From: a bacterium
Lineage (GTDB): Bacteria; Hydrothermota; Tepidihabitantia; Tepidihabitantales; Tepidihabitantaceae
Reading direction: 5' to 3'
Length of the DNA: 64,000 nucleotides
Assembly (NCBI GenBank): GCA_035505375.1
Contig: DATJQV010000081.1
Location: 30,596 to 94,595 of the forward strand
In this document: in pieces, positions 1 through 64,000 of the stretch
How the letters are laid out: every line of letters begins with the position of its first letter
Position numbering within the stretch: the first letter of the stretch is position 1
The notes under the pieces: generated by a model
Told to the model about the DNA's origin: nothing
Database searches by the model: none
What the model saw: the letters and a program-made list of their open reading frames with translations, nothing else
Translations under genes and position numbers: made by a program

Positions 1-1445
1 TCTCGCTCATTGGTTGTCCTGATCTTCTCGATCCGCGCCCGCACCTGGGCCTGCGTCTTCTCATCCGGTATCTGCGCCATTTCCTTCTCAATCAGGGCAA
101 AGCCGTCCCGCTTCGTCTGCTCCGATGCGTAATCGGTCAGGTACTCGGCCAGCGTAGTCAAGGCATTGGGCGTGCAATAGCGCTTGATGAACCCGGGAAT
201 CGAGAACTCCATGAAGTGCTCGCCGGTCCGGCCCAGCCGGTAGCAGGACGTGCACCAACTCGGAATGTAACCGTCCCGGATGAGCTCTCCCACGACCGCG
301 TCGAGCGGCCGCGTGTCATGTAGCTCGAACTGCTCGCGGTTCAGTTCCTGACACTCGCCCTCCCGACATTCCTGGTAGGAACCGAGTTCGAGTCGGGAGC
401 CTGCGTCAATCTGCGAGACCCCGAGCTGCAGCCCTTCGCGCCGCATCTCCGGCGTCTCGCGGGCGGTGAGAATCATGCCGGTGTAGGGCACTGCCAGCCG
501 CAGCACCGCAATCACCTTCTTGAAGTCCTCGTCCGAGACAAAGTGCGACCGGTCCAGCTCCACGTTGGAGGCAATGTTGATGCGGGGAAAACTGATAGTA
601 TGAGGCCCGACTCCGAACCGCTCTTCGAGATGGATGGTGTGCGCCAGCAGCCCCATCACCTCGAACCGCCAGTCGTAGAGGCCGAAAAGGGCGCCGATGC
701 CCACGTCGTCCACGCCGCCTTTCATCGCGCGGTCGTGCGATGTCAGCCGCCACACGTAGTCGCCCTTGCGCGTGTTCGCCGGGTGCACTGTTCGATAGGT
801 CGGATGATGGTAAGTCTCCTGAAAGACCTGGTACGTGCCGATGCCGGCCGCCTTCATCGTCCGGTACCCCTCGACGTCGAGCGGTGCGGCGTTGATATTG
901 ACGCGCCGAATCTCGCCCTTGCCTACCTTGGTCGTGTAGGCAATCTTCACGATGCGCGCCATCTCCTCGGCCGAATAGTTCGGATGCTCGCCCCAGACGA
1001 GAATCAGCCGCTTGTGTCCTTGCCCTTCGAGCGCGACCAGTTCTGACCGGAGTTCATCGTCGGACAGAGTCTTTCGCACGACGTCGCGGTTGGAGCACTT
1101 GAACCCGCAATAGGCGCAATTGTTGATGCACTTGTCCCCGACGTAGAGCGGAGCGAACAGGACGATGCGGTTACCGTAGACGTCGTTCTTCAACTTCCGG
1201 GCAGCGGCGAACACCTCCTGCCACAGCGCCGGGTCTTTGATGACAAGCAACGCCGCCGTCTCCTCCGGCTCCAGCCGTTTCTTGGCAAGCGACTTTGCCA
1301 GCACCTCGCGCACTCTTCCCGGGTCCGGCCGCGCTGCCGCCAGCGTCTCCTCGATCCTGCCGTCGTCGATGAAGTCGTCCTGGCTCCTGAGTCCAGCCGG
1401 GTTTTGGCTCTTGGCTCTTGGCTTTTCGCCCTTGACTTCACTCAT
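1..1445 (-). CDS. hydG: [FeFe]-hydrogenase maturase HydG (radical SAM tyrosine lyase); last few C-terminal residues cut by the window edge
   Basis: Absent from the ORF track because it runs off the window. Manual reverse-strand translation from the ATG at 1445 stays open to position 1. It gives MSEVKGEK...LFAPLYVGDKCINNCAYCGF (Cx3Cx2C radical SAM motif, about 1105-1135). The C-terminal part reads ...IPSWCTSCYRLGRTGEHFMEF...RYCTPNAL (about 150-260), the HydG-type second cluster region. Confidence 0.85.
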   Translation of the reverse strand, partial: MSEVKGEKPRAKSQNPAGLRSQDDFIDDGRIEETLAAARPDPGRVREVLAKSLAKKRLEPEETAALLVIKDPALWQEVFAAARKLKNDVYGNRIVLFAPLYVGDKCINNCAYCGFKCSNRDVVRKTLSDDELRSELVALEGQGHKRLILVWGEHPNYSAEEMARIVKIAYTTKVGKGEIRRVNINAAPLDVEGYRTMKAAGIGTYQVFQETYHHPTYRTVHPANTRKGDYVWRLTSHDRAMKGGVDDVGIGALFGLYDWRFEVMGLLAHTIHLEERFGVGPHTISFPRINIASNVELDRSHFVSDEDFKKVIAVLRLAVPYTGMILTARETPEMRREGLQLGVSQIDAGSRLELGSYQECREGECQELNREQFELHDTRPLDAVVGELIRDGYIPSWCTSCYRLGRTGEHFMEFSIPGFIKRYCTPNALTTLAEYLTDYASEQTKRDGFALIEKEMAQIPDEKTQAQVRARIEKIRTTNER

Positions 1446-1831
1446 GTCTCGTCCTCGTTCTGCGCTCTAGCATCTAGCTTCTGGCTTCTCGCTTCGTTCG
1501 ACCTACCGTCCTCAATCTTGCAGCTTGCATCTTGCCCCTTGCACTCTGCATCTCCGTTCTTCTTGCGAAGCGCCGCCTTCACGCTCACGCCAGGTATCGC
1601 CCCCAGCCTCCCGGTCATCGCGCCAATCTCGTCGTTCGAGCCATCAACTATGACTGCGATGACAGACAGATTCCTCTCTCGATAGGGAATGCCCATCCGG
1701 CCGACGAGAATCCGACCGTACTCACTCAATATCTGGTTCACCTTGGGCGCGGTATCAAGCCGGTTCTCGACGAAGACGGCGACAACGCCAAGGCGGTGTT
1801 CATGGATAGCTTCAGACTCATTCATGATCAA
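1442..1831 (-). CDS. TM1266-like putative iron-only hydrogenase system regulator (ACT/NikR-C-like small protein) with a low-complexity C-terminal tail
   Basis: ORF track 129 aa. The core HRLGVVAVFVENRLDTAPKVNQILSEYGRILVGRMGIPYRERNLSVIAVIVDGSNDEIGAMTGRLGAIPGVSVKAA matches my recollection of the TM1266 family that neighbours hydG. Its stop TGA overlaps the hydG ATG (ATGA at 1442-1445). The last ~40 codons cross word repeats. Confidence 0.7.
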   Translation of the reverse strand: MIMNESEAIHEHRLGVVAVFVENRLDTAPKVNQILSEYGRILVGRMGIPYRERNLSVIAVIVDGSNDEIGAMTGRLGAIPGVSVKAALRKKNGDAECKGQDASCKIEDGRSNEARSQKLDARAQNEDET

Positions 1832-2127
1832 TTCTCCTAGAGTAGCTCTACGCTCTAGGCATGACGCTCCACGCCCGAAACCGAAAGCTCTGTCCGGCGT
1901 TATGCGTGATGCGTCTAGCTTAGCGCGGGCTTTTCAGATGAAGCGTTCCCTGTGGATTCAGGCGCTGCGCGCCCTCATCTCGGAAGTGGCTTCAGTTCTG
2001 ATTCCTCCGGGCCGGCAAAGCCTGCCCGTCAGACGTAGAAAGGATAATATGAAAAGCCCTATATGTCAAACGAGGCGAAAGAAACCAAGAGACAGAAGGA
2101 TCGAGGGATCGAGAGCCGGAAAGGCCA

Positions 2128-2435
2128 TCGGGGTCGCGACGAAAACCGCGGTCCGAACCGCTCTGCAAATCGCCGTCAGAATCGCCGCGGCAGTCGCGGC
2201 GAGACTCAAACGGCGAATCACCGTGCACTCCGCCACGGAAACCGGGCCGAGAGTCGACTTCCGAGTGCCCTTGCGAGTCGCCATGGAAACCGCCTCCCGA
2301 ACCGCTCCGGGAACGGTTCCCAAGGCGATTCCCGACATGACCTTTTCAGCCGATACCGCGGCTTAACGCATAGTAGATTAACAACTTAGCTACAAATGAG
2401 CGGAAAATGGGTAGCGTCCCTATTTAGAGGACCGA
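2128..2435 (+). repeat. 12-nt phased degenerate array A (19 units, 2133-2360) plus AT-richer flank (2367-2435); inverted homolog of 51636-51995
   Basis: Units in exact register from 2133: gtcgcgacgaaa accgcggtccga accgctctgcaa atcgccgtcaga atcgccgcggca ... Consensus is RYCGCC-NNNN-GA. It is coextensive with a possible ORF 2049-2366 (ATG preceded by AAAGGA) of period-4 sequence x-Ala-x-x. All six frames are largely open here, so coding is unproven. Confidence 0.8.
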
Positions 2436-2443
2436 TTCCGTGG

Positions 2444-2836
2444 TTACGCGGCGGGGTCAGGCTTCGCAGCCGAAGTCTGGAAGGCCACGATGTCGCCGAG
2501 TTGAGTTCTGGTTGACGCGATGACACCGACCGGCAACTCAATCGTCTTTGTCCCGCGCCAGGACCCGGCCATGCCCCACGGCTTCAGGTTGCGACGGAGG
2601 CCGACGACACGATTCTTCTTGTCGAGGAAGACGACGTCTATCGGGAAACGCATGAACCACATATGGATCGACGAGCACGGGTCGATGAGCAAACCAGTAT
2701 CGGGCTTCAATCCGCTGCGTCCGAGCAGGCCCTTGCTGCGTGCCGCGAATGAATTGGCGACCTCCAATTCGGAGGCGATGGCAACACCCTTGGTGACGTT
2801 GATGGCGGCCGTGTTGGGCTTCTGAGGTGCTACCAC
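2444..2836 (-). CDS. DUF192 domain protein
   Basis: ORF track 130 aa. ...ANSFAARSKGLLGRSGLKPDTGLLIDPCSSIHMWFMRFPIDVVFLDKKNRVV fits the DUF192 (COG1430) pattern. Confidence 0.7.
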   Translation of the reverse strand: MVAPQKPNTAAINVTKGVAIASELEVANSFAARSKGLLGRSGLKPDTGLLIDPCSSIHMWFMRFPIDVVFLDKKNRVVGLRRNLKPWGMAGSWRGTKTIELPVGVIASTRTQLGDIVAFQTSAAKPDPAA

Positions 2837-2891
2837 AGGTTAGTCAGGATAGCCGCGACACCGGCCGTGTCAAAAGAGAAAGACGGATAGT

Positions 2892-2917
2892 CCAGAATTC
2901 AGAGACCAGAATCCAGA
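2892..2917 (+). repeat. Dispersed word-repeat family F1 (CCAGAATTCAGARACCAGAAWC), copy 1
   Basis: ccagaattcagagaccagaatccaga. Related copies are at 27251, 28098(-), 29060(-) and 31992(-). Confidence 0.7.
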
Positions 2918-3027
2918 TAGCAGGCAATCAGCAGATTCTGCAGACTCCACAGATTCTGTTCTCTCGACAGGGGAAATTGGGCCATCTGCGTAATCTGCGC
3001 AATCTGCGGATACTTGTTGCCCTGGCG

Positions 3028-5712
3028 TCAATCGAGTTTGACGAGTTTCTTGATGGCCCGGAACTCGCCCGCGGCCATGCGGCAGTAGTAGACACCGCGC
3101 GGTACAGCCACACCCCGGTCGTCGCGGCCATCCCACACCAGGGAATAGGTGCGAGGGACGAGGGACTTGGGTGCGGAGAGGACCCGGACCAGAGCGCCGG
3201 TGGCGGAATAGATGTTGATGCTGGTCTGGGTCGTGCGGGGAATGCTGAAGCGGATAGTCGTCTTGCCGGAGAACGGTGTGGGCTGCGCACGGTCGAGCGC
3301 GAATACTCGCGGCAGCGTACCGCGGTCTTCGATGCCGGGCGGCGTTCGTACTACGACTTTCACCGCCACCGTGTCGTTCGCCGGGAACTGGTCGCCAGTG
3401 AGCTTTGTGAAGCAGCTCAGGTCGAAGGTGTCAATCGTGTCCGCAGTCCAGGTGCCGGTGAACTTGACCGTATCGAGCGCCCCGGCCGCAAGTGTGACCT
3501 GGGCCGAATCGGCGTAGGTCGTCCCGATCTTCATCCTGACGGGGAAGGTCTCCTGGTAGGTGCCGAAGTTGCGGACTACGGCAGTCGGTGTCACGACCGT
3601 GCCTGAATCAACTGTATCGGCAGGCGCGACGACCTTCGTCACTCCGACATCGTGGACGTTGCCCACCGTCACCGCGCCGGTGATGACGACCGCGTACGGC
3701 TGACGTCGCGTCACTACGTTCTGCGCTGCTACGCGCAGCGTCCAAAGACCGGCGGCCGGTTGGTTCACGCGGAACATCTCCTCCGGGTCGAGGTTGTTGT
3801 ACGCACCCGATGGGTTCAGAGTTGACTGGCCGTTGGTATAAAGGTCTCCTTTGTAGAAGCCGGCATTGGGCGCGGTCAGCAGGCAATCGAGGTTGTTGAT
3901 AAGCGCCGGGTTCGCGCCGGCCGCGGCCGCGGTGTCGGTCCAGACCACGCCAACGCGCAGCGGCATGGTCGAATCCACGTGGAAGTCGAAATCCCGATAG
4001 TCGCCCGTCGCAAGCCCGGTCGTATCATCGTAGGCAAGCAGCTTGCGCGTGTCGCCGGTGAAGTACAGCACCGAGTCGAGGTCAATCCGGCCCCAGCCGA
4101 TGTACACACTCGGTACTACGTAGCTCTCTACGTCAGGGTCGGCTGATACGAATATCATCGCCTTGAGCATCGCGCTTGAAACATAGCCCCAGGTGTCGGC
4201 CGGTGTCGCGGTGCCGGACGGGTAGTAGCCCTTGCGCAGGTACGAACGGCACAATCCAATGCAGCCATTCACGCAGGGCGAGGCCATCGAGGTGCCGCTC
4301 ATTTGGGCGTAGCCGCTCTCGGAATTCGCAAAGGCTGAGTAGATGTTCTCGCCGGGCACCGAGATATCCGGCTTGATGCGGCCGTCCGGCGCCGGGCCGT
4401 CCGACGAGTAGCTGGACAGCAGGTTTGCGTTTGTCCCGTTCTGCACCGACGTGGCCGCGATGATGGATTTGGCATTACCGGGCTCGGTAATCGTGTACCG
4501 CTGAGTGTGGTACTGATTGCCGGCCGACTTGATAGTTTGGATGTCCCGGTTCTCCCACGAGAACATGTCGAACGTCGCTGAGGCGGTGGTGTATTGTCCC
4601 AGGTCCCCGGTCCACCACGAATTGCCAATGGTGTGCGGACGTAGTTCCGGGTGGCGCAGGTCGTTCGTGATCTCGTTGAGCGGCACTGTGAAATCGTTAC
4701 CGGGAGGCGACGGGATGGGGCTCAGGACGACGATGCGCGCATCCTTGGCGTGCCCATCATATCGGCCAGAGCCGCCATTGGCGGAGTCATTTCCTGCCAT
4801 GGTTCCAGCGACATGCGTGCCGTGGACTGCTGTGTCCCAGACGAAGCTCGTGTCCGCCGGATAGAGTTTGACCGCTACGACCTTGCGGTGGGTCGGGAAC
4901 TCGCCAGTATCGGTGATCGGAACCGACGCGTCGTAGAAGGCCCAGTGGTTCACGTTGAGGCCCTCGTCACTGTAGCCGAGAATCTCGCCGGCTCCACGGA
5001 CGCCATTGTCCCAGACCTTGCGCACGTTCTTGGTCCAGTCTTGCACAACCCACTGGCACGAGTCGTTCTCCGCCTCGGGCCGGTGCCATTCCTCTATCGA
5101 GAACACCCAAGGCAGGCGAGCGATGGCGGCGAGTTGCTCCCGCGAGCAGTCGACCTCGACCACTTTCATGTTCTTCGAGACGCCTGAGCGCACGAACTTG
5201 AGTCCGAGCGCGGCAAGGTCGCGCTTCGCCGCCTCGATGTCCTCGGGGTAGAACAACACGACGGAGACCCGGCCAAAGCCGGTACTGGCAAGCGTGCGCG
5301 ACCAGAGTTTGTACCCGGGCTGGTACACTCCGACCCAGCGCACGAACGGCAGTGCCGCCACTTTCCCGGCGACGGCGCGGTTCATCTTCACGAATGAGAG
5401 GTAGCGTGAGTGGAAGCCCAGGAACTTGCCGCCGGCGCGTTGCAGTTGGTCTATCTGCATACTGTATACCGGACCTCCAAACTGAACGAGATAGTAGCCG
5501 GTTCCGTCTCCCGGGTACTCGCTCATCTGAAGCGCCGGGGGCAACTCGGGCTGCTCGGTCAGGGGGTCGAACTTGCGGCTGTCCCAGAACCCGACCTTGA
5601 AATCACCCGGGTTGGCCTGCGGCGAGAAGCTGCCGCGGCCCGCGGGGCGGAAAGGGTTTGCCGCGAATGTCGTAGCTGCCAAGATGAGCACTGCGGCCAT
5701 GGTCTTCCTCAT
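3028..5712 (-). CDS. Secreted subtilisin-like S8 peptidase with CARDB-like domain and T9SS/FlgD-like C-terminal sorting domain
   Basis: 894 aa. Signal peptide MRKTMAAVLILAATTFA. Catalytic His HGTHVAGTMAG and Ser SGTSMASPCVNG. C-terminus ...INIYSATGALVRVLS...YSLVWDGRDDRGVAVPRGVYYCRMAAGEFRAIKKLVKLD. Confidence 0.9.
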   Translation of the reverse strand: MRKTMAAVLILAATTFAANPFRPAGRGSFSPQANPGDFKVGFWDSRKFDPLTEQPELPPALQMSEYPGDGTGYYLVQFGGPVYSMQIDQLQRAGGKFLGFHSRYLSFVKMNRAVAGKVAALPFVRWVGVYQPGYKLWSRTLASTGFGRVSVVLFYPEDIEAAKRDLAALGLKFVRSGVSKNMKVVEVDCSREQLAAIARLPWVFSIEEWHRPEAENDSCQWVVQDWTKNVRKVWDNGVRGAGEILGYSDEGLNVNHWAFYDASVPITDTGEFPTHRKVVAVKLYPADTSFVWDTAVHGTHVAGTMAGNDSANGGSGRYDGHAKDARIVVLSPIPSPPGNDFTVPLNEITNDLRHPELRPHTIGNSWWTGDLGQYTTASATFDMFSWENRDIQTIKSAGNQYHTQRYTITEPGNAKSIIAATSVQNGTNANLLSSYSSDGPAPDGRIKPDISVPGENIYSAFANSESGYAQMSGTSMASPCVNGCIGLCRSYLRKGYYPSGTATPADTWGYVSSAMLKAMIFVSADPDVESYVVPSVYIGWGRIDLDSVLYFTGDTRKLLAYDDTTGLATGDYRDFDFHVDSTMPLRVGVVWTDTAAAAGANPALINNLDCLLTAPNAGFYKGDLYTNGQSTLNPSGAYNNLDPEEMFRVNQPAAGLWTLRVAAQNVVTRRQPYAVVITGAVTVGNVHDVGVTKVVAPADTVDSGTVVTPTAVVRNFGTYQETFPVRMKIGTTYADSAQVTLAAGALDTVKFTGTWTADTIDTFDLSCFTKLTGDQFPANDTVAVKVVVRTPPGIEDRGTLPRVFALDRAQPTPFSGKTTIRFSIPRTTQTSINIYSATGALVRVLSAPKSLVPRTYSLVWDGRDDRGVAVPRGVYYCRMAAGEFRAIKKLVKLD

Positions 5713-5800
5713 TACCTATGAAGTGTACATCACCTAATTCCAATGGCAACAGCGTCCGGGGCTTATTGACTCTGACCGCGATGTCGTCATACTGACGGAC

Positions 5801-8410
5801 GTGGAAACGCTCACAAGCGTCGTCCTGCTTCGGCAAGTGCCGCCTGAGGCAGGCGCGTCGGTTGGCGCCAAGGCATTGAACCTGGCCGCGCTGATGCGGG
5901 CCGGCCTGCCGGTGCCGGACGGATTCTGCGTCACGACCGAGGCGTATCGCGCGCATCTCTCTCAACTGCCGCTCGGAGAAATGCGACGTGAACGCCTGGC
6001 CGAAATCCGGGAACTCATCACCACTGCCGAGTTGACCAAAGACGCCGCCGCCGAGATTCGCGCTGCGTTTGCCGGACTGCACACGCCGCAGGTCGCGGTC
6101 CGTTCTTCCGGGACCGCCGAGGACCTTCCCGGCCATTCGTTCGCCGGGCTCTACGACACCTACCTGCGCTCGACCGACGCTGACGGCTGCGTCGAGCTTG
6201 TCAAGCGGTGCTGGGCCTCGCTCTGGACGGAACGGGCATTCGACTATCGCGCCGAGAACGGATTCGACCACGGCAAGACGGCCATGGCTGTCCTGGTGCA
6301 GAAACTTGTAGCGGCGGACGCGGCCGGGGTCATCTTCACCGCAGACCCGGTCACCGGCAACCCCAAACACATCACTGTTGAGTCCTGTTGGGGACTCGGC
6401 GAGACGCTCGTGTCCGGCAAGGTAACGCCTGACCGGTTCGTGATAACGCGTGACGCGGAGCAGGTCGTGGACCGCTCCATCTCGACCAAGTCCATCGAGA
6501 CCGTCCTGTCCCCGACCGGGACCAGCGCCGAGCAGCCCGTGCCGCCGGGCCGGTCCGATAAGCCGTCAATCTCCGACGAAGCCGCTGGGCAGATTGCCCG
6601 CCTCGCGCTCAAGGTCGAACGCTTGTTCGGGACGCCGCAGGACATCGAATGGGCGCTGGCCGGTTCCAACCTGTTCATCCTCCAGTCGAGACCGATAACA
6701 ACTATCGCCCCGGCCAAGTCATGGGAGGACCGCCAGGTCTGGTCCAATTCCAACACCGCCGAAGTCCTGCCCGGTGTGCTCACGCCGCTCGTCTGGTCCA
6801 CGGTTGGCGAGCACGTCGGCAAGCTGCTCGGAAGCGTCATCGGACGCCTTGGCATCTCGTTCGGCGAGAACCCGTTCATCGGCGAGGTCGCGGGCCGCGC
6901 CTACACGAACCTCAACACCTTCATGGGGATGGTGCGCCGGATGCCGTTTGCGAACCGGATGAACCAGGCCCAGATGTTCGGCGGCCAGGACCTGAAGCCC
7001 GAAGACCGGGCCAAGCTCGAAATCGGAGCCGGCGACATGCCTGATATCAAGGTCAGCCCGCTCAAGACCCTGCTCAAGCTCCCGGGGTTCATGCTCTGGA
7101 TGTCGCGACACGGACCGGGCCGCGGCAGGAAGTGGGTCAGCGCGGCGGTTGAGGCCTATGAGAAGAAGCCCCGGCCGGACGTGACCCGATTCTCGGACAA
7201 GGAACTGTCGGCGAAGGCCGTGACCACGCTTGCGCAACTCGGGGCCGGCGGTGAGGCACTGGGCTACGCGCTCGGCGGGATGATGTTCACGTCGGTGCTG
7301 TACGACCTGTGCCGCAGGTGGTTCAAGGATGAGACCGGCGTGAACGCAAGCCGCCTGCTGGCTGGGACCGGCGAACTCCAGAGCGCGAACGCCGGCATCG
7401 AACTCTGGCGGCTCGCTCGCACGGCGGCCATGTCCCCCGACGTGAAGTCCGCCATCCTTTCCCAGATGACGTGGTCCGAACTGCGTGGACAACTGGAAGA
7501 GACGACAGCAGGACGCGACTTCCTCGCAAGCTGGGACCGATTCATGCACCGTCACGGACACCACGCGCGCGGCGAAATGGACATGTACAACCCGCGCTGG
7601 CGCGAACAGCCAGACTACGTGCTCGACGTGGTCCGCAACTACATCAGGGGCGAAGGCAAGACCGACCCGGAAGCCGACCAGCGGCGACACGCGGAAGAAC
7701 GCGACCGCCTGCGGGCGAAGCTGCTCGCCATCACGAGTAACCCGGTCAAGCGCTGGGTATTCAGCTACGTCGTGCGCAAGGCCCAGCTCTCTGCCGCCAT
7801 CCGCGAAAACGTGAAGGACGCGGGCATACGCGTCTTCGCCGACACACGGGAGCTTGTGGTCGAACTCGGGCGCAGACTGACTGCGCATGGAGTCCTGGCC
7901 GAAGCCGACGACATCTTCTTCCTTCGGTTCGAGGAAATCGAGCCGGTCGTTTCCGGCAAGGCCGGGTTTGACGTCCGGGGCAGGGTTACCGAACGCCGGG
8001 CCGAGTACAAATGGAACCTTGCGCTGACACCGCCGGCGATCATCGTCGGCCGCTACGACCCAGACAAGCACAAGCCGGACACCGTCGATGCATCAGCGGA
8101 ACTCAAGGGGCTAGCGGTCAGCCCCGGAATCGTGACCGGTCCGGCCCGCGTGGTGCTGCTCGCCGGTACCGAGCAGGTTCTGCCCGGCGAAATCCTCGTC
8201 GCGCCCTTCACCGACCCGGGCTGGACGCCCTACTTCATACCCGCGGCCGGAATCGTCATGGACCAGGGCGGGCTGCTCAGCCACGGCAGCATCGTGGCGC
8301 GTGAGTACGGAATCCCGGCGGTGGTGAACGTCGGCCCGGCCACCAAGCTAATCAAGACCGGGCAGATGATTCAGGTGGACGGCGATAACGGCCGAGTGCG
8401 AATCCTGTAG
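5801..8410 (+). CDS. PEP-utilising enzyme with rifampin-phosphotransferase-like architecture (N-terminal ATP-grasp, long middle region, C-terminal phosphohistidine swivel domain)
   Basis: 869 aa. N-terminus ...ASVGAKALNLAALMRAGLPVPDGFCVTTEAY...RSSGTAEDLPGHSFAGLYDTYL. C-terminus ...GEILVAPFTDPGWTPYFIPAAGIVMDQGGLLSHGSIVAREYGIPAVVNV. No PEP/pyruvate TIM-barrel segment follows. Confidence 0.8.
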   Translation: METLTSVVLLRQVPPEAGASVGAKALNLAALMRAGLPVPDGFCVTTEAYRAHLSQLPLGEMRRERLAEIRELITTAELTKDAAAEIRAAFAGLHTPQVAVRSSGTAEDLPGHSFAGLYDTYLRSTDADGCVELVKRCWASLWTERAFDYRAENGFDHGKTAMAVLVQKLVAADAAGVIFTADPVTGNPKHITVESCWGLGETLVSGKVTPDRFVITRDAEQVVDRSISTKSIETVLSPTGTSAEQPVPPGRSDKPSISDEAAGQIARLALKVERLFGTPQDIEWALAGSNLFILQSRPITTIAPAKSWEDRQVWSNSNTAEVLPGVLTPLVWSTVGEHVGKLLGSVIGRLGISFGENPFIGEVAGRAYTNLNTFMGMVRRMPFANRMNQAQMFGGQDLKPEDRAKLEIGAGDMPDIKVSPLKTLLKLPGFMLWMSRHGPGRGRKWVSAAVEAYEKKPRPDVTRFSDKELSAKAVTTLAQLGAGGEALGYALGGMMFTSVLYDLCRRWFKDETGVNASRLLAGTGELQSANAGIELWRLARTAAMSPDVKSAILSQMTWSELRGQLEETTAGRDFLASWDRFMHRHGHHARGEMDMYNPRWREQPDYVLDVVRNYIRGEGKTDPEADQRRHAEERDRLRAKLLAITSNPVKRWVFSYVVRKAQLSAAIRENVKDAGIRVFADTRELVVELGRRLTAHGVLAEADDIFFLRFEEIEPVVSGKAGFDVRGRVTERRAEYKWNLALTPPAIIVGRYDPDKHKPDTVDASAELKGLAVSPGIVTGPARVVLLAGTEQVLPGEILVAPFTDPGWTPYFIPAAGIVMDQGGLLSHGSIVAREYGIPAVVNVGPATKLIKTGQMIQVDGDNGRVRIL

Positions 8411-8421
8411 TAGCCGGGCTT

Positions 8422-9501
8422 CTACCTGCTGACAATCACCTTTCGAACGAGCCCTGCGGTCCTCACAAAGTAGACGCCGGGACGCACTTCTACAGCCAGG
8501 CGTCCAGACGCATCTCGCACCGAACATGCACGGCTGGACAGCAGGGAACGCAAAGAGACCGCGGTCATGAGCGTCGCACCTGGTCGCGCCTTACCGACTG
8601 CGGGCCGTTGCTCAGCGACCGCCTCGACGCCTGACACCCAGAAAAACTGCCGCAGGGTGTCGTTCACGTGGTTCGAGTCGTTTGCCAGCGTCGTCCAGGC
8701 GGAGGCGCGGTGTTCCACAGCGGAGTCCGGATGGAAAGGCTTGAACTGGACGTTCGCCGAGTCTCCCGGCTGCACACCGACGTAGACCGTGTCAGTATAG
8801 TAGGAGGCCAGGCCGACGTGCTGGATCGCCATCACGGTCTGGACTGACTCGGCGACGTTGCCCAGGTTCGCCACCCGACAGACCGGGTTGTAGGTGGAAT
8901 CGAGCGCAATCGTGTCGCGCGGACAGGCTATCGCCGTGACCGCCACATCGTGATAGATTTTCACGAGCGAGACGTCGTCGACGTACGTGCTTTCGGTCCC
9001 CGGGCCCGAGTAGCCCCATAGGCGAAAACCGACAAGGCTCTTGCTCCGGTTCAAGTTGCTTGTGACGTCGTATTGCTGCCAGGCAACCGTCGGATTCAAG
9101 ATGAACTCTCCCTGTGACCCATCCGAATAGAGGAAGTCGTATGCCATCACCTGCGCGTTCGGCTGGCGCGACCAGAAGGTGACGCTCAGGATTTCGCTCC
9201 CCGGTGTTGTGTCAACCGACTGCATGATTGGGTAATTCCCGGAGTCGCAGGCGCAGTACGTACCGCTGTGTGGGTAGGTCGTGGTCACGACCCAGTTGCT
9301 GCTCACCCAAGGCGGCAGCGACCCGGTCTCGAATCCGGGATTGAGGAGCAATTCGTGCGAGTCCAAGTGTTGCCCGCACGTATTCGTGCCGGGCATGACA
9401 GCGGCACGAGTATCGACGACGCAGCCGCCGGTTATCACCTGCGCAGCGGCCAAGAGCCCGACTGCGAGCACGAGCGCTAACGCGAATCTCAGCATTTGCA
9501 C
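8422..9501 (-). CDS. Secreted protein: galactose-binding-like/CBM-like N-domain, CARDB-like domain, T9SS-type C-terminal domain
   Basis: 359 aa. Signal MQMLRFALALVLAVGLLAAAQ. LLNPGFETGSLPPWVSSNW motif. HDVAVTAIACP...CRVANLGNVAE (CARDB-like). C-terminus ...RPGVYFVRTAGLVRKVIVSR. Confidence 0.6.
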   Translation of the reverse strand: MQMLRFALALVLAVGLLAAAQVITGGCVVDTRAAVMPGTNTCGQHLDSHELLLNPGFETGSLPPWVSSNWVVTTTYPHSGTYCACDSGNYPIMQSVDTTPGSEILSVTFWSRQPNAQVMAYDFLYSDGSQGEFILNPTVAWQQYDVTSNLNRSKSLVGFRLWGYSGPGTESTYVDDVSLVKIYHDVAVTAIACPRDTIALDSTYNPVCRVANLGNVAESVQTVMAIQHVGLASYYTDTVYVGVQPGDSANVQFKPFHPDSAVEHRASAWTTLANDSNHVNDTLRQFFWVSGVEAVAEQRPAVGKARPGATLMTAVSLRSLLSSRACSVRDASGRLAVEVRPGVYFVRTAGLVRKVIVSR

Positions 9502-9593
9502 CTCCTTTGCGGTCGTGGGATTATACCGCAGGGACGGCGCTCGTCAACCGGCCTTCAGGTCAGGCCGGCGACCTGCTGACGACCGTGCGTGAG

Positions 9594-10385
9594 CTACGCG
9601 CCGACCACGAATGAGGTCATGGTCAGAGAGCCGGCCACCGGCTGGTCGTTGAACCACTTGAGCGGCTCATCTTCGCCGCGGAGCGCGAGGATGTAGAGCA
9701 TCGGCAGGTAGTGCTCGGGCGTCGGCACCGCGAGCTGCGCCGGACGACCCAGCGACTGGTAGTCGAAGAGCTCCTTGTAGCTGCGCTTCGTGGCAAGCGC
9801 GCGGAACTTGCGGTCCGCCTCAACCGCCCAGTCGAACCCGAAGGGCTCGTTGAAGTCATCGCCCCGCAACTCCATCATGCCGAGGTTGTGAACGATGTTC
9901 CCGCTGGCAACTACCAGCACTCCCTCCCGCCGCAGCGGAGCCAACTGCGCTCCAATCTCGAAATGTCGCTTTGGTTCGGCATCGTAGTCCAGGCTCAACT
10001 GCACAACCGGGACATCTGCATCAGGGAACATGCGGGACAGCACGACCCAGCACCCATGGTCCAAACCCCAGCCCTTGTCGAGCTTGGCACCGGACACAAA
10101 GCCGGCTACTTGCCGCGCCAGTTCCGGGCTGCCCGGCGCCGGGTATTGGACCTGGTATAGCTCTTCCGGGAACCCGCCGAAGTCGTGAATGGTGCGCGGG
10201 TGTTCCATCGCGGTCACCTGCACGCCAGCGGTCTCCCAGTGTGCGGAAACGCAAAGGATGGCTTTGGGCTTAGGCAGAGTGCGTGCTACACGTGCCCAAC
10301 CACGACCAAAGGCATTGTCCTCAATGGCATTCATCGGACTTCCATGTCCGACGAACAGCACCGGCATTAGTTTGTTGCCGTTCAT
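9594..10385 (-). CDS. Class III extradiol dioxygenase, LigB/YgiD (4,5-DOPA dioxygenase-like) family
   Basis: Trimmed from the 339-aa ORF to the internal ATG at 10385: MNGNKLMPVLFVGHGSPMNAIEDNAFGRGW...ILCVSAHWET...HDFGGFP. The upstream 76 codons look like open-frame read-through into the uvrC 3' region. Confidence 0.75.
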   Translation of the reverse strand: MNGNKLMPVLFVGHGSPMNAIEDNAFGRGWARVARTLPKPKAILCVSAHWETAGVQVTAMEHPRTIHDFGGFPEELYQVQYPAPGSPELARQVAGFVSGAKLDKGWGLDHGCWVVLSRMFPDADVPVVQLSLDYDAEPKRHFEIGAQLAPLRREGVLVVASGNIVHNLGMMELRGDDFNEPFGFDWAVEADRKFRALATKRSYKELFDYQSLGRPAQLAVPTPEHYLPMLYILALRGEDEPLKWFNDQPVAGSLTMTSFVVGA

Positions 10386-10458
10386 AAGACGGGAAAATGA
10401 GGGACACTCCCACGGAGCGCTTGCGTCCGACTCAGCGCGGTAACGTCCCTGTTTTCCC

Positions 10459-12237
10459 TCACCGAAGCCCTTCAAAAACCTTCTGGGCCAATGCGGAACC
10501 GAAGCCCTTGACCTTGGCAATCTCGTCAACGCTGGCCAGCCGGAGCTTGTCAAGCGAGCCGAAGTGTTGGATAAGGACCTTCTTCCGAAACGGCCCGAGC
10601 CCCGGAATCTCATCCAGCTCCGACTCGACCATCTTCTTGCCGCGCAGCTTGCGGTGAAAGGTGATCGCGAACCGGTGCGACTCGTCCCGGATGCGCTTCA
10701 GCAGTTTCAGAGCGGGCGACGTCACCGGAATCGTGATTTCCCTGCCGTCGTCGTAGTAGAGCGTGTCGGTTCGCTTGGCCAGACCGAGAATGGGTATCTC
10801 GGTGTCGAACTGGCCATAGGCCTTCACCGCTGAAGACAACTGCCCCTTGCCGCCGTCAACCAGCACGAGGTCGGGCAACGGCCGGTTCTTCTCCAGCAGA
10901 CCGCGCACCCTCCGCGCCAGAACTTCTTCCATCATCGCGAAGTCGTTCGACCCGGTCACGGTGCGTATCTTGAACAGGCGGTACTGCTGCTTGGTCGGCC
11001 GGTCATCGCGGAACACCACAATCGAGCCGACCGCGTTCGTGCCCTGCGTATTCGAGATGTCCACGCCCTCAATCAGGCGCGGCACCGCGGAGAGTCCGAG
11101 AATGTCGGCCAACTCTCGGTTACCGGCCGGCACTCGTTCCTCCGGTCTCAGTTCGACCAGCGCCTTCTCGGCATTCGCCCGCGCAAGTTCCATCAGCCGC
11201 ACCTTCTCTCCCCGCTCCGGCACGACTATCTTCACCTTTCGTCCCCGCTTCTCGGCAAACAACGCCTCCAGCGCTTCAGCGTCGTCAATCGCCGCGGGCA
11301 GGATAATCTCTTCCGGGATATCGTGGGTGTGAGTGTGTATTGAACGAACCAGAGTGGAGAGCAGTTCGGAATCGGGCGCATTCTCGCCAGCGGTCAGCGG
11401 ATACTCCTCACGCGAAACGATCTTTCCTTCTCTCACTCGAAACAGCGCGGCGACCGCCGACTTCTTCCCGCGGGCCAGCCCGATGATGTCGCGGCTCGTC
11501 TTGTCCTGCACTACCGCCTGCTGGTTCCTGCTGATGTCGCGGAGGGCCATCAATTGGTCTCGCAGCACGGCCGCGGTCTCGAAGTCCTGTGTTTGCGACG
11601 CGGCCCACATCCTCTGCTCGACCTGCTCGACCAGTTCGTCCGACCGGCCGGAGAGGAATCGAATGACGTCGTTTACCTGGCCGGCATACTGCTCCTTTGT
11701 CGCCTTGTCCGCGCACGGTCCGGAGCAGCGGTTCAACTCGAAGTCGAGGCATGGCCGGTTCGGCCTGTCTTCGGGGAGCCGGTACTTGCACGTCCGCATG
11801 CGGAATATGCGCTTCACGGCCTTCAGCGCCTTCCGCAGCTCCCTGGCCGATGTGTACGGCCCAAAGAAGACGCTGCCGTCGTCCTTGAGGTTCCGGGTCA
11901 CGAAGATGCGCGGGTAAGGTTCGGATGCGGTTATCTTGAGATACGGGAACTTCTTGTCGTCGCGCAGCCGCACGTTGTAGCGCGGCTTCTTGAACTTGAT
12001 GAAGTTCTCTTCGAGGATCAGGGCCTCGACTTCGGAACGGGTGATGACCGTTTCGAGGTCGGCGACCTTGCTCACGAGCGACTGCAGCCGCGGGTCTTCC
12101 TTCGGCTGAGTGTAGGCCTGGAGTCGGTCACGAAGCACTCTCGCCTTGCCGACATACAGCACGCGGCCCTTGCTGTCCTTGAGTAGATAGACGCCAGGCG
12201 CCTCGGGCGCGGTGGCGACCTTGTCAGCGAAGCTCAC
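10459..12237 (-). CDS. uvrC: Excinuclease ABC subunit C
   Basis: GIY-YIG start ...APEAPGVYLLKDSKGRVLYVGKARVLRDRLQAY and C-terminal HhH ...IPGLGPFRKKVLIQHFGSLDKLRLASVDEIAKVKGFG. The start is moved to the in-frame GTG at 12237, because the preceding 34 ORF codons translate an intergenic hairpin repeat. Confidence 0.9.
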   Translation of the reverse strand: MSFADKVATAPEAPGVYLLKDSKGRVLYVGKARVLRDRLQAYTQPKEDPRLQSLVSKVADLETVITRSEVEALILEENFIKFKKPRYNVRLRDDKKFPYLKITASEPYPRIFVTRNLKDDGSVFFGPYTSARELRKALKAVKRIFRMRTCKYRLPEDRPNRPCLDFELNRCSGPCADKATKEQYAGQVNDVIRFLSGRSDELVEQVEQRMWAASQTQDFETAAVLRDQLMALRDISRNQQAVVQDKTSRDIIGLARGKKSAVAALFRVREGKIVSREEYPLTAGENAPDSELLSTLVRSIHTHTHDIPEEIILPAAIDDAEALEALFAEKRGRKVKIVVPERGEKVRLMELARANAEKALVELRPEERVPAGNRELADILGLSAVPRLIEGVDISNTQGTNAVGSIVVFRDDRPTKQQYRLFKIRTVTGSNDFAMMEEVLARRVRGLLEKNRPLPDLVLVDGGKGQLSSAVKAYGQFDTEIPILGLAKRTDTLYYDDGREITIPVTSPALKLLKRIRDESHRFAITFHRKLRGKKMVESELDEIPGLGPFRKKVLIQHFGSLDKLRLASVDEIAKVKGFGSALAQKVFEGLR

Positions 12238-12247
12238 AGTGCTACGT

Positions 12248-12368
12248 GCAAACCCGAAGCTCGAAACCCGAATGACGATTGAATGTCCGAATGACCAAAT
12301 GACGAAGGTCAGGTCTGACATTCGGGTTTCGGGTTTCAATCGTCATTCGGACTTCGGAATTCGTCATT
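12248..12368. repeat. Long imperfect inverted repeat built from tandem words (GAAACCCGAA / CCGAATGACG) between the uvrC start and the rtcB stop
   Basis: The 16-nt segment ccgaatgacgattgaa (about 12267-12283) is perfectly complementary to ttcaatcgtcattcgg (about 12333-12348). Flanking words repeat in both arms. A separate small palindrome cgcgcc-cta-ggcgcg lies at about 12369-12384. Confidence 0.6.
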
Positions 12369-12386
12369 CCGCGCCCTAGGCGCGGG

Positions 12387-13931
12387 TCATCCTTTGACCA
12401 CACCCAGCGGCTTCATGCGCGCCACCTTGCGGCAGATGCCTGCCCGTGTGCAGACGTCCACGACCCTGTCCACATCCTTGTAGGCGTCCGGCACTTCCTC
12501 ACGCAGCACCTCGCGGCTGGCGGCCATCACCATGATGCCCTTCGCCCTGAGCTCTTCGGCGACGTTGCGACGCTCGGTCTCCTTGAGCGCGCGGGTACGG
12601 GACCATACCCGGCCGGCGCCATGGCAGGCCGAGCCGAATGTGTCGGTCTCGGCTTTCTCGGTGCCCAGCAGCAGGTACGAACATGTACCCATATCCCCGG
12701 GAATCAACACCGGCTGGCCGAGATGGCGGTAGCGCGACGGCAGGGCGTGGCTGCCGGTCTGATTATGGCACTGGGTTCCGGAACCGGGCCTGGCCGGTCC
12801 GAACGCACGCGTGGCTCCCTTGCGGTGAACGCACAACCTGACGCAATCCTTGCCGACCGCGTGGGTCTCGAACTTGGCGATGTTGTGGGCGACGTCGTAG
12901 ACCTGGCCCATGCCCAGTCGCTCGAACGGAAGCCCGAGCACCTGGCCGAACGCCTCGCGTACCCAATGCGCGATCGCCTGTCGGTTCGCCCAGGCGTAGT
13001 TGGCCGCGCAGACCATCGCCCCGAAATAGCGTTTGCCCTCAGGCGACTCGATGGGCGCGCAGGCGAGCTGCCGGTCAACCAGCTCGATGCCGTACTTCTT
13101 CGAAACCGCGCCGAGCGTCTTCACGTTGTCGTCGCATATCTGGTACCCGAGCCCGCGCGAGCCGGTGTGGATCATTACCGTTATCTGGCCTTCGGCAATC
13201 CCGAGGTCTCGCGCTGCGCCGAGGTCGTAGACCTCGGCCACTTCCTGGATTTCGAGGAAATGGTTGCCCGCTCCGAGCGTGCCCAGTTGCGGCATCCCGC
13301 GTTCCAACGCGCGCTCCGACACTCCGGTCAGGTCGGCCCCGGCCATGGCTCCGTGCTCCTCGGTGAACTCGAGGTCCTCCTCCGTGCCGTAGCCCTTTTC
13401 GACCGCCCAGCGGGCACCCCGGGTCAGGACCTGTGCCACCTCGGTCTGCGAGATGCGGATCTTGCCCTTTGACCCGACGCCGGATGGCACGTTTTCGTAC
13501 ATCGCCCGGACCAGCTTCTCAAGTAGTGGACTGGTGCGGGACATGACCGAATCGTCCGACGATTTGGATCGTGTCCCAAGCCCGAGATCCTCTCGCGTCA
13601 GCTTCGTCCGGAGCATCCGCACGCCGCAATTGATGTCATAGCCCACGCCGCCGGGCGAAATGACGCCCTCGCTCGTCTCGAACGCGGCCACACCGCCGAT
13701 GGGAAAACCGTAGCCCCAGTGGATGTCAGGCATCGCCATAGACTGCCCAACGATCCCGGGCAGGGTCGCGACGTTCGCCACCTGCTCCGGCGCCTGGTCC
13801 TGCTTGATGTCCTCGAGCAGAGAGGTATCCGAGTAGATGATGCCGTCCACGCGCATCTTCGGATTGTAGCTCTTCGGAATCCGCAGCCGGGTATCGTCAA
13901 TCCGCTCTAACGGTCCGTTCCAGGTGGGCAT
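12387..13931 (-). CDS. rtcB: RNA-splicing ligase RtcB (3'-phosphate/5'-hydroxy ligase) carrying an in-frame repeat-element insertion
   Basis: ...GYDINCGVRMLRT...VPSGVGSKG...HTGSRGLGYQI...HRKGATRA...GQPVLIPGDMGT...CHGAGR. The start is trimmed to the ATG at 13931 (MPTWNGPLERIDD...). Confidence 0.9.
   Translation of the reverse strand: MPTWNGPLERIDDTRLRIPKSYNPKMRVDGIIYSDTSLLEDIKQDQAPEQVANVATLPGIVGQSMAMPDIHWGYGFPIGGVAAFETSEGVISPGGVGYDINCGVRMLRTKLTREDLGLGTRSKSSDDSVMSRTSPLLEKLVRAMYENVPSGVGSKGKIRISQTEVAQVLTRGARWAVEKGYGTEEDLEFTEEHGAMAGADLTGVSERALERGMPQLGTLGAGNHFLEIQEVAEVYDLGAARDLGIAEGQITVMIHTGSRGLGYQICDDNVKTLGAVSKKYGIELVDRQLACAPIESPEGKRYFGAMVCAANYAWANRQAIAHWVREAFGQVLGLPFERLGMGQVYDVAHNIAKFETHAVGKDCVRLCVHRKGATRAFGPARPGSGTQCHNQTGSHALPSRYRHLGQPVLIPGDMGTCSYLLLGTEKAETDTFGSACHGAGRVWSRTRALKETERRNVAEELRAKGIMVMAASREVLREEVPDAYKDVDRVVDVCTRAGICRKVARMKPLGVVKG
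13536..13586 (+). repeat. GGGACA hairpin element, copy inside the rtcB coding sequence
   Basis: gcgggacatgacc-gaatcgtccgacgattt-ggatcgtgtcccaagcccgag. Same architecture as the copies at 30536-30588 (+) and 19566-19616 (-). Translated in the rtcB frame as ...GLGTRSKSSDDSVMSRT... Confidence 0.75.
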
Positions 13932-14297
13932 GAGAGAGTATAGAGACGAGGGACACCGTGCGCAACCAGCGACCAGTGCCCCCCAGGACAAGACGAAGTC
14001 AGAACCTAGAAGCTAGAGCACAGACCGCGGAATTCCGGAACACTCCAACCCCTGTAATCTCGCTTCCAACTTCTGGCTTCGTTCGACCATAAACGTTCAC
14101 CAGCAAGTCTCCAATCCCGACACCGAAATCCCGAAGGCACGAAAGACCCGTAACAGACGGGTGCAGAACGCCACCAGCCCGTTTCATTCCGTCTTCGTGT
14201 CTTGGTGGCCGTCAATATCGGACTCAGTCCGGTCATCGCTGCTTGACTCAGGTCTGCCGGAGGCTAAGCTCCCTGCCTTACCCAACAGGAGGACTGT

Positions 14298-15635
14298 ATG
14301 ATGATACGATTTCTGCTTCTTCTTGCAGCCGGACTGACTTCGGTTCAGGCCGCCGGGCTCCAGGTGCCGCGGTACGGACTGAAGCCGGGCATGGTGCTGT
14401 GGTACTCGGGCCTGTCCGACACAAAGGACCCGCACGGCACAAGCCACAGCGCGCGACTGCGCGAGCACTGGATGCTCAGCGATTCCGGCGGAACGTTCCG
14501 GGTGCTGATGCGCGTCGTGGACAACTCATACAGGACCGATACCGCCGGCAAGCGAATCGACCAGCCGGCGCAAAGCGGCTGGGAGCTGTTCGAGATGACT
14601 CCGGACGGGAAGTTGCTGCGCGACCAGTCGACCATCGACGTGGACGTGTCGGCGCTGTTCCCGCCGCTGCCGCCCGACTCGGGCGCTGCCGCGGCCGGCT
14701 GGCAGCACACCGACACCTTCGTCGGGTCGGTAGACCACTACCGGCTGGACAACAAGAGCCTGTCCGACAGCTTGTGGCTCATCGACTGGAACCGGTCCAC
14801 GCCCTTCGACAGCATCTACGGGCCACAAACTGCCAAGGCACGCGTGACTTTCAACACCCGGCGCGGTCTGCCGCTGCGGCGCGAGAGCAGGAGCGCGGAC
14901 ACGGCAAACAAGCGGGAATCGCAGGGGACAATCGTGCTCGATTCCGTCACGAAGTTCGACGCCGCCAGTCTGCCGCCGCAAATTCGGGCGGTCCTCGCCT
15001 ACTTCGATGTGAAGAAGGCCTACGACGCAGAAGGCGACAAGGCCGACCCTGACGACACTACCGGCGCGGCCGACAAGCGCGCCCTGGCAATCCTCCAGAA
15101 CGCGCTTGAACATACGCAGGACAGCACCGTGGCCGGAATGCTGAAACGGGACATCAACCAGCAGCAACAGTCAAGCGCATACCAGCTCGCCGAAACCAAG
15201 ACTCGTGTGGAATGGCGCGGCAAGCCCGCTCCGGCGTGGGCGCTCACCGACCTCGACGGCAAGAAGCACTCGCTCAGCGACTATCGGGGCAAGGTGCTCG
15301 TGCTCGACTGGTGGTACAAGAACTGTCCGTGGTGCATGCTCGCCATGCCCAAACTCACCGAGGTCGCCCGGCGCTACGCCGACCGGCCCGTGGTGATTCT
15401 GGGCATGAACGTGGACAAGGACACAAACGACGCGCGGTTCGCGGTCACGAAGGTCAAGCCGGGATACTCCAGCCTCATCGCGGGCAAGGAAACCGCAAAG
15501 CAGTACGGCGTGACCGGCTACCCGACGCTCTTCATCGTCGACAAGAAGGGCAAAGTCGCGGACGTCCACGTCGGGTACGACAAGGACCTCACAGCGTTAC
15601 TGTCTAAGAAGCTCGATGCTCTCCTAGCGCACTGA
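14298..15635 (+). CDS. Secreted protein with C-terminal TlpA/ResA-like thioredoxin domain (thiol-disulfide oxidoreductase)
   Basis: 445 aa. Signal MMIRFLLLLAAGLTSVQAAG. C-terminal domain ...KVLVLDWWYKNCPWCMLAMPKL...GYPTLFIVDKKGKV with a CPWC active site. GGAGG lies 6 nt upstream of the ATG. Confidence 0.8.
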   Translation: MMIRFLLLLAAGLTSVQAAGLQVPRYGLKPGMVLWYSGLSDTKDPHGTSHSARLREHWMLSDSGGTFRVLMRVVDNSYRTDTAGKRIDQPAQSGWELFEMTPDGKLLRDQSTIDVDVSALFPPLPPDSGAAAAGWQHTDTFVGSVDHYRLDNKSLSDSLWLIDWNRSTPFDSIYGPQTAKARVTFNTRRGLPLRRESRSADTANKRESQGTIVLDSVTKFDAASLPPQIRAVLAYFDVKKAYDAEGDKADPDDTTGAADKRALAILQNALEHTQDSTVAGMLKRDINQQQQSSAYQLAETKTRVEWRGKPAPAWALTDLDGKKHSLSDYRGKVLVLDWWYKNCPWCMLAMPKLTEVARRYADRPVVILGMNVDKDTNDARFAVTKVKPGYSSLIAGKETAKQYGVTGYPTLFIVDKKGKVADVHVGYDKDLTALLSKKLDALLAH

Positions 15636-15657
15636 CCTCGCCGACCTCTAGTTTCGC

Positions 15658-15679
15658 GCGGGGCTTAGGCAGGCCCCGC
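15658..15679. terminator. GC-rich hairpin between convergent genes (possible bidirectional terminator)
   Basis: gcggggc-ttaggcag-gccccgc (7-bp stem) between the stops at 15635 (+) and 15766 (-). No clear U-tract. Confidence 0.35.
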
Positions 15680-15765
15680 CGGGTCAGAGCTTGTGCTTGA
15701 GCTTAGGCTTGCTCTCATGGCCTGAAGCTCCCCAGTCGCCTGCCGCAACTGCAGCGATGCAACGC

Positions 15766-18270
15766 CTACTGGCTCGACATTACCAGTCGCTTGTGGATGC
15801 GGTCGGTCTTGCCTGAGTGCTCATAGTCGAGCACGTACTCGTAGGTGCCCGGCGCGACATGACGGCTATCGTCATTGGTTCCATCCCAAGGTACGATGTG
15901 GACACCGGCGGTCATTGGCACTTGGTCATTGGTCATTAGTCTACGTACTCTCTCCCCGGCACGGGTGTAGATGGTCAGGCTCACCTTGCCGGCTTCGGGC
16001 AGGCCGATGACAAACGAGGTGCTAGTGCTGAATGGATTCGGGAAGTTGTGGATGGAGAAGCCCGGCATTAGGGTCAGGTTCAAGACGGCTGTGTCCGCAA
16101 CCAGCGTGTCATTGCCCAGGCGCCCGGCTATCAGGAACGTCCGTTGAGCAAGCGACGCCGTATCGCCTATCAAACCAGAAGACGCCGTCACATCGAGCGA
16201 GAACCAGCATGACTCGCCTGGGGCGACGTAGCCAAGGTCAGGTATTCCGTCACCATCCGTGTCCGTCAGGTCCTTCGCGCCGGCCGCGTCACGGAGCCAG
16301 ACGTTCCAACCCGCCGACGCGGACGGCCGCGCCACTTCGACAACTCCGCCAGTGTCTCCCTGAACCAGAGCATAGAATCGATAGGTCTTGCCTTGGCCGG
16401 CCTGGAGCTGGTCCGACTGGTCCGGCCCTATCTGCAACGACTGCGGATACGTCTGCACCGAAGAGCTGACCTTGTCGTTGGCACGGTTCACATCACTCGC
16501 CAGCATCGTCGAGCAACTTACCACCCATTGACCCGGCGGCGCTACCCATTCTGAGAACGTCAGGTCCATGGTGGAGTCAGGCGAGAGCGCCTGCGTTACA
16601 GTCACCGTCCTGCTATAGCCCGTACTGATGCGGAACTGCACCCCGAACAATCGCTCCGCAGTGGTTCCGAAGTTCTTGATTCTCACCTTCGGCATCGCGG
16701 TGTCGCCGGCGCGCAACAAGCCAGGCGGCGCGAGAATCGCGACCGCCCCGACATCGTGCCTCGGCGGGCCGTTCACCTGAATCGACTCTCTGAAGGTATC
16801 ATTGGCCGGTTTCTGGTCACCGGCCAGCGACGTGTAACACGTGACCGGGACTGAACCGACCGGACCCGCAGTCCACGCAGGGAACGCCAGTGTTTCCTGC
16901 GGCACCGAGACCAGCGTCTCCTGTACAGTTTGGGAATAACCGGAGCCGATTTCCATCGTCACCGGGAGTGTACCCGAAGTCAGACCGAAGTTGCGGACGA
17001 CAGCACGCGGGACATACGTGCTACCTGAATCGGCGATTCCGGGTGGCGACAGAATGGCTACCGGGCCGACGTCGAGAACGCCGTTGGTCTTGATGAGAAA
17101 GACGTCATCGCTTCCTGCACCGGCCGAGGCGGTGTAGCCCGCGACGACGTAGCCGCCATCGGCGGCCTGCCGGACCGAGTAGCCTTCGTTGTCGCCCCTG
17201 CCGCCATAGGTTCTGGTCCAGAGCGTGTCGCCCTGAGAATCAGTCTTGACGAGATAGACGTCACCGGGTCCTACAAAATACTGGGAGAAGGTCGCGCCGA
17301 CAATAATGTAGCCACCATCGGCAGTCTGCTGGACCGAGGAGCCGTACCCGCCGGGCGCTCTCCCATACACTCTGGTCCAAAGAGTATCGCCCTGAGCATT
17401 GGTCTTGATGAGATAGACATTAGAGTTGGTAGGTGTCCCCGGACCGAAGGAAGAGGTCCCGCCCCCGATGATATAGCCGCCGTCAGTAGTCTGTTGGACT
17501 GAGTTGCCCACGTCATCGCTTGTCCCGCCATAAGTTCTGGTCCAGAGCGTATCGCCTTGGCCGTTGGTCTTGACAAGGTAGACGTCATACCCCCCTGCAC
17601 CAAACGAGCCGGTACTGCCGGCGATGATGAAGCCGCCATCGGCAGTCTGACAAACCGAGTTCCCCACATCGGTGCTGGCCCCGCCCAAAGCTCGGGTCCA
17701 GAGCGTATCGCCTGAGCTATTTGTCTTGATGAGATAGACATTGGCGCTGTTCGGTGTGCCGGGACCGAAGGAGTAGGTGTAGCCTGCAATGACGTAGCCG
17801 CCATCCGAAGTCTGCTCGACGGAGTTGCCCACTTCGTCATCCAGCCTGCCAATAGCTCTAGTCCAGAGTGTGTCGCCATGAGCGTCGGTCTTGATGAGAT
17901 AGACATTGGCGTAGTCGGGCGCGCCCGGGCCAAAAGTGTTGGTGTAGCCCGCGATGATGTAGCCGCCATCCGAAGTCTGCTGGACAGAGTAGCCCTCGTC
18001 ATCGCCTGTCCCGCCATAGGTTCTGGTCCAAAGCGTATCGCCTTGAGCGTTAGTCTTGATGAGATAGACATCATAATTCCCTGCACCAAAGGACGCAGTC
18101 AGCCCCGCAATGATGTAGCCGCCATCCGAAGACTGCTGGACAGACCGGCCCTCGTCGTCATCTGGCCCGCCGTAGGTTCTCGCCCAGTTCGTCTGGGCAG
18201 AGGCAATCGAAGCAAGGCAGCCAGCGGACAGCAAGACGCTGACCACCGGCAAGACGCCGATCCTCATCAC
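15766..18270 (-). CDS. Large secreted repeat protein: about 7 tandem ~50-aa beta-propeller-like units, CARDB-like domains, T9SS/FlgD-like C-terminal domain
   Basis: 834 aa. Signal MMRIGVLPVVSVLLSAGC. Repeats of GDTLWTRTYGG..DD.G.SVQQT.DGGYIIAG.T.SFG.G..DVYLIKTN. C-terminus ...LTIYTRAGERVRRLM...VPWDGTNDDSRHVAPGTYEYVLDY. Confidence 0.8.
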   Translation of the reverse strand: MMRIGVLPVVSVLLSAGCLASIASAQTNWARTYGGPDDDEGRSVQQSSDGGYIIAGLTASFGAGNYDVYLIKTNAQGDTLWTRTYGGTGDDEGYSVQQTSDGGYIIAGYTNTFGPGAPDYANVYLIKTDAHGDTLWTRAIGRLDDEVGNSVEQTSDGGYVIAGYTYSFGPGTPNSANVYLIKTNSSGDTLWTRALGGASTDVGNSVCQTADGGFIIAGSTGSFGAGGYDVYLVKTNGQGDTLWTRTYGGTSDDVGNSVQQTTDGGYIIGGGTSSFGPGTPTNSNVYLIKTNAQGDTLWTRVYGRAPGGYGSSVQQTADGGYIIVGATFSQYFVGPGDVYLVKTDSQGDTLWTRTYGGRGDNEGYSVRQAADGGYVVAGYTASAGAGSDDVFLIKTNGVLDVGPVAILSPPGIADSGSTYVPRAVVRNFGLTSGTLPVTMEIGSGYSQTVQETLVSVPQETLAFPAWTAGPVGSVPVTCYTSLAGDQKPANDTFRESIQVNGPPRHDVGAVAILAPPGLLRAGDTAMPKVRIKNFGTTAERLFGVQFRISTGYSRTVTVTQALSPDSTMDLTFSEWVAPPGQWVVSCSTMLASDVNRANDKVSSSVQTYPQSLQIGPDQSDQLQAGQGKTYRFYALVQGDTGGVVEVARPSASAGWNVWLRDAAGAKDLTDTDGDGIPDLGYVAPGESCWFSLDVTASSGLIGDTASLAQRTFLIAGRLGNDTLVADTAVLNLTLMPGFSIHNFPNPFSTSTSFVIGLPEAGKVSLTIYTRAGERVRRLMTNDQVPMTAGVHIVPWDGTNDDSRHVAPGTYEYVLDYEHSGKTDRIHKRLVMSSQ

Positions 18271-18273
18271 GGG

Positions 18274-18302
18274 ATTCTAAGATTCGTGGACGGCGATGTC
18301 AA
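18274..18302 (-). promoter_or_regulatory. Near-consensus sigma70-type promoter placed for a leaderless or near-leaderless transcript of the 15766-18270 gene
   Basis: The reverse strand reads TTGACA (18302-18297), a 17-nt spacer, TAGAAT (18279-18274), then ccc GTG ATG (ATG at 18267-18265). Confidence 0.5.
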
Positions 18303-18559
18303 ATCGGCGGGTCGGACGGCTGACAGCTAGCGGCTCACGGCCGGAGGCCTTGGCGGGAGCCACATCTGACGTGAGTCAAGGGTCAGAGGCCAAGAGCCAA
18401 GAGGCAGAACGCAGAGGGATGCCGACGAGATCGCAGACCTCAGCCGGGAACTAACCTCGGCGCGGACCCTGTGGGCGGCGTTCACGCTCGCGGTACTGGT
18501 CTGGGGCGGCGCGCAGATTCACAACTCACACTGAAAGACGAGCGCGGAGTGAGCGAAGG

Positions 18560-19501
18560 AGCGCCACAGTAGTCATGGCTTGGCTCCGCTTTAGCGCAAA
18601 ACAGGACTTCAAGGCACGCACGTCTACAGAGCTACTATGCAACACTAACTAGTCAATCTAACTTCAATGATTACGTGTCTTACGTATACAGCCGCAGCTA
18701 TTTCTTCTACCATCACTGGCTTCTACTAGACCGTCTACCAGACCGTCCGGTAGACCGTCTGGTGGACGGTCCAGTAGTGGGTCCAGCGGTCAGACCTGTG
18801 GTTGGTATCGTAAACCATAGTTAGATTCGACCGGTAGTCTAACTATCGGATGGACTGACGGTTGCACTACTGGGTGGTATTCTGAGCGGACTATGGGTTG
18901 GTCTTGTGGATTAACAGGCAGACGGTTTGCCGATTGAACCTGCGTACGGACCTCAGAGCAGTACGGATGACTGTCTGTAGGGCGGTCTAGGAGACTGTGA
19001 GTTAAACGCTATGCCGGACTAGGCCTGGCTAGATGCGTGCGGTCAGGCTTCGGGCTTGGTCAGCGGGGGTGACCAAGCCGGCGAGGTGGCGAACCGTTTG
19101 TCAGACAGCACCGGTATGGCTTGGCGGTGTCTGCGAAGAGGAAGTCGAGAATTCCCCTCGAACTGTGTTCAAGGGAGCGTAGCAGGATGAATCTGAAGGA
19201 GCCATTGTCGGTGCGTCCGGGCGTGCGGCGAGTTGAGCTTTCGGGCGAGCTTGGCAGGGAGCAATGCTCTGAGCAGTTGTTTGAGCGATGCGAGGTCCAC
19301 TGGCGGGAGCATGCGAAGATGCAGGTTGAGGTCGACGTGGAGGTGCAGTTGGGATTCCGGTTGGATGAGCTATGCAGTTAGCCATGGACGATGCCATGGA
19401 AGGAGCGATGCGGCGTGCGATGTGAGGTGCTGTGTTCGCGTCTCTGCCGAGTCTGCGGTTCTGACCTTGGCGCTCTTGGCGGTTGCGACAGCCCGGGTCT
19501 T
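18560..19501 (+). repeat. 12-nt phased degenerate array C (65 units, 18722-19501) preceded by an AT-richer flank (about 18560-18721)
   Basis: Units stay in register with no indel. Early examples: tctactagaccg (18722), tctaccagaccg, tccggtagaccg. Later examples: cgtagcaggatg (19178 = 18722 + 38x12), aatctgaaggag, ..., cgatgtgaggtg (19418). The left half has consensus TC-N8-GG with stops in all frames. The right half has consensus C-N8-GAG/GTG. Confidence 0.85.
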
Positions 19502-19565
19502 GCGGCTCCTAGATTCCGGCCGGAGAATCTGCGTTATCTGCGTAATCTGCGGTTGTGCCTCTCGG

Positions 19566-19616
19566 TCGGGCTTGGGACACGATCCCAATTGCGGACAATT
19601 GGGTCATGTCCCCGCC
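19566..19616 (-). repeat. GGGACA hairpin element, intergenic copy
   Basis: The reverse complement reads gcggggacatgacc-caattgtccgcaattg-ggatcgtgtcccaagcccgacc. Confidence 0.75.
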
Positions 19617-19827
19617 CGGAACCACGGCATGAGCCTGCTTGTGTCTGTCTGTGTTCATCGGTGTTATCAGTAGTTGCTCTGAGAGACCCTTCGACTCCGC
19701 TTCGTTCCACTCAGGGTGACACTTCGTGTCGTCTGCGGCATCCGCGTAATCACCGGGTACTGCCCGGACCGGGACCGGGAGGGCTTGACTTTTGCTCTTG
19801 TCCGAATATCCTACACTGTCTGATTAT

Positions 19828-20460
19828 ATGCACAGAGCACCCGGTTACATTATCTTTGTACTGGTTCTGGCGGGAACAGCCCTCGCTCCACCGGTGCCGA
19901 TTCCCCTGTCTCAGCAGCCCGTGCCGACCGGGACTTCGGCCCGTACCGTGCTGATATTCCTTCCCCAGCAGTTGTTCTCGGGCGAGGAGTTTGAGCCGGC
20001 GCTGGCGCAGCTTACGCGGGCCGGATTGCAGACCCGGATTGCCGCAATGAACACGGGCATAGCTTCGAGCCTGGACCAGGTGCTGGTGAACACCGACATC
20101 ACCCTGCGTGACGCAGGCGTGTCGGATTATGCCGGGCTCGTGCTCGTCGGCGGGTCCGGGGCCGCGCTCTACTGGGACGATTCGCTGGTTCAGGCCAAGT
20201 GCCGCGAGTTCGCGGATAATGGCAAGGTCGTTGCCGCCATCGGCATCGCGCCGGTGACGCTGGCCCGCGCTGGAGTGCTGAAGGGCCACACGGCGGCCGT
20301 GTTTCACGACCGTGACGCCATCAACTGGTTGAAGCAGGGCGGTGCGAGGTTCAGCTTCAAGAACCTGGTGATCGACCGCAATATCATCACCGCGGCCACT
20401 GACGACCAGGCGCGCGCCTTCGGCAAAGCCGTGGCCTCGGCGGTGCTTGAGACCAGGTGA
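19828..20460 (+). CDS. DJ-1/PfpI-fold (class I glutamine amidotransferase-like) protein, apparently lacking the nucleophile Cys; N-terminal signal/anchor
   Basis: ...YAGLVLVGGSGAALYWDD...GKVVAAIGIAPVTLARAGVLKGHTAAVFHD...NIITAATDD. The canonical A-I-C-H/A-G-P elbow reads AIGIAP. The start is set at the ATG at 19828 (MHRAPGYIIFVLVLAGTALA). Confidence 0.7.
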   Translation: MHRAPGYIIFVLVLAGTALAPPVPIPLSQQPVPTGTSARTVLIFLPQQLFSGEEFEPALAQLTRAGLQTRIAAMNTGIASSLDQVLVNTDITLRDAGVSDYAGLVLVGGSGAALYWDDSLVQAKCREFADNGKVVAAIGIAPVTLARAGVLKGHTAAVFHDRDAINWLKQGGARFSFKNLVIDRNIITAATDDQARAFGKAVASAVLETR

Positions 20461-20461
20461 C

Positions 20462-21013
20462 ATGCGCGTGGCGATTCAGAGGGTGACGAGGGCGAAGGTC
20501 ACGGTCGACGGCGAGACCATCGGCGAGGTCGGGCCCGGCATGCTGCTCCTGGTCGGCGTGGGCCGAGAGGACAGCGAGGAAACGTGCCGGCGGATGGCGT
20601 CGAAGGCCGCCCGGCTCAGGATTTTCGATGACGAGGCAGGCAAGATGAACCGCTCGCTGCTCGACACCCACGGCCAGGCGTTGGTCGTGTCGCAGTTCAC
20701 GCTCTACGCCGATACGAGCCGGGGACTGCGACCGTCGTTCACGAACGCGGGTGAGCCGACGCGGGCGAAGGAGTTGTACGAACGATTCGCGTCCGAGCTT
20801 TCGCACCTGGGTGTGCCGACCCGTACCGGCCGGTTCGGCGCCCACATGTCCGTCGAGCTGGTTAATGACGGGCCGGTAACGTTGATGCTCGAAGAGCCGA
20901 GTCAAGGCCAGGGGTCAAGGGGTCAAGGACTCCAGGATTCCAGTCCGAGCACTCGACCCCTCGAATCCTCGAATCCTGGAACCCTATCCGAGAGGAGCGC
21001 TGCCAGTGGTTAA
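20462..21013 (+). CDS. dtd: D-aminoacyl-tRNA deacylase with a ~35-aa low-complexity C-terminal read-through tail
   Basis: MRVAIQRVTRAKVTVDGETIGEVGPGMLLLVGVGRED...ALVVSQFTLYADTSRGLRPSF...MSVELVNDGPVTLMLE, then a tail encoded by word repeats. The stop overlaps the yicC start. Confidence 0.85.
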   Translation: MRVAIQRVTRAKVTVDGETIGEVGPGMLLLVGVGREDSEETCRRMASKAARLRIFDDEAGKMNRSLLDTHGQALVVSQFTLYADTSRGLRPSFTNAGEPTRAKELYERFASELSHLGVPTRTGRFGAHMSVELVNDGPVTLMLEEPSQGQGSRGQGLQDSSPSTRPLESSNPGTLSERSAASG

Positions 21014-21881
21014 GAGCATGACCGGCGTAGGCCGGGCCGAAGCGATTCTGCCGCCGTGGGGCTCGAAGATTGTCGTTGACATCCGCTCGGTCAACCACAA
21101 GTATCTGGAGCTGGTGGCCAAGCTGCCGCCCCAGATTGCCGCATATGAAGGCGAGGTCCGCGACATGGTCCGTCGCCGCGTGCGCCGCGGCTACATTCAG
21201 TTGCAGGTTTCGCTCGACGAGAGCGCCGAAGCTCCGACCCTCGCGCTCGACCGCCGTATGGTGCGCGACTATCTCCGTTTGTCGCGCGAGCTGCAGACGA
21301 AGTACCGGATTCCGGGCGAGGTCGACATCAACACCGTGCTCGCCTATCCCGGCATCGTCGCTCCGCAGAAGGCCGACGCCGACCACGGCAGGCTCTGGAT
21401 CAAATGTCGCGCCGTCATCGCCCAAGCTCTGAACCGGCTGGTGAAGATGCAGCAGACCGAGGGCGCGGCGCTGATCAGCGACCTGAAGAAGCGCGTTACC
21501 AAGATACGGAGCGCGGTCCGCGCCATCGAGCAGCGCGTGCCGGAACGCCTGAAAGAACGACGCGCTAACCTCATCGCCCAGCTCAAGGACTTGAACGTCG
21601 AGTCCGACTCCAAGCGCATCCTCGAAGAAGTCGCCTTCATCAGCGAGAAAGTCGACATCCACGAAGAGTGCGTGCGCCTGAAGAGCCACTGCTCGTTGTT
21701 CCTCGGCGCGCTCAGCTCGTCAGCGGCGTCAGGCAAGAAGCTCGACTTCATTGCGCAGGAGATGCTGCGTGAGACCGACACCCTCGCGGCCAAGGCCCGC
21801 GACATGATCATCTCGCGCCGGGCAATCGAGATAAAGGGCGAGATCGAGAAGCTGAAGGAACAAGTGCGGAATGTCGAATAG
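21006..21881 (+). CDS. yicC: YicC family stress-induced protein
   Basis: (M)VKSMTGVGRAEAILPPWGSKIVVDIRSVNHKYLEL... and C-terminal ...DFIAQEMLRETDTLAAKARD...IEIKGEIEKLKEQVRNVE. The GTG start at 21006 overlaps dtd by 8 nt. Confidence 0.85.
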   Translation: MVKSMTGVGRAEAILPPWGSKIVVDIRSVNHKYLELVAKLPPQIAAYEGEVRDMVRRRVRRGYIQLQVSLDESAEAPTLALDRRMVRDYLRLSRELQTKYRIPGEVDINTVLAYPGIVAPQKADADHGRLWIKCRAVIAQALNRLVKMQQTEGAALISDLKKRVTKIRSAVRAIEQRVPERLKERRANLIAQLKDLNVESDSKRILEEVAFISEKVDIHEECVRLKSHCSLFLGALSSSAASGKKLDFIAQEMLRETDTLAAKARDMIISRRAIEIKGEIEKLKEQVRNVE

Positions 21882-22587
21882 GGCAAGTACGAACTCCGAA
21901 CGCCGAACTCCGAAGTCCGGGGCCCCATCTTCGGCGGTTGGCGTTCGGCATTCGCCCTTTCTGATTGTGCTCTCTTCGCCGTCCGGCGCGGGCAAGACGT
22001 CAATCAGCCGCGAGGTGGAACGTCGCGACCCGGACGTCTTCTACTCGGTATCGGCCACGACTCGGCCGAAGCGGGATGGCGAAGTCCACGGCCGCAGCTA
22101 CTTCTTCTATTCGAAGAAGCAGTTCCAGCGGCTGGAAGCGAGAGGTGGCATGATCGAGAGTGCCAGTGTCTACGACCACCGGTATGGCACTCCGAAGGCG
22201 CCGGTCCTGCGCAATTTCCACGAAGGCCGCGACGTGGTTGCCGACCTCGATATCCAGGGGATGCGCTCGTGCCGGAAGGCGCTGCCCGGCATGGTCAGCA
22301 TCTTCATCACTGCTCCCGACTCGGCCGAGCTCGGCCGGCGGCTCCGCAACCGCGGCACCGATTCGACCGAGGCCGTGAAGCGGCGGGAGGCCGACCGCGA
22401 GATGGAGCTGGCCGCAATCCCCGAGTTCGATTATCTGGTGGTCAACGACCGGCTGCAGCAGGCGGTCGACGACGTGATGGCGATTATCCGGGCCGAGAGG
22501 CTGCGGACATCGCGAATGAGTCCGACCGCACCCCAATCCCTAACCCCTAACTCCCAGTCCCTAGATCGAAGGAGGCCACGGAAATGA
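21871..22587 (+). CDS. gmk: Guanylate kinase with repeat-encoded N- and C-terminal extensions
   Basis: ...FLIVLSSPSGAGKTSISREV...YSVSATTRPKRDGEVHGRSYFF.... The ATG at 21871 overlaps the yicC end. The stop overlaps the next ATG (ATGA at 22584-22587). Confidence 0.9.
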   Translation: MSNRASTNSERRTPKSGAPSSAVGVRHSPFLIVLSSPSGAGKTSISREVERRDPDVFYSVSATTRPKRDGEVHGRSYFFYSKKQFQRLEARGGMIESASVYDHRYGTPKAPVLRNFHEGRDVVADLDIQGMRSCRKALPGMVSIFITAPDSAELGRRLRNRGTDSTEAVKRREADREMELAAIPEFDYLVVNDRLQQAVDDVMAIIRAERLRTSRMSPTAPQSLTPNSQSLDRRRPRK

Positions 22588-22862
22588 AAATAGTCTCACC
22601 CGAAGCACTGAAGAAGGTCTATCCGAACAAGTATCTGGCGGTCAATATCGCCGCTCTCGAAGCCCGGCATGTCATCGAGGGAATGCACAAGGACGAAATC
22701 ACGTTGCCGGTCAGCCCGTACGAATACGCGCTTGAACGGACCCTGAAGGGCGAAGTCAAGTGGGCAAGGATGACTGAGGCGGACATCGAGGCGCTGGCCC
22801 GTGAAGGCTTCGAGGAGCCGCCCATCAGTCGGATGCCGTTCCTCCCGCCGCCGACGCTCTAG
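22584..22862 (+). CDS. rpoZ: Probable RNA polymerase omega subunit
   Basis: 92 aa. NKYLAVNIAALEARHVIEG resembles the NRF.LV..AA.RARQL omega core. It sits in the conserved gmk-rpoZ-coaBC position. Confidence 0.55.
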   Translation: MKIVSPEALKKVYPNKYLAVNIAALEARHVIEGMHKDEITLPVSPYEYALERTLKGEVKWARMTEADIEALAREGFEEPPISRMPFLPPPTL

Positions 22863-22883
22863 TCCCCGGCTGGCGCTCTGCCG

Positions 22884-24176
22884 ATGGTTCTGCGAACCAG
22901 CCGCGCTGCCCGGTCGCGTAGTCCCAGGCCGCACCACGTATTGCTCGGCGTCACCGGCGGCATCGCCGCCTACAAGGCGCTCGAACTGGTGCGGCTGTTC
23001 CACAAGGCCGGCTGGGATGTCCAGGCAGTGATGACCGAATCGGCCCGCAAGTTCGTCGGCCCTGAATCGTTCCGCGCCCTCACCGGACACCCGGTCGCGC
23101 TGGAGCTCTTTCCCCGAACTCGTCCGACCAGTCCGACGAGTCAGACCGGTCAGACTCCAGGTCGCATCGAACACGTCGACCTTGCGACCTCGGCCGACCT
23201 CGTGGTCGTTGCGCCGGCAACCGCCAACATCATCGGCAAGCTCGCCTCAGGAATTGCCGACGACCTGCTCTCAACGCTGCTGCTCGCGATTCCGAAGAAG
23301 ACGGTGCAGGACGGAAAGGTCATCTTCGCGCCGGCGATGAACATGAACATGTGGCAGAACCCGGCCGTCGCGGCCAATATCAGGCAGTTGTCCGCGGCCG
23401 GGTACCGGTTCGTCTCCCCGGGCGAAGGCGAACTTGCCTGCGGCACGTCCGGCCCCGGCCGCATGGCCGAACCCCAGGTCATCTTCGAGCAGTGCCGCAC
23501 GGCCCTCCGCGTCAGCCCGTCCCCAATCGGCCATGCTCCGCTGTTCGCCGGCACCCGGGTTGTCGTCACTGCCGGCCGTACCGAGGAGCCGCTCGACCGG
23601 GTGCGCGTAATCACCAACCGTTCGTCCGGCCGGATGGGAGTCGAACTCGCCCGCGCTTTCCTCGACGCCGGAGCCGAAGTGCGGCTCATTGCCGGAGAGC
23701 TGTCAGTGCCGCTGCCGACGGGAGTCACGGTCATTCGGGCCACGACTACTGAGAAGATGCTCAAGAGTGTTCTTGCCGGGCTTCCTCGGACCGACGTGCT
23801 GGTGATGTGCGCCGCGGTGGCCGACTATCGCCCGGTCCATGCCGCACCCGGCAAGCACCACGAACCCGCCATTACGGTCCGGCTCGAACGGACGCCGGAT
23901 ATCCTGAAAGAAGTGAGCCGGCGCCATCATCATGCGCTCGTTATCGGCTTCTCGCTGGACGATTCTGCGGCGCGGGCGCGGACCAAGCTTGAAGACAAAC
24001 GCCTTGACCTGATTGTCGCCAATCCCTTCGCCACCGCCGGCTCGGGCGCCATCAGAGCCCGGCTCGCCACCCGCAGCGGGAGGCCGCGCAACCTGAAGCC
24101 GATGTCCAAACCCGATTTCGCCCGCGTGCTCGTGGGCGAGGTGGCGGAACTGCTCCACGGAAGGACGAAGAAATGA
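22884..24176 (+). CDS. coaBC: Bifunctional phosphopantothenoylcysteine decarboxylase / phosphopantothenate-cysteine ligase
   Basis: HVLLGVTGGIAAYKALELVRLFHKAGWDVQAVMTESA...VVAPATANIIGKLASGIADDLLS...ITNRSSGRMG...AAVADYRP. Confidence 0.9.
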   Translation: MVLRTSRAARSRSPRPHHVLLGVTGGIAAYKALELVRLFHKAGWDVQAVMTESARKFVGPESFRALTGHPVALELFPRTRPTSPTSQTGQTPGRIEHVDLATSADLVVVAPATANIIGKLASGIADDLLSTLLLAIPKKTVQDGKVIFAPAMNMNMWQNPAVAANIRQLSAAGYRFVSPGEGELACGTSGPGRMAEPQVIFEQCRTALRVSPSPIGHAPLFAGTRVVVTAGRTEEPLDRVRVITNRSSGRMGVELARAFLDAGAEVRLIAGELSVPLPTGVTVIRATTTEKMLKSVLAGLPRTDVLVMCAAVADYRPVHAAPGKHHEPAITVRLERTPDILKEVSRRHHHALVIGFSLDDSAARARTKLEDKRLDLIVANPFATAGSGAIRARLATRSGRPRNLKPMSKPDFARVLVGEVAELLHGRTKK

Positions 24177-25594
24177 GCCCCGAGACCGCTCCTGAGTCTT
24201 CGCTCCGCAAACCCCCGCAGGCGCTCGAGGCCGAGGCGGCGGTCATCGGGGCGATGTTGCTCAATCCCGACACTGTGCCCACCGTGCTCCAGTACCTGAA
24301 ACCCCATGACTTCTATCTCCAGACCCACCGTCGGGTCTACGAAGCCGTCATCACTCTGTTCGAACAGAACTCGCCGACCGACATCGTCACCGTCACCACC
24401 GAGCTGAAACGGATGAAAGAGCTCGAAGCCATCGGCGGACAGTCCTTCCTGTCCGCGCTGCTCGACGGCGTGCTGACCACCGCCAACTGCGAGGAGTACG
24501 CCCAGCTCGTACTCGAGAAGTCCGTGCAGCGCCAGCTCATCAGCACCGCGACCGAAATCGTCCAGGCCAGCTACGACGAATCGCGCCGGGCCAACGAACT
24601 GGTGGAAGAAGCCGAACAGAAGATATTCAACATCCGCGAGGCGGGCTCCCGCCGCGGCTTCGCCAACATGAAGGACCTGCTGAAAGTCGAGATGGAGCGG
24701 GTTGAGAAAGCGATGGCCGACAAGAAGCTGATAACCGGCATCGAGACCGGCTTCACCGATCTGGACGAAAGAACCAGCGGGTTCCAACCCGGGGACCTCA
24801 TCATCATCGCCGGCCGCCCCGGCATGGGCAAGACCGCCTTTGCGCTCAGCATTGCCGCAAAAGCCAACACCCGTCGCCCGGTTCCAACCGCGATATTCAG
24901 CCTTGAGATGTCGGCCGAGGCCCTGACGCAGCGGCTGATGTGCTCGGAGGCGGGTCTGAGCATGCACTCGCTGCGCCGCGGCATGCTGACTCCGCGCCAG
25001 CGTACGCGGCTGGCGGCCACGCTCGGCGGGCTGTACGAAGCCCCGATCCACGTGGATGACACGCCCGGGCTGACTGCGCTCGACATGCGTGCCCGCGCCC
25101 GGCGACTGAAGTCCCAGGGCCCCCTCTCCATGGTTATCATCGACTACCTGCAGCTGATGGAGGCGACCACCCGGCGACGTGAGGCCAATCGCCAACAGGA
25201 AATAACCGAAATCACTCGCGCGCTCAAGGCCATGGCCAAGGAGCTGGAGATCCCGGTTGTCGTGCTCTCCCAGCTTTCCCGGGCGACCGAGAAACGTGAC
25301 GACCGCCGGCCCCAGCTCGCCGACCTGCGCGAGTCCGGCTCAATCGAGCAGGATGCGGATGTGGTGCTCTTCCTCTTCCGTCCGGCAATGTATCAGAAAG
25401 GCGAGAACGTCGACCCCAACATCGAGCACGAGGCCCATCTCGACATTGCCAAGCAACGCAACGGACCGACCGGCGAGATTCCGCTGACCTACCTGCCTGA
25501 GTGCATGCGCTTCGAGAACCCCGCCGGCCGCGAGATGCAGGGACCGCTGGGCCCGCCCGAGGAAGAAGAAGCCGAGGACGTCCTGCCGGAATGA
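24173..25594 (+). CDS. dnaB: Replicative DNA helicase DnaB
   Basis: PPQALEAEAAVIGAMLLNPD...LIIIAGRPGMGKTAFALSIA...SLEMSAEAL...IIDYLQLM...VVVLSQLSRATE...IEQDADVVLFLFRP...IAKQRNGPTG. ATGA overlap with coaBC. Confidence 0.92.
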   Translation: MSPETAPESSLRKPPQALEAEAAVIGAMLLNPDTVPTVLQYLKPHDFYLQTHRRVYEAVITLFEQNSPTDIVTVTTELKRMKELEAIGGQSFLSALLDGVLTTANCEEYAQLVLEKSVQRQLISTATEIVQASYDESRRANELVEEAEQKIFNIREAGSRRGFANMKDLLKVEMERVEKAMADKKLITGIETGFTDLDERTSGFQPGDLIIIAGRPGMGKTAFALSIAAKANTRRPVPTAIFSLEMSAEALTQRLMCSEAGLSMHSLRRGMLTPRQRTRLAATLGGLYEAPIHVDDTPGLTALDMRARARRLKSQGPLSMVIIDYLQLMEATTRRREANRQQEITEITRALKAMAKELEIPVVVLSQLSRATEKRDDRRPQLADLRESGSIEQDADVVLFLFRPAMYQKGENVDPNIEHEAHLDIAKQRNGPTGEIPLTYLPECMRFENPAGREMQGPLGPPEEEEAEDVLPE

Positions 25595-25694
25595 GAACGG
25601 CTAACAGCCTACAGCCAACAGCTAGCAGCTCGGATACGTTTCCCGGTTCCAGGTCTGCAGTTCATCCCTCATCCTTCATCCTTCATCCTTACGC

Positions 25695-27065
25695 ATGAAG
25701 TCTTCTGCTTTCGTCTGCCAGAACTGCGGGTTCGAAACTCCGCGCTGGCTGGGCCGGTGTCCGTCCTGCGGCCAGTGGAACACGCTGGTCGAGGAACAGC
25801 GGGTGGCGAAACGCGCGGGCAAGGTCAACGAGCGCGTGCGCGTCGCGACGACCGGCGCCCGTCCGGTCAAACTCAGCCAGGTCGTTTCCAGGTCGGCCAA
25901 GCGTACTTCGACCGGCATCGGCGAGCTTGACCGCGTTCTCGGCGGCGGGCTCGTTCCGGGCTCGCTCCTGCTCATCGGTGGCGAGCCCGGCATCGGCAAG
26001 TCGACCCTGACGCTGCAGGTCTGCAACGAACTCGCCAAGGCCGGCACCAAGGTGCTCTACGTCACCGGCGAAGAATCGGCCGAACAGGTCCGCCTCCGCG
26101 CCGAACGGTTGTCGGCAAAGGCTGACAGCATCTACATCCTCTGCGCGATTGACCTCGACGAGATACTGGGCGCGGCCGATGAAGTGCAGCCCGGCCTGCT
26201 CGTCGTCGATTCCATCCAGACGATGTTCCGTTCGAGTCTCACGAGTGCGCCGGGCAGCGTCGGCCAGGTCCGCGAGTGCACGGCCGAGATGCTCCGCCTG
26301 GCCAAGTCGCGCACCGTGACCACGTTCATCGTCGGCCACGTCACCAAGTCCGGCGCCGTCGCCGGCCCCCGCACCCTCGAACACATGGTCGATACCGTCC
26401 TGTACTTCGAGGGCGAGGGGTTCCAGCAGTACCGGATCGTCCGTGCCGCCAAGAACCGGTACGGCTCGACCAATGAGATCGGCGTCTTCGAGATGACCGA
26501 ATCCGGCCTCGCCGAAGTCGCCAATCCGTCCGAGTTCTTTCTCTCCGGCCGCCATCCGGACGTGTCCGGGTCAGCGGTCGTCGCTACCATCGAAGGCACC
26601 CGGCCCCTGCTCGTCGAAATCCAGGCCCTCGCTGCATCCACGCCCTTTGCCCTGCCGCAGCGCGTCGCCACCGGTTTCGACGCAAGGCGACTGAGCATGC
26701 TCCTCTGTGTGCTCGAGCGCCGGGCCGGAGTCAGCGCCGCCGGACAGGACATCTTCGTCAACATCGCCGGCGGCCTGAAAATCCAGGAACCTGCGGCCGA
26801 CCTCGCGGTCATCGCGGCCCTGGCGTCTTCGATTCGCAACCAGCCGTTGCCCCAGGACGCGGTGTTCATCGGCGAGGTCGGGCTGGGCGGCGAGGTCCGC
26901 TCGGTCGCCCGCACCGAGTCACGCATCGCGGAAGCGGCACGGCTGGGATTCACCAATGTGGTAGTGCCCCGGCGCAGCGTCACCAAGAAGACGCGCACCG
27001 CCGGGGCGCAACTGAAGCCTGTTGATACGGTCCGCGAGGCGCTCGGTGAAGTACCTGATTTCTGA
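25695..27065 (+). CDS. radA: DNA repair protein RadA/Sms
   Basis: MKSSAFVCQNCGFETPRWLGRCPSCGQWNTL (zinc ribbon). GGEPGIGKSTL Walker A. KNRYGSTNE. Lon-like C-terminal domain ...GEVGLGGEVRSV. Confidence 0.92.
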   Translation: MKSSAFVCQNCGFETPRWLGRCPSCGQWNTLVEEQRVAKRAGKVNERVRVATTGARPVKLSQVVSRSAKRTSTGIGELDRVLGGGLVPGSLLLIGGEPGIGKSTLTLQVCNELAKAGTKVLYVTGEESAEQVRLRAERLSAKADSIYILCAIDLDEILGAADEVQPGLLVVDSIQTMFRSSLTSAPGSVGQVRECTAEMLRLAKSRTVTTFIVGHVTKSGAVAGPRTLEHMVDTVLYFEGEGFQQYRIVRAAKNRYGSTNEIGVFEMTESGLAEVANPSEFFLSGRHPDVSGSAVVATIEGTRPLLVEIQALAASTPFALPQRVATGFDARRLSMLLCVLERRAGVSAAGQDIFVNIAGGLKIQEPAADLAVIAALASSIRNQPLPQDAVFIGEVGLGGEVRSVARTESRIAEAARLGFTNVVVPRRSVTKKTRTAGAQLKPVDTVREALGEVPDF

Positions 27066-27250
27066 GCCGCCCAAGCCGGACCACCGGCGCAAGACCAGAC
27101 GAGTGCAGATGCTAGATGCTAGAATGCAGAACACAGAAGTTCGGGGCGCTCAAGCCTCCGCAATCTCGCTTCTCGCTTCTGACTTCGACCATGATTCCTC
27201 GTCCATCTGCGCCGGAATAACCAGTAGCAGCCCGAGAACCGAACGGACAA

Positions 27251-27289
27251 TCCAGAATTCAGAAACCAGAAATCAGAATTCAGAATTCC
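27251..27289 (+). repeat. Word-repeat family F1, copy 2 (upstream of the PIN/TRAM gene)
   Basis: tccagaattcagaaaccagaaatcagaattcagaattcc. Confidence 0.7.
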
Positions 27290-27388
27290 TGAACACTCTA
27301 CCTTCTGTACCCTGCCTTCTGCTTTCTGACTTCGGTCGTACGTTCTCGGGCCATACGCCTCCGGGTACCTGCCCGGGGCGGAGGAGTA

Positions 27389-27967
27389 ATGCTTTTCGGC
27401 AACAAGAAAACGTATGTCATCGACTATGAGACACTGACCGACCCTCGCATCGCCGAGTTCATCGCTTTCGGCCTGATGCAGGGCAAACTCCTGCTCCCTG
27501 AACCGGACCACCCAACGGACAAGGGCGGAAACGACCACGCCAAACGCCGTGCCTGGGAAACCATCGAGAAACTGAAGGCAATCCCCGGCGTCACGGTCAA
27601 ACTGGACAAGAACCTGTTGAAGAAAGACCAACTGCTGGCTGCGGTGCGCAAGAACAAGGCCACGCTCGTCACAGCCGACCCGAACCTGAAGACCGCCCTC
27701 GGTGACGGCAGCGCGGTCACGACGAGCGAAATCTACAACCTGTTCCGGCCGACCTACCTGCCCGGCACCGAGCTCAAGGTCCGCATCGCCAAGAAAGGCA
27801 AAGAGACGGACGAAGGCATCGGCTACCTCGAAGGCGGCATCAAAGTCGTCGTGTCCGGAGCTGCCAATACGGTAGGCCAGGAAATCGAGGTCGTCATCCA
27901 GGGCGGGCTCGACACCGACGTCGGCCGGGTCGTGTTCGCCAAGCCCCGCTTCGCCGAGGTCAAGTAG
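27389..27967 (+). CDS. PIN/TRAM domain protein (YacL-like)
   Basis: 192 aa. N-terminal PIN-like part (...YVIDYETLTDPRIAEFI...TLVTADPNLKTA) and C-terminal TRAM-like beta domain (...LKVRIAKKGKETDEGIGYLEGGIKVVVSGA...IEVVIQ...GRVVFAK). A position after radA is typical for yacL. Confidence 0.55.
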   Translation: MLFGNKKTYVIDYETLTDPRIAEFIAFGLMQGKLLLPEPDHPTDKGGNDHAKRRAWETIEKLKAIPGVTVKLDKNLLKKDQLLAAVRKNKATLVTADPNLKTALGDGSAVTTSEIYNLFRPTYLPGTELKVRIAKKGKETDEGIGYLEGGIKVVVSGAANTVGQEIEVVIQGGLDTDVGRVVFAKPRFAEVK

Positions 27968-27981
27968 GCATCTCGGAATCG

Positions 27982-28019
27982 AAGCCGGACGCCTGCCTTG
28001 GCGTCCGGCTTCTTGCTTG
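27982..28019 (+). terminator. Rho-independent terminator after the PIN/TRAM gene
   Basis: aagccggacgc (27982-27992), loop ctgccttg, gcgtccggctt (28001-28011): an 11-bp perfect stem followed by cttgcttgg. Confidence 0.65.
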
Positions 28020-28097
28020 GCTCGTTCTGCCGAATCCAACGAGATAGCCAGGCCCGGATAGATCGGAGGTCAGGACTCAGAATTGCAGGCGTCCGAA

Positions 28098-28133
28098 CTT
28101 CTGATTTCTGGTATCTGAATTCCGGTCTCTGAC
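28098..28133 (-). repeat. Word-repeat family F1, copy 3 (inverted relative to copy 2)
   Basis: The plus strand reads cttctgatttctggtatctgaattccggtctctgac. Confidence 0.7.
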
Positions 28134-28145
28134 TTGTCCGGTCCT

Positions 28146-29006
28146 CTAAATCGGGTACTCGTACACCAGCACCTTGCCGATACGCGGGTGCGGCTTGAGG
28201 CCGAGTGATGCGAACGCCGCTGCCATCTCGTCGCTCGCCGCCATCCCGCTGATGCTCTTCGCTCCGCAATCGTACGCCACACGGGAAATGAAGGAACGGA
28301 AAGCCGCGAGCGCCTGTCTGTTGCCGGCGACGAAGGAGATGTCGAGATCGTTCCCATGGTACCGGTGCGGCCTCAGCACAAGCAACCCTGCCAGACTTCC
28401 GCCTGACCGATATCCGAAAGCGTAACCGGAACGCGCCAACTCCGCCATGTATCGCCGGTCGAGGGTCCGGAACAGCCAGGTGTACTGCAGCAGGCCCTTG
28501 CTGGCCGCGAGCTCCGAGCTTCGCCTGACGTAGTGCAGCGCCTCAGCAACCGATGGCGTGACGAGCGCTGGTCCCGGCCGTGACTTCTTGGGCTCGCCGA
28601 GAAAGAACCGGTACTGCGCGAGTGGTTTGAAACGCATCACGGTCTCGATGATGTGGAGCGACTCGTGGTTCACGTCGGCGGTTGCGAGTCGGAGCGAGAC
28701 CGGCCGTGATTCAAGCGTCTTGTCCAGCACCCGACGCGACAGCTCCTTCCCTATCCCCTGCTTGCGGCATTCCGGATCGACCCGCAGGCCTTCCAGCCAG
28801 TACTCTCCCGGTGACAGTTGCGTCGCCTTGCCATAGCCGACGATTCTCCGTCGAAGCTCTGCTGCCCAGAACCCGCCGTCTTCCACCCAGCGGTCGAAGA
28901 AGAGCGGCACGTAGTCGTTGCCTTCCCATATACGGCGTGAAATCCGCAGCACGGCAGGCTTGTCAGCCAAGGCCATTGGTCGAACGCGGAGCGTCGCGGA
29001 CGCCAC
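28146..29006 (-). CDS. GNAT family N-acetyltransferase (two-domain)
   Basis: ...LRVRPMALADKPAVLRISRRIW...LEGLRVDPECRKQGIGKELSRRVLD.... The start is set at the in-frame GTG at 29006. Upstream ORF-track codons translate an F1 repeat. Confidence 0.7.
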   Translation of the reverse strand: MASATLRVRPMALADKPAVLRISRRIWEGNDYVPLFFDRWVEDGGFWAAELRRRIVGYGKATQLSPGEYWLEGLRVDPECRKQGIGKELSRRVLDKTLESRPVSLRLATADVNHESLHIIETVMRFKPLAQYRFFLGEPKKSRPGPALVTPSVAEALHYVRRSSELAASKGLLQYTWLFRTLDRRYMAELARSGYAFGYRSGGSLAGLLVLRPHRYHGNDLDISFVAGNRQALAAFRSFISRVAYDCGAKSISGMAASDEMAAAFASLGLKPHPRIGKVLVYEYPI

Positions 29007-29059
29007 TCGCCTAGCGCCCCTCGCTGACTGCTTATGGCATCCCGAATCGCCGCGCCGCG

Positions 29060-29106
29060 AATTCTGCTCTCTGGATTCTGGTTTCTGACCTCTGAATTGT
29101 CTGGAT
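29060..29106 (-). repeat. Word-repeat family F1, copy 4
   Basis: The plus strand reads gaattctgctctctggattctggtttctgacctctgaattgtctgga. Confidence 0.65.
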
Positions 29107-29110
29107 CCGC

Positions 29111-30475
29111 TCATGCGACCTCCCACGCGACTTCGTTGTGTACCCATCGGTTCCGGTAGTAGCCGACGGCGAGAATCCCTGCCTCGACGACGATGGAAAC
29201 ACCGATGCCCAGCCAGACGCCGATGACGCCGAGCCCCATCGCTCGCGCGAAGAGCAGCGCGGCCGGAATCTTGATTCCCCAGTTGGAGACGAGCGCGGCA
29301 ACCATCGGGTTACGGGTTGCCCCAGCCCCACGCTGGGCGCTGTCCCAGGCGGTCGACAAACCGAGTACGATGAGCATCGGCGCGAGCACGCGCAGGTACG
29401 CAGTGCCGTAGCGCACGACGTCCGGGTCGCCGTTGAACACACGCACGAGCAAGGGGGCCGACAGAAACAGCACGGGCATCACCGCAAGCTGAAGCAGAGA
29501 GGCGATCCAGAGGACACGCTGACTGACCTTCAGCGCCAGCTCCGGCTTCTGCTGTCCGAGGCTCTGGCCCACGAGCGTCTGCCCGGCCGAGGCCAGACCG
29601 CCGAGATAGATATACATGAGCTGCAGCAGTCTGAGCCCGATGCCGAATGCCGCGGTTGCGGCCGTGCCGAACCGGGTCACGATGCCGAACAATAGCATGC
29701 CGGTGAGCGGCCGGGTGATGGCCTGCAGTCCGGCAGGAATCCCGATATTGAGAATCGTCTTGACCGCCGCGGGCCTGACCGGCCCGCGCAGAGTGAGAAG
29801 CTCGCGCCGGTGCAGTAGTATCGCCATCGCCACCAGCCCGCCGGATTGAGACAGAACGGTTGCCAGCGCCGCTCCGGCTGCGCCCAGCCGCGGCAGGCCC
29901 AGCCAGCCGAAGATGAGCAACGGGTCGAGCGCGAAGTTGAGGACGTTGGTCGCGAGGGTGATGAACATCGGCGTCCGCGTGTCTCCGAGCGCCTGGAACC
30001 CGGAATAGAGCACCATCCCGGCGAAGAAACCGGGCAGCACTGCCAGCAGTATCGCGAGGAAACCCCGGCCCGCGGCCACGACGTCGGGCGCCGCTCCGAA
30101 CCAACCCAGGATGCGGCCGGAGAGAATCACGCCGAACACGGCCAGCGGAATCGAACCGAGCACCGCCAGCATGAGCCCGTGCCGCAGGCTCTCCCGCACA
30201 CCGGCTCTGCTGTCCGCGCCGGCCGCGCGCGATGCGGTCGCGAGCACGCCGACCATCACCACCTGCCCCAGCGAATAGAGCACGCTGAGCACCGAGCCGC
30301 CCAGCGCCACCGCGGCCACGGTCGCCGCGCCCAGCCGGCCGACCCAGAACATGTCGACAACGGTCAGCATCGTGTACAGCAGTTGCCCGGTCATCACCGG
30401 CCAGGCAACCTGCCATATCGCGTGGCCCAGCCTGCCGGACAGGTCAACCGTGCTCAGACGTGTCTCTTCAGACAT
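29111..30475 (-). CDS. MATE family efflux transporter
   Basis: MSEETRLSTVDLSGRLGHAIWQVAWPVMTGQLLYTMLTVVDMFWVGRLG... with 12-TM-like hydrophobic periodicity. The start is trimmed to the ATG at 30475, because the upstream 35 ORF codons translate the GGGACA element and GCAGATTACGCAGAT words. Confidence 0.85.
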   Translation of the reverse strand: MSEETRLSTVDLSGRLGHAIWQVAWPVMTGQLLYTMLTVVDMFWVGRLGAATVAAVALGGSVLSVLYSLGQVVMVGVLATASRAAGADSRAGVRESLRHGLMLAVLGSIPLAVFGVILSGRILGWFGAAPDVVAAGRGFLAILLAVLPGFFAGMVLYSGFQALGDTRTPMFITLATNVLNFALDPLLIFGWLGLPRLGAAGAALATVLSQSGGLVAMAILLHRRELLTLRGPVRPAAVKTILNIGIPAGLQAITRPLTGMLLFGIVTRFGTAATAAFGIGLRLLQLMYIYLGGLASAGQTLVGQSLGQQKPELALKVSQRVLWIASLLQLAVMPVLFLSAPLLVRVFNGDPDVVRYGTAYLRVLAPMLIVLGLSTAWDSAQRGAGATRNPMVAALVSNWGIKIPAALLFARAMGLGVIGVWLGIGVSIVVEAGILAVGYYRNRWVHNEVAWEVA

Positions 30476-30535
30476 GAAGCGAGATACTACCGAAGAGAAC
30501 TGCGGGCGCAACCGCAGATTACGCAGATGACGCGG

Positions 30536-30588
30536 GCGGGGACATGACCGAATCCGCCGAGGATTCGGATCGTGTCCCAAGCCCGAAC
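30536..30588 (+). repeat. GGGACA hairpin element, copy upstream of the MATE gene
   Basis: gcggggacatgacc-gaatccgccgaggattc-ggatcgtgtcccaagcccgaacgg. Confidence 0.75.
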
Positions 30589-30849
30589 GGAAGGAGACGA
30601 CCGCTGATGTCGCAGATTCAGGATTCGGACAGAGGAGAAATCAGAATCGAGGACGCGGAGGGAACGTTCACAGATTACGCCGATTCCGCCGACTAGAGAC
30701 GCGGACGGCGAGAACCGCAGACGACGCGCAGCGTCGCCCTGAGCGAGTATGACGAGTCGAAGGGTCTCGCCCGGAAAGGACTACCACGGATGTCGCAGGT
30801 TCCTAACCAGAACCCCTGAACCCCAGAACCCGAACGCTGGAGCGCGGGC

Positions 30850-31098
30850 TCAGGACGAACCGAAGAGCCGGAGTTCGAGTTCGCCGCGGTCGATTCCGAG
30901 ATGATGCGCCACGCTTGCCAGGATGTACTCAAGCGTGCCCACGCGAAGCGACTCGTGGGCCGGTATCGTGACGTGGTGCTCGCCACGCTCGTGCGTCGTC
31001 AGGCGCATGTGGCTGCCGACGCAATGCGTCACCTGGTAGCCGAAATGCCCGAGCAGGTGCGCCAGGTGCTGGCCCGAGACATCGCGCGGCAGCTTCAC
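30850..31098 (-). CDS. hicA: HicA-like toxin (YcfA/HicA mRNA interferase fold)
   Basis: From the in-frame GTG at 31098: VKLPRDVSGQHLAHLLGHFGYQVTHCVGSHMRLTTHERGEHHVTIPAHESLRVGTLEYILASVAHHLGI.... This shows the G-S-H motif and size typical of HicA. GTGA overlap with the upstream gene. Confidence 0.65.
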   Translation of the reverse strand: MKLPRDVSGQHLAHLLGHFGYQVTHCVGSHMRLTTHERGEHHVTIPAHESLRVGTLEYILASVAHHLGIDRGELELRLFGSS

Positions 31099-31307
31099 GG
31101 CGTGATTGTCTCTTCGCGCACGACCTGCACGAACCGCAGCTTGATCGCGTCCGGCTTGGCGCACTCCGCGGCGTGGCACACCGCGGCCTCGCGCACGTTG
31201 GTGTAGAGTTCCTCCAGCGTATCGGCTTCGGTCACGATGCACCCGCACGACGACCGGGCAACAAACCCGCCGTCCCGCTCCTCGACCATGAACTCAACCG
31301 TTGCCAT
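31095..31307 (-). CDS. hicB: HicB-like antitoxin (UPF0150 fold)
   Basis: 70 aa. MATVEFMVEERDGGFVARSSCGCIVTEADTLEELYTNVREAAVCH... follows the HicB N-domain pattern (..E.DGG(Y/F)VA......C.T.G.TLEE....(I/V).EA...). TATAAT lies about 35 nt upstream (plus-strand attata at 31344-31349). Confidence 0.6.
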   Translation of the reverse strand: MATVEFMVEERDGGFVARSSCGCIVTEADTLEELYTNVREAAVCHAAECAKPDAIKLRFVQVVREETITP

Positions 31308-31470
31308 TAATCCTGCCTTTCAGGTACTGATGAGGCACATACCATTATACTCGACCACAACAGAGCCCGCCAGATAGGACAACCGCAGATTACGCAGGTC
31401 AGCCGCCACCTGGCGCTCAAGTTCGGACACTGGAAACTGGTAACTGGGAACTGGAAACTCGCAGCCAAAG

Positions 31471-31746
31471 GCTGCGCTGAAAGCTCGTCAGAAAGCTCGT
31501 TTCAGAGTTCGCCTGAAAGTACCTTAGAAAGCTTACTCGAAAGCTCACTTCATAGCATCTTCCATTGCTCAGCTCAAAGCTCGTCACATCGCATCGCGCA
31601 TCGCTCATCTCAAGGCTCAGCGCATTGCTTCTCACATCGCTCGCTGCAAAGCTCCGTCGAAAGCTCGCGTCAGAGTTCTTTTGAAAGCTCGATTCAAAGC
31701 TCATCTCAAAGCTCGTTTCATCGCTTCTTCGAAAGCTCCCCAAGAG
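31471..31746 (-). repeat. 12-nt phased degenerate array D (23 units)
   Basis: A plus-strand unit start (G-C/T-T/A-C/T, mostly GCTC) occurs at every 12th position from 31471: 31483, 31495, ..., 31735. I checked all 23 by hand. Units look like gctcgtcagaaa gctcgtttcaga gttcgcctgaaa .... Plus-strand 31579-31606 is the reverse complement of a 28-nt block matching array C 19403-19430 at 23/28 positions. Confidence 0.85.
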
Positions 31747-31991
31747 GCAAGCCCCCAGGCGACCCCTATATGCGGATTTTCCGCGACACGACAGTATTTA
31801 ACCGACCGAGAGTAATTGAGTTACGCTCGGTTGGCGAGTGTCACTGAACCTCCAGTTCTTTTTGCCGTCTCGGTGAACCCGGAGTCCACTCGTTCATCGT
31901 TCCACGTCTCCGGTTTTGCCTTTTGGCTCTTGGCTTCTGCCTCTTGACCTCGTCCCCGCCGTCGTGTCCTAAGTCCTCCCCGTTCGGGCAT

Positions 31992-32031
31992 TTCTTGTTT
32001 CTGGTCTCTGAATTCTGGTTTCTGAATTATC
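31992..32031 (-). repeat. Word-repeat family F1, copy 5
   Basis: The plus strand reads ttcttgtttctggtctctgaattctggtttctgaattatc. Confidence 0.65.
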
Positions 32032-32063
32032 CGGTCTTCTCTGTCCCCTACACGGCTGGGGGA

Positions 32064-32423
32064 GTTCCTGTCCCCCATCCGGCCCTCGTTCCTGCGGCCG
32101 GCCCAGCCCCGGAAACAGCGGCCGTTCCAGCCGCTGCAACGGCAACCGCTCCGGCCCCATGCTCGGCCCTCGCACCAGCCTCCGGCACTCGAACCCCAAC
32201 AGCGCCTGATCCCGGCACTGCTCCTGCGCCCTGAACCGCACCTGGTCCTCGTATCGCAACGGCTACCGGCCCTGCTGCCGCAACGGCTTTCGTGCCTGTG
32301 CCCGTAACAGCATCTGTTCCCGGCCCCGAAACAGCGTCCGTTCCGGCCCACGTTCCCGCACCCGAAACAGCCGCCGTTCCTGCTTCTGCAACGGTATCCA
32401 GCCCTGCGCCTGCCCCATTATTC
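32064..32423 (-). repeat. 12-nt phased degenerate array E (30 units, partial 24-nt super-period)
   Basis: Plus-strand units in register: gttcctgtcccc (32064) ... gaaacagcggcc (32112) gttccagccgct gcaacggcaacc ... gaaacagccgcc (32364) gttcctgcttct gcaacggtatcc. From gaaacagcggcc (32112) onward, 21 of 26 units start with G. The minus strand is GGA-rich. A purine-rich (minus-strand) flank lies at 32460-32640. Confidence 0.85.
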
Positions 32424-32776
32424 CTGTGCGTCCGCATCCGTGCGTCCGCTTGACTCCGGGCCATGCACGAATAACATCCCTACTGATGCAAGGCCAAATC
32501 CGGCCAAACCCGACGTCTCCGTCGCTGCTCGGAACTTCGTCCTCAGGTCCTGACGTGAATCCTCCATCCTCCGACCTCGGTCTTTCTTCCTCGCCTCACT
32601 CTTCAGTCCTCTTTCCTCAGTCCTTTTCTCGTCCCGCGCCCCGCCGCAAGCGTATTGCCTCGCCTGTCCGCAACCCCGCCCGAAATGAGTGAGGTTTCCC
32701 TGAAATCCCGTGAGCAGTTGTCCCCGGAGACGCGTGGCGCTTGTCGGCCCGTACGTCCTAGCGGGTTTTTAGGTGC

Positions 32777-32805
32777 TTGACAGCACGATGGGCTCGACCG
32801 ATAAT
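32777..32805 (+). promoter_or_regulatory. Near-consensus sigma70-type promoter facing the RM-gene stub and the downstream cassette
   Basis: TTGACA (32777-32782), 17-nt spacer, GATAAT (32800-32805). Confidence 0.45.
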
Positions 32806-32810
32806 CGAGC

Positions 32811-33041
32811 ATGTCGTGCCCAAGTGTGGCAAGGCCCGCGTCCCGCGACCTTATTTCCTCGCCCGTCCGCAACACCGCCCGACATGAGCAGGCGTCTCCG
32901 CAATTCCTTGACCGACTCGACCAGAACCGCGAGGTCTTCCTCTCCGGCGACTACAAAGAAGAACAACTCCGCCTTGAGTTCCTCAACCCCTTCTTCACCG
33001 GGCTTGGCTGGGACATGTGTGAGAAAGGAGGCTCATCGTGA
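32811..33041 (+). pseudogene. 5' remnant of an Eco57I-type (type IIG) restriction-modification / N6-DNA methylase gene, truncated after about 60 codons
   Basis: Translation ...FLDRLDQNREVFLSGDYKEEQLRLEFLNPFFTGLGWDM matches the characteristic N-terminus (..SGKYNE.QLR.EF(I/L)NPFF.ALGWD(V/M)) of this enzyme family as I recall it. Homology stops at GWDM, where the GGAGG and GTG start of the next gene begin. Confidence 0.6.
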
Positions 33042-34240
33042 GCGTTTTCGGCAAGCCGCTTGACGTGGTCGCCAGCACAGACATCGAGGCCCTGAAGTCC
33101 ACCGGAGCCCAAGAGTCCCAGTATCTAGACTACAAGAGAGACGCGTATGGGAGCGACACGAAAGAACTGCTGAGAGACATCACTTCGTTCGCAAACGCCT
33201 ACGGCGGCGAGGTCATTGTTGGGGTCGAAGAAGACGGGGACGGACGGCCGCAGAGCATCCCTGGTCTCAATGAGTACAAGTTGGAGTGCACTCGCTACGA
33301 ACAGAGCGCAATGACCGGCATTGATCCGAGAATCCCCGGACTCAAGGTCTACGCTGTCCCATTCGCCGACCCAGCGAAAGGGGTGATCATTGTCAGCGTT
33401 CCACGGAGCAGCCGTGCTCCGCACATGGTTACCGTTGGCGGCGAGGACAGATTCTGGAGGCGTCACGGCAGGCACAAGAGCAGAATGACGACAGCGGACA
33501 TCGGCGAGTCGTTCAGGTTCGGACGTGAGTACCTGAAACTCTCGGAAGACTACCTGGAGGGTGCCAAGAGAGCAGCCCTGAACTCAGGGATCTCCGAGCC
33601 AAGGCTGGTTCTTGGCGCGCTGCCGGCATTGCAGCCCGAGCGACCCATCGGACCCGGCGAGGCATGGGCCAGAGAAATCCTGGCGAGGCCGCACGGCAAG
33701 CAGAATCGCGCGTCGCTGTTGCCCGAGATGGACCCCCAGCACGAGGAGATACGACCCACGTTGAGAGGCTTGGTCAGATTGTGGCGGGCTGAGCCTCAAC
33801 AACCGTCCCTTGCGTTACACAGGAATGGATACCTAGAGCTCCGCAACAGGTGCATCACGGGCATCGGCGGTGTTCGCGAAGACGAGATCGAGTTTGGGGG
33901 CTTCGCATCGCTCTGTGTCGATTTCTTCCGGCTCGCGTCTCAAGTCTACCATAAGCTAGGGTATGAAGGCGAAGTCTTCGCCTTCGGTGCCATTGCGAAG
34001 ACGGAAGGACTGAGACTACGCGACATGCCGGTCGCCCTCACCGGCGGTTCCGACCATCGCTCCCGCGACGCCGACCCGCGGGGATGTCCGGAAGTCCCCA
34101 ACCTAGTCGTAGAACCGTGGTCGTACTCGACGAGTGAGACACCTGAGTCACAAGCTCAACGGTTCGCGGACGTGGTATACAACGCATTCGGGCACGAGCG
34201 CGCACCCTCGATTAAGGACAGCCAATATGGTCACGTCTGA
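33038..34240 (+). CDS. AlbA_2 / Schlafen-like (divergent AAA, putative nucleic-acid-binding) domain protein with an unknown ~260-aa C-terminal region
   Basis: 400 aa. GGAGG lies 7 nt upstream of the GTG. N-terminus ...DIEALKSTGAQESQYLDYKRDAYGSDTKELLRDITSFANAYGGEVIVGVEEDGDGRP... fits the E..LE(F/Y)K......(I/L)..(I/L).AFAN..GG.(I/L).(I/V)GV.D.G pattern of AlbA_2. Confidence 0.65.
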   Translation: MSVFGKPLDVVASTDIEALKSTGAQESQYLDYKRDAYGSDTKELLRDITSFANAYGGEVIVGVEEDGDGRPQSIPGLNEYKLECTRYEQSAMTGIDPRIPGLKVYAVPFADPAKGVIIVSVPRSSRAPHMVTVGGEDRFWRRHGRHKSRMTTADIGESFRFGREYLKLSEDYLEGAKRAALNSGISEPRLVLGALPALQPERPIGPGEAWAREILARPHGKQNRASLLPEMDPQHEEIRPTLRGLVRLWRAEPQQPSLALHRNGYLELRNRCITGIGGVREDEIEFGGFASLCVDFFRLASQVYHKLGYEGEVFAFGAIAKTEGLRLRDMPVALTGGSDHRSRDADPRGCPEVPNLVVEPWSYSTSETPESQAQRFADVVYNAFGHERAPSIKDSQYGHV

Positions 34241-34440
34241 TCTGTGCCATGGTACTACGACCTACAAGGCGGTCGGCGCGCTACGACCAGAGGACAGGAA
34301 GCATGATGATGGGCGGCACACGCCTTGAGATGACAAGACTGCCCGTTTCCGCTGCAACCTGCCCATGACGGAAGGCGTCCGACCCTCAGTCCGAAAGAAG
34401 GGACCTTGACCCGCGACAGGAAACGGTTCGTTCCACGGAT

Positions 34441-35235
34441 TTGCTCGTGATGGCGGCAGACACCGTCTGGGTTGGAATTCGACAGACTGGATCTACTGCC
34501 ACCATCCTCGCCCTGATAACTGCGCTGGCCGCAATTGGGGCCTCGATCCTCGCGGCCATCTTCTCCTTGGGGCGCGAGAAGAGAATGCTCAGGGTCCGTC
34601 TGCGGTATGATGCCTGCAGGGCGGTGTCCCGTCAGCTGGACAAGACCCAAGCGGCCCTCGGGTCCATCAGTACGCTGGTTGCCACAATTGGCCATGGTTG
34701 GATGCCGTCGCAAAGCCCTCCCAAGCGCGTGGCGAGTGGTGAGGCGCGGGCCGACGTGATACCTGAACTGGCGGGCACGTACTACCAGGATGAGGAGTCG
34801 ATTTCCTTCGCTCGGCTCCAGATTAGGCTGTCGAGGGAGACCGTGGGCATTGCCAAGACATTTCTAGACCAAGAGTTCCTACTGGCCGACATGCGGCCGG
34901 CCGTCACGGCGCTCAACGAGTCGTCTCTCCGGCTGCATACCGCACTCGACGACCTGGAGACGACGCTCCGCAAGTTCGCTGACGGTAAGGCTACCCACGA
35001 GGAGGTCACGGCCAGAAGCGGCAAGGCACTGACTGTCCTGTTCAGGTACGAAATACACCTATTTCAGTTCGCATGGGCGCTTCAGCGACTCGCGGTGGGC
35101 GATGTCACTAAGCATCAGAAGCCTCTAGATTTGTTCACCACCAATGACCCCGAGGAACTCATTCTGACAAAAGACGGGTTCGTTGCGGCCAAACACACGG
35201 AGTTCTTCAATCCATCCAGGAAGAGCCACGGCTGA
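34441..35235 (+). CDS. Hypothetical protein with one N-terminal transmembrane helix and a helical C-terminal region
   Basis: 264 aa (TTG start in the track; in-frame ATG at 34450). TM segment TATILALITALAAIGASILAAIFSL. No motif recognised. Confidence 0.45.
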   Translation: MLVMAADTVWVGIRQTGSTATILALITALAAIGASILAAIFSLGREKRMLRVRLRYDACRAVSRQLDKTQAALGSISTLVATIGHGWMPSQSPPKRVASGEARADVIPELAGTYYQDEESISFARLQIRLSRETVGIAKTFLDQEFLLADMRPAVTALNESSLRLHTALDDLETTLRKFADGKATHEEVTARSGKALTVLFRYEIHLFQFAWALQRLAVGDVTKHQKPLDLFTTNDPEELILTKDGFVAAKHTEFFNPSRKSHG

Positions 35236-35336
35236 CGTGGGCGCTTCTATGAGGGGTCTCCTGTCCACAACCGCGCGCGACCTCGCTGTCAGCCTGGCTA
35301 CGACCTGTCCAAGATACTCGACGTTGCACGGCGCCC

Positions 35337-37664
35337 GTGCAGAAGGGCACGAGCATGAATAGCGATTCACTGAGTCCGAGCGTTCCCCGCATTCCTGGTC
35401 TCAGGGATTCCGTGTCCGGGGCCGCGTACAAGAAGGGCGATGTCATTGGCCAGAAGTATGAGGTCTATGGCATTCTGGGAGCAGGCGGATTCGGCATCGT
35501 CTTTCTGGTCTATTCCCACGAGACCAAGTATGTATACGCCCTGAAGACCTTCCGGGATGAATACCTCGCAGATTCTCATGCGAGAGAGCGGTTTCGCAAG
35601 GAGGCAAGTGTCTGGGTGGACCTGGAGCGACACCCGTATCTTGTGCGGGCCTCCTACGTGGAAGAAGTCGCCGGCAGGTTGTTTGTCGTCATGGAGCATA
35701 TTGCTCCAGACGAGCACGGGCTGAATACACTCGAGGGCTATCTGCGACAAAGGCCACCTGACCTGGCCCAGAGCCTGCGCTGGGCAATCCAGTTCTGCTA
35801 CGGAATGGAATACGCGTACTCAAAGGGCATCCGTTGTCATCGGGACATCAAGCCTGCTAATATCATGATAAGTCAGGACAAGACGGTGAAGATTACAGAC
35901 TTCGGCCTGGCGGGGGTGCTCGGCCCGTCTCAGGCCGTCTCGGGAATCAGGTTGAACATCCAGCAGGGAACGGTCGGTCTGTCAGGCCAGACAATGGAAG
36001 GGACAGGCTTTGGCACACCGACCCACATGTCTCCGGAGCAGTTTACTGACGCTGCCTCCTGTGACGAGAGAAGCGACATCTACTCCTTCGGGGTTGTCCT
36101 GTTCCAGATGGCGAGCGGCGGCCGGCTTCCCTTCCTTACGCCTTTGCCCGAGGTGATAGGAGAATCGGAATCGGCCCGGTTCTGGAGGGAGATGCATCGC
36201 CTGCACACAAGAGCTCCCGTGCCAAAGCTCAACTCGCCGCTGTTTTCCATCATCCACCGCTGTATGGAGAAGGAACCCGGAAAGAGATACAGGGGCTTCG
36301 AGGAACTCCGCGGGGTCCTCGAACCATTGCTCCGACGTCTGACCGGAGAAGCCGTGAGACCGACCGAGTTGGGAACGCTAGAGGCTTGGGAGTGGAGCAA
36401 CAAGGGTTTCAGCCTCGACAGCCTGGGCCGCCACGAAGAGGCGCTTCGCTGCTTTGACAAAGCCCTGGAACTTGACCCGCGGGACGCAGCAGTCTGGAAC
36501 AACAAGGGAACCAGCCTCGGCAGTTTGGGCCGACACGAGGAGGCAATCCGCTGCTACGACAAGGCTCTGGAACTTGACCCGCAGCACACAAGCGCTTGGT
36601 ACAACAAGGGAACCGTCTTCTCCGGCCTGCGCCGCCACGAAGAGGCAATTCGCTGCTACGACAAGGCCTTGGAACTTGACTCGCGTCTGGCGTCGGCTTG
36701 GGAAAACAAGGGTACCAGCATGGGCAGACTAGGCCGCCAAGAGGAGGCTATCCGCTGCTACGACAAGGCTCTGGAACTCGACCCGCGAGATGCAAAAGCA
36801 TGGCGCAACAAGGGCAAGAGACTCGCCGACCTGAGTCGCTACGAAGAGGCGCTTATCTGCTTTGACAAGGCTCGGGAACTTGAGCCGCAGAACACGGAGG
36901 TCTGGTACGACAAGGGGTTCTGCCTCCACCACCTGAGTCGCTACAGTGAAGCAATCCGCTGCTTTGATAAGGCCTTGGAACTCGACCCGCGTCTGGTGTC
37001 GGCTTGGAACAACAAGGCTGTCAGCTTAAGCAGACTGGGCCGCCATGAGGAGCAGATTCGCTGCTACGACAAGGCCCTAGAACTCGACCCGCAGGATGCA
37101 CTAACCTGGCACAACAAGGGCCGTGGCCTCGGCGGCCTGCGCCGCTACGAGGAGGCGATTCGCTGCATCGACAAGGCCCTAGAGCTTGACCCGCAGAAGG
37201 CTGCGGCCTGGTACGACAAGGGGTTCTGCCTCCACCACCTGAATCGCTACGGTGAGGCAATCCACTGCTTTGACGAGGCCTTGGAACTCGACCCGCGGGA
37301 CGCAAGTACCTGGTACAACAAGGGTAGCGACCTCCATACTCTGGGCCGCTACGAGGAGGCGATTCGCTGCTTTGACAAGGCCTCGGAACTTGACCCGCGG
37401 AACGCAAGAACCTGGTACAACAAGGGCTGTTGCCTTGATGACCTAGGCAGGCCCGAGGAGGCCATAGGCTGCTTTGACAAAACCCTGGAACTTGACCCGC
37501 GGTACGGCATGGCATGGTACGCAAGGGCACTGGCACAGGAGAAACTTGGCCGAAGACAGGAGGCGGTTCAGTCGTACAGGCAGTTCATCGCGCTCGCCCC
37601 GGCCCAGCACGCGGAAGAAATCGCATACGCTCGGCAGCGTGTCCGCGAACTGGAAGCGAAGTAA
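35337..37664 (+). CDS. Hanks-type Ser/Thr protein kinase fused to 12 tandem TPR units
   Basis: GAGGFGIVF (G-loop), YALK, HRDIKPANIM, DFGLAG, GTPTHMSPEQ. These are followed by 12 units of ..W.NKG..L..LGRHEEAIRCYDKALELDP.... An alternative start is the ATG at 35355. Confidence 0.9.
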   Translation: MQKGTSMNSDSLSPSVPRIPGLRDSVSGAAYKKGDVIGQKYEVYGILGAGGFGIVFLVYSHETKYVYALKTFRDEYLADSHARERFRKEASVWVDLERHPYLVRASYVEEVAGRLFVVMEHIAPDEHGLNTLEGYLRQRPPDLAQSLRWAIQFCYGMEYAYSKGIRCHRDIKPANIMISQDKTVKITDFGLAGVLGPSQAVSGIRLNIQQGTVGLSGQTMEGTGFGTPTHMSPEQFTDAASCDERSDIYSFGVVLFQMASGGRLPFLTPLPEVIGESESARFWREMHRLHTRAPVPKLNSPLFSIIHRCMEKEPGKRYRGFEELRGVLEPLLRRLTGEAVRPTELGTLEAWEWSNKGFSLDSLGRHEEALRCFDKALELDPRDAAVWNNKGTSLGSLGRHEEAIRCYDKALELDPQHTSAWYNKGTVFSGLRRHEEAIRCYDKALELDSRLASAWENKGTSMGRLGRQEEAIRCYDKALELDPRDAKAWRNKGKRLADLSRYEEALICFDKARELEPQNTEVWYDKGFCLHHLSRYSEAIRCFDKALELDPRLVSAWNNKAVSLSRLGRHEEQIRCYDKALELDPQDALTWHNKGRGLGGLRRYEEAIRCIDKALELDPQKAAAWYDKGFCLHHLNRYGEAIHCFDEALELDPRDASTWYNKGSDLHTLGRYEEAIRCFDKASELDPRNARTWYNKGCCLDDLGRPEEAIGCFDKTLELDPRYGMAWYARALAQEKLGRRQEAVQSYRQFIALAPAQHAEEIAYARQRVRELEAK
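36370..37640 (+). repeat. Tandem ~102-nt DNA repeats encoding the TPR array
   Basis: Recurrent strings such as gaggaggc(a/g)at(c/t)cgctgctacgacaaggc(t/c)ctggaact(t/c)gacccgc recur at ~102-nt spacing. Confidence 0.8.
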
Positions 37665-37668
37665 GGCA

Positions 37669-40092
37669 ATGGAAGGACTCTCAGCTGGCACCTCCCTGGC
37701 TTGGCAGATTGCAGCCTCGGAGGCTGCGGCGGCGAAGCATCACTACATCGAGAAGGAACACATGATGACTGGTGTTCTGAGCCTTGAGAAGGTGCTCGGC
37801 GGCGAGAGCACAGAAATCACGCCGGACGTACGGGAACTGCTGCAAGCAGAGTGCGACGGCGTTGAGGACGTGCTGCGGGCCTTCGAGCTTGACTCGACCC
37901 AACTGCGACGGCAGGTCAGGGAAGGGCTTGGCATGGGCAGCTTCAAGCGGACAGAGAAGGTGGTTCACCGAAGTGAGGATTGCAGGCGGGTCTTCGCGAG
38001 GGCAGAGCAGATGGCGCAGCCGGGCCAAGCTACCTGCCTTCATCTGCTGGCGGCCATACTGGAAGAGCCGGGTGATGTCATCAGCGGCGTCCTTGCAGAG
38101 GCCGGCGTGAAGCCGACAGACCTGCGGGCACGGACCTTGGCCAACCTGCAAGGACAGAATCAACCGCCAAGGACGCCAAGAGCGCCGAGGGGTGGTGTAG
38201 CAGGAGCGGACGAGAAAGAGCACGAGCCGGAGAGGGTGCAGGCGGGCGAGCAGAAGCAGGACTTGACCGCCACGCATTACCTTGACCGCTATGGCCGCGA
38301 CCTTACGCAAGAGGCCAAGGAAGGGAAGCTCGGCCCGATCATCGGACGCAGGCGGGAACTACTCGAAGTAATCCAGACTCTTGCCCGCCGCACTAAGAAC
38401 AACCCGGTGCTCGTGGGTGAGGCCGGGGTGGGTAAGACCGCAATCGTGGAAGCGCTGGCTATCCGAGTCGCAGAGGGCAAGGACTCGCAAGTCCTTGGCG
38501 GCAAGCGCATCATCGAGCTGAACGTCGGCTCTCTGGTGGCAGGGACCAAGTACCGGGGCGAGTTTGAGGAGAGGCTCACGCGCATCATCAAGGAAGCGCA
38601 GGCGCATCCGGAGGTGATTCTCTTCATCGATGAGCTGCACAATGTCGTGGGTGCGGGCAGGGCCGAGGGGAGCATAGACGCGGCCAATATCATGAAGCCG
38701 GCGCTGGCTCGGGGAAACCTGAGTTGTATCGGGGCCACGACCATCGCCGAATACCGCCGGTACATTCAGCCGGACTCGGCCCTGGAGCGACGGTTTGAGA
38801 AGATCATCGTGAATGAGCCGAGCGCGGATGAGACAATGGCGATACTCAGGGGCATGAGGCCGAAGTGGGAGGAGCACCACAAGGTACGGATTGCCGACAA
38901 GGCGCTTGAGGCGGCAGTGAACCTTTCCGTGCGCTTTGACCCAGACCATCAGTTGCCCGACAAGGCGATTGACCTCGTGGACAAGGCCGGGGCGCGAACA
39001 CGGGTTCCCGTCCTTAGCATGATGCCGGGCAACGGAAGACGGAAGACGGATGACGGACGACGGGAGGCAGGCGGCGAGGTTACAGAGCTGACCGTGGCGC
39101 AGGTGTTGTCCGACAAGATTGGCGTGCCGCTGGAAGTCGTCACCGGCCATCTGGAAGGGATGGCGCAGTCCCGGCTGCTGGAACTCAACTCGTTCCTGAA
39201 GAAGCGGCTCATTGGTCAGGATGAGGCGGTGGAGCGCGTGTGCCGGCGGCTCCTCATGGCCCATGCCGGGCTGGCCCAAAGGCGCGGCCCGCTTGGGGTC
39301 TTCCTTTTCCTCGGACCCACCGGCGTGGGAAAGACGCAACTGGCGAAGCTGATGGCGGAGTTTCTCTTCGGCAGCGAGTCCGACATGATACGGCTCGACA
39401 TGTCCGAGTACATGGAAGAGCACAGCGCTGCCAAGCTCATCGGGTCGCCGCCCGGCTATGTTGGTCATGAGGAGGAAGGGCAGTTGACCGGCAGGCTGCG
39501 GACGAAGCCCTATTCAGTTGTCCTGCTGGACGAGGTGGAGAAGGCTCACCCGAGGGTCTTTGACCTGTTCCTGCAGGTCTTCGATGAGGGCCGCGTCACC
39601 GATGCCAAGGGCAGAACCGCGGACGCAAGGAACGCCATCTTCGTCATGACCTCCAACATCCAGGCCGGCAAGCAGTTCAATGTCGGTTTCCAGGATAAGG
39701 CTGAATCAAGCGCAGCGATGCAGCATGAGGTCAAGGCGCGGTTCCGGGCCGAGTTCATCAATCGGGTTGACGAGCAGATTGTCTTTCGGCCGCTGAGCGA
39801 GGAGGACGCGAGGAGAATCCTGCGGCCGATGCTGGACGCGATTGCAGAGGAACTGCGCAAGCGGCACAACGTCACGCTGCACGTCAGCGAGGAAGCGGAG
39901 CTGGCACTCGCGCAGGCAGGCTTTAGCCCGGAGTACGGGGTCAGGGAGCTTCAGCGCACAGTGGAGCGGCTCGTCCAAGCCCCTTTGAGCGGGCTGATTC
40001 TGAGCGGCAGGCTGAAGGAACATGACGCCTGGCAGCTCGTGCGCGGCGAACAGGGGCTCGTGGTTGTGCCGGTCGTCCGAGAAGCGCACTAG
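37669..40092 (+). CDS. ClpC/ClpA-like double-ring AAA+ unfoldase (Clp_N repeats, D1, no long M-domain, D2)
   Basis: The ATG at 37669 lies 4 nt after the kinase TAA. Clp_N-like ...LAWQIAASEAAAAKHHYIEKEHMMTGVL and ...CLHLLAAILEEPG. D1 NPVLVGEAGVGKTAIVEALA...ILFIDELH. D2 FLFLGPTGVGKTQLAKLMA...VVLLDEVEKAH. NVGF lies at the position of the ClpC VGF / ClpA IGL ClpP-docking loop. Confidence 0.9.
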   Translation: MEGLSAGTSLAWQIAASEAAAAKHHYIEKEHMMTGVLSLEKVLGGESTEITPDVRELLQAECDGVEDVLRAFELDSTQLRRQVREGLGMGSFKRTEKVVHRSEDCRRVFARAEQMAQPGQATCLHLLAAILEEPGDVISGVLAEAGVKPTDLRARTLANLQGQNQPPRTPRAPRGGVAGADEKEHEPERVQAGEQKQDLTATHYLDRYGRDLTQEAKEGKLGPIIGRRRELLEVIQTLARRTKNNPVLVGEAGVGKTAIVEALAIRVAEGKDSQVLGGKRIIELNVGSLVAGTKYRGEFEERLTRIIKEAQAHPEVILFIDELHNVVGAGRAEGSIDAANIMKPALARGNLSCIGATTIAEYRRYIQPDSALERRFEKIIVNEPSADETMAILRGMRPKWEEHHKVRIADKALEAAVNLSVRFDPDHQLPDKAIDLVDKAGARTRVPVLSMMPGNGRRKTDDGRREAGGEVTELTVAQVLSDKIGVPLEVVTGHLEGMAQSRLLELNSFLKKRLIGQDEAVERVCRRLLMAHAGLAQRRGPLGVFLFLGPTGVGKTQLAKLMAEFLFGSESDMIRLDMSEYMEEHSAAKLIGSPPGYVGHEEEGQLTGRLRTKPYSVVLLDEVEKAHPRVFDLFLQVFDEGRVTDAKGRTADARNAIFVMTSNIQAGKQFNVGFQDKAESSAAMQHEVKARFRAEFINRVDEQIVFRPLSEEDARRILRPMLDAIAEELRKRHNVTLHVSEEAELALAQAGFSPEYGVRELQRTVERLVQAPLSGLILSGRLKEHDAWQLVRGEQGLVVVPVVREAH

Positions 40093-40128
40093 CGGGACGG
40101 CAATGGTCCGCATCCGCGGCCGGGACAG

Positions 40129-40156
40129 TTGACAGTCGGGCGGGCCGGACTATCCT
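40129..40156 (+). promoter_or_regulatory. Candidate sigma70-type promoter for the hydrolase gene
   Basis: TTGACA (40129-40134), 16-nt spacer, TATCCT (40151-40156). AAGGAGG lies just before the GTG at 40216. Confidence 0.4.
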
Positions 40157-40215
40157 TCACCGCTGTTAGACTTCCTATGATTCTGCCGACCGTCAGGTTC
40201 TGATAAGGAGGCCAT

Positions 40216-41619
40216 GTGTCTAAGACAAACCGCTTTGTTCCGGTCATTCTTCCTATCGCCTGTCTGCTCCTGTTCGCATCGAGTTGCAAGGCCAGTGCCA
40301 CCAAAGACGTTGAGGGTCTGTGGCAGGGCACGCTCAAGGTGCCGAACGGCGAACTGCGGGTCGTGTTCCACATCAACAAGGCCGCCGACGGCAGGCTGAG
40401 CGCCAGCATGGACAGCCCGGACCAGGGCGCGACCGGTATTCCGGTCGATGAGTGCACGTTCACCAATGGAAAGCTGTCACTGACCGCGAAGGGCATCGGC
40501 GGCGCGTACGATGGGACCATGAAGAACGACAGCACTATCGATGGGATATGGTCACAATCAGGTGCGTCTTTGCCGCTCACACTCAAGCGGATTGAGAAGG
40601 TCGCTGAAGCAAGCCGGCCTCAGGAACCGAAGAAGCCGTACCCGTACAGAGAAGAGGAAGTCACGGTTGAGAACAAGACGGCGGGAATCACGCTCGCGGG
40701 AACGTTGACCGAGCCCGATTCCGGCGGCCCGTTTCCTGCGGTCGTGCTCATCACCGGTTCCGGACCCGAGAACCGCGACGAGGAGGTATTCGGTCACAAA
40801 CCGTTCCTGGTTCTGGCCGACTATCTGACCCGGCAGGGAATCGCAGTGCTCCGCTGTGACGACCGGGGCGTGGGGAAATCCGGCGGAGACGAAAAGACTG
40901 CGACCACCTCCGACCTCGCCACCGACACGAGGGCTCAGTTCGAGTACCTAAAGACGCGCAAGGATATCGACCCGAAGCACGTCGGTCTCATCGGGCACAG
41001 CGAGGGCGGTCTGATAGCGCCGATAGTGGCGAACGAAGCCCCGGACGTGGCGTTCGTCGTGATGATGGCGGGCCCCGGATTGCCGGGCGACTCTATTCTC
41101 ATGCTGCAGTCAGTAGCCGTGGCCAGGTCCGAGGGCGCGCCCGACTCGGCCCTGAAGCAGATAGCGACGGCTGAACGCGCCGTCCTCGACATCGTCAAGG
41201 CTGAAAAGGACACTGCCGCCGCTGCCGCGAAACTCCGCCCGTTGCTCAAGAAGCAGTCCTTGTCCGACCAGGCAATTGACGCACAGACTAAGGCCGTGCT
41301 CAGTCCGTGGTTCCGCTTCTTCGTCAGCTACGACCCGCGTCCGGCCCTCTCTCAACTTAGGCAGCCGGTGCTGGCGATTGACGGAGAGAAAGACGTACAG
41401 GTCGCGGCTGTGGAGAACCTCGCGGCAATCGAGACCGCGCTCAAGGCGGGCGGCAACAAGGACTTCGAAACCAAGGAACTGCCAGGTCTGAACCACCTGT
41501 TCCAGACGGCGAATACCGGGGCGGTGACCGAGTACGCGAAGATCGACGAGACCATCTCGCCCTCAGCGCTCCAGGTGATGGGCGACTGGATCCTCGCGCA
41601 CGCGGGCACCAAGAAGTAG
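40216..41619 (+). CDS. Alpha/beta-hydrolase lipoprotein (S9/dienelactone-hydrolase-like)
   Basis: 467 aa. Lipobox LLFASSC. Nucleophile elbow GLIGHSEGG. ...VVLITGSGPENRDEE.... Confidence 0.75.
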   Translation: MSKTNRFVPVILPIACLLLFASSCKASATKDVEGLWQGTLKVPNGELRVVFHINKAADGRLSASMDSPDQGATGIPVDECTFTNGKLSLTAKGIGGAYDGTMKNDSTIDGIWSQSGASLPLTLKRIEKVAEASRPQEPKKPYPYREEEVTVENKTAGITLAGTLTEPDSGGPFPAVVLITGSGPENRDEEVFGHKPFLVLADYLTRQGIAVLRCDDRGVGKSGGDEKTATTSDLATDTRAQFEYLKTRKDIDPKHVGLIGHSEGGLIAPIVANEAPDVAFVVMMAGPGLPGDSILMLQSVAVARSEGAPDSALKQIATAERAVLDIVKAEKDTAAAAAKLRPLLKKQSLSDQAIDAQTKAVLSPWFRFFVSYDPRPALSQLRQPVLAIDGEKDVQVAAVENLAAIETALKAGGNKDFETKELPGLNHLFQTANTGAVTEYAKIDETISPSALQVMGDWILAHAGTKK

Positions 41620-41862
41620 CCCATCCGGCACCGAAGCGGAGTCTTACCACAAAGACACCAAGACACCAAGGTCCAGGCAGTCGGATGCAGGCGACGCGAT
41701 CCATGCTTGGCCGAGACTTGGAAGTCGTCGGGCGGTCCGAACGTACTGAGGCATTTGCTGCTGGGAGCTTCTTTGTGTCTTTGTGCCTTGGTGGTTAACT
41801 CCTGCCCCGACTCTGGCTCCGAAGCTCCGAAGCCGGATTGACTTGGCCGCACCAATCGGCTA

Positions 41863-42321
41863 TTGTTGTCTGACGTGCTCCCACTAGCCATCCTGCTCCT
41901 GATTTCGGGCGTCGCACCGACCGATTCCGGCTACCTCACGGTCCGGTCGAACTCGGTCGGCATCGCGATTTACGTCGAGGGCGATTACGTCGGCCGGACA
42001 CCGGTTGAGATGCACGCGCTGAAGCCGGGCAAGTACTCGGTCTCCATTGTGTCGGACGACAGCCTGGAGAACGTCTACTGGCATCTTCGCCAGGGGAACG
42101 TTGGCAAGATGCTCTCATCGGTCTGGACTCTGGCCGCCATTAACGCCGGGACGAGTTCGGTCGAAGTCGACTCCGGCAAGGTGACCGAGCTATCTATCGA
42201 CTATGGAAAGGTCCTGAACGCGCCGACCGAAGCCAAATGGATTGCCTTCGGCTCGGTCGGCGGCCTGTTCATCGTCGGTGCAGCAGTCGGGTTCCTCATC
42301 CACTGGCTCGCCTTCCACTGA
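41863..42321 (+). CDS. PEGA domain protein with C-terminal transmembrane helix
   Basis: 152 aa. GYLTVRSNSVGIAIYVEGDYVGRTPVEMHALKPGKYSVSIV fits the PEGA motif. C-terminus GSVGGLFIVGAAVGFLIHWLAF. Confidence 0.6.
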   Translation: MLSDVLPLAILLLISGVAPTDSGYLTVRSNSVGIAIYVEGDYVGRTPVEMHALKPGKYSVSIVSDDSLENVYWHLRQGNVGKMLSSVWTLAAINAGTSSVEVDSGKVTELSIDYGKVLNAPTEAKWIAFGSVGGLFIVGAAVGFLIHWLAFH

Positions 42322-42349
42322 TGCCTAGAAGAAGAGCTAAGAGAGAAGA

Positions 42350-43573
42350 GTGAAGAGAGAAAGCAAGACCGGGCTACACCCCTCTCAATTCATCATCCGC
42401 TCTTTCCCCAAGACCGCTGCCCTGTTTGTGCTCGTCGTGCTGCTGCTTGCGCCCGGTTTGCGAGCGTCGGGACATGCCCCGGAAAACGGGGGACAGTCCC
42501 TGGAAGTCGCACAGGGCCCTGCGAAGGGACAGTCCCCGTTTTCGAGTCGCCAATCGCCAGTCGCCGTTCGCGAGGCCGACTTCTACCGCAAGCTGGGCAA
42601 TAACCTGGTCGCGTGCGACCTCTGCCCGCGCCGGTGTGTCATCGCCCCGGGCCAACGTGGATTCTGCCGCGCCCGGGAAAACCGCGACGGCAAGCTCTAC
42701 TCGGTAGTCTACGGCCACCCCTGCTCACTCAACAAGGAGCCGATTGAGAAGGCTCCGTTCTTCCACTTCCTGCCCGGCAGCGAGCGTATTACGCTCGCCA
42801 CCGCCGGCTGCAACCAGACGTGCAAGTACTGTCAGAACTGGGAGATCTCGCAAGCCCGCATGGAAGATCTGCAGAACTACAATCTTTCGCCCTCGGACGT
42901 CGTCGCCCTTGCGGTCGAAGAGAAAGTGCCGATTATCTGCTTCACCTACTCCGAGCCGACCGTGTTCTACGAGTACATGATAGACATCGCCCGCCTGGCC
43001 CGGGCCAAGGGCATCAGGACCGCGGTGGTGACCGGCGGCTACATCAACCCCGAGCCGCTCAAGCAGCTCTGCTCGCTGGTCGATGCTATCAAGATTGACC
43101 TGAAGGGCTTCACTCCCGAGTTCTACCAGAGCGTCTGCGGTTCGACACTCGAGCCAGTGCTCGAAGCGTGCAAGACTGTTGCGCAGACCCAGACTCATCT
43201 GGAGCTTGTGAACCTCGTGGTCCCGGCCCTGAATGACGACACGGCGACAATCAGGAAGATGTGCCGGTGGATCCGTGATAGCCTCGGCGACACGATCCCG
43301 GTCCATTTCACCCGGTTCTATCCCCAGTACCGACTCCAGAACTCGCCGGCCACGCCTATCGCCACACTCGAACGGACCATCGCCATCGCCAGGTCGGAAG
43401 GCCTCAAGTTCACCTACATCGGCAACGTGCCCGGCAACGCATCGGAGAACACCTATTGCCCCAAGTGCGGCAAGACTGTAATCCAGCGCAGCGGCTACAC
43501 GATAGTAGATAACAAGCTGAAGGACGGCAACTGCCCGTTCTGCGGAACTCATATCCCCGGCGTATGGCAGTAA
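42350..43573 (+). CDS. AmmeMemoRadiSam-type radical SAM enzyme with an N-terminal hydrophobic extension
   Basis: ...FYRKLGNNLVACDLCPRRCVIAPGQRGFCRARENRDGKLYSVVYG...ATAGCNQTCKYCQNWEIS...CPKCGKTV...CPFCG. The first ~70 aa include AALFVLVVLLLAPGL. Confidence 0.75.
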   Translation: MKRESKTGLHPSQFIIRSFPKTAALFVLVVLLLAPGLRASGHAPENGGQSLEVAQGPAKGQSPFSSRQSPVAVREADFYRKLGNNLVACDLCPRRCVIAPGQRGFCRARENRDGKLYSVVYGHPCSLNKEPIEKAPFFHFLPGSERITLATAGCNQTCKYCQNWEISQARMEDLQNYNLSPSDVVALAVEEKVPIICFTYSEPTVFYEYMIDIARLARAKGIRTAVVTGGYINPEPLKQLCSLVDAIKIDLKGFTPEFYQSVCGSTLEPVLEACKTVAQTQTHLELVNLVVPALNDDTATIRKMCRWIRDSLGDTIPVHFTRFYPQYRLQNSPATPIATLERTIAIARSEGLKFTYIGNVPGNASENTYCPKCGKTVIQRSGYTIVDNKLKDGNCPFCGTHIPGVWQ

Positions 43574-44601
43574 AGACAGCCATCGTCTACTCGGTGCCGC
43601 CCGAAAGGGCGCAGGAAGGGGTCGGCGCGATACTCGAAGCGTCCGAGTACTTCAAGCGTCTGCGGCCCAAGAAGCGGGTCGGCATCAAGGTCCACTTCGG
43701 CGAACACGGCAACCATAACCACCTGCGGCCGGAGTTCGTCCGCGCCGCGGCGGTTGCTGCCAGCTACTACAATCTGCAGCCCGTCGTCATCGAGACCACT
43801 GCCCTGTACCGAGGACGCCGCCAGGAGGCAACCGAGCACCTCAGGCTGGCCCGGGAGCATGGCTTCACGATCAAGAACGTTCTCGCCCCGCTGGAAATCC
43901 TCGACGGCCGGCACGGCGAGAAATCCTACCCGGTCCCGCTCGATTCCGCGCTCGTGCCCGTCGCCCGCCTGGCCCAGGGGCTCCGCCGCATCCGCTACGT
44001 CATCAACCTCGCCCACTTCAAGGGGCACATGGTGGCGGGCTTCGGTGGTGTATTCAAGAACCTCGCCATGGGCCTCGCCGCCAAGGCCGGCAAGCTTGAG
44101 ATGCACTCGCAATCCAAGCCGTGGGTCGATTCGGACCGATGCGTCAGCTGCGGCGACTGCGTCGACTACTGCCCTAGTGACGCCATCAATTACGAACAAT
44201 ACGTGGCCCACGTCGGCCCTAATTGCACCGGCTGCGGTGGCTGCCTCGCCATCTGCAAGCAGAACGCGATCAGGTTCGACTGGGACGCCGGGTCGGAGAT
44301 GGTCCAGCGCAAGATTGTCGAGTACGCCCAGGCAGTGATGCTCGACCGCGAACTCATCCACCTCAACTTCTGCCTGAACATCACCCGCAACTGCGACTGC
44401 AACACTCAGACCGAGAAACCGATAATGCCTGATGTCGGGCTGTTCGGCTCGCTCGACCCGATCGCCTGCGAACAGGCTGCCTGGGACCGAACCGGGCCGA
44501 AGCTCAAGACCATCTACCCCGAACTCCGGCCCGAGCTGCTCCTCGAAACCGCGGAGGCCCGTGGCCTCGGAACCCGCCGCTACCGTCTCGTCGAGCTATG
44601 A
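43564..44601 (+). CDS. DUF362 domain protein with 2x[4Fe-4S] ferredoxin insert
   Basis: 345 aa. ...KRVGIKVHFGEHGN... . CVSCGDCVDYCPSDAI and CTGCGGCLAICKQNAI. Overlaps the upstream gene by 10 nt. Confidence 0.7.
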   Translation: MAVKTAIVYSVPPERAQEGVGAILEASEYFKRLRPKKRVGIKVHFGEHGNHNHLRPEFVRAAAVAASYYNLQPVVIETTALYRGRRQEATEHLRLAREHGFTIKNVLAPLEILDGRHGEKSYPVPLDSALVPVARLAQGLRRIRYVINLAHFKGHMVAGFGGVFKNLAMGLAAKAGKLEMHSQSKPWVDSDRCVSCGDCVDYCPSDAINYEQYVAHVGPNCTGCGGCLAICKQNAIRFDWDAGSEMVQRKIVEYAQAVMLDRELIHLNFCLNITRNCDCNTQTEKPIMPDVGLFGSLDPIACEQAAWDRTGPKLKTIYPELRPELLLETAEARGLGTRRYRLVEL

Positions 44602-45419
44602 CCCCGGATTCCCCTTCCCCCGTCCCAGTCGACAATCGACAATCGGCAATCGACAATCCCACTTCTCCGGCCTCAATCGACAATCGACAATCGAAAATCG
44701 AAAATCCCCCGTCCCCTGTCCTGGACGTCCGCCTCGACCTGTTTGAGGGCCCGGTCGAATTGCTGCTCTACCTTGTCCGAAAGAGCGAACTGGACGTGTC
44801 CGACGTACCGGTGGGCCGCCTGACTGACGACTTCCTCGGTGCGGTCCGCCAGGCCCGGAAACTGGACATGGAATCGGCCTCGGACTTCCTCATCATGGCC
44901 GCGGTCCTGCTCCGGATGAAGACCCGCGCCCTGCTCCCGCGCAGCCCGGAAGAGGACCTGACCACTCCTACCGTCAGCCTCGACCAGATCATGGACGAGT
45001 TCCGCCGCTACCAGCAGGTCGCCCGCATGCTTTCCGACAAGGAGTCGGAGCGCCGGCTGCTTTACCCGCGCGCCGGCGAGTCGCCTCGCGCCAAGCAGGC
45101 CGAAAGCGAGGACGTCGTTGCCCTCGCGGCCGCGCTGAAGCGGGTGCTGGCTAAACTCACCCCGGAACGCGTCGCCCAGATTGCGCCGCCCCGGGTCAGA
45201 CTGGAAGACAAGATCGCCGACCTGCGTCGCCTCATGCGCGAACGCCGGTCGGCTGACTTCGAGGAAGTCGTGACCGGGACCACAATCGCCGAAGTCATCG
45301 TGCTGTTCATCGCCGTACTCGAGCTGGTCCGGCTGGGCGAGCTGCGCGTCCGCCAGCCGGACGAATTCGGCACGATCCGACTGGAGTTGCGGGAAGCGGA
45401 CCCCGTTCCCAACGGATAG
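44598..45419 (+). CDS. scpA: Segregation and condensation protein A, N-terminus encoded by tandem word repeats
   Basis: ...LDLFEGPVELLLYLVRKSELDVSDVPVGRLTDDFL...ASDFLIMAAVLLRMKTRALLP.... ATGA overlap with the upstream stop. The first ~45 codons cross the CAATCGACA tandem words. Confidence 0.85.
   Translation: MTPDSPSPVPVDNRQSAIDNPTSPASIDNRQSKIENPPSPVLDVRLDLFEGPVELLLYLVRKSELDVSDVPVGRLTDDFLGAVRQARKLDMESASDFLIMAAVLLRMKTRALLPRSPEEDLTTPTVSLDQIMDEFRRYQQVARMLSDKESERRLLYPRAGESPRAKQAESEDVVALAAALKRVLAKLTPERVAQIAPPRVRLEDKIADLRRLMRERRSADFEEVVTGTTIAEVIVLFIAVLELVRLGELRVRQPDEFGTIRLELREADPVPNG
44625..44705 (+). repeat. Tandem 8-9-nt words (CAATCGACA / AATCGAAA)
   Basis: gtcgacaatcgacaatcggcaatcgacaatccc...tcaatcgacaatcgacaatcgaaaatcgaaaatcc. 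Confidence 0.8.
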
Positions 45420-45486
45420 CGCCGCACTTTACTTGTCTTGGTTCCTGGTCTAGGATTGAGGGCCGCCAACTGACCAACCACCGCCA

Positions 45487-45996
45487 ATGAAAGTCTTTAC
45501 CATCGGCACCGACCACCGGACGAACTTCGATTTCGCCCGGCTGCTCGTGAAATATGGGATCGAGGTGCTGTTCGACGTCCGCCGCACCCCGGAGGCGCGC
45601 GAAGACTACTTCCGCCGCGACGGCCTGCAGGCGCTCGCTGCCGGCCAGGGCATCGACTACGTTTTCATGGGCAACGAACTGGGCGGGCCCCGGGACGCTG
45701 GCTTCACTCAATGGACCGCCGGCGACGAATTCAAGCGCGGCATCGACATCATCCGCAGCAAGGCCGCCAGGCGGGCCTGCTGCATCCTCTGCTCCGAGCG
45801 CACACCGGAGAACTGCCACCGCCTGGTCATCGCCGAGCACCTGGTGAAGCAGGGCATCGAGGTCGTGCACATTATCGATGAGACTTCGGTCTGGACTCCG
45901 CCGCCTCCTCGTCCGCCGCGCCCTACCCCCCGGCCCGACCTTCGCCCCTCTCAACCCGGTCGTGGCCGCTGGCGCCGTCCCGGCCCGCGCCGATGA
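45487..45996 (+). CDS. DUF488 domain protein with Pro/Arg-rich tail
   Basis: MKVFTIGTDHRTNFDFARLLVKYGIEVLFDVRRTP...CCILCSERTPENCHRLVIAEHL.... The stop overlaps the nadA ATG (ATGA at 45993-45996). Confidence 0.7.
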   Translation: MKVFTIGTDHRTNFDFARLLVKYGIEVLFDVRRTPEAREDYFRRDGLQALAAGQGIDYVFMGNELGGPRDAGFTQWTAGDEFKRGIDIIRSKAARRACCILCSERTPENCHRLVIAEHLVKQGIEVVHIIDETSVWTPPPPRPPRPTPRPDLRPSQPGRGRWRRPGPRR

Positions 45997-46955
45997 GTTC
46001 CTCTTCCGCGTCCGCCAATCTAGAATCTACAATCTCCAATCTAAAATCCTCGGTTGGCGCCGTCATCCTTGCCCATAACTACCAGAATCCGGAGATATAC
46101 GACGTGGCCGACTTCATCGGCGACTCCCTGGAACTCGCCCGCCAGGCACGCGCGGCGAGCGCCCGGCTGATTGTCTTCTGCGGGGTCCGGTTCATGGCCG
46201 AAACGGCAAAGCTGGTCAACCCGGAAACCCCGGTCGTCCTCGCCGCTCCGGACGCGGGCTGCCAGATGGCGGACATGATAACGGCCGATGCCCTGCGCGC
46301 GAGAAAGAACCAACTGGGCGATGTCACCACGGTTGCCTACGTCAATACCCCGGCCGACGTCAAGGCCGAATCCGACATTTGCTGCACCTCGGCCAACGCC
46401 ATCGCGGTCGTGAATTCGCTGCCCCGAGACAAGCGCATCCTCTTTGTGCCCGACCGCAACCTCGCCGCCTACGTCGCCCGCGAGACCGGCCGTCCGTTGC
46501 TGGATCCCGGTTCGCCAAGCGCCATTCGCCAATCGCCATTCGCCATTGTTCCATGGGAGGGCTTCTGCTACGTCCATGCGTCTTTCCGGGCGTCCGACGT
46601 GGCGCGCGCCCGCCGTGAGCACCCCGATGCATTCATCGTCGTCCACCCGGAATGCCCGCTCGAGGTAATTGACGCCGCGGACGCGGCCGCTTCGACCTCC
46701 GGCATGGTCCGACTGGCGCGGGAACACCGTGAAATCGTGCTCGGGACCGAGGCCGGGATGTGCGACCGCATCCGCCGCGACCTCCCGGACGTGAGATGCT
46801 GGCCGCTGCGCCGGACCGCGCTCTGCCGGAACATGAAGCTCACCCGGCTTGAAGACGTCCGGGCCGCGCTGGAAGGCGGGAGGGCCGAGACGACCTTGCC
46901 CGACGACATTGCCGCCCGCGCGCGTCAAGCCATTGATCGGATGATGGCGGTGTAG
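45993..46955 (+). CDS. nadA: Quinolinate synthase A with repeat-encoded N-terminus and an internal in-frame low-complexity insertion
   Basis: ...AVILAHNYQNPEIYDVADFIGDSLELARQA...FCGVRFMAETAKL...TVAYVNTPADVKAESDICCTSANA...FVPDRNLAAYV...WEGFCYVH...VVHPECP.... Confidence 0.9.
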   Translation: MSSSSASANLESTISNLKSSVGAVILAHNYQNPEIYDVADFIGDSLELARQARAASARLIVFCGVRFMAETAKLVNPETPVVLAAPDAGCQMADMITADALRARKNQLGDVTTVAYVNTPADVKAESDICCTSANAIAVVNSLPRDKRILFVPDRNLAAYVARETGRPLLDPGSPSAIRQSPFAIVPWEGFCYVHASFRASDVARARREHPDAFIVVHPECPLEVIDAADAAASTSGMVRLAREHREIVLGTEAGMCDRIRRDLPDVRCWPLRRTALCRNMKLTRLEDVRAALEGGRAETTLPDDIAARARQAIDRMMAV

Positions 46956-47009
46956 CCCTCGCCCCTTGCCGTTCTTGACTCTCAAGGACAAGCGACCTAC
47001 AGTCTCACC

Positions 47010-47543
47010 ATGCTCTCCTTACTGATCGTGCCTCTCCTGCTGACCGGCGGTTTTGAGCTCGGGGGCCGGGTCGGCGTCCTGTTCCCGGCGTCCGGACTCG
47101 AAACCAACCACGGCGATGCCGCGCTATTCGGGGTCGATTTCGGCTACCGGACCGGCCCGAATGTCTTCACGCTGGAATACCGCTACTCCGGGCTGCATGC
47201 GAAGGAGGCCAGCCCGTATCGGCTCGACATCAACGAACCTGCGATCGGCTACGGCCGCGATTTCTCGCTGGGCCGGGCCGGCGCGACATCGGATTGGGGA
47301 CTCGAAGGGTCGGTGGCAGCCGGTTTCGGCCTGCTCAGTCGCACGCTGGGCTCGGCTCGGGAGACCGGCGCGGCGCCCTCCGGCCATCTCGACGTCGGCG
47401 TCTTTCAGCGCCAGGGACACAGCCGTCTTTCGCTCACGCTGGACAATATCGTTTTCTCCGAGTCACAATCGGCCGGGAGCAGTCGCACCGTCTCACTCAC
47501 CTACCTCATCGCGCTCAAGGGAGGAGTGGCCTATGTCTTCTGA
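47010..47543 (+). CDS. Possible small outer-membrane beta-barrel protein
   Basis: 177 aa. N-terminal hydrophobic segment, alternating pattern, C-terminal ...GGVAYVF. Weak. Confidence 0.4.
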   Translation: MLSLLIVPLLLTGGFELGGRVGVLFPASGLETNHGDAALFGVDFGYRTGPNVFTLEYRYSGLHAKEASPYRLDINEPAIGYGRDFSLGRAGATSDWGLEGSVAAGFGLLSRTLGSARETGAAPSGHLDVGVFQRQGHSRLSLTLDNIVFSESQSAGSSRTVSLTYLIALKGGVAYVF

Positions 47544-48195
47544 TGCCCCGGGCCGAACCGGTCGGGTCGCTCTCGCGGCCGCCGTCGCATTGATAGTCCT
47601 GGCCGGATGCAACGACATGACCCTCCTGCGGGCGAAGTCCGACTACTTCCCGCTGATATCAGGCAGTCGCTGGACCTACGACGTCGCCGGCAACGCGGCG
47701 GTCGATTCGGTCGCCGGCGACAGCGCGATTGACGACCGGGCCTGCATCGTTGTGCTGCGCGACTACTCACCGGAGTACTGGACAAAGGCAGCGACCGAGG
47801 CAAGGAAACTCACCCGCCTCACCGTGATCCGCGAAGGCCAAGAATACACGATCGAGGAACGGTACGGTCTCGTCTACGAACTCCCGTTCGTCCTCGGCGC
47901 AACCTGGAGTGAATCGTTCTGCGACACTGTCGTGCTCATGGGCACGGACACGGTAAAACTGAACGACAGCCTGGCGGGCCGGGTCGCGGCCATCGACAGC
48001 GTGGCGACGCCGGCGGGGACGTTCATTCAGTGCTACCGCGTCGACACCTACCGCGACATCAAGACCGTCGAACCTTCAGACACCACTGACTCCCTGCTTG
48101 TCTACTCCGAATGGCTGGCTCCGGGCGTCGGCCTGGTGAAACGGGTAACCGGCACGGAGACCAGGGTGCTCACCGCCTACGAGCCCGGTTCTTAG
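47533..48195 (+). CDS. Hypothetical lipoprotein
   Basis: In-frame ATG at 47533 within track ORF 47053..48195. MSSDAPGRTGRVALAAAVALIVLAGC lipobox. The upstream part of the track ORF overlaps the previous gene out of frame. Confidence 0.5.
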   Translation: MSSDAPGRTGRVALAAAVALIVLAGCNDMTLLRAKSDYFPLISGSRWTYDVAGNAAVDSVAGDSAIDDRACIVVLRDYSPEYWTKAATEARKLTRLTVIREGQEYTIEERYGLVYELPFVLGATWSESFCDTVVLMGTDTVKLNDSLAGRVAAIDSVATPAGTFIQCYRVDTYRDIKTVEPSDTTDSLLVYSEWLAPGVGLVKRVTGTETRVLTAYEPGS

Positions 48196-48200
48196 CCGGT

Positions 48201-48974
48201 ATGGCCGACGGTAAGTCGATGACGGCGCGCCGTGACTGGGTGCCGGTAGCGCAAACCTGGGTACGCGACCCGGAAGACAAAGAGCCCTGGCGCCGACTCG
48301 CGAGCATGCCGGCGCTGGCGCTCAACGTTGTCGAACAGGAATTGATCGGCCCGGCCGCGGGCCGGACCACCTGCGTGCTCGGCGCCGGCGACGGCACGGC
48401 GCCTCTGGCGCTGGGGGCAATAGGCGCCCGGGTCACCGTCGTCGACCCAAGCCGGAGCCTGCTCGACATGGTGATGATCCGGGCACGCATCATCGGTGTC
48501 GAACTGGATTTCGTCCAGACCGATTTCTGCGACCTGTCGGCCATCCACGATACGTCCTTTGACTTCGCGTACGCAGCCCAGGCGACACGCCAGATCGAAG
48601 ACCTGGACCGGTTCTATGCCGAGGTCCACCGCATCCTCTGCCCCGGCGGCCGCTTCATCGTCAATGAGTACCATCCGGTGCGCCGCGTCTGGAAGCAGGA
48701 ACCCGGCAACCCGCAAGTCGAGTGTTCTTACTTTGACCGACGCCGTCCTCGGGAGGAGGGAGACCTGTTCCCCGACCCGAACGATCCCGGCGCAAGCCTT
48801 GGCCGGTTCGACTTCAGTTGGACCGTATCGGACCACTTCGGCGCTCTCGTTGCCGCCGGGTTCCGCGTCACGGCACTAGAGGAGGTCGGCGACACCCGCC
48901 AGAAATGGGAGATCCCGAACCTCAAAGGGCTGCCTGAGCAGCTCGTACTCGCCGCTGACCGACCCGCGTCCTGA
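48201..48974 (+). CDS. Class I SAM-dependent methyltransferase
   Basis: Motif I VLGAGDGTAPLALGAIGARVTVVDPS. ...LCPGGRFIVNEYHP. The start is trimmed to the ATG at 48201. Confidence 0.7.
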   Translation: MADGKSMTARRDWVPVAQTWVRDPEDKEPWRRLASMPALALNVVEQELIGPAAGRTTCVLGAGDGTAPLALGAIGARVTVVDPSRSLLDMVMIRARIIGVELDFVQTDFCDLSAIHDTSFDFAYAAQATRQIEDLDRFYAEVHRILCPGGRFIVNEYHPVRRVWKQEPGNPQVECSYFDRRRPREEGDLFPDPNDPGASLGRFDFSWTVSDHFGALVAAGFRVTALEEVGDTRQKWEIPNLKGLPEQLVLAADRPAS

Positions 48975-49195
48975 CCGATACGCAGTTTCAATTGCGCGAC
49001 TTCGTAGCCTTCCAGACCACTGCCGCGAAGCCCGAGTAATCGGGTTCGAGTTCCGCTCCTCGGGTCGTCCGTTCCACTGGGCCCTGCGGCCGTGCATGAG
49101 TCGCGGAAGGCCAGTTATTGACAGCGCCCGAGACGGTGTATAATTGTACGGCTGCTGTCTGCTTCACAGCTCGGGTTTCGCCCAAAGGAGGACCC

Positions 49196-51604
49196 GTGAA
49201 CGTCCGTCCCGCCCGTGGTCCGTACAACCGAAGCGCCCTTGCCCACAACCGGGCCGCGTGCCCCATGGCCGTGCTGTTGGCCATTTGCTGCTGTCTGTCG
49301 GCGGCCAGCGGACAATCCGTGGAAACCACCATCTACCTACCCGGAATGGTAAACCCGGGGTGCCTGGCGTACGACTCGGCCAACAACACCATCTATGTCG
49401 GCGGCGATGGCACCTGTGTGCTCGCGATTGATGGGGCTACGAACCAGAAGATTGCCTGGATCCCAGCCGGGTCGAATGTGGGGGCCATCTGCTACAACCC
49501 GACGAACAACAGGGTCTACTGCGCGAACTGCTGGGACTCCACGGTGACGGTGATAGACGGCGCGACCAACGGGGTCATCGCCACCGTGATAACAGGCAGC
49601 AACCCTCTTGCCCTCTGTTACAACCCGGCCAACAACAAGATCTACTGCGCGAACAACGGGAGCAACAACGTGACCGTGATTGACGGCGCGACCAACGGTG
49701 TCGTCGCGACCGTGCCCGCAGGCAACACGCCTTGGGCTATCTGCTACAATCCTCAGAACAACAGAGTCTACTGCGCGAACTCCGATTTCCTTGGCAACGT
49801 TACAGTAATTGACGGCGCGACTAATGGGGTCGTCGCGACCGTGGCCACAGGCAGCTTTCCTCAGGCCCTCTGTTACAACCCGACCAACAACAGGGTCTAC
49901 AGCGCGAACATGGGGAGCGACAACGTGACCGTGATTGACGGGGCGACCAACGGCGTTATCGCTACCGTGGCCTCAGGCCGTTTCCCAGGGGCATTCTGCT
50001 ACAACCCGACCAACAACAAGGTCTACTGCGTGAATAGGGGAGGCGTAAGCGTGACCGTGATTGACGGCGCGACCGACAGCGTCATCGCGACCACGGGCGC
50101 AGGCAGCGGACCGAACGCCCTCTGCTACGACGCGACCAACAACAATGTCTACTGCGCGAACTTGGGCGACACCACTGTGACCGTGATTGACGGTGTGACT
50201 AACGGGGTCATCGCGACCGTGGCCGCAGGCAACGGACCGTACGCCCTCTGCTACAACCCAACCAACTACAAGGTCTACAGCGCGAATCGGTACGGCAACA
50301 ACGTGACCGTGATTGACGGGGCGACCAACGGCGTTATCACGACCGTGGCCGCAGGCCGCTTCCCTCGGGCACTCTGCTACAACCCGACCGACAATAGGGT
50401 CTACTGCGCGAACGATAGCAGCGCCAACGTGACCGTGATTGACGGCGCTGCCGACAGCATCATCACCACCGTTACTGCAGGTAGCAACCCTCATGCCCTC
50501 TGCCATAACCCGGCCAACAACAAGGTCTACTCCGCGAACAAGGGCAGCAGCAACGTGACCGTGATTGACGGCGCGACCAACGCGGTCATCGCCACCGTGA
50601 TAACAGGTAGCAACCCTCTTGCCCTCTGTTACAACTCGGCCAACGACAAGGTCTACTGCGCGAACGAGGGCAGCGACAACGTGACCGTGATTGACGGTGC
50701 GACGAACGGGGTCATTGTCACAGTGACTGCAGGTAGCAACCCTCTTGCCCTCTGCTACAATCCGGCCAACAACAAGGTCTACTGCGCGAACGAGGGCAGC
50801 GGCGGCGTGACCGTGATTGACGGCGCGACCAACGGGGTCATTGCCAACGTGATGACAGGTAGCAACCCTCTTGCCCTCTGCTACAACCCGACCGACAACA
50901 AGGTCTACTGCGCGAACGGTGGCAGCGGCAACGTAGCCGTGATTGACGGCGCGGCCAACACGGTCATCGCGACCGTGGCCGCAGGCACTAACCCTTGCGC
51001 TCTCGGCTACAATCCGACCAACAACAAGGTATACTGCGCCAACGATAGTAGTGGCAACGTGACCGTGATAGACGGCGCGACAAATGCGGTCGTCGCCACC
51101 GTGATAACAGGTAGCAACCCTCTTGCTCTCTGCTACAACCCGACCATCAACAAGGTCTACTGCGCGAACGGTGGCAGCAACGGCGTGACCGTGATAGACG
51201 GCGCGACCGACGGCGTTGGCGTGACCATCGGGGTCGGCGGGTACCCGATTGATCTAGCCTGGAACCCGGCCCAGAGCCGGATGTATGTCGCGAACTACTA
51301 TGGCTCCACCATCTCAGTCTTGCGCAATTCGCACCCGGGAATCGAGGAGAGCCCCAAGCCGCAGGTCGCATGCTCCAAGCCGTTGCCGACCGTCATCCGC
51401 GGCGTGCTGCTCCTGCCGAAAGCCACAAGCCGCAAGCCGCACGCTGCAAGCTTGCTCGACATCAGCGGCAGGAAGGTGATGGACCTGCGGCCGGGCCCGA
51501 ATGATGTGCGGGCGCTGGCGCCGGGCGTGTACTTCGTGAGGACAGCCCAAACCCAGACTCAAGTCCAAGCCCAAGCCATCCGCAAGGTCGTCCTGACGCG
51601 CTAG
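49196..51604 (+). CDS. Secreted YVTN-family beta-propeller repeat protein (about 15 units) with T9SS-type C-terminal domain
   Basis: AAAGGAGG lies 5 nt before the GTG at 49196. Signal ...MAVLLAICCCLSAASGQ. Units of GSNPLALCYNPANNKVYCAN.GS.NVTVIDGATNGVIATV. C-terminus ...LLDISGRKVMDLRPGPNDVRALAPGVYFVRT...IRKVVLTR. Confidence 0.85.
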   Translation: MNVRPARGPYNRSALAHNRAACPMAVLLAICCCLSAASGQSVETTIYLPGMVNPGCLAYDSANNTIYVGGDGTCVLAIDGATNQKIAWIPAGSNVGAICYNPTNNRVYCANCWDSTVTVIDGATNGVIATVITGSNPLALCYNPANNKIYCANNGSNNVTVIDGATNGVVATVPAGNTPWAICYNPQNNRVYCANSDFLGNVTVIDGATNGVVATVATGSFPQALCYNPTNNRVYSANMGSDNVTVIDGATNGVIATVASGRFPGAFCYNPTNNKVYCVNRGGVSVTVIDGATDSVIATTGAGSGPNALCYDATNNNVYCANLGDTTVTVIDGVTNGVIATVAAGNGPYALCYNPTNYKVYSANRYGNNVTVIDGATNGVITTVAAGRFPRALCYNPTDNRVYCANDSSANVTVIDGAADSIITTVTAGSNPHALCHNPANNKVYSANKGSSNVTVIDGATNAVIATVITGSNPLALCYNSANDKVYCANEGSDNVTVIDGATNGVIVTVTAGSNPLALCYNPANNKVYCANEGSGGVTVIDGATNGVIANVMTGSNPLALCYNPTDNKVYCANGGSGNVAVIDGAANTVIATVAAGTNPCALGYNPTNNKVYCANDSSGNVTVIDGATNAVVATVITGSNPLALCYNPTINKVYCANGGSNGVTVIDGATDGVGVTIGVGGYPIDLAWNPAQSRMYVANYYGSTISVLRNSHPGIEESPKPQVACSKPLPTVIRGVLLLPKATSRKPHAASLLDISGRKVMDLRPGPNDVRALAPGVYFVRTAQTQTQVQAQAIRKVVLTR

Positions 51605-51635
51605 CAGACAAGGCTCGAATCGCCGCAGTAGACCC

Positions 51636-52112
51636 TTCTAAATGGGGACGCTACCCATTTTCCGTTCATCTGTAGCTAAGTTATTAAAACACGACGCTTT
51701 AAGCCGCAATATTGGCTGAAAAGATCACGTCGGGAATCGCCCTGGGGACCGTTCCGGGAACGGTTCGGGGGGTGGTTCGGAACGTGACTCTCAAGGGAAC
51801 CTGGATGGCGATTCTCGGCCCGGTTTGCGGGGTCACGTACGCCGCGGTTCGCACTCCGATTCCGGAGCTGATTCTCAGGAGCGGTTCCAGGGCGACCTGA
51901 ACGGTGATTCGCCGTTTGAGTCTCACCGCAACTGCCGCGGCGATTCCGACGGCGGTCTGCGGAGTGGTTTGGACCGCGGTTTCCGTCGCGACTCCCAGCA
52001 TGACTTCAGAGCTCACGAGGCACATTGGTTCTGTCTCCCGCAAGGACACAAAGGGGTCGGGGACGGAAATCGACTCTCTCCGCTCGGTGCGCTTGGTGTC
52101 GTTCTGGTTCAA
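51636..52112 (-). repeat. 12-nt phased degenerate array B (34 units, 51705-52112) with AT-richer flank (51636-51704); inverted homolog of array A
   Basis: Plus-strand units in register from 51705: cgcaatattggc tgaaaagatcac gtcgggaatcgc cctggggaccgt tccgggaacggt .... Clear homology to the reverse complement of 2128-2431 up to about 51995, with an extra 60 nt (5 units). It is coextensive with track ORF 51699..52112(-), which ends at the same TAA as the array-A ORF. Confidence 0.85.
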
Positions 52113-52244
52113 AATCGGATTCAGTGAAACCGGCTGCGGTTTGACTTCTTCACGGCCCTGTCATATCATTAAAATACCGGAGCAGCCGAAGTCGTGGCTG
52201 CCCCGAAGTCTCATAAGCAGATATCATTGCCCGGAGGCAAACAA

Positions 52245-54959
52245 ATGCGTCAGAGAGTACTTTTCGTCGTAGTCGCCGCGGTAGCGATGACTTTCGCATG
52301 GCCGGACTACAATCGCCCGGTCGTCAGGAGCAAGGACATCGCCGACCATGTGGCCGGCCAGGTTATCATCCAGCTCAGCCAGTCCCAGCGTGGCCTGGTC
52401 AGACTGACCAAGTCCGCCGGCGTCGCGCTCTTCGGCATCCCGGCGCTCGATGAATTGAGCCGCAAGTGGCACGTCGATGATGCCGAGCCGCTGTTGGTAA
52501 GTCTCCACCCGACCGACATCCAGCGGAAATACGGCCTCGACCTTCAGTACATTGTCCAGTTCGGCGCCAACCAGGATATCGCACCGGTGATGGCGGACTA
52601 CAAAGCTCTGGCCGAGGTCGAGCTTGCCTGTCCGAACAACGTCAGGCATTTCTGTGACGCTCCCAATGACCCGAACTACGCGAGCCAGTGGCACCTGCAG
52701 AAGATCGGTGCGCCATGGGCCTGGACCATCGCCAAAGGCGAAACGACCGTGCTGAACGCGCCGCTCGACAACGGCGTCGATCTCGACCACCCGGACATCA
52801 AAGCCAACCTCTGGATCAACGATTCCGAAGACATCAACCACAACCACCAGTTCGACACCCTCTGGTCCCCGGACGGCGACCTTGACGGCGTTGACCAGGA
52901 TGCCGACAACTTCTTCGACGATGTGGTCGGGTACGACTTCATGGGCGGCGACCCGATACCGCAGTGCGATTCCGGCGACGACCACGGCACCCACTGCTGG
53001 GGCATTTCCAATGCCGTGACCAACAACGGTATCGGTGTGGCCGGCGCCGCCTGGAACAGCCGCACGATCGCCGTGCGCTGCGGCCACGGCACCGGCGTCT
53101 ACACGGCCCCCGTCATCCAGGCCTTGAGCTACCTGACGCAACACAACATCTGGGCCGTATCGATGAGCTTCGGAGACACAGGGGCCGGGGCCTATAATGC
53201 GGCGGAGTCAGTCGCCTGTCAGGCTGCCTGGGACGCCGGCGCGGTCCTGTTCGGTGCCGCGGGCAACGACTACGCACGCGTAAAGGGCTACCCGGCCTGC
53301 TATCCGCACGTCGAGAACGTGGCGGCGTCCGACCAGTCCGACAAGAAGACGGACTTCTCCAACTATGGCCCGTGGGTTGACATCACGGCCCCGGGCCTGA
53401 ACATCTATTCGACCGTGCCCAGACTCGAGGGCAGCTACGCCCTGATGAGCGGCACGTCCATGGCCACGCCGCTCGTCGCCGGCGTCGCCTCCTGGATGAA
53501 GTCATGGAACCCGTCTCTGACCAACCAGCAGGCACTGGACATGATGCACGTCGCCTGCGACACGATGCCGGACTCGCTCTTCCGCGCCGGCGAGCTCGGG
53601 GCCGGCCGCGTGAGTATGGCCAACCTCGTCCTGCCGATCTACTGGTGCGACCTGAAGCTCACATCGTGGCGGTTCAACGATGCCTCGGGCAACAACAACG
53701 GCCGGCCGGACCCGGGCGAGACCGTTTCGCTCATCGTCACCTACCACAATACCACCGGCTACCGTACCGCCACCGGCGTTTTCGCCACACTCGCCTGTTC
53801 CGATACCAACGTCAAGATCACCAGGGACACGGCCCGGTTCGTTGATATCCCCGGCGGCGACAGCGCCAACTGCTCGACCGATTCCTTTGTCATTACCGTG
53901 CCGGCCTCGGTTCCTCCGCAGAAACTCGGCTTCTACGTGACCGCGCACGCCACCCCGAACCCGACCTATCCTCTGACTATTTTCACCGTCAAGTGCGGCG
54001 AGCCGCACGTGCTCATCGTCGACGACGACAAGGGCGCAGGCTACCAGTCGTACTACACTGGCGCCTGCGACTCCAACTTCGTGCTCTACGACACCTTTTC
54101 GGTCCTGAATTCGGGCTCGCCCACGGCCGAAACGCTGAAGCACTATCCGGTCGTGGTCTGGTTCTGCGGTAACGATTCGACCAGCACCCTCACGTCAACC
54201 GACGAGGCAAACCTGAAGAGCTATCTGGACAACGGCGGCAACCTGCTCCTCGCCGGCCAGAACATCGCGCAGGACGTCGCCGGCGACTCCTTCCTCACCA
54301 ACTACCTCCATGCCCAATTCGTGACTCCCGCGACCGGCCAGGTCTACGTGATCGGCAAAGCGGGTGACCCGATTACCAGCCACGGCCCGAGCGCTCAGGA
54401 CACAATGGTGCTCGGCGGAGGCGGCGGAGCGAACAACTCCACGTCGGCCGACGGCATCCGGCCGCTCGGCGGAGCCGTCGGTTGCGGCACCTACAAGGGC
54501 TACTCGGACACAACGGTTCAAGCCGTCATCCGCTACTCCGGTTCGTACAAGGTGGTCCTCTTCTCCTGCGCGTTCGAAGCGATAGACCACCAGGTGTCGC
54601 GCTACCTGCAGAAATGGACTCTCATGCGGCGGATACTCCTCTACTTCGGTGAGGGAATCCCGCCGGCCGTAGCGCAGCAAACACGGCAACCCGAGGTCAA
54701 GCCTTATGTTCTGAAGGTCAGCCCGAGCCCAACGCGCGGCAGGGCAACGGTCGAGTTCATCGCGCCGATCTCGGGTCTGATCGAGCTCAAGACCTTCGCG
54801 ACCAACGGGCGACTGGTCCAAAGCCAGACTCGTAATGCCACCATGGGCCAGCGCCTGAGCTTCACGCTCGACGGCGCGAAGCTGCCAACCGGCACGTACC
54901 TTGTTCAGGTGAAGACGCCGGCCGGTCTCTACGCCCAGAAGATCGCGGTGCTGAAGTAA
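52245..54959 (+). CDS. Secreted subtilisin-like S8 peptidase with T9SS/FlgD-like C-terminal domain
   Basis: GGAGG lies 7 nt before the ATG at 52245. Signal MRQRVLFVVVAAVAMTFA. VDLDHPDI, HGTHCWGISNA, SGTSMATPLVAGV. C-terminus ...IELKTFATNGRLVQSQ...GTYLVQVKTPAGLYAQKIAVLK. Confidence 0.9.
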   Translation: MRQRVLFVVVAAVAMTFAWPDYNRPVVRSKDIADHVAGQVIIQLSQSQRGLVRLTKSAGVALFGIPALDELSRKWHVDDAEPLLVSLHPTDIQRKYGLDLQYIVQFGANQDIAPVMADYKALAEVELACPNNVRHFCDAPNDPNYASQWHLQKIGAPWAWTIAKGETTVLNAPLDNGVDLDHPDIKANLWINDSEDINHNHQFDTLWSPDGDLDGVDQDADNFFDDVVGYDFMGGDPIPQCDSGDDHGTHCWGISNAVTNNGIGVAGAAWNSRTIAVRCGHGTGVYTAPVIQALSYLTQHNIWAVSMSFGDTGAGAYNAAESVACQAAWDAGAVLFGAAGNDYARVKGYPACYPHVENVAASDQSDKKTDFSNYGPWVDITAPGLNIYSTVPRLEGSYALMSGTSMATPLVAGVASWMKSWNPSLTNQQALDMMHVACDTMPDSLFRAGELGAGRVSMANLVLPIYWCDLKLTSWRFNDASGNNNGRPDPGETVSLIVTYHNTTGYRTATGVFATLACSDTNVKITRDTARFVDIPGGDSANCSTDSFVITVPASVPPQKLGFYVTAHATPNPTYPLTIFTVKCGEPHVLIVDDDKGAGYQSYYTGACDSNFVLYDTFSVLNSGSPTAETLKHYPVVVWFCGNDSTSTLTSTDEANLKSYLDNGGNLLLAGQNIAQDVAGDSFLTNYLHAQFVTPATGQVYVIGKAGDPITSHGPSAQDTMVLGGGGGANNSTSADGIRPLGGAVGCGTYKGYSDTTVQAVIRYSGSYKVVLFSCAFEAIDHQVSRYLQKWTLMRRILLYFGEGIPPAVAQQTRQPEVKPYVLKVSPSPTRGRATVEFIAPISGLIELKTFATNGRLVQSQTRNATMGQRLSFTLDGAKLPTGTYLVQVKTPAGLYAQKIAVLK

Positions 54960-54979
54960 CCGAGAACGGACAATACTGC

Positions 54980-55013
54980 GAGGGGCGGCCTTCCGGCCGC
55001 CCCTCACTTTGTG
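54980..55013 (+). terminator. Rho-independent terminator (between convergent genes)
   Basis: gaggggcggcc (54980-54990), loop ttcc, ggccgcccctc (54995-55005): an 11-bp stem followed by actttgtg. Confidence 0.7.
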
Positions 55014-55094
55014 AGCCGTTCGTTCGCCGTGTAGGAAAGTGCTCAGCCGGCTGTGAGCCGCCGGCCGTCGGCCTGCGCCGCGCCGCCTCGACGC

Positions 55095-56099
55095 CTAGTA
55101 CCCGACGAATGTGACCGAGTTGTCATCGCGATTGGCGACGTAGACACCGGAACCGTCAGGCAGGCTGGCCGCGTCGTAAGGCGTGCTGCCGACGCCCACT
55201 GTCGCGACGACCGAATCATCCGATGTCCGGATGATGTCCACGCAATCGGCGTCCCGGTTTGTAACGTAGACGTAGCGCCCGTTGGGCAAAGCGGCGAGGC
55301 CGCACGGACGCCCGTCGGACACGACGATGCTGTCCACCACAGTATTGTCCGACGTGCGTATCACCATGACCGGCGCGTAGTCGTACCGGCTTAGGTAGAC
55401 ATAGTCGCCGGTCGGCAGAACCGCCAGCCGGTGAGGGGCGCTGCCGACGCCTATCTTCCCGACAACCGTGTTGTCCGCGGTCCGGATGACGTACACGGAG
55501 TCAGAATACGTGCAGGCCACGTAGACGAACCGGCTGTTGGGCAGGGCGACGAGGCCGCGTGGTTCTGTGCCGACCGGGATGTTGGCGATGACTGACAAGT
55601 CCGAGGCACGGATGACCGCCACCTTGTTGGTCGGGTCGTCCAACGACACATAGATGGACGCGCCGTTCGGCAGGCAGGCGATGCCGTGCGGCACACCGAT
55701 GAGGTCGACGCTGTCCACAATGGCATTGTCGGAAGTGCGAATCGAATACAGACGGCGCGGCGCGCTGGAGTCGACGTCGTCGAAGCTCCCGACGTAGACG
55801 TACTTGCCGTTGGGGCTGCAACCGATGTGCGTGGGGCAGTTCCCCAGGCGCAGCGTATCCGCAACCACGCTGTCCGAGGTCCGTATGACATAGACGGCAT
55901 CATCCCAACCGCCCGTCACGTATACCCGTCCGGTGTTGGATGGGCAAACGAGATTCTGGGGGTGGCCGTCCGTCGTCGGAATTGTTGCGCGGACCGTATC
56001 CGGATACCTGTTGCTGGGCGCGGTCGAACGGCAGCCGACAAACGCCGCGGGGCCTGTCAGTGCCAACACTGCCAGCACGAACCAGGGACCGGTTCGCAC
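55095..56099 (-). CDS. YVTN-family beta-propeller lipoprotein
   Basis: 334 aa. MRTGPWFVLAVLALTGPAAFVGC. Repeats of ..YVYV(A/S)....D.V.VIRTSDN.VV..I.VG..P.G.A.LP.G. Confidence 0.8.
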   Translation of the reverse strand: MRTGPWFVLAVLALTGPAAFVGCRSTAPSNRYPDTVRATIPTTDGHPQNLVCPSNTGRVYVTGGWDDAVYVIRTSDSVVADTLRLGNCPTHIGCSPNGKYVYVGSFDDVDSSAPRRLYSIRTSDNAIVDSVDLIGVPHGIACLPNGASIYVSLDDPTNKVAVIRASDLSVIANIPVGTEPRGLVALPNSRFVYVACTYSDSVYVIRTADNTVVGKIGVGSAPHRLAVLPTGDYVYLSRYDYAPVMVIRTSDNTVVDSIVVSDGRPCGLAALPNGRYVYVTNRDADCVDIIRTSDDSVVATVGVGSTPYDAASLPDGSGVYVANRDDNSVTFVGY

Positions 56100-56422
56100 C
56101 TCAACTCCTCATCGTGGCAAGGTGCACATCATTGACTCCGCCGTCAACTGATAGTGCGACCATGCTCTTGACTGCACCGGCCACGGCCTGATTCTAGGAC
56201 TCGCGGGCGGGATGTCAATCAGGAAGAGGAACCAGGGGTCGGGAATTGCTGGTCTTGGAGCAAGGGCTGGCCGTCGCCGCTGGCCGGTTTCGATTCCGGC
56301 AACTGACCCATCGCGGCCTCGGTATCCCACGCTTCGACGGCATCTTATGTCAAGACCGGACTGCAGACTGCCTGCCCCTTCCAACGCAGTAGTATATGAT
56401 ATCAAACCCAAGGAGGAGTCAG

Positions 56423-58237
56423 ATGCGTAACTTGCTGTGCTTGGTTCTGATCGCACCCTTGCTGGCGCTGGCCGCAGGCAAGACCCAACTGTCGCCGACG
56501 ACGGATGTCGTGCGGGTGCCGACCTTTCTCGGTGGAAACCTGACGCCGGCGTCTCCGGCGCAGGTTGTCCACGGCGGGGCGCACGTCCCCGCGCGGGCTC
56601 TCGTCGGCACCATTGACACCATCGGTGGCACGACCTTTGACTGGTGGGCCAATGGTCCGATCTGGAGAATGATCGTGAACTCGCCGGGACACGGAGTGCA
56701 CGTGACCTGGATGTACTGCAACGACGACACCGGCCAGACCTTCCCGAGCCGGCGCATGTACTACAACTTCTACGATTACTCCGTCCATGCCTGGAACTGG
56801 CTTGGCCAGGACTTCATGGCTGACGACGGCATCCCGGTGTTCCCGGCCAGTCTTCGCACGGGCTACGGCAATATAGCCGCCGATTCGTCCGGGGCGGCAG
56901 TTGTCAGTTGCCATCGTAGGGCTCTCGATACCCACTTGAGCCCACGGGTCGCCAGGGACGCGGGCTCGGGTCTCGGTATCTTCAGCTACTGCGACTCCGT
57001 GGTCTTCGGCTCGAACATCGGGTGGCCGCCGCTTGACGTAGGCGGCACCGACCTCGGAACCGTCCACATCTTCCCAATCGAAAGCACGTACGTGTTGGAG
57101 TACAGCCACTCCCACCTGTCTGATAGCTGGCCGCATTTTTCCGCTCCGGTGTTTGGCTTTGACCCCAATCCCGGCTTCCCGACCCAGAACATCGCGGCCT
57201 CGAAAGTATCGAACAAGGTCGCACTAACCTGGGTTATCGAGCTAGGTGTGGGGTCAGGACCCCAGGACGGCTATGTCGACTTCAGCACTGATGGCGGCAA
57301 GACCTGGGGCGGCCCGACCAAGATAGATACCCCCTCTGCCTATGCCGCCGACTCGGCGAGGACGAGCTTCGATATCACGTCGATCTTCCCGTACTATGAC
57401 CGGCATGACCGGTTCCACATAGTGGCCGACCTCCTGCCGTGCCCCGCTACCGACACAATTCACGTAATCCCGGCGGAGATATGGCACTACTGCCCGGACA
57501 ATACCCCGCACTGGAGCCTGATCAGCGTCGCGACCACCAGCACGTGGCCTACCGGCGTCACTATGGGCTACAACGCCGCGATGGCCTGCCGCCCCAGCAT
57601 CGGCGAGGATAGTCACGGCAACCTGTTCGTTACGTGGGAGCAGTTCGACTCGCTGAACTACGAGCCGACAACCAATCGCATGCGCGCCGACATCTTCGCA
57701 TCGGCCTCAAGCGACAACGGCCTCACCTGGGCGCCGGCGGCCAAGCTGACCGATGCCGGTTCGTACTCGATGCGATTTCCGTCGGTCATCGACTACGCGA
57801 TCAAGGGCGACGCGAATTCGGATACCATGGCGGTCATCTATGAGGAAGACTCCATCGCCGGCTTCTACGTGGCGGCTTCCGGGTCGACAGCCGAAGGCGC
57901 GGCGTCGCACAACCCGGTCGTGGTCCAAAAGATTCCTGTATTCGGGGGAATCGCTGAGCAACCGAGTGTAGCGCCGGTAAGGCTCGATGCGGCCGCAAAG
58001 CCGAACCCGTTCGAAATCCGGACGCGGATATCCTATTCGCTACCACGAACAGGAGACGTGTCGCTGGTCGTCTACGACGTGGCCGGGCGTCCGGTCCAGA
58101 CTCTGGCTTCAGGACACCGCCAAGCCGGCCGCTACACGGCGACGTGGGACGCGAGGAATGTCGCTGCCGGCGTCTACTTCTGCACGCTGACCAACGGCAA
58201 GGCGTCGACCACCAGGAAGCTCATGCTCACACGCTGA
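56423..58237 (+). CDS. Secreted BNR/Asp-box repeat (sialidase-like propeller) protein with T9SS-type C-terminal domain
   Basis: AAGGAGG lies 6 nt before the ATG at 56423. Signal MRNLLCLVLIAPLLALAAG. Asp-boxes FSTDGGKTWG and SSDNGLTWA. C-terminus PNPFEIRTRISYSLPRTGDVSLVVYDVAGRPVQTL...GVYFCTLTNGKASTTRKLMLTR. Confidence 0.7.
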   Translation: MRNLLCLVLIAPLLALAAGKTQLSPTTDVVRVPTFLGGNLTPASPAQVVHGGAHVPARALVGTIDTIGGTTFDWWANGPIWRMIVNSPGHGVHVTWMYCNDDTGQTFPSRRMYYNFYDYSVHAWNWLGQDFMADDGIPVFPASLRTGYGNIAADSSGAAVVSCHRRALDTHLSPRVARDAGSGLGIFSYCDSVVFGSNIGWPPLDVGGTDLGTVHIFPIESTYVLEYSHSHLSDSWPHFSAPVFGFDPNPGFPTQNIAASKVSNKVALTWVIELGVGSGPQDGYVDFSTDGGKTWGGPTKIDTPSAYAADSARTSFDITSIFPYYDRHDRFHIVADLLPCPATDTIHVIPAEIWHYCPDNTPHWSLISVATTSTWPTGVTMGYNAAMACRPSIGEDSHGNLFVTWEQFDSLNYEPTTNRMRADIFASASSDNGLTWAPAAKLTDAGSYSMRFPSVIDYAIKGDANSDTMAVIYEEDSIAGFYVAASGSTAEGAASHNPVVVQKIPVFGGIAEQPSVAPVRLDAAAKPNPFEIRTRISYSLPRTGDVSLVVYDVAGRPVQTLASGHRQAGRYTATWDARNVAAGVYFCTLTNGKASTTRKLMLTR

Positions 58238-58255
58238 GTTCAATTGGCGACCGCG

Positions 58256-58279
58256 GGGCGGGCAGCGATGCCCGCCCCT
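58256..58279. terminator. GC-rich hairpin between convergent genes
   Basis: ggggcgggc-agcgat-gcccgcccc (9-bp stem). No clear U-tract. Confidence 0.45.
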
Positions 58280-58304
58280 CGCTGCCGACCGCTGCTGACC
58301 TTGT

Positions 58305-58940
58305 TCAGTCGCGGATGAAGTTCGTGGACACGGGCTCCTCCCGTTCAGGGAACGGGATACCGGCCTTGCTGCCGGCCCTCTTGCACTTCAGGAACCACGC
58401 CATGTTCCTTCCCAACACGCGCATCGTCTGCAATCCCTCCAGGTCTTTTTTCACATCCTCGGGCGTGAAGCCGTGAACCATGTTCCAGTACCTGGACGAG
58501 ATGACCGGCATCTGCGATATCGTGAAGTACTTGTTCAGTTGGTCGAGCGTCGCTGTCGTTCCCGCCCTTCTGGCCGAGACAACCGCCGCGGCCGGCTTCA
58601 GATAGAAAGGTCGGCTCCGTGAGCGCATCCCGGCGAAGAAGACGCGGTCCATGAAAGACGTGATGGCACCTCCTGCGGCCGCGAAGTGCACGGGCGAACC
58701 GAATACGAACCCGTCGGCGCTTTCCGCCATGTCGAGAAACTCATTGACTCCGTCAGAGATCTTGCAACGCCCGGTCTCCCGGCAGACATAGCAGCCGAGA
58801 CAACCCGAGACAGGCCTGGTCCCAACCTGGAATACCTCGGTCTCGATGCCGTCCGAATTTAGCGCCCGGGCTACTTCTTCCAAGGCAGTGTATGTGCACC
58901 CCTTGGCGTGTGGGCTGCCATTCACGAGCAGTACCTTCAT
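58305..58940 (-). CDS. Flavodoxin-like fold NAD(P)H-dependent FMN reductase / iron-sulfur flavoprotein-like
   Basis: MKVLLVNGSPHAKGCTYTALEEVARAL...CLGCYVCRETGRC...ADGFVFGSPVHFAAAGG.... The start is trimmed to the ATG at 58940. Confidence 0.75.
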   Translation of the reverse strand: MKVLLVNGSPHAKGCTYTALEEVARALNSDGIETEVFQVGTRPVSGCLGCYVCRETGRCKISDGVNEFLDMAESADGFVFGSPVHFAAAGGAITSFMDRVFFAGMRSRSRPFYLKPAAAVVSARRAGTTATLDQLNKYFTISQMPVISSRYWNMVHGFTPEDVKKDLEGLQTMRVLGRNMAWFLKCKRAGSKAGIPFPEREEPVSTNFIRD

Positions 58941-59806
58941 TCCCGGCTCCCGGTCGCGCCCGGCATCTGCGGTGCCGCGTTTGTTCGCCATAACCTGTCT
59001 GCCACGTCGTTGACTTCTCTCTGTCATGGTTGTCTCCTTTGCAGTCTCGAATGGAACGGTGCCTCGATGGCGCCCTTGCCTCCACCGCGCTCGCCATCCG
59101 TCACAACTGTGTCTGCCAATCTGGAATCGACATCCGCTTTAGCTTGCCGCTCCGAAACGCTTCATCAGCATCCTGTCTCGTCGCCGTGAGCTGCAAGCCG
59201 TCAGCCGTTGGCGCTCCCCGTCTCGTCGCGGTCATCGAGTGGCGTACCTGTCACTGGTTCTTCTGCTCCCGCTTGTTACGAGGGGACAGCAAGACCTTGC
59301 GGTCGAGGCGCAAACTCGACCGGACGTCTAACTACGTCAGGTGCGGACGCGCCCATGTCTCGAATAGGATATGTCTCCGTCGACACAAGTCAAGCGGAGA
59401 TGGGAAACTCAGGCTTTCTAGGAACCCCGGAGTCGGCTGGCCGCCCGCGGTCAGGCTCGTGCGTCACTGTTGAAGACGCCACGCGCTGCGGCACGCCGCT
59501 GCCGGTCGATTCCAGCACGCAGAAGCTACGAGGTTAGCGACGCTGGAATACGCGTGCGCGAAACTGGCGAATTCGCCGCGACCAAGAACGGACCTAGGAT
59601 TCCTACTACCAACTGCTCTAGCAGCAGGTCGTGTCTCGAAGATCAGGGTAGGGGTCGCCTGCGTTGACGGACGCCTCCGTAATAACAACCTGCGCGGTAT
59701 CGACGTCCACTTGCTGGGAACGTCGCCCCTGGGCCTTGACCTGGGCAGACTTCAGAATCGCGGTCGGGACTGTGCGGAGAAGTGCAATATCAATCAGGAA
59801 CGGCCG

Positions 59807-60535
59807 TCAGCGGCCGGATTCGAGACGGGAGGCGAGGGATTCGGGTAGACCGGCCGAGTGCATCTTGTCCTGGACCGCCGCGATGTCGTACGTCACGCGA
59901 TATCGCGTCATGCTCGGACCATCACTGTCATACAGCAGCCCGCATGCACGCGGGTCGCCGTCGCGGGGCTGGCCCACGCTGCCGGCGTTGATGAAGTACG
60001 TTGCTCCCGGCCGGAGAGTAAACTCATCCTGCCGCACATGCCGCACCGGTTTTCCGGGCAGGCGCTCAACCACCATCGGCACGTGCGAATGACCGACGAT
60101 GCACACCGGTCCGGGGCAGTATTCCATCTCGCACGCCGCATCGCGCGTGGTGAGAACGTATTTCCACACGTCAGGCGCGGAAGGCGACGCATGGACGATG
60201 AACAGCGAGTCGTTCCGGACAGTAAGCGGAAGGCTGTCGAGATAGAGCCGATTCTCCTCTGAAAGGAGCGGTCGCGTCCACATCACAGCGCTGGCCGCGG
60301 CAGAATTGAAGCGGTCGGTCGATACACTGCCGGTTGCTGCCAGGTCGTGGTTGCCGGCAACACACGTGCAGCCCAGGTTACGAACGACCTCGACGCAGCG
60401 GTTGGGGTCGGGCCCGTACCCGACAATGTCCCCGCAGCATATGAATTGCCTCGCACCGTGCTCCCGAAGCAGCCGTACGACCGCCTCAAGTGCTTCCAGG
60501 TTACCGTGTATGTCCGAAACGATACCGAACTTCAC
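59807..60535 (-). CDS. Metallophosphoesterase (YfcE/MJ0936-like)
   Basis: MKFGIVSDIHGNLEALEAVV...CCGDIVGYGPDP...VAGNHD...VGHSH.... Confidence 0.85.
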   Translation of the reverse strand: MKFGIVSDIHGNLEALEAVVRLLREHGARQFICCGDIVGYGPDPNRCVEVVRNLGCTCVAGNHDLAATGSVSTDRFNSAAASAVMWTRPLLSEENRLYLDSLPLTVRNDSLFIVHASPSAPDVWKYVLTTRDAACEMEYCPGPVCIVGHSHVPMVVERLPGKPVRHVRQDEFTLRPGATYFINAGSVGQPRDGDPRACGLLYDSDGPSMTRYRVTYDIAAVQDKMHSAGLPESLASRLESGR

Positions 60536-60954
60536 GCCTGGTTTCGGGATACCTCGGTTTCTCGGAACACGCTGTCGAGCACCCCGTTTACGAACTTACC
60601 GGCCTCGTCGTCCCCGTACTTCTTGGCAATCTCCACCGCCTCGTTGATGGACACCTTCGGCGGGACATCGTCAAAGTAGAGGATCTCAGCGGCCGCCAGC
60701 CGGAGAATCGCCCGGTCGAGCATGGTCAGCCGTTCTAAGCGCCAGCGCTTGAGGTGCTTACGCAGCACCTGGTCCAGCTCCTGCTGGTTGCCCTGCTCAG
60801 CGTCTACCAAACGGCGCAGATAGGTCTCGGCCTCTTCCGACGGATTCTTGCGCAGGAGGATCTCGGCAATCGTGTGCTCCGGTTCGTCGCCGACCAAGTC
60901 AAGCCTGTACAGCACTTCCAGTGCACACTCCCGGGCAAGTCGTCGATGGGTCAT
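60532..60954 (-). CDS. nusB: Transcription antitermination factor NusB
   Basis: The ATG at 60954 gives MTHRRLARECALEVLYRLD...LERLTMLDRAILRLAAAEILYFDDVPPKVSINEAVEIAKKYGDDEAGKFVNGVLD. 4-nt overlap with the downstream gene. Confidence 0.9.
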   Translation of the reverse strand: MTHRRLARECALEVLYRLDLVGDEPEHTIAEILLRKNPSEEAETYLRRLVDAEQGNQQELDQVLRKHLKRWRLERLTMLDRAILRLAAAEILYFDDVPPKVSINEAVEIAKKYGDDEAGKFVNGVLDSVFRETEVSRNQA

Positions 60955-61165
60955 CGCGAATGGATTTGAGGGTTCAAGGATTATCTTGCACCAGGGCTTC
61001 TTGAGCACAGTGCAATTTATATGCCAAACACGGATACATCTTAACGGTGGCGGATTCCAGCGTGCTTGTGCTGGAATCAGCCGTCGTGCTGTCTCCCCTG
61101 CGCGACGCCAAGCTCACGCTGACCCGATTTGAATCGTCGATCCCCTTCCCACTTGAGTCGTCTGC

Positions 61166-61633
61166 CTAGGTGAGCTTCTGCTTCTCAAGGTCGGCCATCT
61201 CGATAGCCGACAGAGCCGCAGTCCAGCCTTTGTTGCCGGACTTGGCGCCGGCTCGTTCCAGCGCCTGTTCAAGCGTGTCGGCCGTGATGACGCCGAAGGC
61301 CACCGGCACGCCGGTTTCGAGGTACACGTGCGCGATGCCCTTCGCCACCTCCGAGGAGATGTACTCGGCATGCGGCGTGTCCCCGCGAATGACCGCACCC
61401 AGCGCGACCACGGCGTCGCACTTCTTCATAGACGCGACGCGCAGCGCGACCGCCGGAATCTCGAACGCGCCCGATACCCAGAAAATGTCAACCGCCTTGG
61501 CATTGTGCCGTTCCAGGCAATCGAGCGCCCCGGACAGCAACTGCTTTCCCACCAGCTCGTTGAACCGCGACACGACGAGCGCGAACTTACGGCCGGTCGC
61601 GTCGAGCTTGCCCTTAAACTCCCTGGTTTCCAT
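61166..61633 (-). CDS. ribH: 6,7-dimethyl-8-ribityllumazine synthase
   Basis: The ATG at 61633 gives [38 protein letters not shown]...VSGAFEIPAVA...ALGAVIRGDTPHAEY...VAFGVITADTLEQA. Confidence 0.92.
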   Translation of the reverse strand: METREFKGKLDATGRKFALVVSRFNELVGKQLLSGALDCLERHNAKAVDIFWVSGAFEIPAVALRVASMKKCDAVVALGAVIRGDTPHAEYISSEVAKGIAHVYLETGVPVAFGVITADTLEQALERAGAKSGNKGWTAALSAIEMADLEKQKLT

Positions 61634-62855
61634 TCTTGACTCCTTTCTCAATGTCACCGAGCAGGTGACCGAGCCGGTCCCGCTTGGTGACCAAATAGCG
61701 TATGTTCTTGCGGCCGGGCCGGACAACGATGGGGACACGCTCCACGATGTCGAGCCCGAATCCACGCAGGCCGATTATCTTCCGGGGATTGTTGGTCAGC
61801 AGCCGGATGCTCGTCAGGCCGAGGTCGGAGAGTATCTGCGCGCCAATGCCGTAGTCGCGCAGGTCAGGCTCGAACCCAAGCGCGATATTGGCCTGAACCG
61901 TGTCGAGCCCCTGGTCCTGCAGGGCGTACGCCCGCAGCTTGTTCTCGATGCCGATGCCTCTCCCCTCCTGCCGCATGTAGAGCACCACGCCCCGGCCCTC
62001 GCGGGCGACCCGCTTCATCGCCTGTGCCAACTGGGTTCCGCAGTCGCAGCGGAGTGAATGGAACACGTCGCCGGTCAGGCACTGGGAGTGGACGCGGACC
62101 AGCACCCGCTCCTTGCCGCGGACGTCGCCCTTGACCAGAGCGATGTGGGCATAGGGCTCGACCACGTCCTCGTAGACGATAGCCTTGAAGTCGCCAAACT
62201 CGGTCGGCAGCACGGTCTCAACGACCTTGCGCACCAGCTTCTCCTGTTGCCGGCGATAAGCGATGAGGTCCTTGATGGTGACAATCTTCAACCGGAATCG
62301 CTTCGCCAGTCTCTTCAGTGCGGGTAACCGCGCCATCGTGCCGTCGTCGGCCATTATCTCGCAAAGTACGCCGGCCGATTCCAGACCGGCCAGCCGCGCC
62401 AGGTCCACGGTCGCCTCGGTGTGCCCGGCCCGCACCAGTACTCCGCCGTCCTGGGCAATCAGCGGGAAGATGTGCCCGGGACGCGCCAGGTCCAGAGGCT
62501 TCGTCGTGGGGTTCACCAGCGCGCGAACGGTCACGGCCCGGTCATGCGCTGAGATACCGGTCGACGTGCCTTTGGCCGCATCCACCGAGACGGTAAAGGC
62601 GGTGCCGTGCAGGGCAGTGCTGCCCTCGGTCTGCAGAGGAAGGCCGAGTTCCTGACACCGGCTCATGGTCAGGGGAACGCAGATGAGTCCGCGACCATAC
62701 CGGGCCATGAAGTTCACTTTGTCCGCGGTGATCTTGGCGGCGGCACAGACCAGGTCGCCCTCGTTCTCGCGCCCTTCATCGTCGACGACTATCACGAAGC
62801 GCCCGGCCCGCAGGTCGCGCAGTGCTTCAGCAACCGGGGCAAATGCTCGTTTCAT
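61614..62855 (-). CDS. ribBA: Bifunctional 3,4-dihydroxy-2-butanone-4-phosphate synthase / GTP cyclohydrolase II
   Basis: ...[17 protein letters not shown]...[11 protein letters not shown]...[23 protein letters not shown]...[13 protein letters not shown]. Confidence 0.92.
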
Positions 62856-63134
62856 ATTAATTGCCTTATCCTCGGCCCGACTCCGCTAAACATAAGCAGT
62901 CAAGATAATAGCTCGTCCGGCCAAGTCAAGCAAATGCGGGCGCGCGCGTGGCCGACTGGGGTCGAACTCAGCTATTGATTTGTCTCGGAAAATCGGTATC
63001 ATAGCCATCCTCTGCGAGAGGCCCGAATTCGTTCGCGGGACATCGGGTTCGAGTCTCCGCAGCGACCAACGGTCTTTCCTAGAAGCCCGTTTAACATTGA
63101 CAGTAGTGATGAATTTGGCATAAGGATAGCTACG

Positions 63135-63569
63135 ATGAAGACTTACGTCGCCAAGAAAGACGACATAAAGAGCGAATGGTATCTGTTCGACGCCGGCGGC
63201 CAGACCCTGGGCCGCCTCGCCACGCAGATTGCCGTCCGCTTGATGGGCAAGCATCGGCCGATCTACACCCCTCACATCGATTCCGGCGACCACGTGGTCG
63301 TGGTCAACGCCGATGGCATCAAGCTGACCGGCAAGAAGCACGACGAGAAGCTCTACTATCGCCACTCGATGTACCCGAACGGCCTGAAGACGTTCACCTA
63401 CGCCCAGGTCATCGAGCGTTTCCCTACCCGGCCGCTGGAGTTGGCCGTGAAGCGGATGCTGCCCAAGAACAAGCTTCAGGCCAAGCGGATAGCACGGCTC
63501 CACGTCTACGCTGGACCCGAGCACCGTCACCAGGCCCAGAAGCTCACACCGGTGAAGACGGAGGAATAG
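63135..63569 (+). CDS. rplM: 50S ribosomal protein L13
   Basis: MKTYVAKKDDIKSEWYLFDAGGQTLGRLATQIAVRLMGKHRPIYTPHIDSGDHVVVVNA.... Confidence 0.95.
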   Translation: MKTYVAKKDDIKSEWYLFDAGGQTLGRLATQIAVRLMGKHRPIYTPHIDSGDHVVVVNADGIKLTGKKHDEKLYYRHSMYPNGLKTFTYAQVIERFPTRPLELAVKRMLPKNKLQAKRIARLHVYAGPEHRHQAQKLTPVKTEE

Positions 63570-63642
63570 TGAATGGAGAATAGAGAATGGTAGAACCTGC
63601 ATTTTACTCTTCACTATTCACAATTCGCTGCTTTTAAGACAC

Positions 63643-64000
63643 ATGGACAAAACCTACTTTGCCACCGGCAGCCGCAAGTCAGCCACGGCCAAGGTCTGGC
63701 TGGTTTCGGGCGGCGCCGACACGGTCGTCAACGGTCAGCCCTTTGAGAAGTACTTCGGCCGAGCCGACCTCGTCAGTGCGGCGATGTCGCCGCTGAAGAC
63801 CACCGGCACTTCCGGCTTCGGGCTCAAGTGCCAATGTTCGGGAGGCGGCCTCTCCGCTCAGGCGGCGGCCGTCGCTCTGGGCGCTGCCCGCGCGCTTGTC
63901 GCCTACAACCCAGACCTGCGCAAGGCCCTGCGCGGCGCCGAGCTGCTCAAGCGCGACCCGCGCGAGAAGGAACGGATGAAGTACGGACTGGCCAAGAGGA
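63643..64000 (+). CDS. rpsI: 30S ribosomal protein S9 (3' end beyond the window)
   Basis: Manual translation from the ATG at 63643: MDKTYFATGSRKSATAKVWLVSGGADTVVNGQPFEKYFG...GGGLSAQAAAVALGAARAL...LKRDPREKERMKYGLAKR. Not in the ORF track because it is open at the window edge. Confidence 0.9.
   Translation, partial: MDKTYFATGSRKSATAKVWLVSGGADTVVNGQPFEKYFGRADLVSAAMSPLKTTGTSGFGLKCQCSGGGLSAQAAAVALGAARALVAYNPDLRKALRGAELLKRDPREKERMKYGLAKR

Follow-up and report, generated by a model that had tools for sequence, protein, structure and literature searches.

The two repeat arrays designated A and B, which lie in inverted orientation within a 64-kb stretch of bacterial DNA (64,000 nucleotides, the window), each represent one copy of an intergenic element that is non-coding, multicopy and known to date from one lineage of candidate division WOR-3 only. 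Constraint on the nucleotides of the element is periodic and dyad-symmetric, no reading frame among the six is under protein-level selection, and copies exchange partners at a nearly invariant palindrome. The explanation favoured here, and that tentatively, is a putative double-stranded DNA platform for a dimeric binding protein, the palindromic core of which would double as a recombination junction.

A sequence-only reading of the window had described A and B as inverted homologous copies differing by an indel of exactly 60 nt (five units), such that length changes in whole units, and each of these observations holds. Pairwise alignment and a repeat finder place A at 2133-2427 (+) and B at 51638-52016 (-), the reverse complement of ∼2128-2430 aligning with 51637-51995 at an overall identity of ∼78-83%. 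Two inverted pairs were returned by the repeat finder (I1, 2213-2428 / 51637-51852, 79%; I2, 2130-2281 / 51844-51995, 77%), the second shifted against the first by exactly 60 nt; the interval from GGCCCGGTTT to GGTGATTCGCC measures 16 nt in A and 76 nt in B, and with the gap set aside the copies agree at 83% of 231 nt. Exactly two occurrences of the 20-nt flank CGGAAAATGGGTAGCGTCCC are present in the window (expected 0.01), and homology ends sharply at the far edge of the array and just beyond the flank motif. The units of A and B are too degenerate for a call by Tandem Repeats Finder; a periodicity scan that presupposes no motif nevertheless shows a strong 12-nt phase in A as in B, with a relative entropy per column of 0.58-0.63 at period 12 vs 0.13-0.22 at periods 9 and 15. 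Unit counts are ∼14-15 for A and ∼19-21 for B, the family norm being ∼20-22, and since a typical copy has ∼20-21 units and A only ∼14-15, it is A that carries an in-register five-unit deletion. The parts of the two copies are as follows.

2133..2300, + strand: array A, 14 degenerate 12-nt units (-15 to -2) of consensus RTCGCCNYGCRA, five units fewer than in B, delimited by unit stacking and scores and by the periodicity scan.
2301..2336, unstranded: core of A, two palindromic 12-bp units and one inverted unit (...CGAACCGCTCCGGGAACGGTTCCCAAGGCGATTCCC), where conservation across the family is highest.
2285-2333: extended imperfect inverted repeat of the A core.
2337..2401, unstranded: tail of A, with TAAC (2364-2367, including the TAA at which the long open frame ends) and CTTAG (2385-2389).
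2402..2427, unstranded: REP-type motif of A, GGAAAATGGGTAGCGTCCCTATTTAG.
51638..51663, unstranded: REP-type motif of B, CTAAATGGGGACGCTACCCATTTTCC on the + strand.
51664..51731, unstranded: tail of B, with TAA/TTA arms like those of A and the stop codon of the long open frame at 51699-51701.
51732..51780, unstranded: core palindrome of B, GGGAATCGCCCTGGGGACCGTTCCGGGAACGGTTCGGGGGGTGGTTCGG on the + strand.
51765..52016, - strand: array B, ∼19-21 degenerate 12-nt units (-2 to -22), including the 60 nt missing from A.

On the strand of the long open frame proposed by the sequence-only reading (+ for A, hereafter the frame strand), the order of the element is array, core and tail. The consensus of 714 units is R-T-C-G-C-C-N-Y-G-C-R-A, where C3 (0.80), T2 (0.76), A12 (0.73) and C5 (0.67) are best kept and positions 6-7 are essentially unconstrained, conservation being highly position-specific (0.12 to 1.03 bits). 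A constraint at the level of the nucleic acid (GA-RYC-GCC) had been suggested on first inspection, and is here both supported and sharpened, T2, C3 and A12 being the best-conserved positions. The unit consensus RTCGCCNYGCRA is dyad-symmetric, with the dyad centre of the unit profile at position 1 (r = 0.57; ≤0.30 for every other centre). The core is a nearly invariant 12-1-12 palindrome, GGGAACCGTTCC-S-GGAACGGTTCCC, found in the context ...CGAACCGTTCC-S-GGAACGGTTCCC-NN-GGCGATTCCC within a longer imperfect inverted repeat, and it comprises two perfect 11-bp palindromes at a spacing of 12 bp; the single asymmetric base at its centre occurs in both orientations (G 54, C 22). GANTC was considered as a methylation motif and discarded, being carried by a minority of units only.

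The tail (∼65 nt) is variable, with TAAC and CTTAG conserved at fixed spacing; in A these form the arms of a weakly supported hairpin. Tails of the A/B subfamily end in the motif GGAAAATGGGTAGCGTCCC(C/T)ATTTA. In UBA2258 and other MAGs (loci L021, L010 and L020), a 224-aa Y1_Tnp (PF01797) gene overlaps this motif with its stop codon; a related gene occurs at L012. Inverted doublets of the motif were seen only in a Planctomycetaceae MAG, and because of the overlap and the doublets it is classed as REP-type and linked to a RAYT-like transposase. No Y1_Tnp/RAYT gene lies within the 64-kb window. The motif is present in 15 of the 73 arrays found by way of the palindrome, and is therefore a feature of a subfamily. 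Only the G variant of the motif (B) has an unbroken 7-bp stem; in A the stem contains an A-C mismatch, and no compensatory changes were seen.

Searches of public genomes and metagenomes with an 18-mer from the flank, a pattern spanning core and tail, and the palindrome have so far recovered array-bearing copies only from candidate division WOR-3 MAGs and from unclassified MAGs with the same elements; palindrome matches in other phyla had no array beside them. Loci number at least 14 in UBA2258, 12 in LacPavin MAG_62_12, 11 and 8 in the two SRP178699 bins (SRP178699_co1_414 and _229), and 6 each in Zod_Metabat.816 and SRP098346_co1_22. A phage origin was rejected, viral contigs having yielded just two chance matches. 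Detailed analysis was carried out on 36 non-identical copies, alongside a palindrome-only set of 74-76 copies. Arrays of the A/B type are sharply bounded at ∼20-22 units, and none is longer. Literature searches on 12-nt arrays or WOR-3 repeats returned nothing relevant.

Within the window, A sits between a DUF192 gene and a TM1266/HydG operon, and B follows a T9SS-type (YNCE-type) beta-propeller gene (49118-51604), its REP-type motif beginning 34 nt past the stop codon, and precedes an S8 peptidase with a Por_Secre_tail domain. At both sites the flanking genes run in the same direction as the strand opposite the frame strand. UBA2258 has a beta-propeller gene, similar to the neighbour of B, placed between REP and DUF192. 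The rest of the window is ordinary chromosome (PPDK, UvrC, RtcB, DnaB, RadA, ClpB, ScpA, NadA, RibBA), and no recombinase, transposase, Nop-domain or Cas-domain gene was found in it. Four further 12-nt arrays of other sequence types were identified by the periodicity scan, bringing the number to six in 64 kb.

31478-31753: array C.
About 32090-32420: array D, with a 24-nt sub-pattern.
18712-19011: array E, the end units of which are perfect GAC-S-GTC palindromes.
19180-19443: array F, of the C type on the opposite strand.

The C type (AGCTCnnnnSAA) has its dyad at AGCT and is multicopy in the same MAGs as the A/B family, mostly as copies of 18-26 units (range 11-26), with a GC-rich hairpin and a TAAC-N20-TTAG tail resembling that of A/B.

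Exchange between copies takes place at the palindrome, tail-side and array-side pairwise identities being uncoupled. Copies L064 and L075 are 100% identical through the tail and for 150 nt past REP, with arrays at background (∼50%); L034 has the upstream gene, REP and tail in common with B (84%), and not the array (47%); and L056 joins the tail of L026 (90%) to the array of L027 (86%). Unit-by-unit profiles of the mosaic pairs examined place the switch points at the junction of units -3 and -2, on the array-side edge of the core. Each of the configurations L026, L027 and L056 was recovered from two or three independent assemblies, which makes it unlikely that chimeric assembly accounts for the whole of the mosaicism. 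The mosaic junctions could nevertheless reflect ordinary homologous recombination on a conserved stretch of ∼50 bp, or in part metagenome assembly, and no dedicated recombinase was found among the window ORFs scanned against Pfam. Array A resembles B more than it does its syntenic counterpart in UBA2258 (71%), at a locus where the flanking genes are 85% identical and a promoter-like segment (1996-2069) is 94.6% identical, a pattern indicative of replacement or conversion among the copies of one genome.

The dyad symmetry of the unit, together with two perfect palindromes 12 bp apart, is characteristic of double-stranded sites that a dimer recognises. The element would then act as double-stranded DNA, on which a dimeric sequence-specific protein may nucleate at the two perfect palindromic units of the core and polymerise from there over the weaker, phased half-palindromes of the array into a nucleoprotein filament of ∼260-290 bp. 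Because copies exchange partners there, the palindrome may also serve as a recombination junction, with the array as a one-sided accessory arm. Consistent with action as DNA, the folding energy of the array equals that of shuffled controls, with no covariation, Rfam match or conserved promoter. Several observations sit less easily with such a platform. Neither a recombinase, a transposase nor a small DNA-binding gene adjoins A or B, and a Pfam scan of the ORFs identified no cognate binding-protein or partition gene adjacent to either. The helical repeat of DNA is 10.5 bp; a period of 12 bp is off this repeat, so that bound proteins would spiral around the helix rather than share one face. The several array families, differing in motif, would each need their own reader; the bias of the REP end towards co-directional genes is more easily explained by transcription or by the insertion habit of REP sequences; and G-U pairs in the outer stem fit an RNA hairpin on the strand opposite the frame strand.

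An alternative that is unlikely on present evidence, without being negligible, holds that the element is selfish or neutral, a REP-derived, BIME-like and non-autonomous element with no host function, propagated by a RAYT-type transposase or duplicated along with T9SS cargo genes, the array being a set of transposase-binding subterminal repeats or a slippage by-product of the palindromic unit. The high copy number and the mosaic copies speak for this view, as does the REP motif, which is common to the 3′ end of the Y1_Tnp gene and the inverted doublets of the Planctomycetaceae MAG. Approximately 10 of the 36 copies directly follow paralogous genes with a T9SS-like ...GVYFVR...KVVITR tail, and syntenic sites differ in content (L028 vs A; L171 vs 31.3-33 kb of the window), synteny being only partial for an empty-site comparison of insertion boundaries. 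The REP motif is, however, restricted to the 15 of 73 palindrome-found arrays noted above, no RAYT occurs within the window, and the sharp boundary of the array has neither terminal inverted repeats nor target duplications. Position-specific conservation (0.12 to 1.03 bits) and a fixed unit number across diverged array types are likewise unlike neutral decay.

Similarly doubtful is a role as non-coding RNA, in the form of a protein-binding or Rho-loading transcript. In the first version, the strand opposite the frame strand would be transcribed into a long 5′ hairpin, formed by the palindrome, and ∼20 single-stranded GGCGAYTY motifs after it, acting as a sponge or scaffold for an RNA-binding protein; in the second, the frame strand would be an idealised Rho-loading site, with YC every 12 nt and C in excess of G, followed by pause hairpins. 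The outer stem of the long inverted repeat favours the first version, two of its pairs being G-U on the opposite strand and A-C on the frame strand, such that it is fully paired only on the former. Of 19 interpretable contexts, moreover, ∼16 have the REP end next to the 3′ end of a co-directional gene, while the array end shows no preference between starts and ends of genes. In favour of the second, conservation of the unit is highest at T2-C3, the frame strand contains 36% C vs 27% G with YC every 12 nt, and the palindromes, as hairpins, lie downstream of the array.

Folding predictions argue against both versions. Relative to dinucleotide shuffles, the arrays of the 36 copies give z = -0.2 on the frame strand and -0.7 on the opposite strand, scores of ∼0 that led to rejection of an array RNA either structured or deliberately unstructured, and a folding energy of -33 kcal/mol per 100 nt sets them well apart from unstructured RNA, the preferred substrate of Rho; strong predicted structure and a G content as high as 27% count further against Rho loading. 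RNAalifold predicted the invariant palindrome as the sole structure, with a negligible covariation term of -0.76 kcal/mol and no covariation outside the invariant pairs. Support for the REP and tail hairpins is weak, the latter showing only slight compensatory change, and the 12-nt unit was rejected as a mini-hairpin, showing no pairing excess and no mutual information. No Rfam family was matched at the gathering threshold (0 matches), with chance matches only at E up to 10, and a known RNA family was accordingly discarded. No conserved promoter or terminator was found, a candidate sigma-70 promoter in the AT-richer tail not being conserved. Single-strand recognition does not require the dyad symmetry of the unit, and array E is oppositely oriented relative to its neighbouring genes.

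A small protein of tetrapeptide repeats, encoded in the frame ending ...AIPDMTFSADTAA* or in another frame, can be dismissed as highly improbable, given in-frame stops, pN/pS, codon usage and the lack of any protein homologue. The 105-aa and 137-aa products once proposed are refuted also by the criterion set with that proposal, a dN/dS near 1. The observations that had suggested it are themselves correct, in that the frame is open over both A and B and ends at a common TAA (2364-2366 in A, 51699-51701 in B), and the ATG at 2049 in A is preceded by a Shine-Dalgarno-like AAAGGA. In that frame, however, A and B differ at 10 synonymous vs 29 non-synonymous sites (pN/pS 1.18; 0.97 pooled over ten related pairs), and pN/pS across the six frames ranges from 0.64 to 0.98, compared with 0.10 for a control, the adjacent radical-SAM (HydG-like) gene against its UBA2258 orthologue at the same 85% identity. 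Stops interrupt the frame in 20 of 36 family members, at the neutral rate (23 observed vs 24.3 expected from position-specific base composition), and in the syntenic copy L028 the start is not conserved, the equivalent of ATG 2049 running into a stop (MKSPISQR*). The most open frame, +2, contains 7 stops vs 14 expected, which is not a convincing depletion; stop numbers fit the composition-based expectation across all six frames, and the open frames are therefore a by-product of periodic base composition. CGA and AGA, uncommon by eye in the recognisable genes, make up 11% of arginine codons in the reference genes (11,075 codons), whereas in the array frame they account for 8 of 9 in A and 8 of 10 in B (80-89%). 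Among the best-conserved unit positions (T2, C3, A12) are third codon positions of the proposed frame (3 and 12), its first codon positions being the most variable; in the +2 frame, second codon positions are the most variable. No frame gave a Pfam match, and the 137-aa product had no relative among 5.8 billion protein clusters. Long ORFs over these arrays should not be called genes in annotation.

Comparison with known systems places the element among intergenic mosaic repeats, with a real chance that it constitutes a new functional class. As in the REP/BIME and REPIN-RAYT systems of enterobacteria and pseudomonads, copies are multiple, extragenic, usually at gene 3′ ends, mosaic and recombining, and the motif also flanks a single Y1 (IS200-like) gene of RAYT type. 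In contrast to REPINs, the WOR-3 copies have REP singlets rather than inverted doublets, with the motif in only ∼1/5 of arrays, and a fixed run of ∼20 degenerate 12-bp units with a 12-1-12 palindrome occurs in no described BIME or REPIN. Neisseria dRS3/NIME mosaics are similar in their location near genes for surface proteins.

Iteron and centromere arrays read by small dimeric proteins (ParR-parC, 11 bp; TubR-tubC, 12 bp; omega heptads; MetJ metboxes) have 2-10 units, on plasmids or in single operators, beside the gene of the binding protein. These resemble the WOR-3 element in being contiguous, phased runs of short repeats with partial dyad symmetry, which a protein filament would read cooperatively. 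The WOR-3 element differs in having ∼20 units, several motif families, dozens of copies on the chromosome and no partner gene. Recombination sites with one-sided accessory arms, such as cer/psi-Xer, res-resolvase and attP, likewise combine a palindromic exchange core with ∼150-260 bp of accessory sequence on one side; their arms are not known to be periodic arrays, no recombinase was found for the WOR-3 element, and its exchange could be plain homologous recombination. None of the nearest described systems combines a fixed ∼20-unit run of 12-bp units with a 12-1-12 palindrome, and no description of one was found in the literature.

More speculatively, and with the odds against it, the arrays may belong to an undescribed class of WOR-3 chromosomal elements, fixed-length (∼20-24 x 12 bp) and dyad-symmetric, of several families and dozens per genome, which would be nucleated at a palindrome that is also a recombination junction and would form filaments that organise or rearrange the chromosome. 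Were this true, reshuffled flanks of secreted-protein genes, or inversions such as that of 49 kb between A and B, might be among its effects, palindrome-centred reassortment suggesting a way to rearrange the neighbourhoods of genes for type IX-secreted proteins. If functional, the arrays would represent a sizeable uncharacterised part of the genome in an uncultured phylum, and their regular geometry (a 12-bp period, mostly ∼20-24 units, and a palindromic point of nucleation or exchange) makes a direct biochemical test feasible.

TIGR arrays are built of 36-nt units with two 8-12-nt spacers, next to a Nop-domain Tas gene (PMC12045711). TIGR and CRISPR arrays share with the WOR-3 element the alternation of conserved and variable segments in tandem units, although CRISPR repeats and spacers each exceed 20 nt and the WOR-3 unit is 12 nt with ∼5 variable bases. 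Assignment to either was rejected on the unit size (12 nt) and on the absence of a Tas or Cas gene from the window. Cyanobacterial STRR sequences are heptamer repeats, the period and length of which are not those of the A/B arrays; the likeness to them lies in the intergenic regions of the window, which are full of short 7-nt tandem islands, and such islands flank many of the arrays.

The plus-strand copy of the inverted pair of non-coding 12-bp-unit array elements, A, differs in its neighbourhood from the syntenic UBA2258 locus (L028), where the REP motif and DUF192 are separated by a 2.7-kb beta-propeller gene of the YNCE type (5150-7880) that ends in a type IX secretion (T9SS)-like tail. 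Locus A of the window is without this gene (2428-2443), and a paralogue adjoins B, the minus-strand copy; with regard to the beta-propeller gene, the two syntenic loci thus differ by a rearrangement on the scale of a whole gene, with the element at its boundary. The paralogue beside B contains one of two long in-frame coding repeats in the window:

49484-51213: 126-nt unit, 13.7 copies, in the beta-propeller gene adjoining B
36393-37506: 102-nt unit, 10.9 copies, with TPR-like spacing

The segment separating array A from the TM1266 gene, 1996-2069, is 94.6% identical to UBA2258, against 85% for the flanking genes, and contains a minus-strand promoter-like site (TTGACA-17-TATCCT) and a hairpin (GGGCAGGC/GCCGGCCC); the interval from B to the S8 peptidase gene has a similar promoter-like site (52141-52169).

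A REP-associated (RAYT)-like Y1_Tnp gene is carried by WOR-3 UBA2258 and related MAGs (L021, also L010 and L020, with a related gene in L012); in L021, L010 and L020 its 3' end (...GRQENG*) falls inside the REP-type motif, which in a Planctomycetaceae MAG (L009, L013, L019, L022, L025) occurs as inverted doublets approximately 55 nt apart:

L021, 1406-2080: RAYT-like Y1_Tnp gene (PF01797), 224 aa

Further 12-nt arrays occur in the window:

31478-31753, plus strand: array C, 12-nt unit AGCTCnnnnSAA, unlike the A/B type
19180-19443, minus-strand units: array F, 12-nt unit AGCTCnnnnSAA, unlike the A/B type
18712-19011: array E, 12-nt array of approximately 24 units
Approximately 32090-32420: stretch D, 12/24-nt periodicity

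Arrays C and F each comprise approximately 22–23 units of a type that is also multicopy, mostly with 18–26 units, in WOR-3 MAGs carrying A/B-type elements; after such arrays come a GC-rich hairpin and a tail, TAAC-N20-TTAG, that resembles the one in A/B. Array E, upstream of a minus-strand T9SS cargo gene (15766-18270), has at one end perfect GAC-S-GTC palindromic units (TAGACCGTCTAC, GGACGGTCC) decaying into half-conserved units, a core-plus-degenerate-array plan as in A/B. Stretch D, where CGAAACAGCG-like units alternate with CCGTTCC-like units, lies within a 1.7-kb gap that has a HicA-like gene on one side and a Schlafen/AlbA_2 gene on the other; at the syntenic position of L171, an A/B-type array stands in its place.

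Intergenic regions of the window also hold, at many sites, short islands of 4–11 tandem heptamers, often directly adjoining 12-nt arrays, with a unit that differs from island to island (TTGGCTC, GGAAACT, AATTCAG, TCGACAA and others), recalling the STRR repeats of cyanobacteria:

1404-1544, 12250-12363, 25596-25690, 27107-27333: heptamer islands, examples
31425-31459, 31898-32028, 44629-44706, 46511-46547: heptamer islands, further examples

A 48-nt repeat, GGGACATGACCGAATC...GATCGTGTCCCAAGCCCGA, has GGGAC/GTCCC arms and 92% identity between two copies; related GGGACTGTCCC palindromes flank arrays of other MAGs (L015, L018, L023, L080):

13538-13585, 30539-30586, 19558-19589 (inverted): 48-nt repeat

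Follow-up and report, generated by a model that had tools for sequence, protein, structure and literature searches.

A palindromic hairpin element inserted in frame in the rtcB gene of a candidate division WOR-3 bacterium

How does a palindromic repeat come to lie within the coding sequence of a conserved RNA ligase gene, and what kind of element is it? The question is raised by the rtcB gene (12387..13931, minus strand) of the 64-kb stretch of DNA analysed here, referred to as the window. The gene encodes a 3'-phosphate/5'-hydroxyl RNA ligase of 514 aa when counted from the Met at 13931, which is the likely start; the mechanically called ORF extends over 12387..13991 on the same strand, its upstream end being a TTG at 13991. 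The product matches the RtcB proteins of P. horikoshii and T. thermophilus over the full length (phmmer against the PDB, E=1e-160; 1uc2/7lfq), and the catalytic motifs DINCG, GNHF, HTGSRG, AHN and CHGAGR are all intact. The Pfam family PF01139 was found in 8000 RtcB homologs, the top-ranking of which belong to candidate division WOR-3. An earlier reading of this DNA, made from the letters alone (the sequence-only reading), had stated that the ORF stays open across the element and is read as ...TREDL-GLGTRSKSSDDSVMSRT-SPLLEKLV..., and this is indeed the case. Its estimate of an extra loop of about 15-17 residues also agrees with our measurements, since the insertion amounts to exactly 17 aa relative to Pyrococcus horikoshii RtcB (PDB 1uc2/7lfq) and to 16 aa, or 48 nt (13536-13583), relative to the closest alleles without an insert (empty alleles). 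The observation of an in-frame element in rtcB is confirmed.

In the comparison with the empty alleles of L003 and L129, the inserted palindromic element occupies 13536..13583 on the minus strand and has the composition GGGCTT-GGGACACGATCC-AAATCGTCGGACGATTC-GGTCATGTCCC-GC. It comprises a left conserved arm GGGACACGATCC (13566..13577, minus strand), a variable inner stem-loop AAATCG-TCGGA-CGATTC (13549..13565, minus strand) and a right conserved arm GGTCATGTCCC (13538..13548, minus strand), which pairs with the left arm save for one fixed C.A mismatch and one T.G pair. The inner stem of this genic copy is weakened by one A.C mismatch, and the DNA fold of its sense strand reaches -10.9 kcal/mol (z -1.1), compared with about -20 kcal/mol (z about -4.4) for the intergenic copies. 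No target-site duplication was found between the filled and empty rtcB alleles; with inverted arms present and a flank duplication absent, the element falls outside the classical MITEs (IS-derived, DDE type). The insertion is not an assembly artefact, because contigs from two independent wetland runs cover the element and both flanks with 0 mismatches; the filled allele is also present in contigs of two further JGI samples.

The insert encodes residues 117-132 of the 514-aa protein, GLGTRSKSSDDSVMSR, and lies in a loop about 14 residues past a metal-binding Cys. An AlphaFold model of the insert-bearing RtcB (pTM 0.88) is confident outside the insert and places it between a strand (103-112) and a helix (135-147), in a low-confidence unstructured loop with pLDDT <50 at residues 121-131. 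The insert is probably translated as part of RtcB, and the enzyme presumably retains its activity.

Two further copies can be observed in the window. One, at 19567..19618 on the plus strand, is intergenic and lies outside any ORF open for 70 codons to each side; it has an outer stem CGGGC/GCCCG, a core at 19574-19612 and a DNA fold of -20.3 kcal/mol (z -4.5), and direct translation yields the peptide VGLGTRSQLRTIG that the sequence-only reading had assigned to it, under the start 19566. The other is an intergenic copy in an upstream region (30533..30585, minus strand; core 30539-30578), with a DNA fold of -20.5 kcal/mol (z -4.25). The 17-mer GGCTTGGGACACGATCC occurs exactly three times in the window, at 13566-13582(-), 19569-19585(+) and 30567-30583(-), the chance expectation being 0.29 matches when up to three mismatches are allowed. 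The three copies can be aligned across about 50 nt, and their inner stem shows compensatory changes.

Beyond the window, species-representative genomes from more than 12 phyla yielded at least 120 element stretches, in which the core GGGACACGATCC...GGTCATGTCCC is unchanged and the inner stem covaries. The left arm GGGACACGATCC is invariant in 151 copies from many phyla, an invariance that the pattern search itself demanded. The inner stem forms at least six consecutive Watson-Crick pairs in 112 of the 148 unique copies, its sequence being highly variable. The majority of copies are intergenic and about 15% lie in frame within genes, in both orientations and in many unrelated genes; those in Pfam domains affect a pyruvate:ferredoxin-type oxidoreductase (POR), KdpD, two amidohydrolases, MTHFR and UvrC. 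Five of the six reading frames are open in 85-95% of copies. Nested arrays of the element were also seen, which is consistent with insertion into the hairpin apex. Viral contigs gave 9 element matches, and the element is therefore not phage-specific. In Rfam, the window at gathering thresholds and one copy at permissive E-values returned only chance matches to miRNA-like hairpins, and a literature search with the exact arm sequences retrieved nothing but unrelated primers.

The comparison of rtcB alleles within WOR-3 indicates that the insertion is lineage-specific and element-sized, as relatives of 88-95% protein identity carry the empty allele. Most close relatives have no insert at this loop, and orthologs that keep the same segment as a conserved protein feature in genomes without repeats elsewhere were not found. 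The single loop has received at least five different hairpin inserts, patchily distributed over the WOR-3 lineages, and all inserts there have a length divisible by three and contain no stops. The inserts show an element identity of 92.5-100%, compared with 78-84% nucleotide identity for the rtcB coding sequence and 60-69% at synonymous third positions, and are therefore much younger than the divergence of the host gene. Two readings of individual alleles were discarded. Type B inserts are not reversed type A inserts, the orientation being identical and the reading frame different, and P0104, a 371-aa RtcB beginning just past the site, is not a frame-disrupted allele; its contig merely starts at an empty site.

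A candidate for the mobilising enzyme was found in two alphaproteobacteria, in which a RAYT-like Y1 (IS200-like) transposase gene is flanked by hairpins with the exact core. In L112 the gene (1622-2257) is accompanied by hairpins at 1523-1562, 2252-2291 and 2318-2357, and in L038 the gene (4855-5490) by one at 4737-4776. Both genes are Y1_Tnp / REP_Tyr_transpos-like; the transposase score, 68.5 bits, lies under the NCBIfam REP_Tyr_transpos cut-off of 80. The transposase family is 65-77% identical across phyla, and on short contigs its gene often has the look of a multi-copy IS-like unit. Homologous genes are enclosed by GGGGACAC... terminal inverted repeats. In L222 the repeats GGGGACACCATACTTATCT ... 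AGATAAGTATGGTGTCCCC bracket the RAYT-like gene, and about 12 of 15 metagenomic homologs that were inspected show this arrangement too. The exact GATCC-type core was not found within 2.5 kb of any of 80 metagenomic transposase homologs (57-71% identity), near which related but different arms occur instead, so that the exact link between core and transposase rests on two loci. The 64-kb window yielded no Y1 transposase gene, and neither did the 8-kb flanks examined around about 120 copies outside Alphaproteobacteria; an all-against-all BLAST of the flanks, run to detect a recurrent transposase, brought up ABC ATPases, kinases and secreted repeat proteins as the only recurring products. A plasmid collection contained only homologs at 43% identity or less, annotated as 'transposase'. 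The arms themselves can be compared with the motif GGGGWSAS, which GGGGACAC fits and whose fourth G is present in 82 of the 151 hairpin copies; WOR-3 type copies, including the rtcB insert, begin TGGGACAC, one G short of it. Mobilisation in trans by such a transposase may be supposed in the present WOR-3 genome.

Taken together with the empty alleles, these data make it probable that the insert is a 48-nt non-autonomous mobile hairpin tolerated in a permissive RtcB loop. In this hairpin a short stem-loop would link two inverted arms, both of them terminal arms of a RAYT-like Y1 (HUH, IS200-like) transposase unit, in a form comparable to a REPIN or to a paired-TIR repeat of a 'TIRtron'. Such elements would bombard genomes chiefly between genes, the genic survivors being confined to structurally permissive loops. 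A landing in the rtcB loop could then yield a 16-residue disordered loop in a still functional RtcB, because the length is divisible by three and stops are missing from five of the six frames. A survival filter, perhaps aided by a target preference and by insertion into existing hairpins, is the presumed cause of the rtcB hot spot and would explain why insertions in this loop recur across many WOR-3 lineages. The gains are recent relative to the divergence of the host gene, and precise excision, which is known for IS200/IS605-type Y1 transposases, may add to the patchy distribution.

This reading has to be weighed against a homing-like, site-specific acquisition, in which the element or its transposase recognises the rtcB site, or the filled allele spreads by short-tract recombination, the hot spot then reflecting targeting and not tolerance. 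Four divergent lineages, with rtcB genes that differ at about 20% of nucleotides, have type A inserts starting at one and the same nucleotide, exactly 6 nt past the Asp-Leu codons, and purely random insertion followed by a filter is insufficient to account for this. Type B inserts are identical at 43/43 positions across three lineages, the inner-stem variants disagree with the RtcB tree, no inserts of such kind occur in other RtcB loops of 120 homologs, and contig L129 ends precisely at the insertion site. However, the boundaries within the loop differ among types A and B and the inserts of L006, L007 and L008, and the same loop has also taken unrelated hairpins and low-complexity inserts. The adjacent uvrC gene carries three further insertion sites in the same relatives, and rtcB is therefore not special. 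Moreover, sequence similarity between filled lineages is no higher in the flanks beside the inserts than elsewhere, and a shared target motif was looked for among the genic sites and not found. We regard homing of this kind as rather unlikely. A more specific proposal is active targeting of the hairpin to the rtcB loop and comparable uvrC loops. The hairpin would then be a non-autonomous derivative of a Y1 transposon whose site-specific 'homing' reaches conserved repair genes in divergent lineages, and in the rtcB mRNA or DNA it might also serve RNA repair. This proposal appears decidedly doubtful.

Two other explanations concern the gene product. The hairpin might be kept for use, as an mRNA or DNA structure that regulates rtcB (by pausing, RNase processing or as an RNA-repair decoy or sensor) or, in the protein, as an additional loop with a function in the ligase. 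It would fit this that all five insert types are strong hairpins with unrelated peptides, that the arms are perfectly conserved in the gene while its synonymous sites are near saturation, and that a compensatory change between the window and L001 keeps the inner stem paired. Recent insertion also explains the arm conservation, though, and a useful hairpin is hard to reconcile with its absence from most close relatives, with the weaker folding of the genic copy than of the intergenic ones, and with an element family that is mostly intergenic and hits many unrelated genes in both orientations. As the peptide varies with the reading frame, a role at the protein level is unlikely, and retention for use as a whole seems highly improbable. 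The insert might also be removed before the protein functions, either by intron-like RNA excision resealed by RtcB or as a mini-intein; RtcB is itself the ligase for resealing such cuts, and inteins occur in the rtcB genes of archaea. But removal would not require that all inserts at the site be stop-free multiples of three, 16 residues are too short for intein motifs, and no Rfam family was matched. Neither joints nor the empty-allele variant were seen in reads and contigs aligned to rtcB, the sole RNA run covering rtcB by repeat-derived pieces only, and a metatranscriptome contig of another gene retains a copy of the element in frame. Nothing points to RNA-level removal, and removal of either kind is hardly credible.

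A mobile hairpin tolerated in a permissive loop would extend in-frame selfish DNA, best known from Rickettsia, to the uncultured phylum WOR-3 and to an element class linked to a RAYT-like transposase. Repeated, recent insertions of several hairpins into a single loop of a conserved enzyme also amount to a natural experiment, whose filled and empty alleles could be used for testing insertion tolerance as well as the target choice of Y1-transposon derivatives. For biochemistry, the highly conserved transposase family and the 23-nt core, which is the same in more than 12 phyla, are a tractable pair. A practical consequence is that the gene calls of MAGs are inflated and fragmented by such inserts, which can also break assemblies.

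The systems most similar to this one differ from it in several respects. REP/REPIN-RAYT systems were reportedly described by Nunvar in 2010, Bertels and Rainey in 2011 and Ton-Hoang in 2012. Their non-autonomous hairpins of two inverted repeats are chiefly extragenic and without target duplication, and a single-copy domesticated Y1 transposase with a hairpin-flanked gene is presumed to move them in trans (PMC8049555); the present element resembles them in these points. Classical REPs, however, are GTAG-tagged and species- or genus-specific, and the transposase found here scores under the REP_Tyr_transpos cut-off. The tag at the palindrome end that marks GTAG/CGTC REP-RAYT systems (REPtrons) is absent from the hairpin family: CGTC or its complement occurs within 6 nt in 3 of 151 copies on the 5' side and 6 of 151 on the 3' side, and GTAG or CTAC in 0/151 and 4/151, respectively. 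The repeat-flanked Y1 (HUH) transposase gene is shared with REPtrons at the two alphaproteobacterial loci only. In TIRtrons, RAYT-like Y1 (HUH) genes (TIRYT) lie between inverted repeats with GGGGWSAS, and the repeats are dispersed singly, as dimers and in clusters (PMC3733652; Di Nocera, De Gregorio & Rocco 2013). The bracketing of the transposase gene by terminal inverted repeats and the hairpin arrangements match this description. TIR families are only moderately abundant and found in few genomes, and the repeats with reported intragenic copies are the GTAG and CGTC REPs, TIR repeats not being among them (PMC3733652), whereas our paired-arm hairpin is abundant, cross-phylum and in frame in genes, and starts in WOR-3 with TGGGACAC, not GGGG.

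The sequence-only reading had likened the insertion to the Rickettsia palindromic elements (RPE) and had supposed it unreported for such organisms. RPEs are selfish repeats, short and palindromic, that lie both in intergenic DNA and in frame in conserved protein genes (Ogata et al. 2000, via PMC10969869, PMC3733652), where they are translated as fold-compatible extra surface stretches, patchily distributed among related genomes (PMC10969869, PMC3733652). The three checks that the sequence-only reading had suggested, on orthologs, on the structure model and on RNA-level removal, all came out on its side. The analogy holds as a description of how the element works; two qualifications are needed, as the family spans phyla and is not specific to one organism, and in-frame palindromic repeats beyond Rickettsia have already been described (PMC3733652). 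RPE-1 measures about 100-150 bp, the shorter RPEs are CGTC-tagged, and RPEs are confined to Rickettsia with no known transposase (PMC10969869, PMC3733652); going by these descriptions of size, tag and host, the present element is set apart from them, being a 48-nt unit whose invariant core occurs in more than 12 phyla and which has a Y1 transposase link. By analogy, it is best read as a non-autonomous element that permissive loops tolerate and that behaves like an RPE or an intragenic REP; it is a new example of the known "selfish DNA inside genes", and not a new kind of system. Intragenic REPs are known in several phyla, many of them in DNA-repair genes, and encode segments of 20-30 aa inside excinuclease ABC, UvrD, RecBCD and polymerase genes (PMC3733652). 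Our element belongs to another repeat family and another phylum, and the reuse of one loop by several insert types is undescribed in PMC3733652; the likeness lies in the repair genes that are hit, here the neighbours rtcB and uvrC.

The rtcB open reading frame (ORF; 12387..13991, minus strand) encodes a product whose full length aligns with solved RtcB structures, including that of Pyrococcus horikoshii (1uc2/7lfq, E=1e-160) and that of Thermus (2epg), and it yields a protein of 514 aa when read from the Met at 13931, where the homologs begin. In the HMMER alignment, exactly one gap of 17 residues in the Pyrococcus protein lies opposite GLGTRSKSSDDSVMSRT, and another, of 13 residues, lies opposite ARPGSGTQCHNQT. 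The DNA of the first insert reads GGGCTT-GGGACACGATCC-AAATCGTCGGACGATTC-GGTCATGTCCC-GC. Alleles of relatives with the site empty read GAC ATG / AAG CCG CCC (stretch L003) and GAC CTG / ACT CAG CCG (metagenome contig L129), and the filled allele of the window reads GAT CTC, 48 nt, ACC AGT CCA. By this comparison the insert measures 48 nt, or 16 codons (13536-13583, minus strand), with no duplicated flank relative to these two empty alleles, and the extra loop of about 15-17 residues proposed in the sequence-only reading is thereby borne out. The insertion is real: wetland contigs from two independent runs span the element and both flanks with zero mismatches. A unit of GCTT, 40 nt and GCGC is common to other copies of the WOR-3 type as well. 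The L129 contig starts exactly at the insertion site, with the sequence of the empty allele (L129:1-40), which may be an assembly break caused by a filled/empty polymorphism in that sample.

Exact matches to the 17-mer GGCTTGGGACACGATCC number three in the window, at 13566-13582 (minus strand), 19569-19585 (plus) and 30567-30583 (minus); when up to three mismatches are allowed, 0.29 matches would be expected by chance. The three copies can be aligned over about 50 nt, and the changes between their inner stems are compensatory (AATCG/CGATT, AATTG/CAATT and AATCC/GGATT). As DNA, the two intergenic copies fold into hairpins with a free energy near -20 kcal/mol (z about -4.4), and the fold of the genic copy is weaker, with -10.9 kcal/mol for the sense strand (z -1.1) and -15 kcal/mol for the other strand (z -3.0).

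A scan with the exact pattern GGGACACGATCC-N10-30-GGTCATGTCCC, using one genome per species, matched at least 120 stretches, for which about 0.35 chance matches are expected in the whole collection, as estimated from its size and the 23 fixed bases. They belong to WOR-3, Armatimonadota, Acidobacteriota/Aminicenantes, Planctomycetota, Desulfobacterota, Syntrophia, Bipolaricaulota, Chloroflexota (Dehalococcoidales, Chloroflexia), Firmicutes, Actinomycetes, Myxococcota and Alphaproteobacteria. The arms (12/11 nt), whose pairing includes a single C.A mismatch and a single T.G pair, are invariant as demanded by the scan, which, because exact arms were required, cannot tell how frequently the arms vary; all of the seven rtcB copies, found by protein similarity and not by the pattern, have perfect arms. 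Among the matches listed, the outer stem (about 8 bp) and the inner stem-loop are particular to each genome, and 112 of the 148 unique copies have an inner stem with six or more Watson-Crick pairs in a row, in at least 25 different sequences. In 85-95% of copies, five of the six reading frames contain no stop codon. Reverse arms are found in the flanks of L016, L046 and L069, and the acidobacterial stretch L020 carries a nested array (6400-6750) of four tandem left half-sites GGGGACACGATCCGATCG, one hairpin centre and three right half-sites CCGGTCATGTCCCC. Such arrangements agree with copies having inserted at the apex of one already present, and the nested palindrome of L020 suggests that this self-insertion was repeated. 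In Desulfocapsa CAZIDU (L019, L057, L067, L073, L101 and L114) the hairpin lies within a longer repeat of about 190 nt, a composite MITE as judged by its own terminal inverted repeats, GTAACTATTCACC...GGTGAATAGTTAC.

The best 120 RtcB homologs, all from candidate division WOR-3, fall into three length classes: 485 aa, with neither insertion; 498 aa, with just the 13-residue one, which the whole clade shares; and about 512-524 aa, with both. The insertion proved lineage-specific and element-sized; the site is empty in the closest relative by aligned identity among these homologs (P0003, 95%). Type A inserts, the same element in the same frame, are found in the window, L001/L002, L139 and L141, and in all four lineages the core starts exactly 6 nt past the Asp-Leu codons. 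Type B inserts (L004, L005 and L140) have the same arms and orientation, with the inner stem CAATTCCCCGGGCGGAATTG, and are shifted by 8-14 nt into a different reading frame (GHDPNSPGGIGSC). The same loop holds a left arm and then a different, nested hairpin in L006, a low-complexity insert of the GAAGAACGA type in L007, and a CCCTCCCCC/GGGGGAGGG hairpin (-78 kcal/mol as RNA) in L008; no comparable inserts were found at other RtcB positions among the 120 homologs.

Filled alleles are dispersed among empty ones in a neighbour-joining RtcB tree, and the 485-aa clade and the 498-aa clade both contain type A as well as type B. Between lineages the element is 92.5-100% identical (type B 43/43 in three lineages, with a probability of about 1e-4 at a per-site identity of 0.81), and in these lineages the coding sequence of rtcB has an overall identity of 78-84%, falling to 60-69% at synonymous third positions. 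Because the identity of the element exceeds both of these values, the inserts appear to have arisen long after their host genes diverged; alternatively, the same identity could reflect old inserts that were homogenised, or constraint at the nucleotide level. That type A sits at the identical nucleotide in four lineages is a hint of targeting or of allele transfer, and selection may account for it as well.

The rtcB gene is not unique, because the adjoining uvrC gene of the same relatives (L001:9407-11266; L003:11615-13447; L004:11639-13639; L006:4233-6176; L007:11638-13761; L008:11640-13514) shows three insertion sites, after RTCKxRL, after ALEALL and after FKIR, with up to three in-frame inserts. 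One site holds a type B element and low-complexity sequence, one a second hairpin family (SPSPFPPPQGGGN; TERRSKRASPSPFPPPQGGGNRREGG), and one a core in reverse orientation that holds a nested insert; the uvrC of the window (10459-12267) has no such inserts. Most copies among the matches listed are intergenic and about 15% of the evaluable ones are genic, that is, located in an ORF open for at least 70 codons on either side with a coding GC3 signal. Genic copies lie, in both orientations, within Pfam domains of a pyruvate:ferredoxin-type oxidoreductase, KdpD, two amidohydrolases (one HutI-like), MTHFR and UvrC. The MTHFR (MetF) copy of a Desulfarculaceae stretch (L012:4554-4604) is a complete element read as RDTILRLRDLNGLRVMSH, and it may stand in place of native residues and not be an addition to them, because a single Pfam stretch spans the element. 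A wetland metatranscriptome contig contains an in-frame copy, VLVLP-RDMTESSDDLDRVPR-PALVDIPGRK, in an ORF that resembles a type IX secretion (T9SS) C-terminal domain.

The window also encodes large secreted tandem-repeat proteins (15766-18270, 36281-37600 and 49414-51354; periods of about 160, 102 and 126 nt), and in related genomes the paralogous C-terminal sorting domains of such proteins often bear the hairpin element just before ...LLDAAGR... (L021, L025, L048, L056, L081, L086 and L096). Its intergenic regions are full of short repeats with a period of about 7 nt (CAGAAAC/CAGAATT..., ATCTGCG TAATCTGCG...), as at 2886-3008, 13984-14088, 19517-19559, 27090-27334, 28086-28132, 29059-29101, 30505-30533 and 31898-32028. 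Translated periodic repeats (QKPEARMQKSEIQNP...) form in-frame inserts in uvrC of L007 and L008 and also occur in the rtcB insert of L007.

No recurrent transposase was found in the 8-kb flanks of element copies, nor a cognate transposase for this WOR-3 genome within the 64-kb window. The link between the exact core and a transposase comes from two loci. On the Magnetovibrio contig L112, a 212-aa ORF between clustered element copies matches Pfam Y1_Tnp (E=1e-10) and scores 68.5 bits against the NCBIfam REP-associated tyrosine transposase, under the 80-bit cut-off; exact-core hairpins lie upstream of it, at about 60 nt, and immediately downstream. The gene is present in two tandem copies, the first truncated (L112:1144-2257), both preceded by the same motif pair, GGGGACACGTACC... 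and then an exact-core hairpin. In another alphaproteobacterium (L038), a gene 73% identical to that of L112 has an exact-core hairpin 79 nt upstream. The exact core was found within 2.5 kb of none of 80 metagenomic transposase homologs (57-71% identity); related inverted repeats bracket about 12 of the 15 inspected, with GGGGACAC(C/A)ATAC... at one end and ...GTAT(G/T)GTGTCCCC at the opposite end, and in a Bipolaricaulota copy the repeats are perfect over 19 bp, GGGGACACCATACTTATCT / AGATAAGTATGGTGTCCCC. The protein family is very large, with 65-77% identity across phyla, and such conservation would explain that of the element arms.

Y1 transposases (IS200/IS605) use single-stranded hairpin substrates, make no target duplication and excise precisely. 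This mode of action, which we infer here as well, would fit the absent duplication and the patchy filled/empty pattern. Selection would retain just the in-frame, stop-free copies in tolerant loops, and nesting into existing hairpins could focus further insertions on an occupied site. The TIRtron/TIRYT class consists of RAYT-like genes between inverted repeats in which GGGGWSAS is shared, and its dispersed repeat families occur as singles and dimers (Di Nocera et al. 2013, PMC3733652). Transposase genes bracketed by inverted repeats and dispersed hairpin repeats are seen here too, in agreement with this class. The WOR-3 arms start with TGGG, not GGGG. To judge from these likenesses, the most fitting reading of the rtcB hairpin is that of both ends of a TIRtron-type unit from which the transposase gene was deleted. 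The initial comparison with Rickettsia palindromic elements (RPEs), as a palindrome inserted in frame in a protein gene, holds. RPEs have been treated as CGTC REPs, intragenic REPs of the GTAG and CGTC types were reported, many of them in DNA-repair genes (PMC3733652), and further in-frame MITEs are listed in a 2024 review (PMC10969869). The kind is thus already known, namely palindromic repeats within genes that RAYT-type systems move or from which such repeats derive; new are the host phylum and gene, the element class, a TIRYT-type hairpin of paired arms whose core stays the same across phyla, and the documented repeated and recent occupation of a single loop by several types of insert.

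In an AlphaFold2 model of the window RtcB (61 homologs used; pTM 0.88), the inserted residues 117-132 are unstructured (pLDDT <50 at residues 121-131) and flanked by a strand (103-112), which starts at the DINCG motif, and a helix (135-147). The insert is thus predicted to be a loop at the distal end of a strand leading away from the active site. All the motifs that correspond to the catalytic residues of P. horikoshii RtcB (Asp95, Cys98, His203, His234, His329 and His404) are intact, and the gene, with no sign of the active-site disruption that would imply a pseudogene, looks functional.

The second in-frame insertion, the 13 aa ARPGSGTQCHNQT (12756-12794, minus strand), also has low pLDDT, and its DNA includes a palindrome that is perfect over 12 nt, GGTTCCGGAACC. 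All relatives of the 498/514-aa class have this insertion, which is missing from the 485-aa class and Pyrococcus and looks like an older, fixed, clade-specific insert.

Follow-up and report, generated by a model that had tools for sequence, protein, structure and literature searches.

The window, by which we mean the whole 64,000-nt stretch of DNA analysed here, comes from a candidate-division WOR-3 bacterium. The feature called array C is flanked there by the gene of a T9SS-tailed repeat protein and by DJ-1/PfpI, and an operon of DJ-1/PfpI, dtd, yicC, gmk, a 92-aa gene, coaBC, dnaB and radA lies behind a sigma-70-like promoter (Table 1). The original prediction described array C as 65 consecutive 12-nt units without a phase slip and expected a period-12 excess in an autocorrelation. 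The excess is confirmed: over 18722-19501, identity at lags of 12, 24 and 36 nt lies above that of shuffled sequences with z = 9.7, 10.5 and 7.7, and identity at lags 3 and 6 does not exceed chance (lag-3 z = -1.9). The uninterrupted run is not, since the signal resolves into two arrays separated by 144 non-periodic nucleotides, here called C-left and C-right, and no periodicity is found at 19454-19560 (lag-12 z -0.7). Array C is two adjacent noncoding elements of ~24 units each rather than one run, and the unit motifs of the two differ.

Other parts of the earlier description held up. A sliding scan of the whole window returns period-12/24 signal at 2041-2400, 18661-19500, 31381-31860, 31981-32520 and 51541-52020, in agreement with the predicted layout of five arrays. 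The claimed gap in open reading frames is real, with none of at least 60 aa in 18330-19101, and the segment ahead of the array is AT-richer (GC 0.47, against 0.53 in the left array and ~0.6 in the surroundings). The column biases reported by eye are also borne out, namely T/A at position 1, C at position 2 and G at position 12 in the left half, and C at position 1 and G-(A/T)-G at positions 10-12 in the right half.

Table 1. Repeat arrays and associated features in the window (positions are those of the window)
Feature	Position	Strand	Remarks
Type-B element A, inverted paralog of E	2130..2428	-	
Non-periodic leader ("head") of C-left, AT-richer	18560..18721	+	GC 0.47, lag-12 z -0.9
Array C-left, 25 units x 12 nt	18722..19021	+	lag-12/24/36 z = 7.7, 9.4, 5.9
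Non-periodic 144-nt linker	19022..19165	+	lag-12 z 0.8
Array C-right, 24 units x 12 nt	19166..19453	+	lag-12/24/36 z = 8.0, 6.5, 6.1
9-nt repeat AATCTGCGT, three copies	19526..19551	+	
Dispersed hairpin repeat GGGACAcgatCCCAATTGcggaCAATTGGGtcaTGTCCC	19566..19612	+	
Sigma-70-like promoter TTGACT-16-TATCCT	19785..19812	+	promoter scan
Type-A array D1, paralog of C-right, 24 units GAGCTTT/GAGCGATG	31480..31767	-	
Array of ~28 units, two alternating unit flavours (period 24)	32060..32400	-	
Type-B element E	51637..51995	+	head, GGGGACCGTTCC GGGAACGGTTCG, then ~21 units

The C-left units follow the consensus T/A-C-y-n-n-n-R-G-n-y-n-G. The first five to six are near-perfect palindromic copies of the TAGACCGTCTA type, and in the unit listing degeneracy rises toward the 3' end. 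The dyad symmetry of the unit weight matrix is significant (p = 0.002), the left end of the array forms an 88%-complementary inverted repeat, and it is to this palindromic end that the RNA fold score of C-left (z = -4.5) is owed. The head of C-left aligns weakly with the heads of other arrays; across array types, head alignment is convincing only within the type-B family described below. Another assembly of the same strain carries one extra 12-nt unit at the homogeneous left end, where its contig ends, and array C is otherwise identical in three other assemblies. Such arrays break assemblies: two of three other assemblies of the locus begin at the left end of array C.

The linker between the two arrays is probably the head of C-right, with GCGGTCAGGC and AATTCyCCC in common with the heads of type-A1 arrays, as judged by eye and with no alignment statistic. 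C-right has the core GAGC-r-A/T-T-G, read from 19175, and its unit type recurs in L052 and ~15 type-A loci in WOR-3 metagenome-assembled genomes (MAGs). Comparison of C-right with the reverse complement of D1 gives diagonals only at one constant offset modulo 12, at 58-82% identity. On these likenesses C-right is a degenerate member of the type-A (GAGCTTTnnnnn) family, and it is much more degenerate than its relatives. Neither C-left nor C-right had an ortholog beyond the strain of the window among the matches listed, and those listed by a pattern scan for C-left were scattered single ones in unrelated taxa.

The surroundings of array C contain further repeats. The segment with the three 9-nt repeats is found again, as its reverse complement, in the region 30505-30617 and also in relatives, two of which (L033 and L030) have AATCTGCGT..TGTGTTCATCAGTGG at the equivalent place. 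The hairpin repeat has two more copies in the window, at 13538-13585 and 30539-30586, and the three are 80-92% identical. The D1 region is colinear with region C, and D1 itself matches L211 unit for unit. Element E has a terminator-like hairpin in its head and is colinear with the type-B array of relatives, one 12-nt unit short. Elements A and E are 82-89% identical, differ by 60 nt in length and have discrete ends, at which no terminal inverted repeats or target duplications are visible (by eye, in this one pair); element A is 72 nt short compared with its orthologs. The C/G skew takes opposite signs in different arrays of the window. Many other short-period arrays, of 7 and 9 nt, occur in the intergenic DNA of this genome, and in a crude census about one quarter of the intergenic DNA of the window falls in periodic windows, mostly of period 12/24 and 7.

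Types A and B are multi-copy families in ~8 WOR-3 MAGs. A type-B element consists of GGAACCGTTCCC GGAACGGTTCCC followed by rsGGCGAyTyGC units. Its start motif has 93 matching stretches, nearly all within 8 WOR-3 MAGs and nearly all with a period-12 array on one side (z 5-10). Each MAG has at least 5-15 copies. Conservation is highest in the 5' units, with GGAACCGTTCCC GGRACGGTTCCC nearly invariant in 13 sequences. The length is fixed: among 41 non-redundant copies the last unit is number 22 in 26, number 23 in 10, number 21 in 2 and elsewhere in 3, and information content collapses just past unit 22, a sharp boundary. Type A occurs in the same MAGs, with 22-26 units in complete copies, and in the array at L052 the 7-nt core is near-invariant although all the 5-nt spacers differ. 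Together with the C-left type and the L005 type, these families form a superfamily specific to a clade of WOR-3 bacteria, with the 12-nt step and ~21-28 units in common and a core motif that differs by family. Our literature search returned nothing tying WOR-3 to repeats or noncoding elements, and for arrays of 12 nt or 12 bp only papers on TIGR arrays, Borgs and heptamer repeats surfaced; the phased, fixed-length families of WOR-3 are previously undescribed.

The genes beside the elements are diverse and unrelated. About one third of the type-B copies lie at a fixed distance of ~143 nt behind paralogous genes for T9SS C-terminal domains. The type-B elements are strand-asymmetric, with the head at one end and repeats that are direct, not inverted, and their orientation is 38:23 relative to the upstream gene and 29:39 relative to the downstream gene. 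A search with the crude consensus TTGAC[AT]-N15-18-TAnnnT found a sigma-70-like site pointing into the array in 0 of 66 type-B copies, and a crude terminator scan of the same 66 found none clustered at a fixed position or at the array end.

At 11 orthologous type-B loci the unit number is identical, and a single indel event is found in 294 array columns compared with ~24 in 295 columns of adjacent spacer. In line with the expectation that indels between homologs come in multiples of 12, the sizes within arrays are 12, 60 and 72 nt, with a single 1-nt insertion besides. All of the 24 most similar pairs listed have a higher identity in the array than in the spacer (for example 0.92 vs 0.84, and 0.80 vs 0.44). 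The median identity of paralogs in register is 43%; a shift by multiples of 12 leaves 41.5%, and out of register identity falls to 26%. The divergence of the arrays (median identity 0.73) is only slightly below that of the fourfold-degenerate sites of the neighbouring gene (0.66), so the constraint on the sequence itself is modest. Within type B, selection maintains the register, the unit number and the core, and these arrays are a clean case in nature where register and unit count, not sequence, are what selection acts on. By analogy array C may be under a similar constraint; since the argument is carried over from type B by architecture, array C itself could be a decaying copy.

A segment of ~55 nt around the DJ-1 promoter has 74-100% identity across more than 40 related loci, and the rest of the upstream intergenic region in those loci is not alignable to the window. 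The place of the array is conserved: ~20 of the 31 related loci with enough upstream DNA have an array with lag-12/24/36 signal upstream of DJ-1. Its type varies among close relatives, being B in L391, the L005 type in L392 and L005, and A in L052, and the locus of the window has C-left together with type A.

The best explanation we can offer, to which we give about an even chance of being right on the sequence evidence, is that the arrays are phase-locked platforms of fixed length for cooperative protein binding. Each element consists of a short non-periodic head and then ~24 head-to-tail 12-nt units, in which a core of 5-7 nt is conserved and the other positions vary freely, and each unit would dock one subunit (or dimer) of a sequence-specific protein. 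The candidate protein would polymerise head-to-tail with a step of 12 nt (or 12 bp), starting from the best-conserved 5' units, and would build up a nucleoprotein assembly of defined size with some 22-25 subunits. The second of the two readings first proposed for array C was a transcribed scaffold that presents a motif every 12 nt. Its general idea is favoured because a conserved core is combined with a variable spacer, the phase is locked, the unit number is fixed and covariation is absent. A motif for a binding protein every 12 nt would fit the docking platform, whereas the type-B data do not support a transcribed RNA.

We lean slightly toward duplex DNA rather than an RNA scaffold as the substrate, because the 66 type-B copies have no inward promoter or fixed terminator, because orientation is close to even and because the start units of type B and C-left are palindromic. 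In this DNA version the complex on the platform, next to promoters and gene ends, would be architectural, insulating or segrosome-like. An argument from dyad symmetry was dropped for the array bodies: symmetry does not reach significance in the matrices of B, C-right and D1, so that the usual hallmark of a dimeric DNA-binder is missing there. Contiguous, phased direct repeats with a conserved core, as expected of a centromere or operator array, are present, and no cognate binding-protein or partition gene was found among the neighbours of the arrays. If the arrays are docking platforms of fixed size, bacterial nucleoprotein would be organised in a novel way in this uncultivated phylum, and the protein involved would have a 12-nt step and a core motif that can be programmed. 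A more specific version, which we hold only tentatively, is that the dozens of phase-locked dodecamer arrays per genome (~22-25 units, in several families) may nucleate closed or capped nucleoprotein assemblies with a fixed number of subunits, built by a putative sequence-specific polymerising protein or paralog family, and would constitute an undescribed class of chromosomal element. If true, this would be a sequence-encoded "chromatin bead" or RNA scaffold system without parallel among the bacteria studied so far.

The proposed platform resembles the TubR-tubC, ParR-parC and omega-heptad centromeres, where contiguous short direct repeats beside a promoter are split into blocks and bound cooperatively in a ring or helical complex of defined size. 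Unit lengths are 12 bp in tubC, 11 bp in parC and 7 bp for omega. TubR forms double rings ~21 nm across on tubC, with the DNA untwisted by ~6-7 degrees per bp (PMC6009700); by our calculation, an untwisting of ~4 degrees per bp, below that of TubR, would put 12-bp sites on one face of the helix. However, the centromere arrays, of 4-20 units, are found once per replicon, directly upstream of their own partition genes, whereas the WOR-3 arrays have ~22-25 units, occur dozens of times per chromosome in several motif families and have no adjacent partition gene.

The arrays could alternatively be transcribed and act as RNA, either as a multivalent protein sponge or scaffold similar to CsrB or as a 3'-UTR element, which we regard as unlikely but still worth serious weight. 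A short motif that recurs at even spacing some 22-25 times in ~270-300 nt would suit this role, and so would the strand asymmetry of the elements and the somewhat more frequent co-orientation with the upstream gene (38 vs 23), though orientation to the neighbours is near random overall. Folding energies of C-right and type-B arrays are no different from those of shuffles, the exception among the arrays being the palindromic left end of C-left; as C-right and type B are unstructured, their motifs would be accessible in an RNA. Against transcription, the promoter-like sites and terminators expected of such an RNA are missing from the 66 type-B copies, and dozens of copies per genome would be unusual for a sponge. 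The searches for known or conserved RNAs likewise argue against it: Rfam has no match in the window at gathering score, with only chance-level miRNA matches at E ≤ 1 and E ≤ 0.1, and covariation of pairing within units or between neighbouring units is null (z -0.1 to -1.0 for 41 type-B copies x 18 units). A tRNA search found none, and the covariation term of RNAalifold (+0.42) gives no support for a conserved fold. What is selected is the motif and not a structure. The CsrB and RsmZ sponge RNAs are also a few hundred nucleotides long, with ~20 copies of a short protein-binding motif (about 18-22 sites in CsrB). Their motifs, however, sit in hairpin loops at irregular spacing, under their own promoter and terminator and in one to few copies, unlike the WOR-3 arrays with their exact 12-nt spacing, absence of structure, absence of a fixed promoter or terminator, and many copies.

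A second alternative, improbable in our view, is that the families are selfish non-autonomous mobile DNA, similar to MITE or REP elements, in which the internal 12-nt repeat is incidental. Uniform length would then follow from descent from master copies, and the region upstream of DJ-1 would be a permissive insertion site. Replacement by mobile DNA fits the different array types that close relatives have at this locus, just as mobility in general fits families that are multi-copy, intergenic, of defined length and in any orientation, the inverted duplicates A and E with their discrete ends, and the copies behind T9SS genes. What it does not explain is that most paralogs have lost positional homology (the 43% vs 41.5% above) yet keep register and unit number, which is not expected of neutral copies. 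Nor does it account for the ~24-fold suppression of indels relative to the flanks, for arrays that are better conserved than those flanks, or for the ends of A and E, where by eye no inverted repeats or target duplications are visible. A search of viral contigs for the type-B motif found no match, which also led us to reject a phage origin. Mobility would in any case not exclude a binding function.

Several known repeat families bear comparison here. REP/BIME, ERIC and MITE elements are also multi-copy and intergenic, and in the case of REP and MITE of defined length. Copies of REP and MITE elements resemble one another in sequence and either are palindromic or end in terminal inverted repeats, and Borg repeats are perfect copies; WOR-3 copies, in contrast, have only unit grammar, register and length in common. 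Borgs have pervasive tandem repeats in an uncultivated lineage, as the WOR-3 genomes do, and the Borg study describes the repeats as recently formed and rapidly evolving (PMC9879509).

There is a slim chance that the arrays are neutral minisatellites, born of replication slippage and now decaying, in which later slippage in unit multiples alone keeps the period. The gradient of C-left from near-perfect to degenerate units, the 12-nt copy-number difference at its homogeneous end, the whole-unit indel sizes, the many period-7/9 arrays in the intergenic DNA of the same genome and a substitution rate near the synonymous rate are all consistent with this. However, variation in copy number as in a VNTR is confined to that one C-left difference, 36 of 41 type-B paralogs have 22-23 units, and unit number is fixed across species as well as paralogs. 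Degenerate units, ~40% identical, are also poor substrates for slippage. Moreover, neutral decay would not be expected to leave a sharp array boundary, a core that is conserved while spacers vary, or suppressed indels and a conservation above that of the adjacent spacer. The lineage-specific, abundant, intergenic short-period tandem repeats of cyanobacteria and Beggiatoaceae (STRR, TAACTGA), which have been proposed to bind a regulator, are similar in distribution, but consist of a near-perfect single heptamer in 2-43 copies, mostly just upstream of start codons (PMC4679880), whereas the WOR-3 arrays have degenerate 12-mers, a fixed unit number and heads. The WOR-3 window itself also has many period-7 arrays.

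We consider it very improbable that the arrays are guide-RNA arrays of the TIGR or CRISPR kind, or loading zones for Rho with a YC dinucleotide every 12 nt. Rho covers ~12-13 nt per monomer, and C-right is rich in C on its minus strand (0.40 C vs 0.19 G) and unusually unstructured there (z +2.3, compared with +0.8 for the other strand), as a loading zone might be; but the skew changes sign between arrays, a YC dinucleotide is far less specific than the conserved core, and a fixed length of 22 units would not be needed. The layout of repeat and variable spacer recalls a guide array, and with TIGR arrays the WOR-3 arrays have in common short conserved repeats among short variable segments, in uncultivated lineages. 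A CRISPR array is rejected on unit length, 12 nt in total compared with repeats of ~25-36 nt and unique spacers of similar size. In a TIGR array the ~36-nt unit is made of two 8-12-nt repeats that alternate, with spacers of 9 nt; there are 5-15 such units, a terminator at the end and, next to the array, a Tas gene with a Nop domain (PMC12045711). The WOR-3 arrays have none of these; each 12-nt unit has a single core of 5-7 nt, the 5-nt "spacers" are conserved between species and the flanking genes are unrelated ones.

The other reading first proposed, that array C is a decayed or frameshifted gene for a protein of tetrapeptide repeats, has next to no chance of being correct. The period is divisible by 3 and the minus strand has a 98-aa ORF at 19101-19397, but lag-3 and lag-6 signal is absent, no Pfam family reaches threshold and orthologs share no open frame. 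Specifically, no ORF of at least 60 aa covers C-left, two ORFs inside array C have no Pfam match at all, and ORF 19233-19673 has only a sub-threshold match to Cupin_6 (E 0.0048, 17.1 bits vs a cut-off of 26.7). In eight orthologous type-B arrays no frame is stop-free in all, and conservation across species by position modulo 3 (0.82, 0.81 and 0.86) has no codon pattern. The "genes" that gene callers place in the arrays fall on different strands in different relatives, and for annotation this means that arrays of this kind are repeatedly mis-called as genes, on either strand.

The 12-nt period claimed for array C is borne out in substance: across 18722-19501, autocorrelation gives an excess of identity over shuffled sequence at lags 12, 24 and 36 (z = 9.7, 10.5 and 7.7), with lags 3 and 6 at or below chance level. 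The column preferences are also visible once the units are laid out in register, GC content is indeed lower on the left (0.53) and lower still in the AT-richer leader (0.47), and long ORFs are absent. However, the signal does not come from 65 uninterrupted units but from two arrays, C-left and C-right, separated by 144 nt without periodicity (z = 0.8); no periodicity is seen in 19454-19560 either (z = -0.7). C-left and C-right have different motifs, so it makes no sense to speak of one register across the gap. Array C consists of two fixed-length elements in tandem. A sliding scan of the 64 kb places period-12/24 arrays at exactly five places, as anticipated (2041-2400, 18661-19500, 31381-31860, 31981-32520 and 51541-52020), and finds many period-7 and some period-9 arrays too. 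The window arrays other than C have 24, ~28, ~21 and ~16-19 units.

Arrays in the window and genes flanking region C
Feature	Position	Strand	Remark
Element A	2130-2428	minus	type B; inverted relative to element E, 49 kb apart
T9SS-tailed repeat protein gene	15766-18270	minus	
Promoter of T9SS-tailed repeat protein gene	18302-18274	minus	TTGACA-17-TAGAAT
C-left	18722-19021		25 units of 12 nt; z = 7.7
C-right	19166-19453		24 units of 12 nt; z = 8.0
DJ-1 operon promoter	19785-19812	plus	TTGACT-16-TATCCT
DJ-1 operon		plus	DJ-1, dtd, yicC, gmk, 92-aa gene, coaBC, dnaB, radA
Element D1	31480-31767	minus	type A
Element E	51637-51995	plus	type B

Arrays of this kind form multi-copy families, which we tell apart by unit motif. 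Searched across the genome collection, the start motif of type B yields 93 stretches; almost all come from eight MAGs of WOR-3, each with at least 5-15 copies. A period-12 array adjoins nearly every match on one side (over 300 nt, z = 5-10), but none adjoins the few actinobacterial matches. When 66 oriented copies are stacked, a ~85-nt head, the non-periodic leader, is followed by three well-conserved start units and ~19 more, and the information content collapses past unit 22. Of 41 non-redundant copies, 26 stop after unit 22, 10 after unit 23 and 2 after unit 21; the other 3 stop elsewhere. Identity between type-B paralogs is 43% in register, 41.5% after shifts of whole 12-nt units and 26% out of phase: positional homology is almost gone, while phase and length are kept. 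Type A is multi-copy too, in the same MAGs, with complete copies of 22-26 units, two head subfamilies and a conserved unit order. Within the window, the type-B elements A and E are 82-89% identical inverted copies that differ by a 60-nt (5-unit) indel, and both open with the terminator-like hairpin AAATrGGGACGCTACCCATTTT.

Region C sits between two divergent transcription units, and homologs of the flanking DJ-1/PfpI protein carry the name candidate division WOR-3. Between the window and its relatives, alignable sequence is limited to ~55 nt at the DJ-1 promoter. Across more than 40 loci this promoter region (19776-19830, GGCTTGACTT..TCTGAATATCCTAC) shows 74-100% identity, conserved far better than the rest of the intergenic DNA there, and the start codon comes within ~15 nt after it, which suggests a very short leader for the DJ-1 operon. 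Where related DJ-1 loci include enough upstream DNA (31 loci), the autocorrelation peaks at lag 12, 24 or 36 in about 20 (z > 4.5). Many relatives carry type B, with a nearly invariant start, GGAACCGTTCCC GGRACGGTTCCC, and subsequent units that conform to the consensus rsGGCGAyTyGC. Locus L052 carries type A (GAGCTTTnnnnn; lag-12 z = 12.9, best lag 36 with z = 13.4), its units combining a nearly invariant 7-nt core with 5-nt remainders that are all different, and a third type, nnnCCnGTTGC, is present in L005 and L392. By DJ-1 identity (78-80%), the closest relatives of the window species are L391, with type B, and L392, with the L005 type, and the window itself has C-left plus a degenerate type-A array. 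An array is thus kept at the DJ-1 locus while its type changes. Aligned diagonals between C-right and the reverse complement of D1 all share one constant offset mod 12, and further segments are common to region C and the reverse complement of 30533-31950, mostly in the same order.

The evidence for constraint covers type B and partly type A. In a MAFFT alignment of 11 orthologous type-B loci, the array has one indel event in 294 columns, a 1-nt insertion in L008, versus ~24 events in 295 columns of the adjacent spacer. Besides this insertion, indels between homologs come as predicted in multiples of 12 (12, 60 or 72 nt); for example, whole units are missing from the window copies E (12 nt) and A (72 nt). 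Identity is also higher in the array than in the spacer for each of the best 24 pairs listed by similarity (e.g. 0.92 vs 0.84, 0.85 vs 0.66 and 0.80 vs 0.44). By substitutions, type-B arrays are only modestly constrained, with a median identity of 0.73 versus 0.66 at fourfold-degenerate sites and 0.78 over whole coding sequence. Among the matches listed, array C has no ortholog outside its own strain and the C-left family could not be traced further; as C-right is also degenerate, the two elements of array C may be ageing ones. In that strain, a second assembly (L002 1-50 against window 18697-18745) has one extra 12-nt TCTACTAGACCG unit at the homogeneous left end of C-left, to be read with caution because it lies at a contig end. 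Contigs L002 and L003 both break at this repeat, and together these observations suggest copy-number heterogeneity or assembly trouble.

What is conserved points to selection on a motif in register, not on structure. Conservation per type-B unit position is 0.76-0.95, peaking at the core G and without a codon pattern. For 13 type-B sequences, the RNAalifold covariation term is +0.42, and the invariant start palindrome is the only solid helix. Shuffling of 41 copies x 18 units reveals no excess complementarity within or between neighbouring type-B units (z = -0.1 to -1.0), and the folding of type-B copies is indistinguishable from that of dinucleotide shuffles (mean z = -0.66 and -0.23 for the two strands). 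A motif scaffold, on a DNA or RNA substrate, is the best available reading. The original prediction had cast it as a transcribed RNA; here the sequence data lean slightly toward a role at the DNA level. None of the 66 type-B copies has a sigma-70-like promoter from the head into the array, no terminator cluster marks the array end, and the promoters and terminators found around them belong to neighbouring genes. Type-B orientation matches that of the upstream gene in 38 of 61 cases and of the downstream gene in 29 of 68, and 70 of 76 copies overlap no ORF. About one third of the copies (L058-L150, WOR-3 MAGs) lie ~143 nt 3' of a gene whose protein has a T9SS sorting domain at its C-terminus (..VYFVRE..KVVITR), as does E, behind the T9SS-domain gene 49118-51604. 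The start units are palindromic in types B and C-left; for B, C-right and D1, the units of the array body lack significant dyad symmetry. Transcription of the arrays by read-through or in some unconventional way is conceivable. Rfam returned nothing at gathering score and chance-level matches only at permissive thresholds. C-right has no extra RNA structure (z = +0.8 and +2.3 on the two strands), and C-left folds better than shuffles (z = -4.5) because its first units, palindromic copies of TAGACCGTCTA, form an 88%-complementary inverted repeat.

The alternative of a decaying tetrapeptide-repeat gene is rejected, since array C has no period-3 signal by autocorrelation and its ORFs have no Pfam family above threshold, the sole match being a sub-threshold Cupin_6 for 19233-19673 (E = 0.0048). 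Short 'genes' are called on either strand of such arrays in other assemblies. Array C is a real non-coding feature.

Under the scaffold reading, each unit would be the docking site for a single subunit of a protein that recognises the motif and polymerises in 12-nt or 12-bp steps from the best-conserved 5' units, into an assembly of set size with ~22-25 subunits. Among studied systems, centromere-binding adaptors come closest, such as TubR on tubC, where blocks of direct repeats lie beside a promoter, rings are ~21 nm across and the DNA is untwisted (PMC6009700). By our calculation, a milder untwisting than that by TubR, ~4 degrees per bp, would bring 12-bp-spaced sites onto one helix face. 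The contrasts are large, however: unlike centromere systems, the arrays number dozens per chromosome, fall into several motif families and lack an adjacent cognate gene. CsrB-like sponge RNAs are similar in motif count but not in strict spacing and copy number, and the features that define TIGR arrays (PMC12045711) are all absent here. Array C does not seem to have been described before. The change of array type at a single locus and the recent duplication of A and E would both fit some form of mobility.

Degenerate period-7 arrays occupy many short intergenic gaps of the window (1404-1544, 12250-12370, 13861-14100, 21888-21960, 25596-25690, 27107-27335, 31425-31459 and 44629-44706), their closest parallel being the heptamer repeats of Beggiatoaceae and cyanobacteria (PMC4679880). 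Several are hairpins with arms of complementary heptamer runs, e.g. CCGAACn x4 ... nGTTCGG x4 at 21888-21960, and in relatives heptamer runs often come directly after type-A dodecamer arrays. The predicted N-terminus of a ScpA-like ORF (44598-45419) is a TCGACAA heptamer array (44598-44720), the true start probably being near 44715, just ahead of the conserved LDLFEGP motif. Period-9 repeats occur at 2761-3120 and 19526-19551 (AATCTGCGT x3 at 19526). Three copies of a hairpin repeat of 47 nt, GGGACA..CCCAATTG-cgga-CAATTGGG..TGTCCC, lie at 13538-13585, 19566-19612 and 30539-30586 (80-92% identity), one of them within a predicted gene, and the segment around 19536-19618 is found again inverted at 30533-30617. 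Most periodic signal inside genes comes from ordinary coding repeats, in frame and long: 165 nt in the T9SS-tailed 834-aa protein (17370-18071), 102 nt in ORF 35337-37664 (36398-37506; presumably TPR-like) and 126 nt in a YNCE-like beta-propeller protein (49484-51213). In a crude census (180-nt windows, short-lag autocorrelation z >= 4.5), ~26% of intergenic versus ~7% of coding nucleotides fall in periodic windows, and the coding density of the window is only ~82%.
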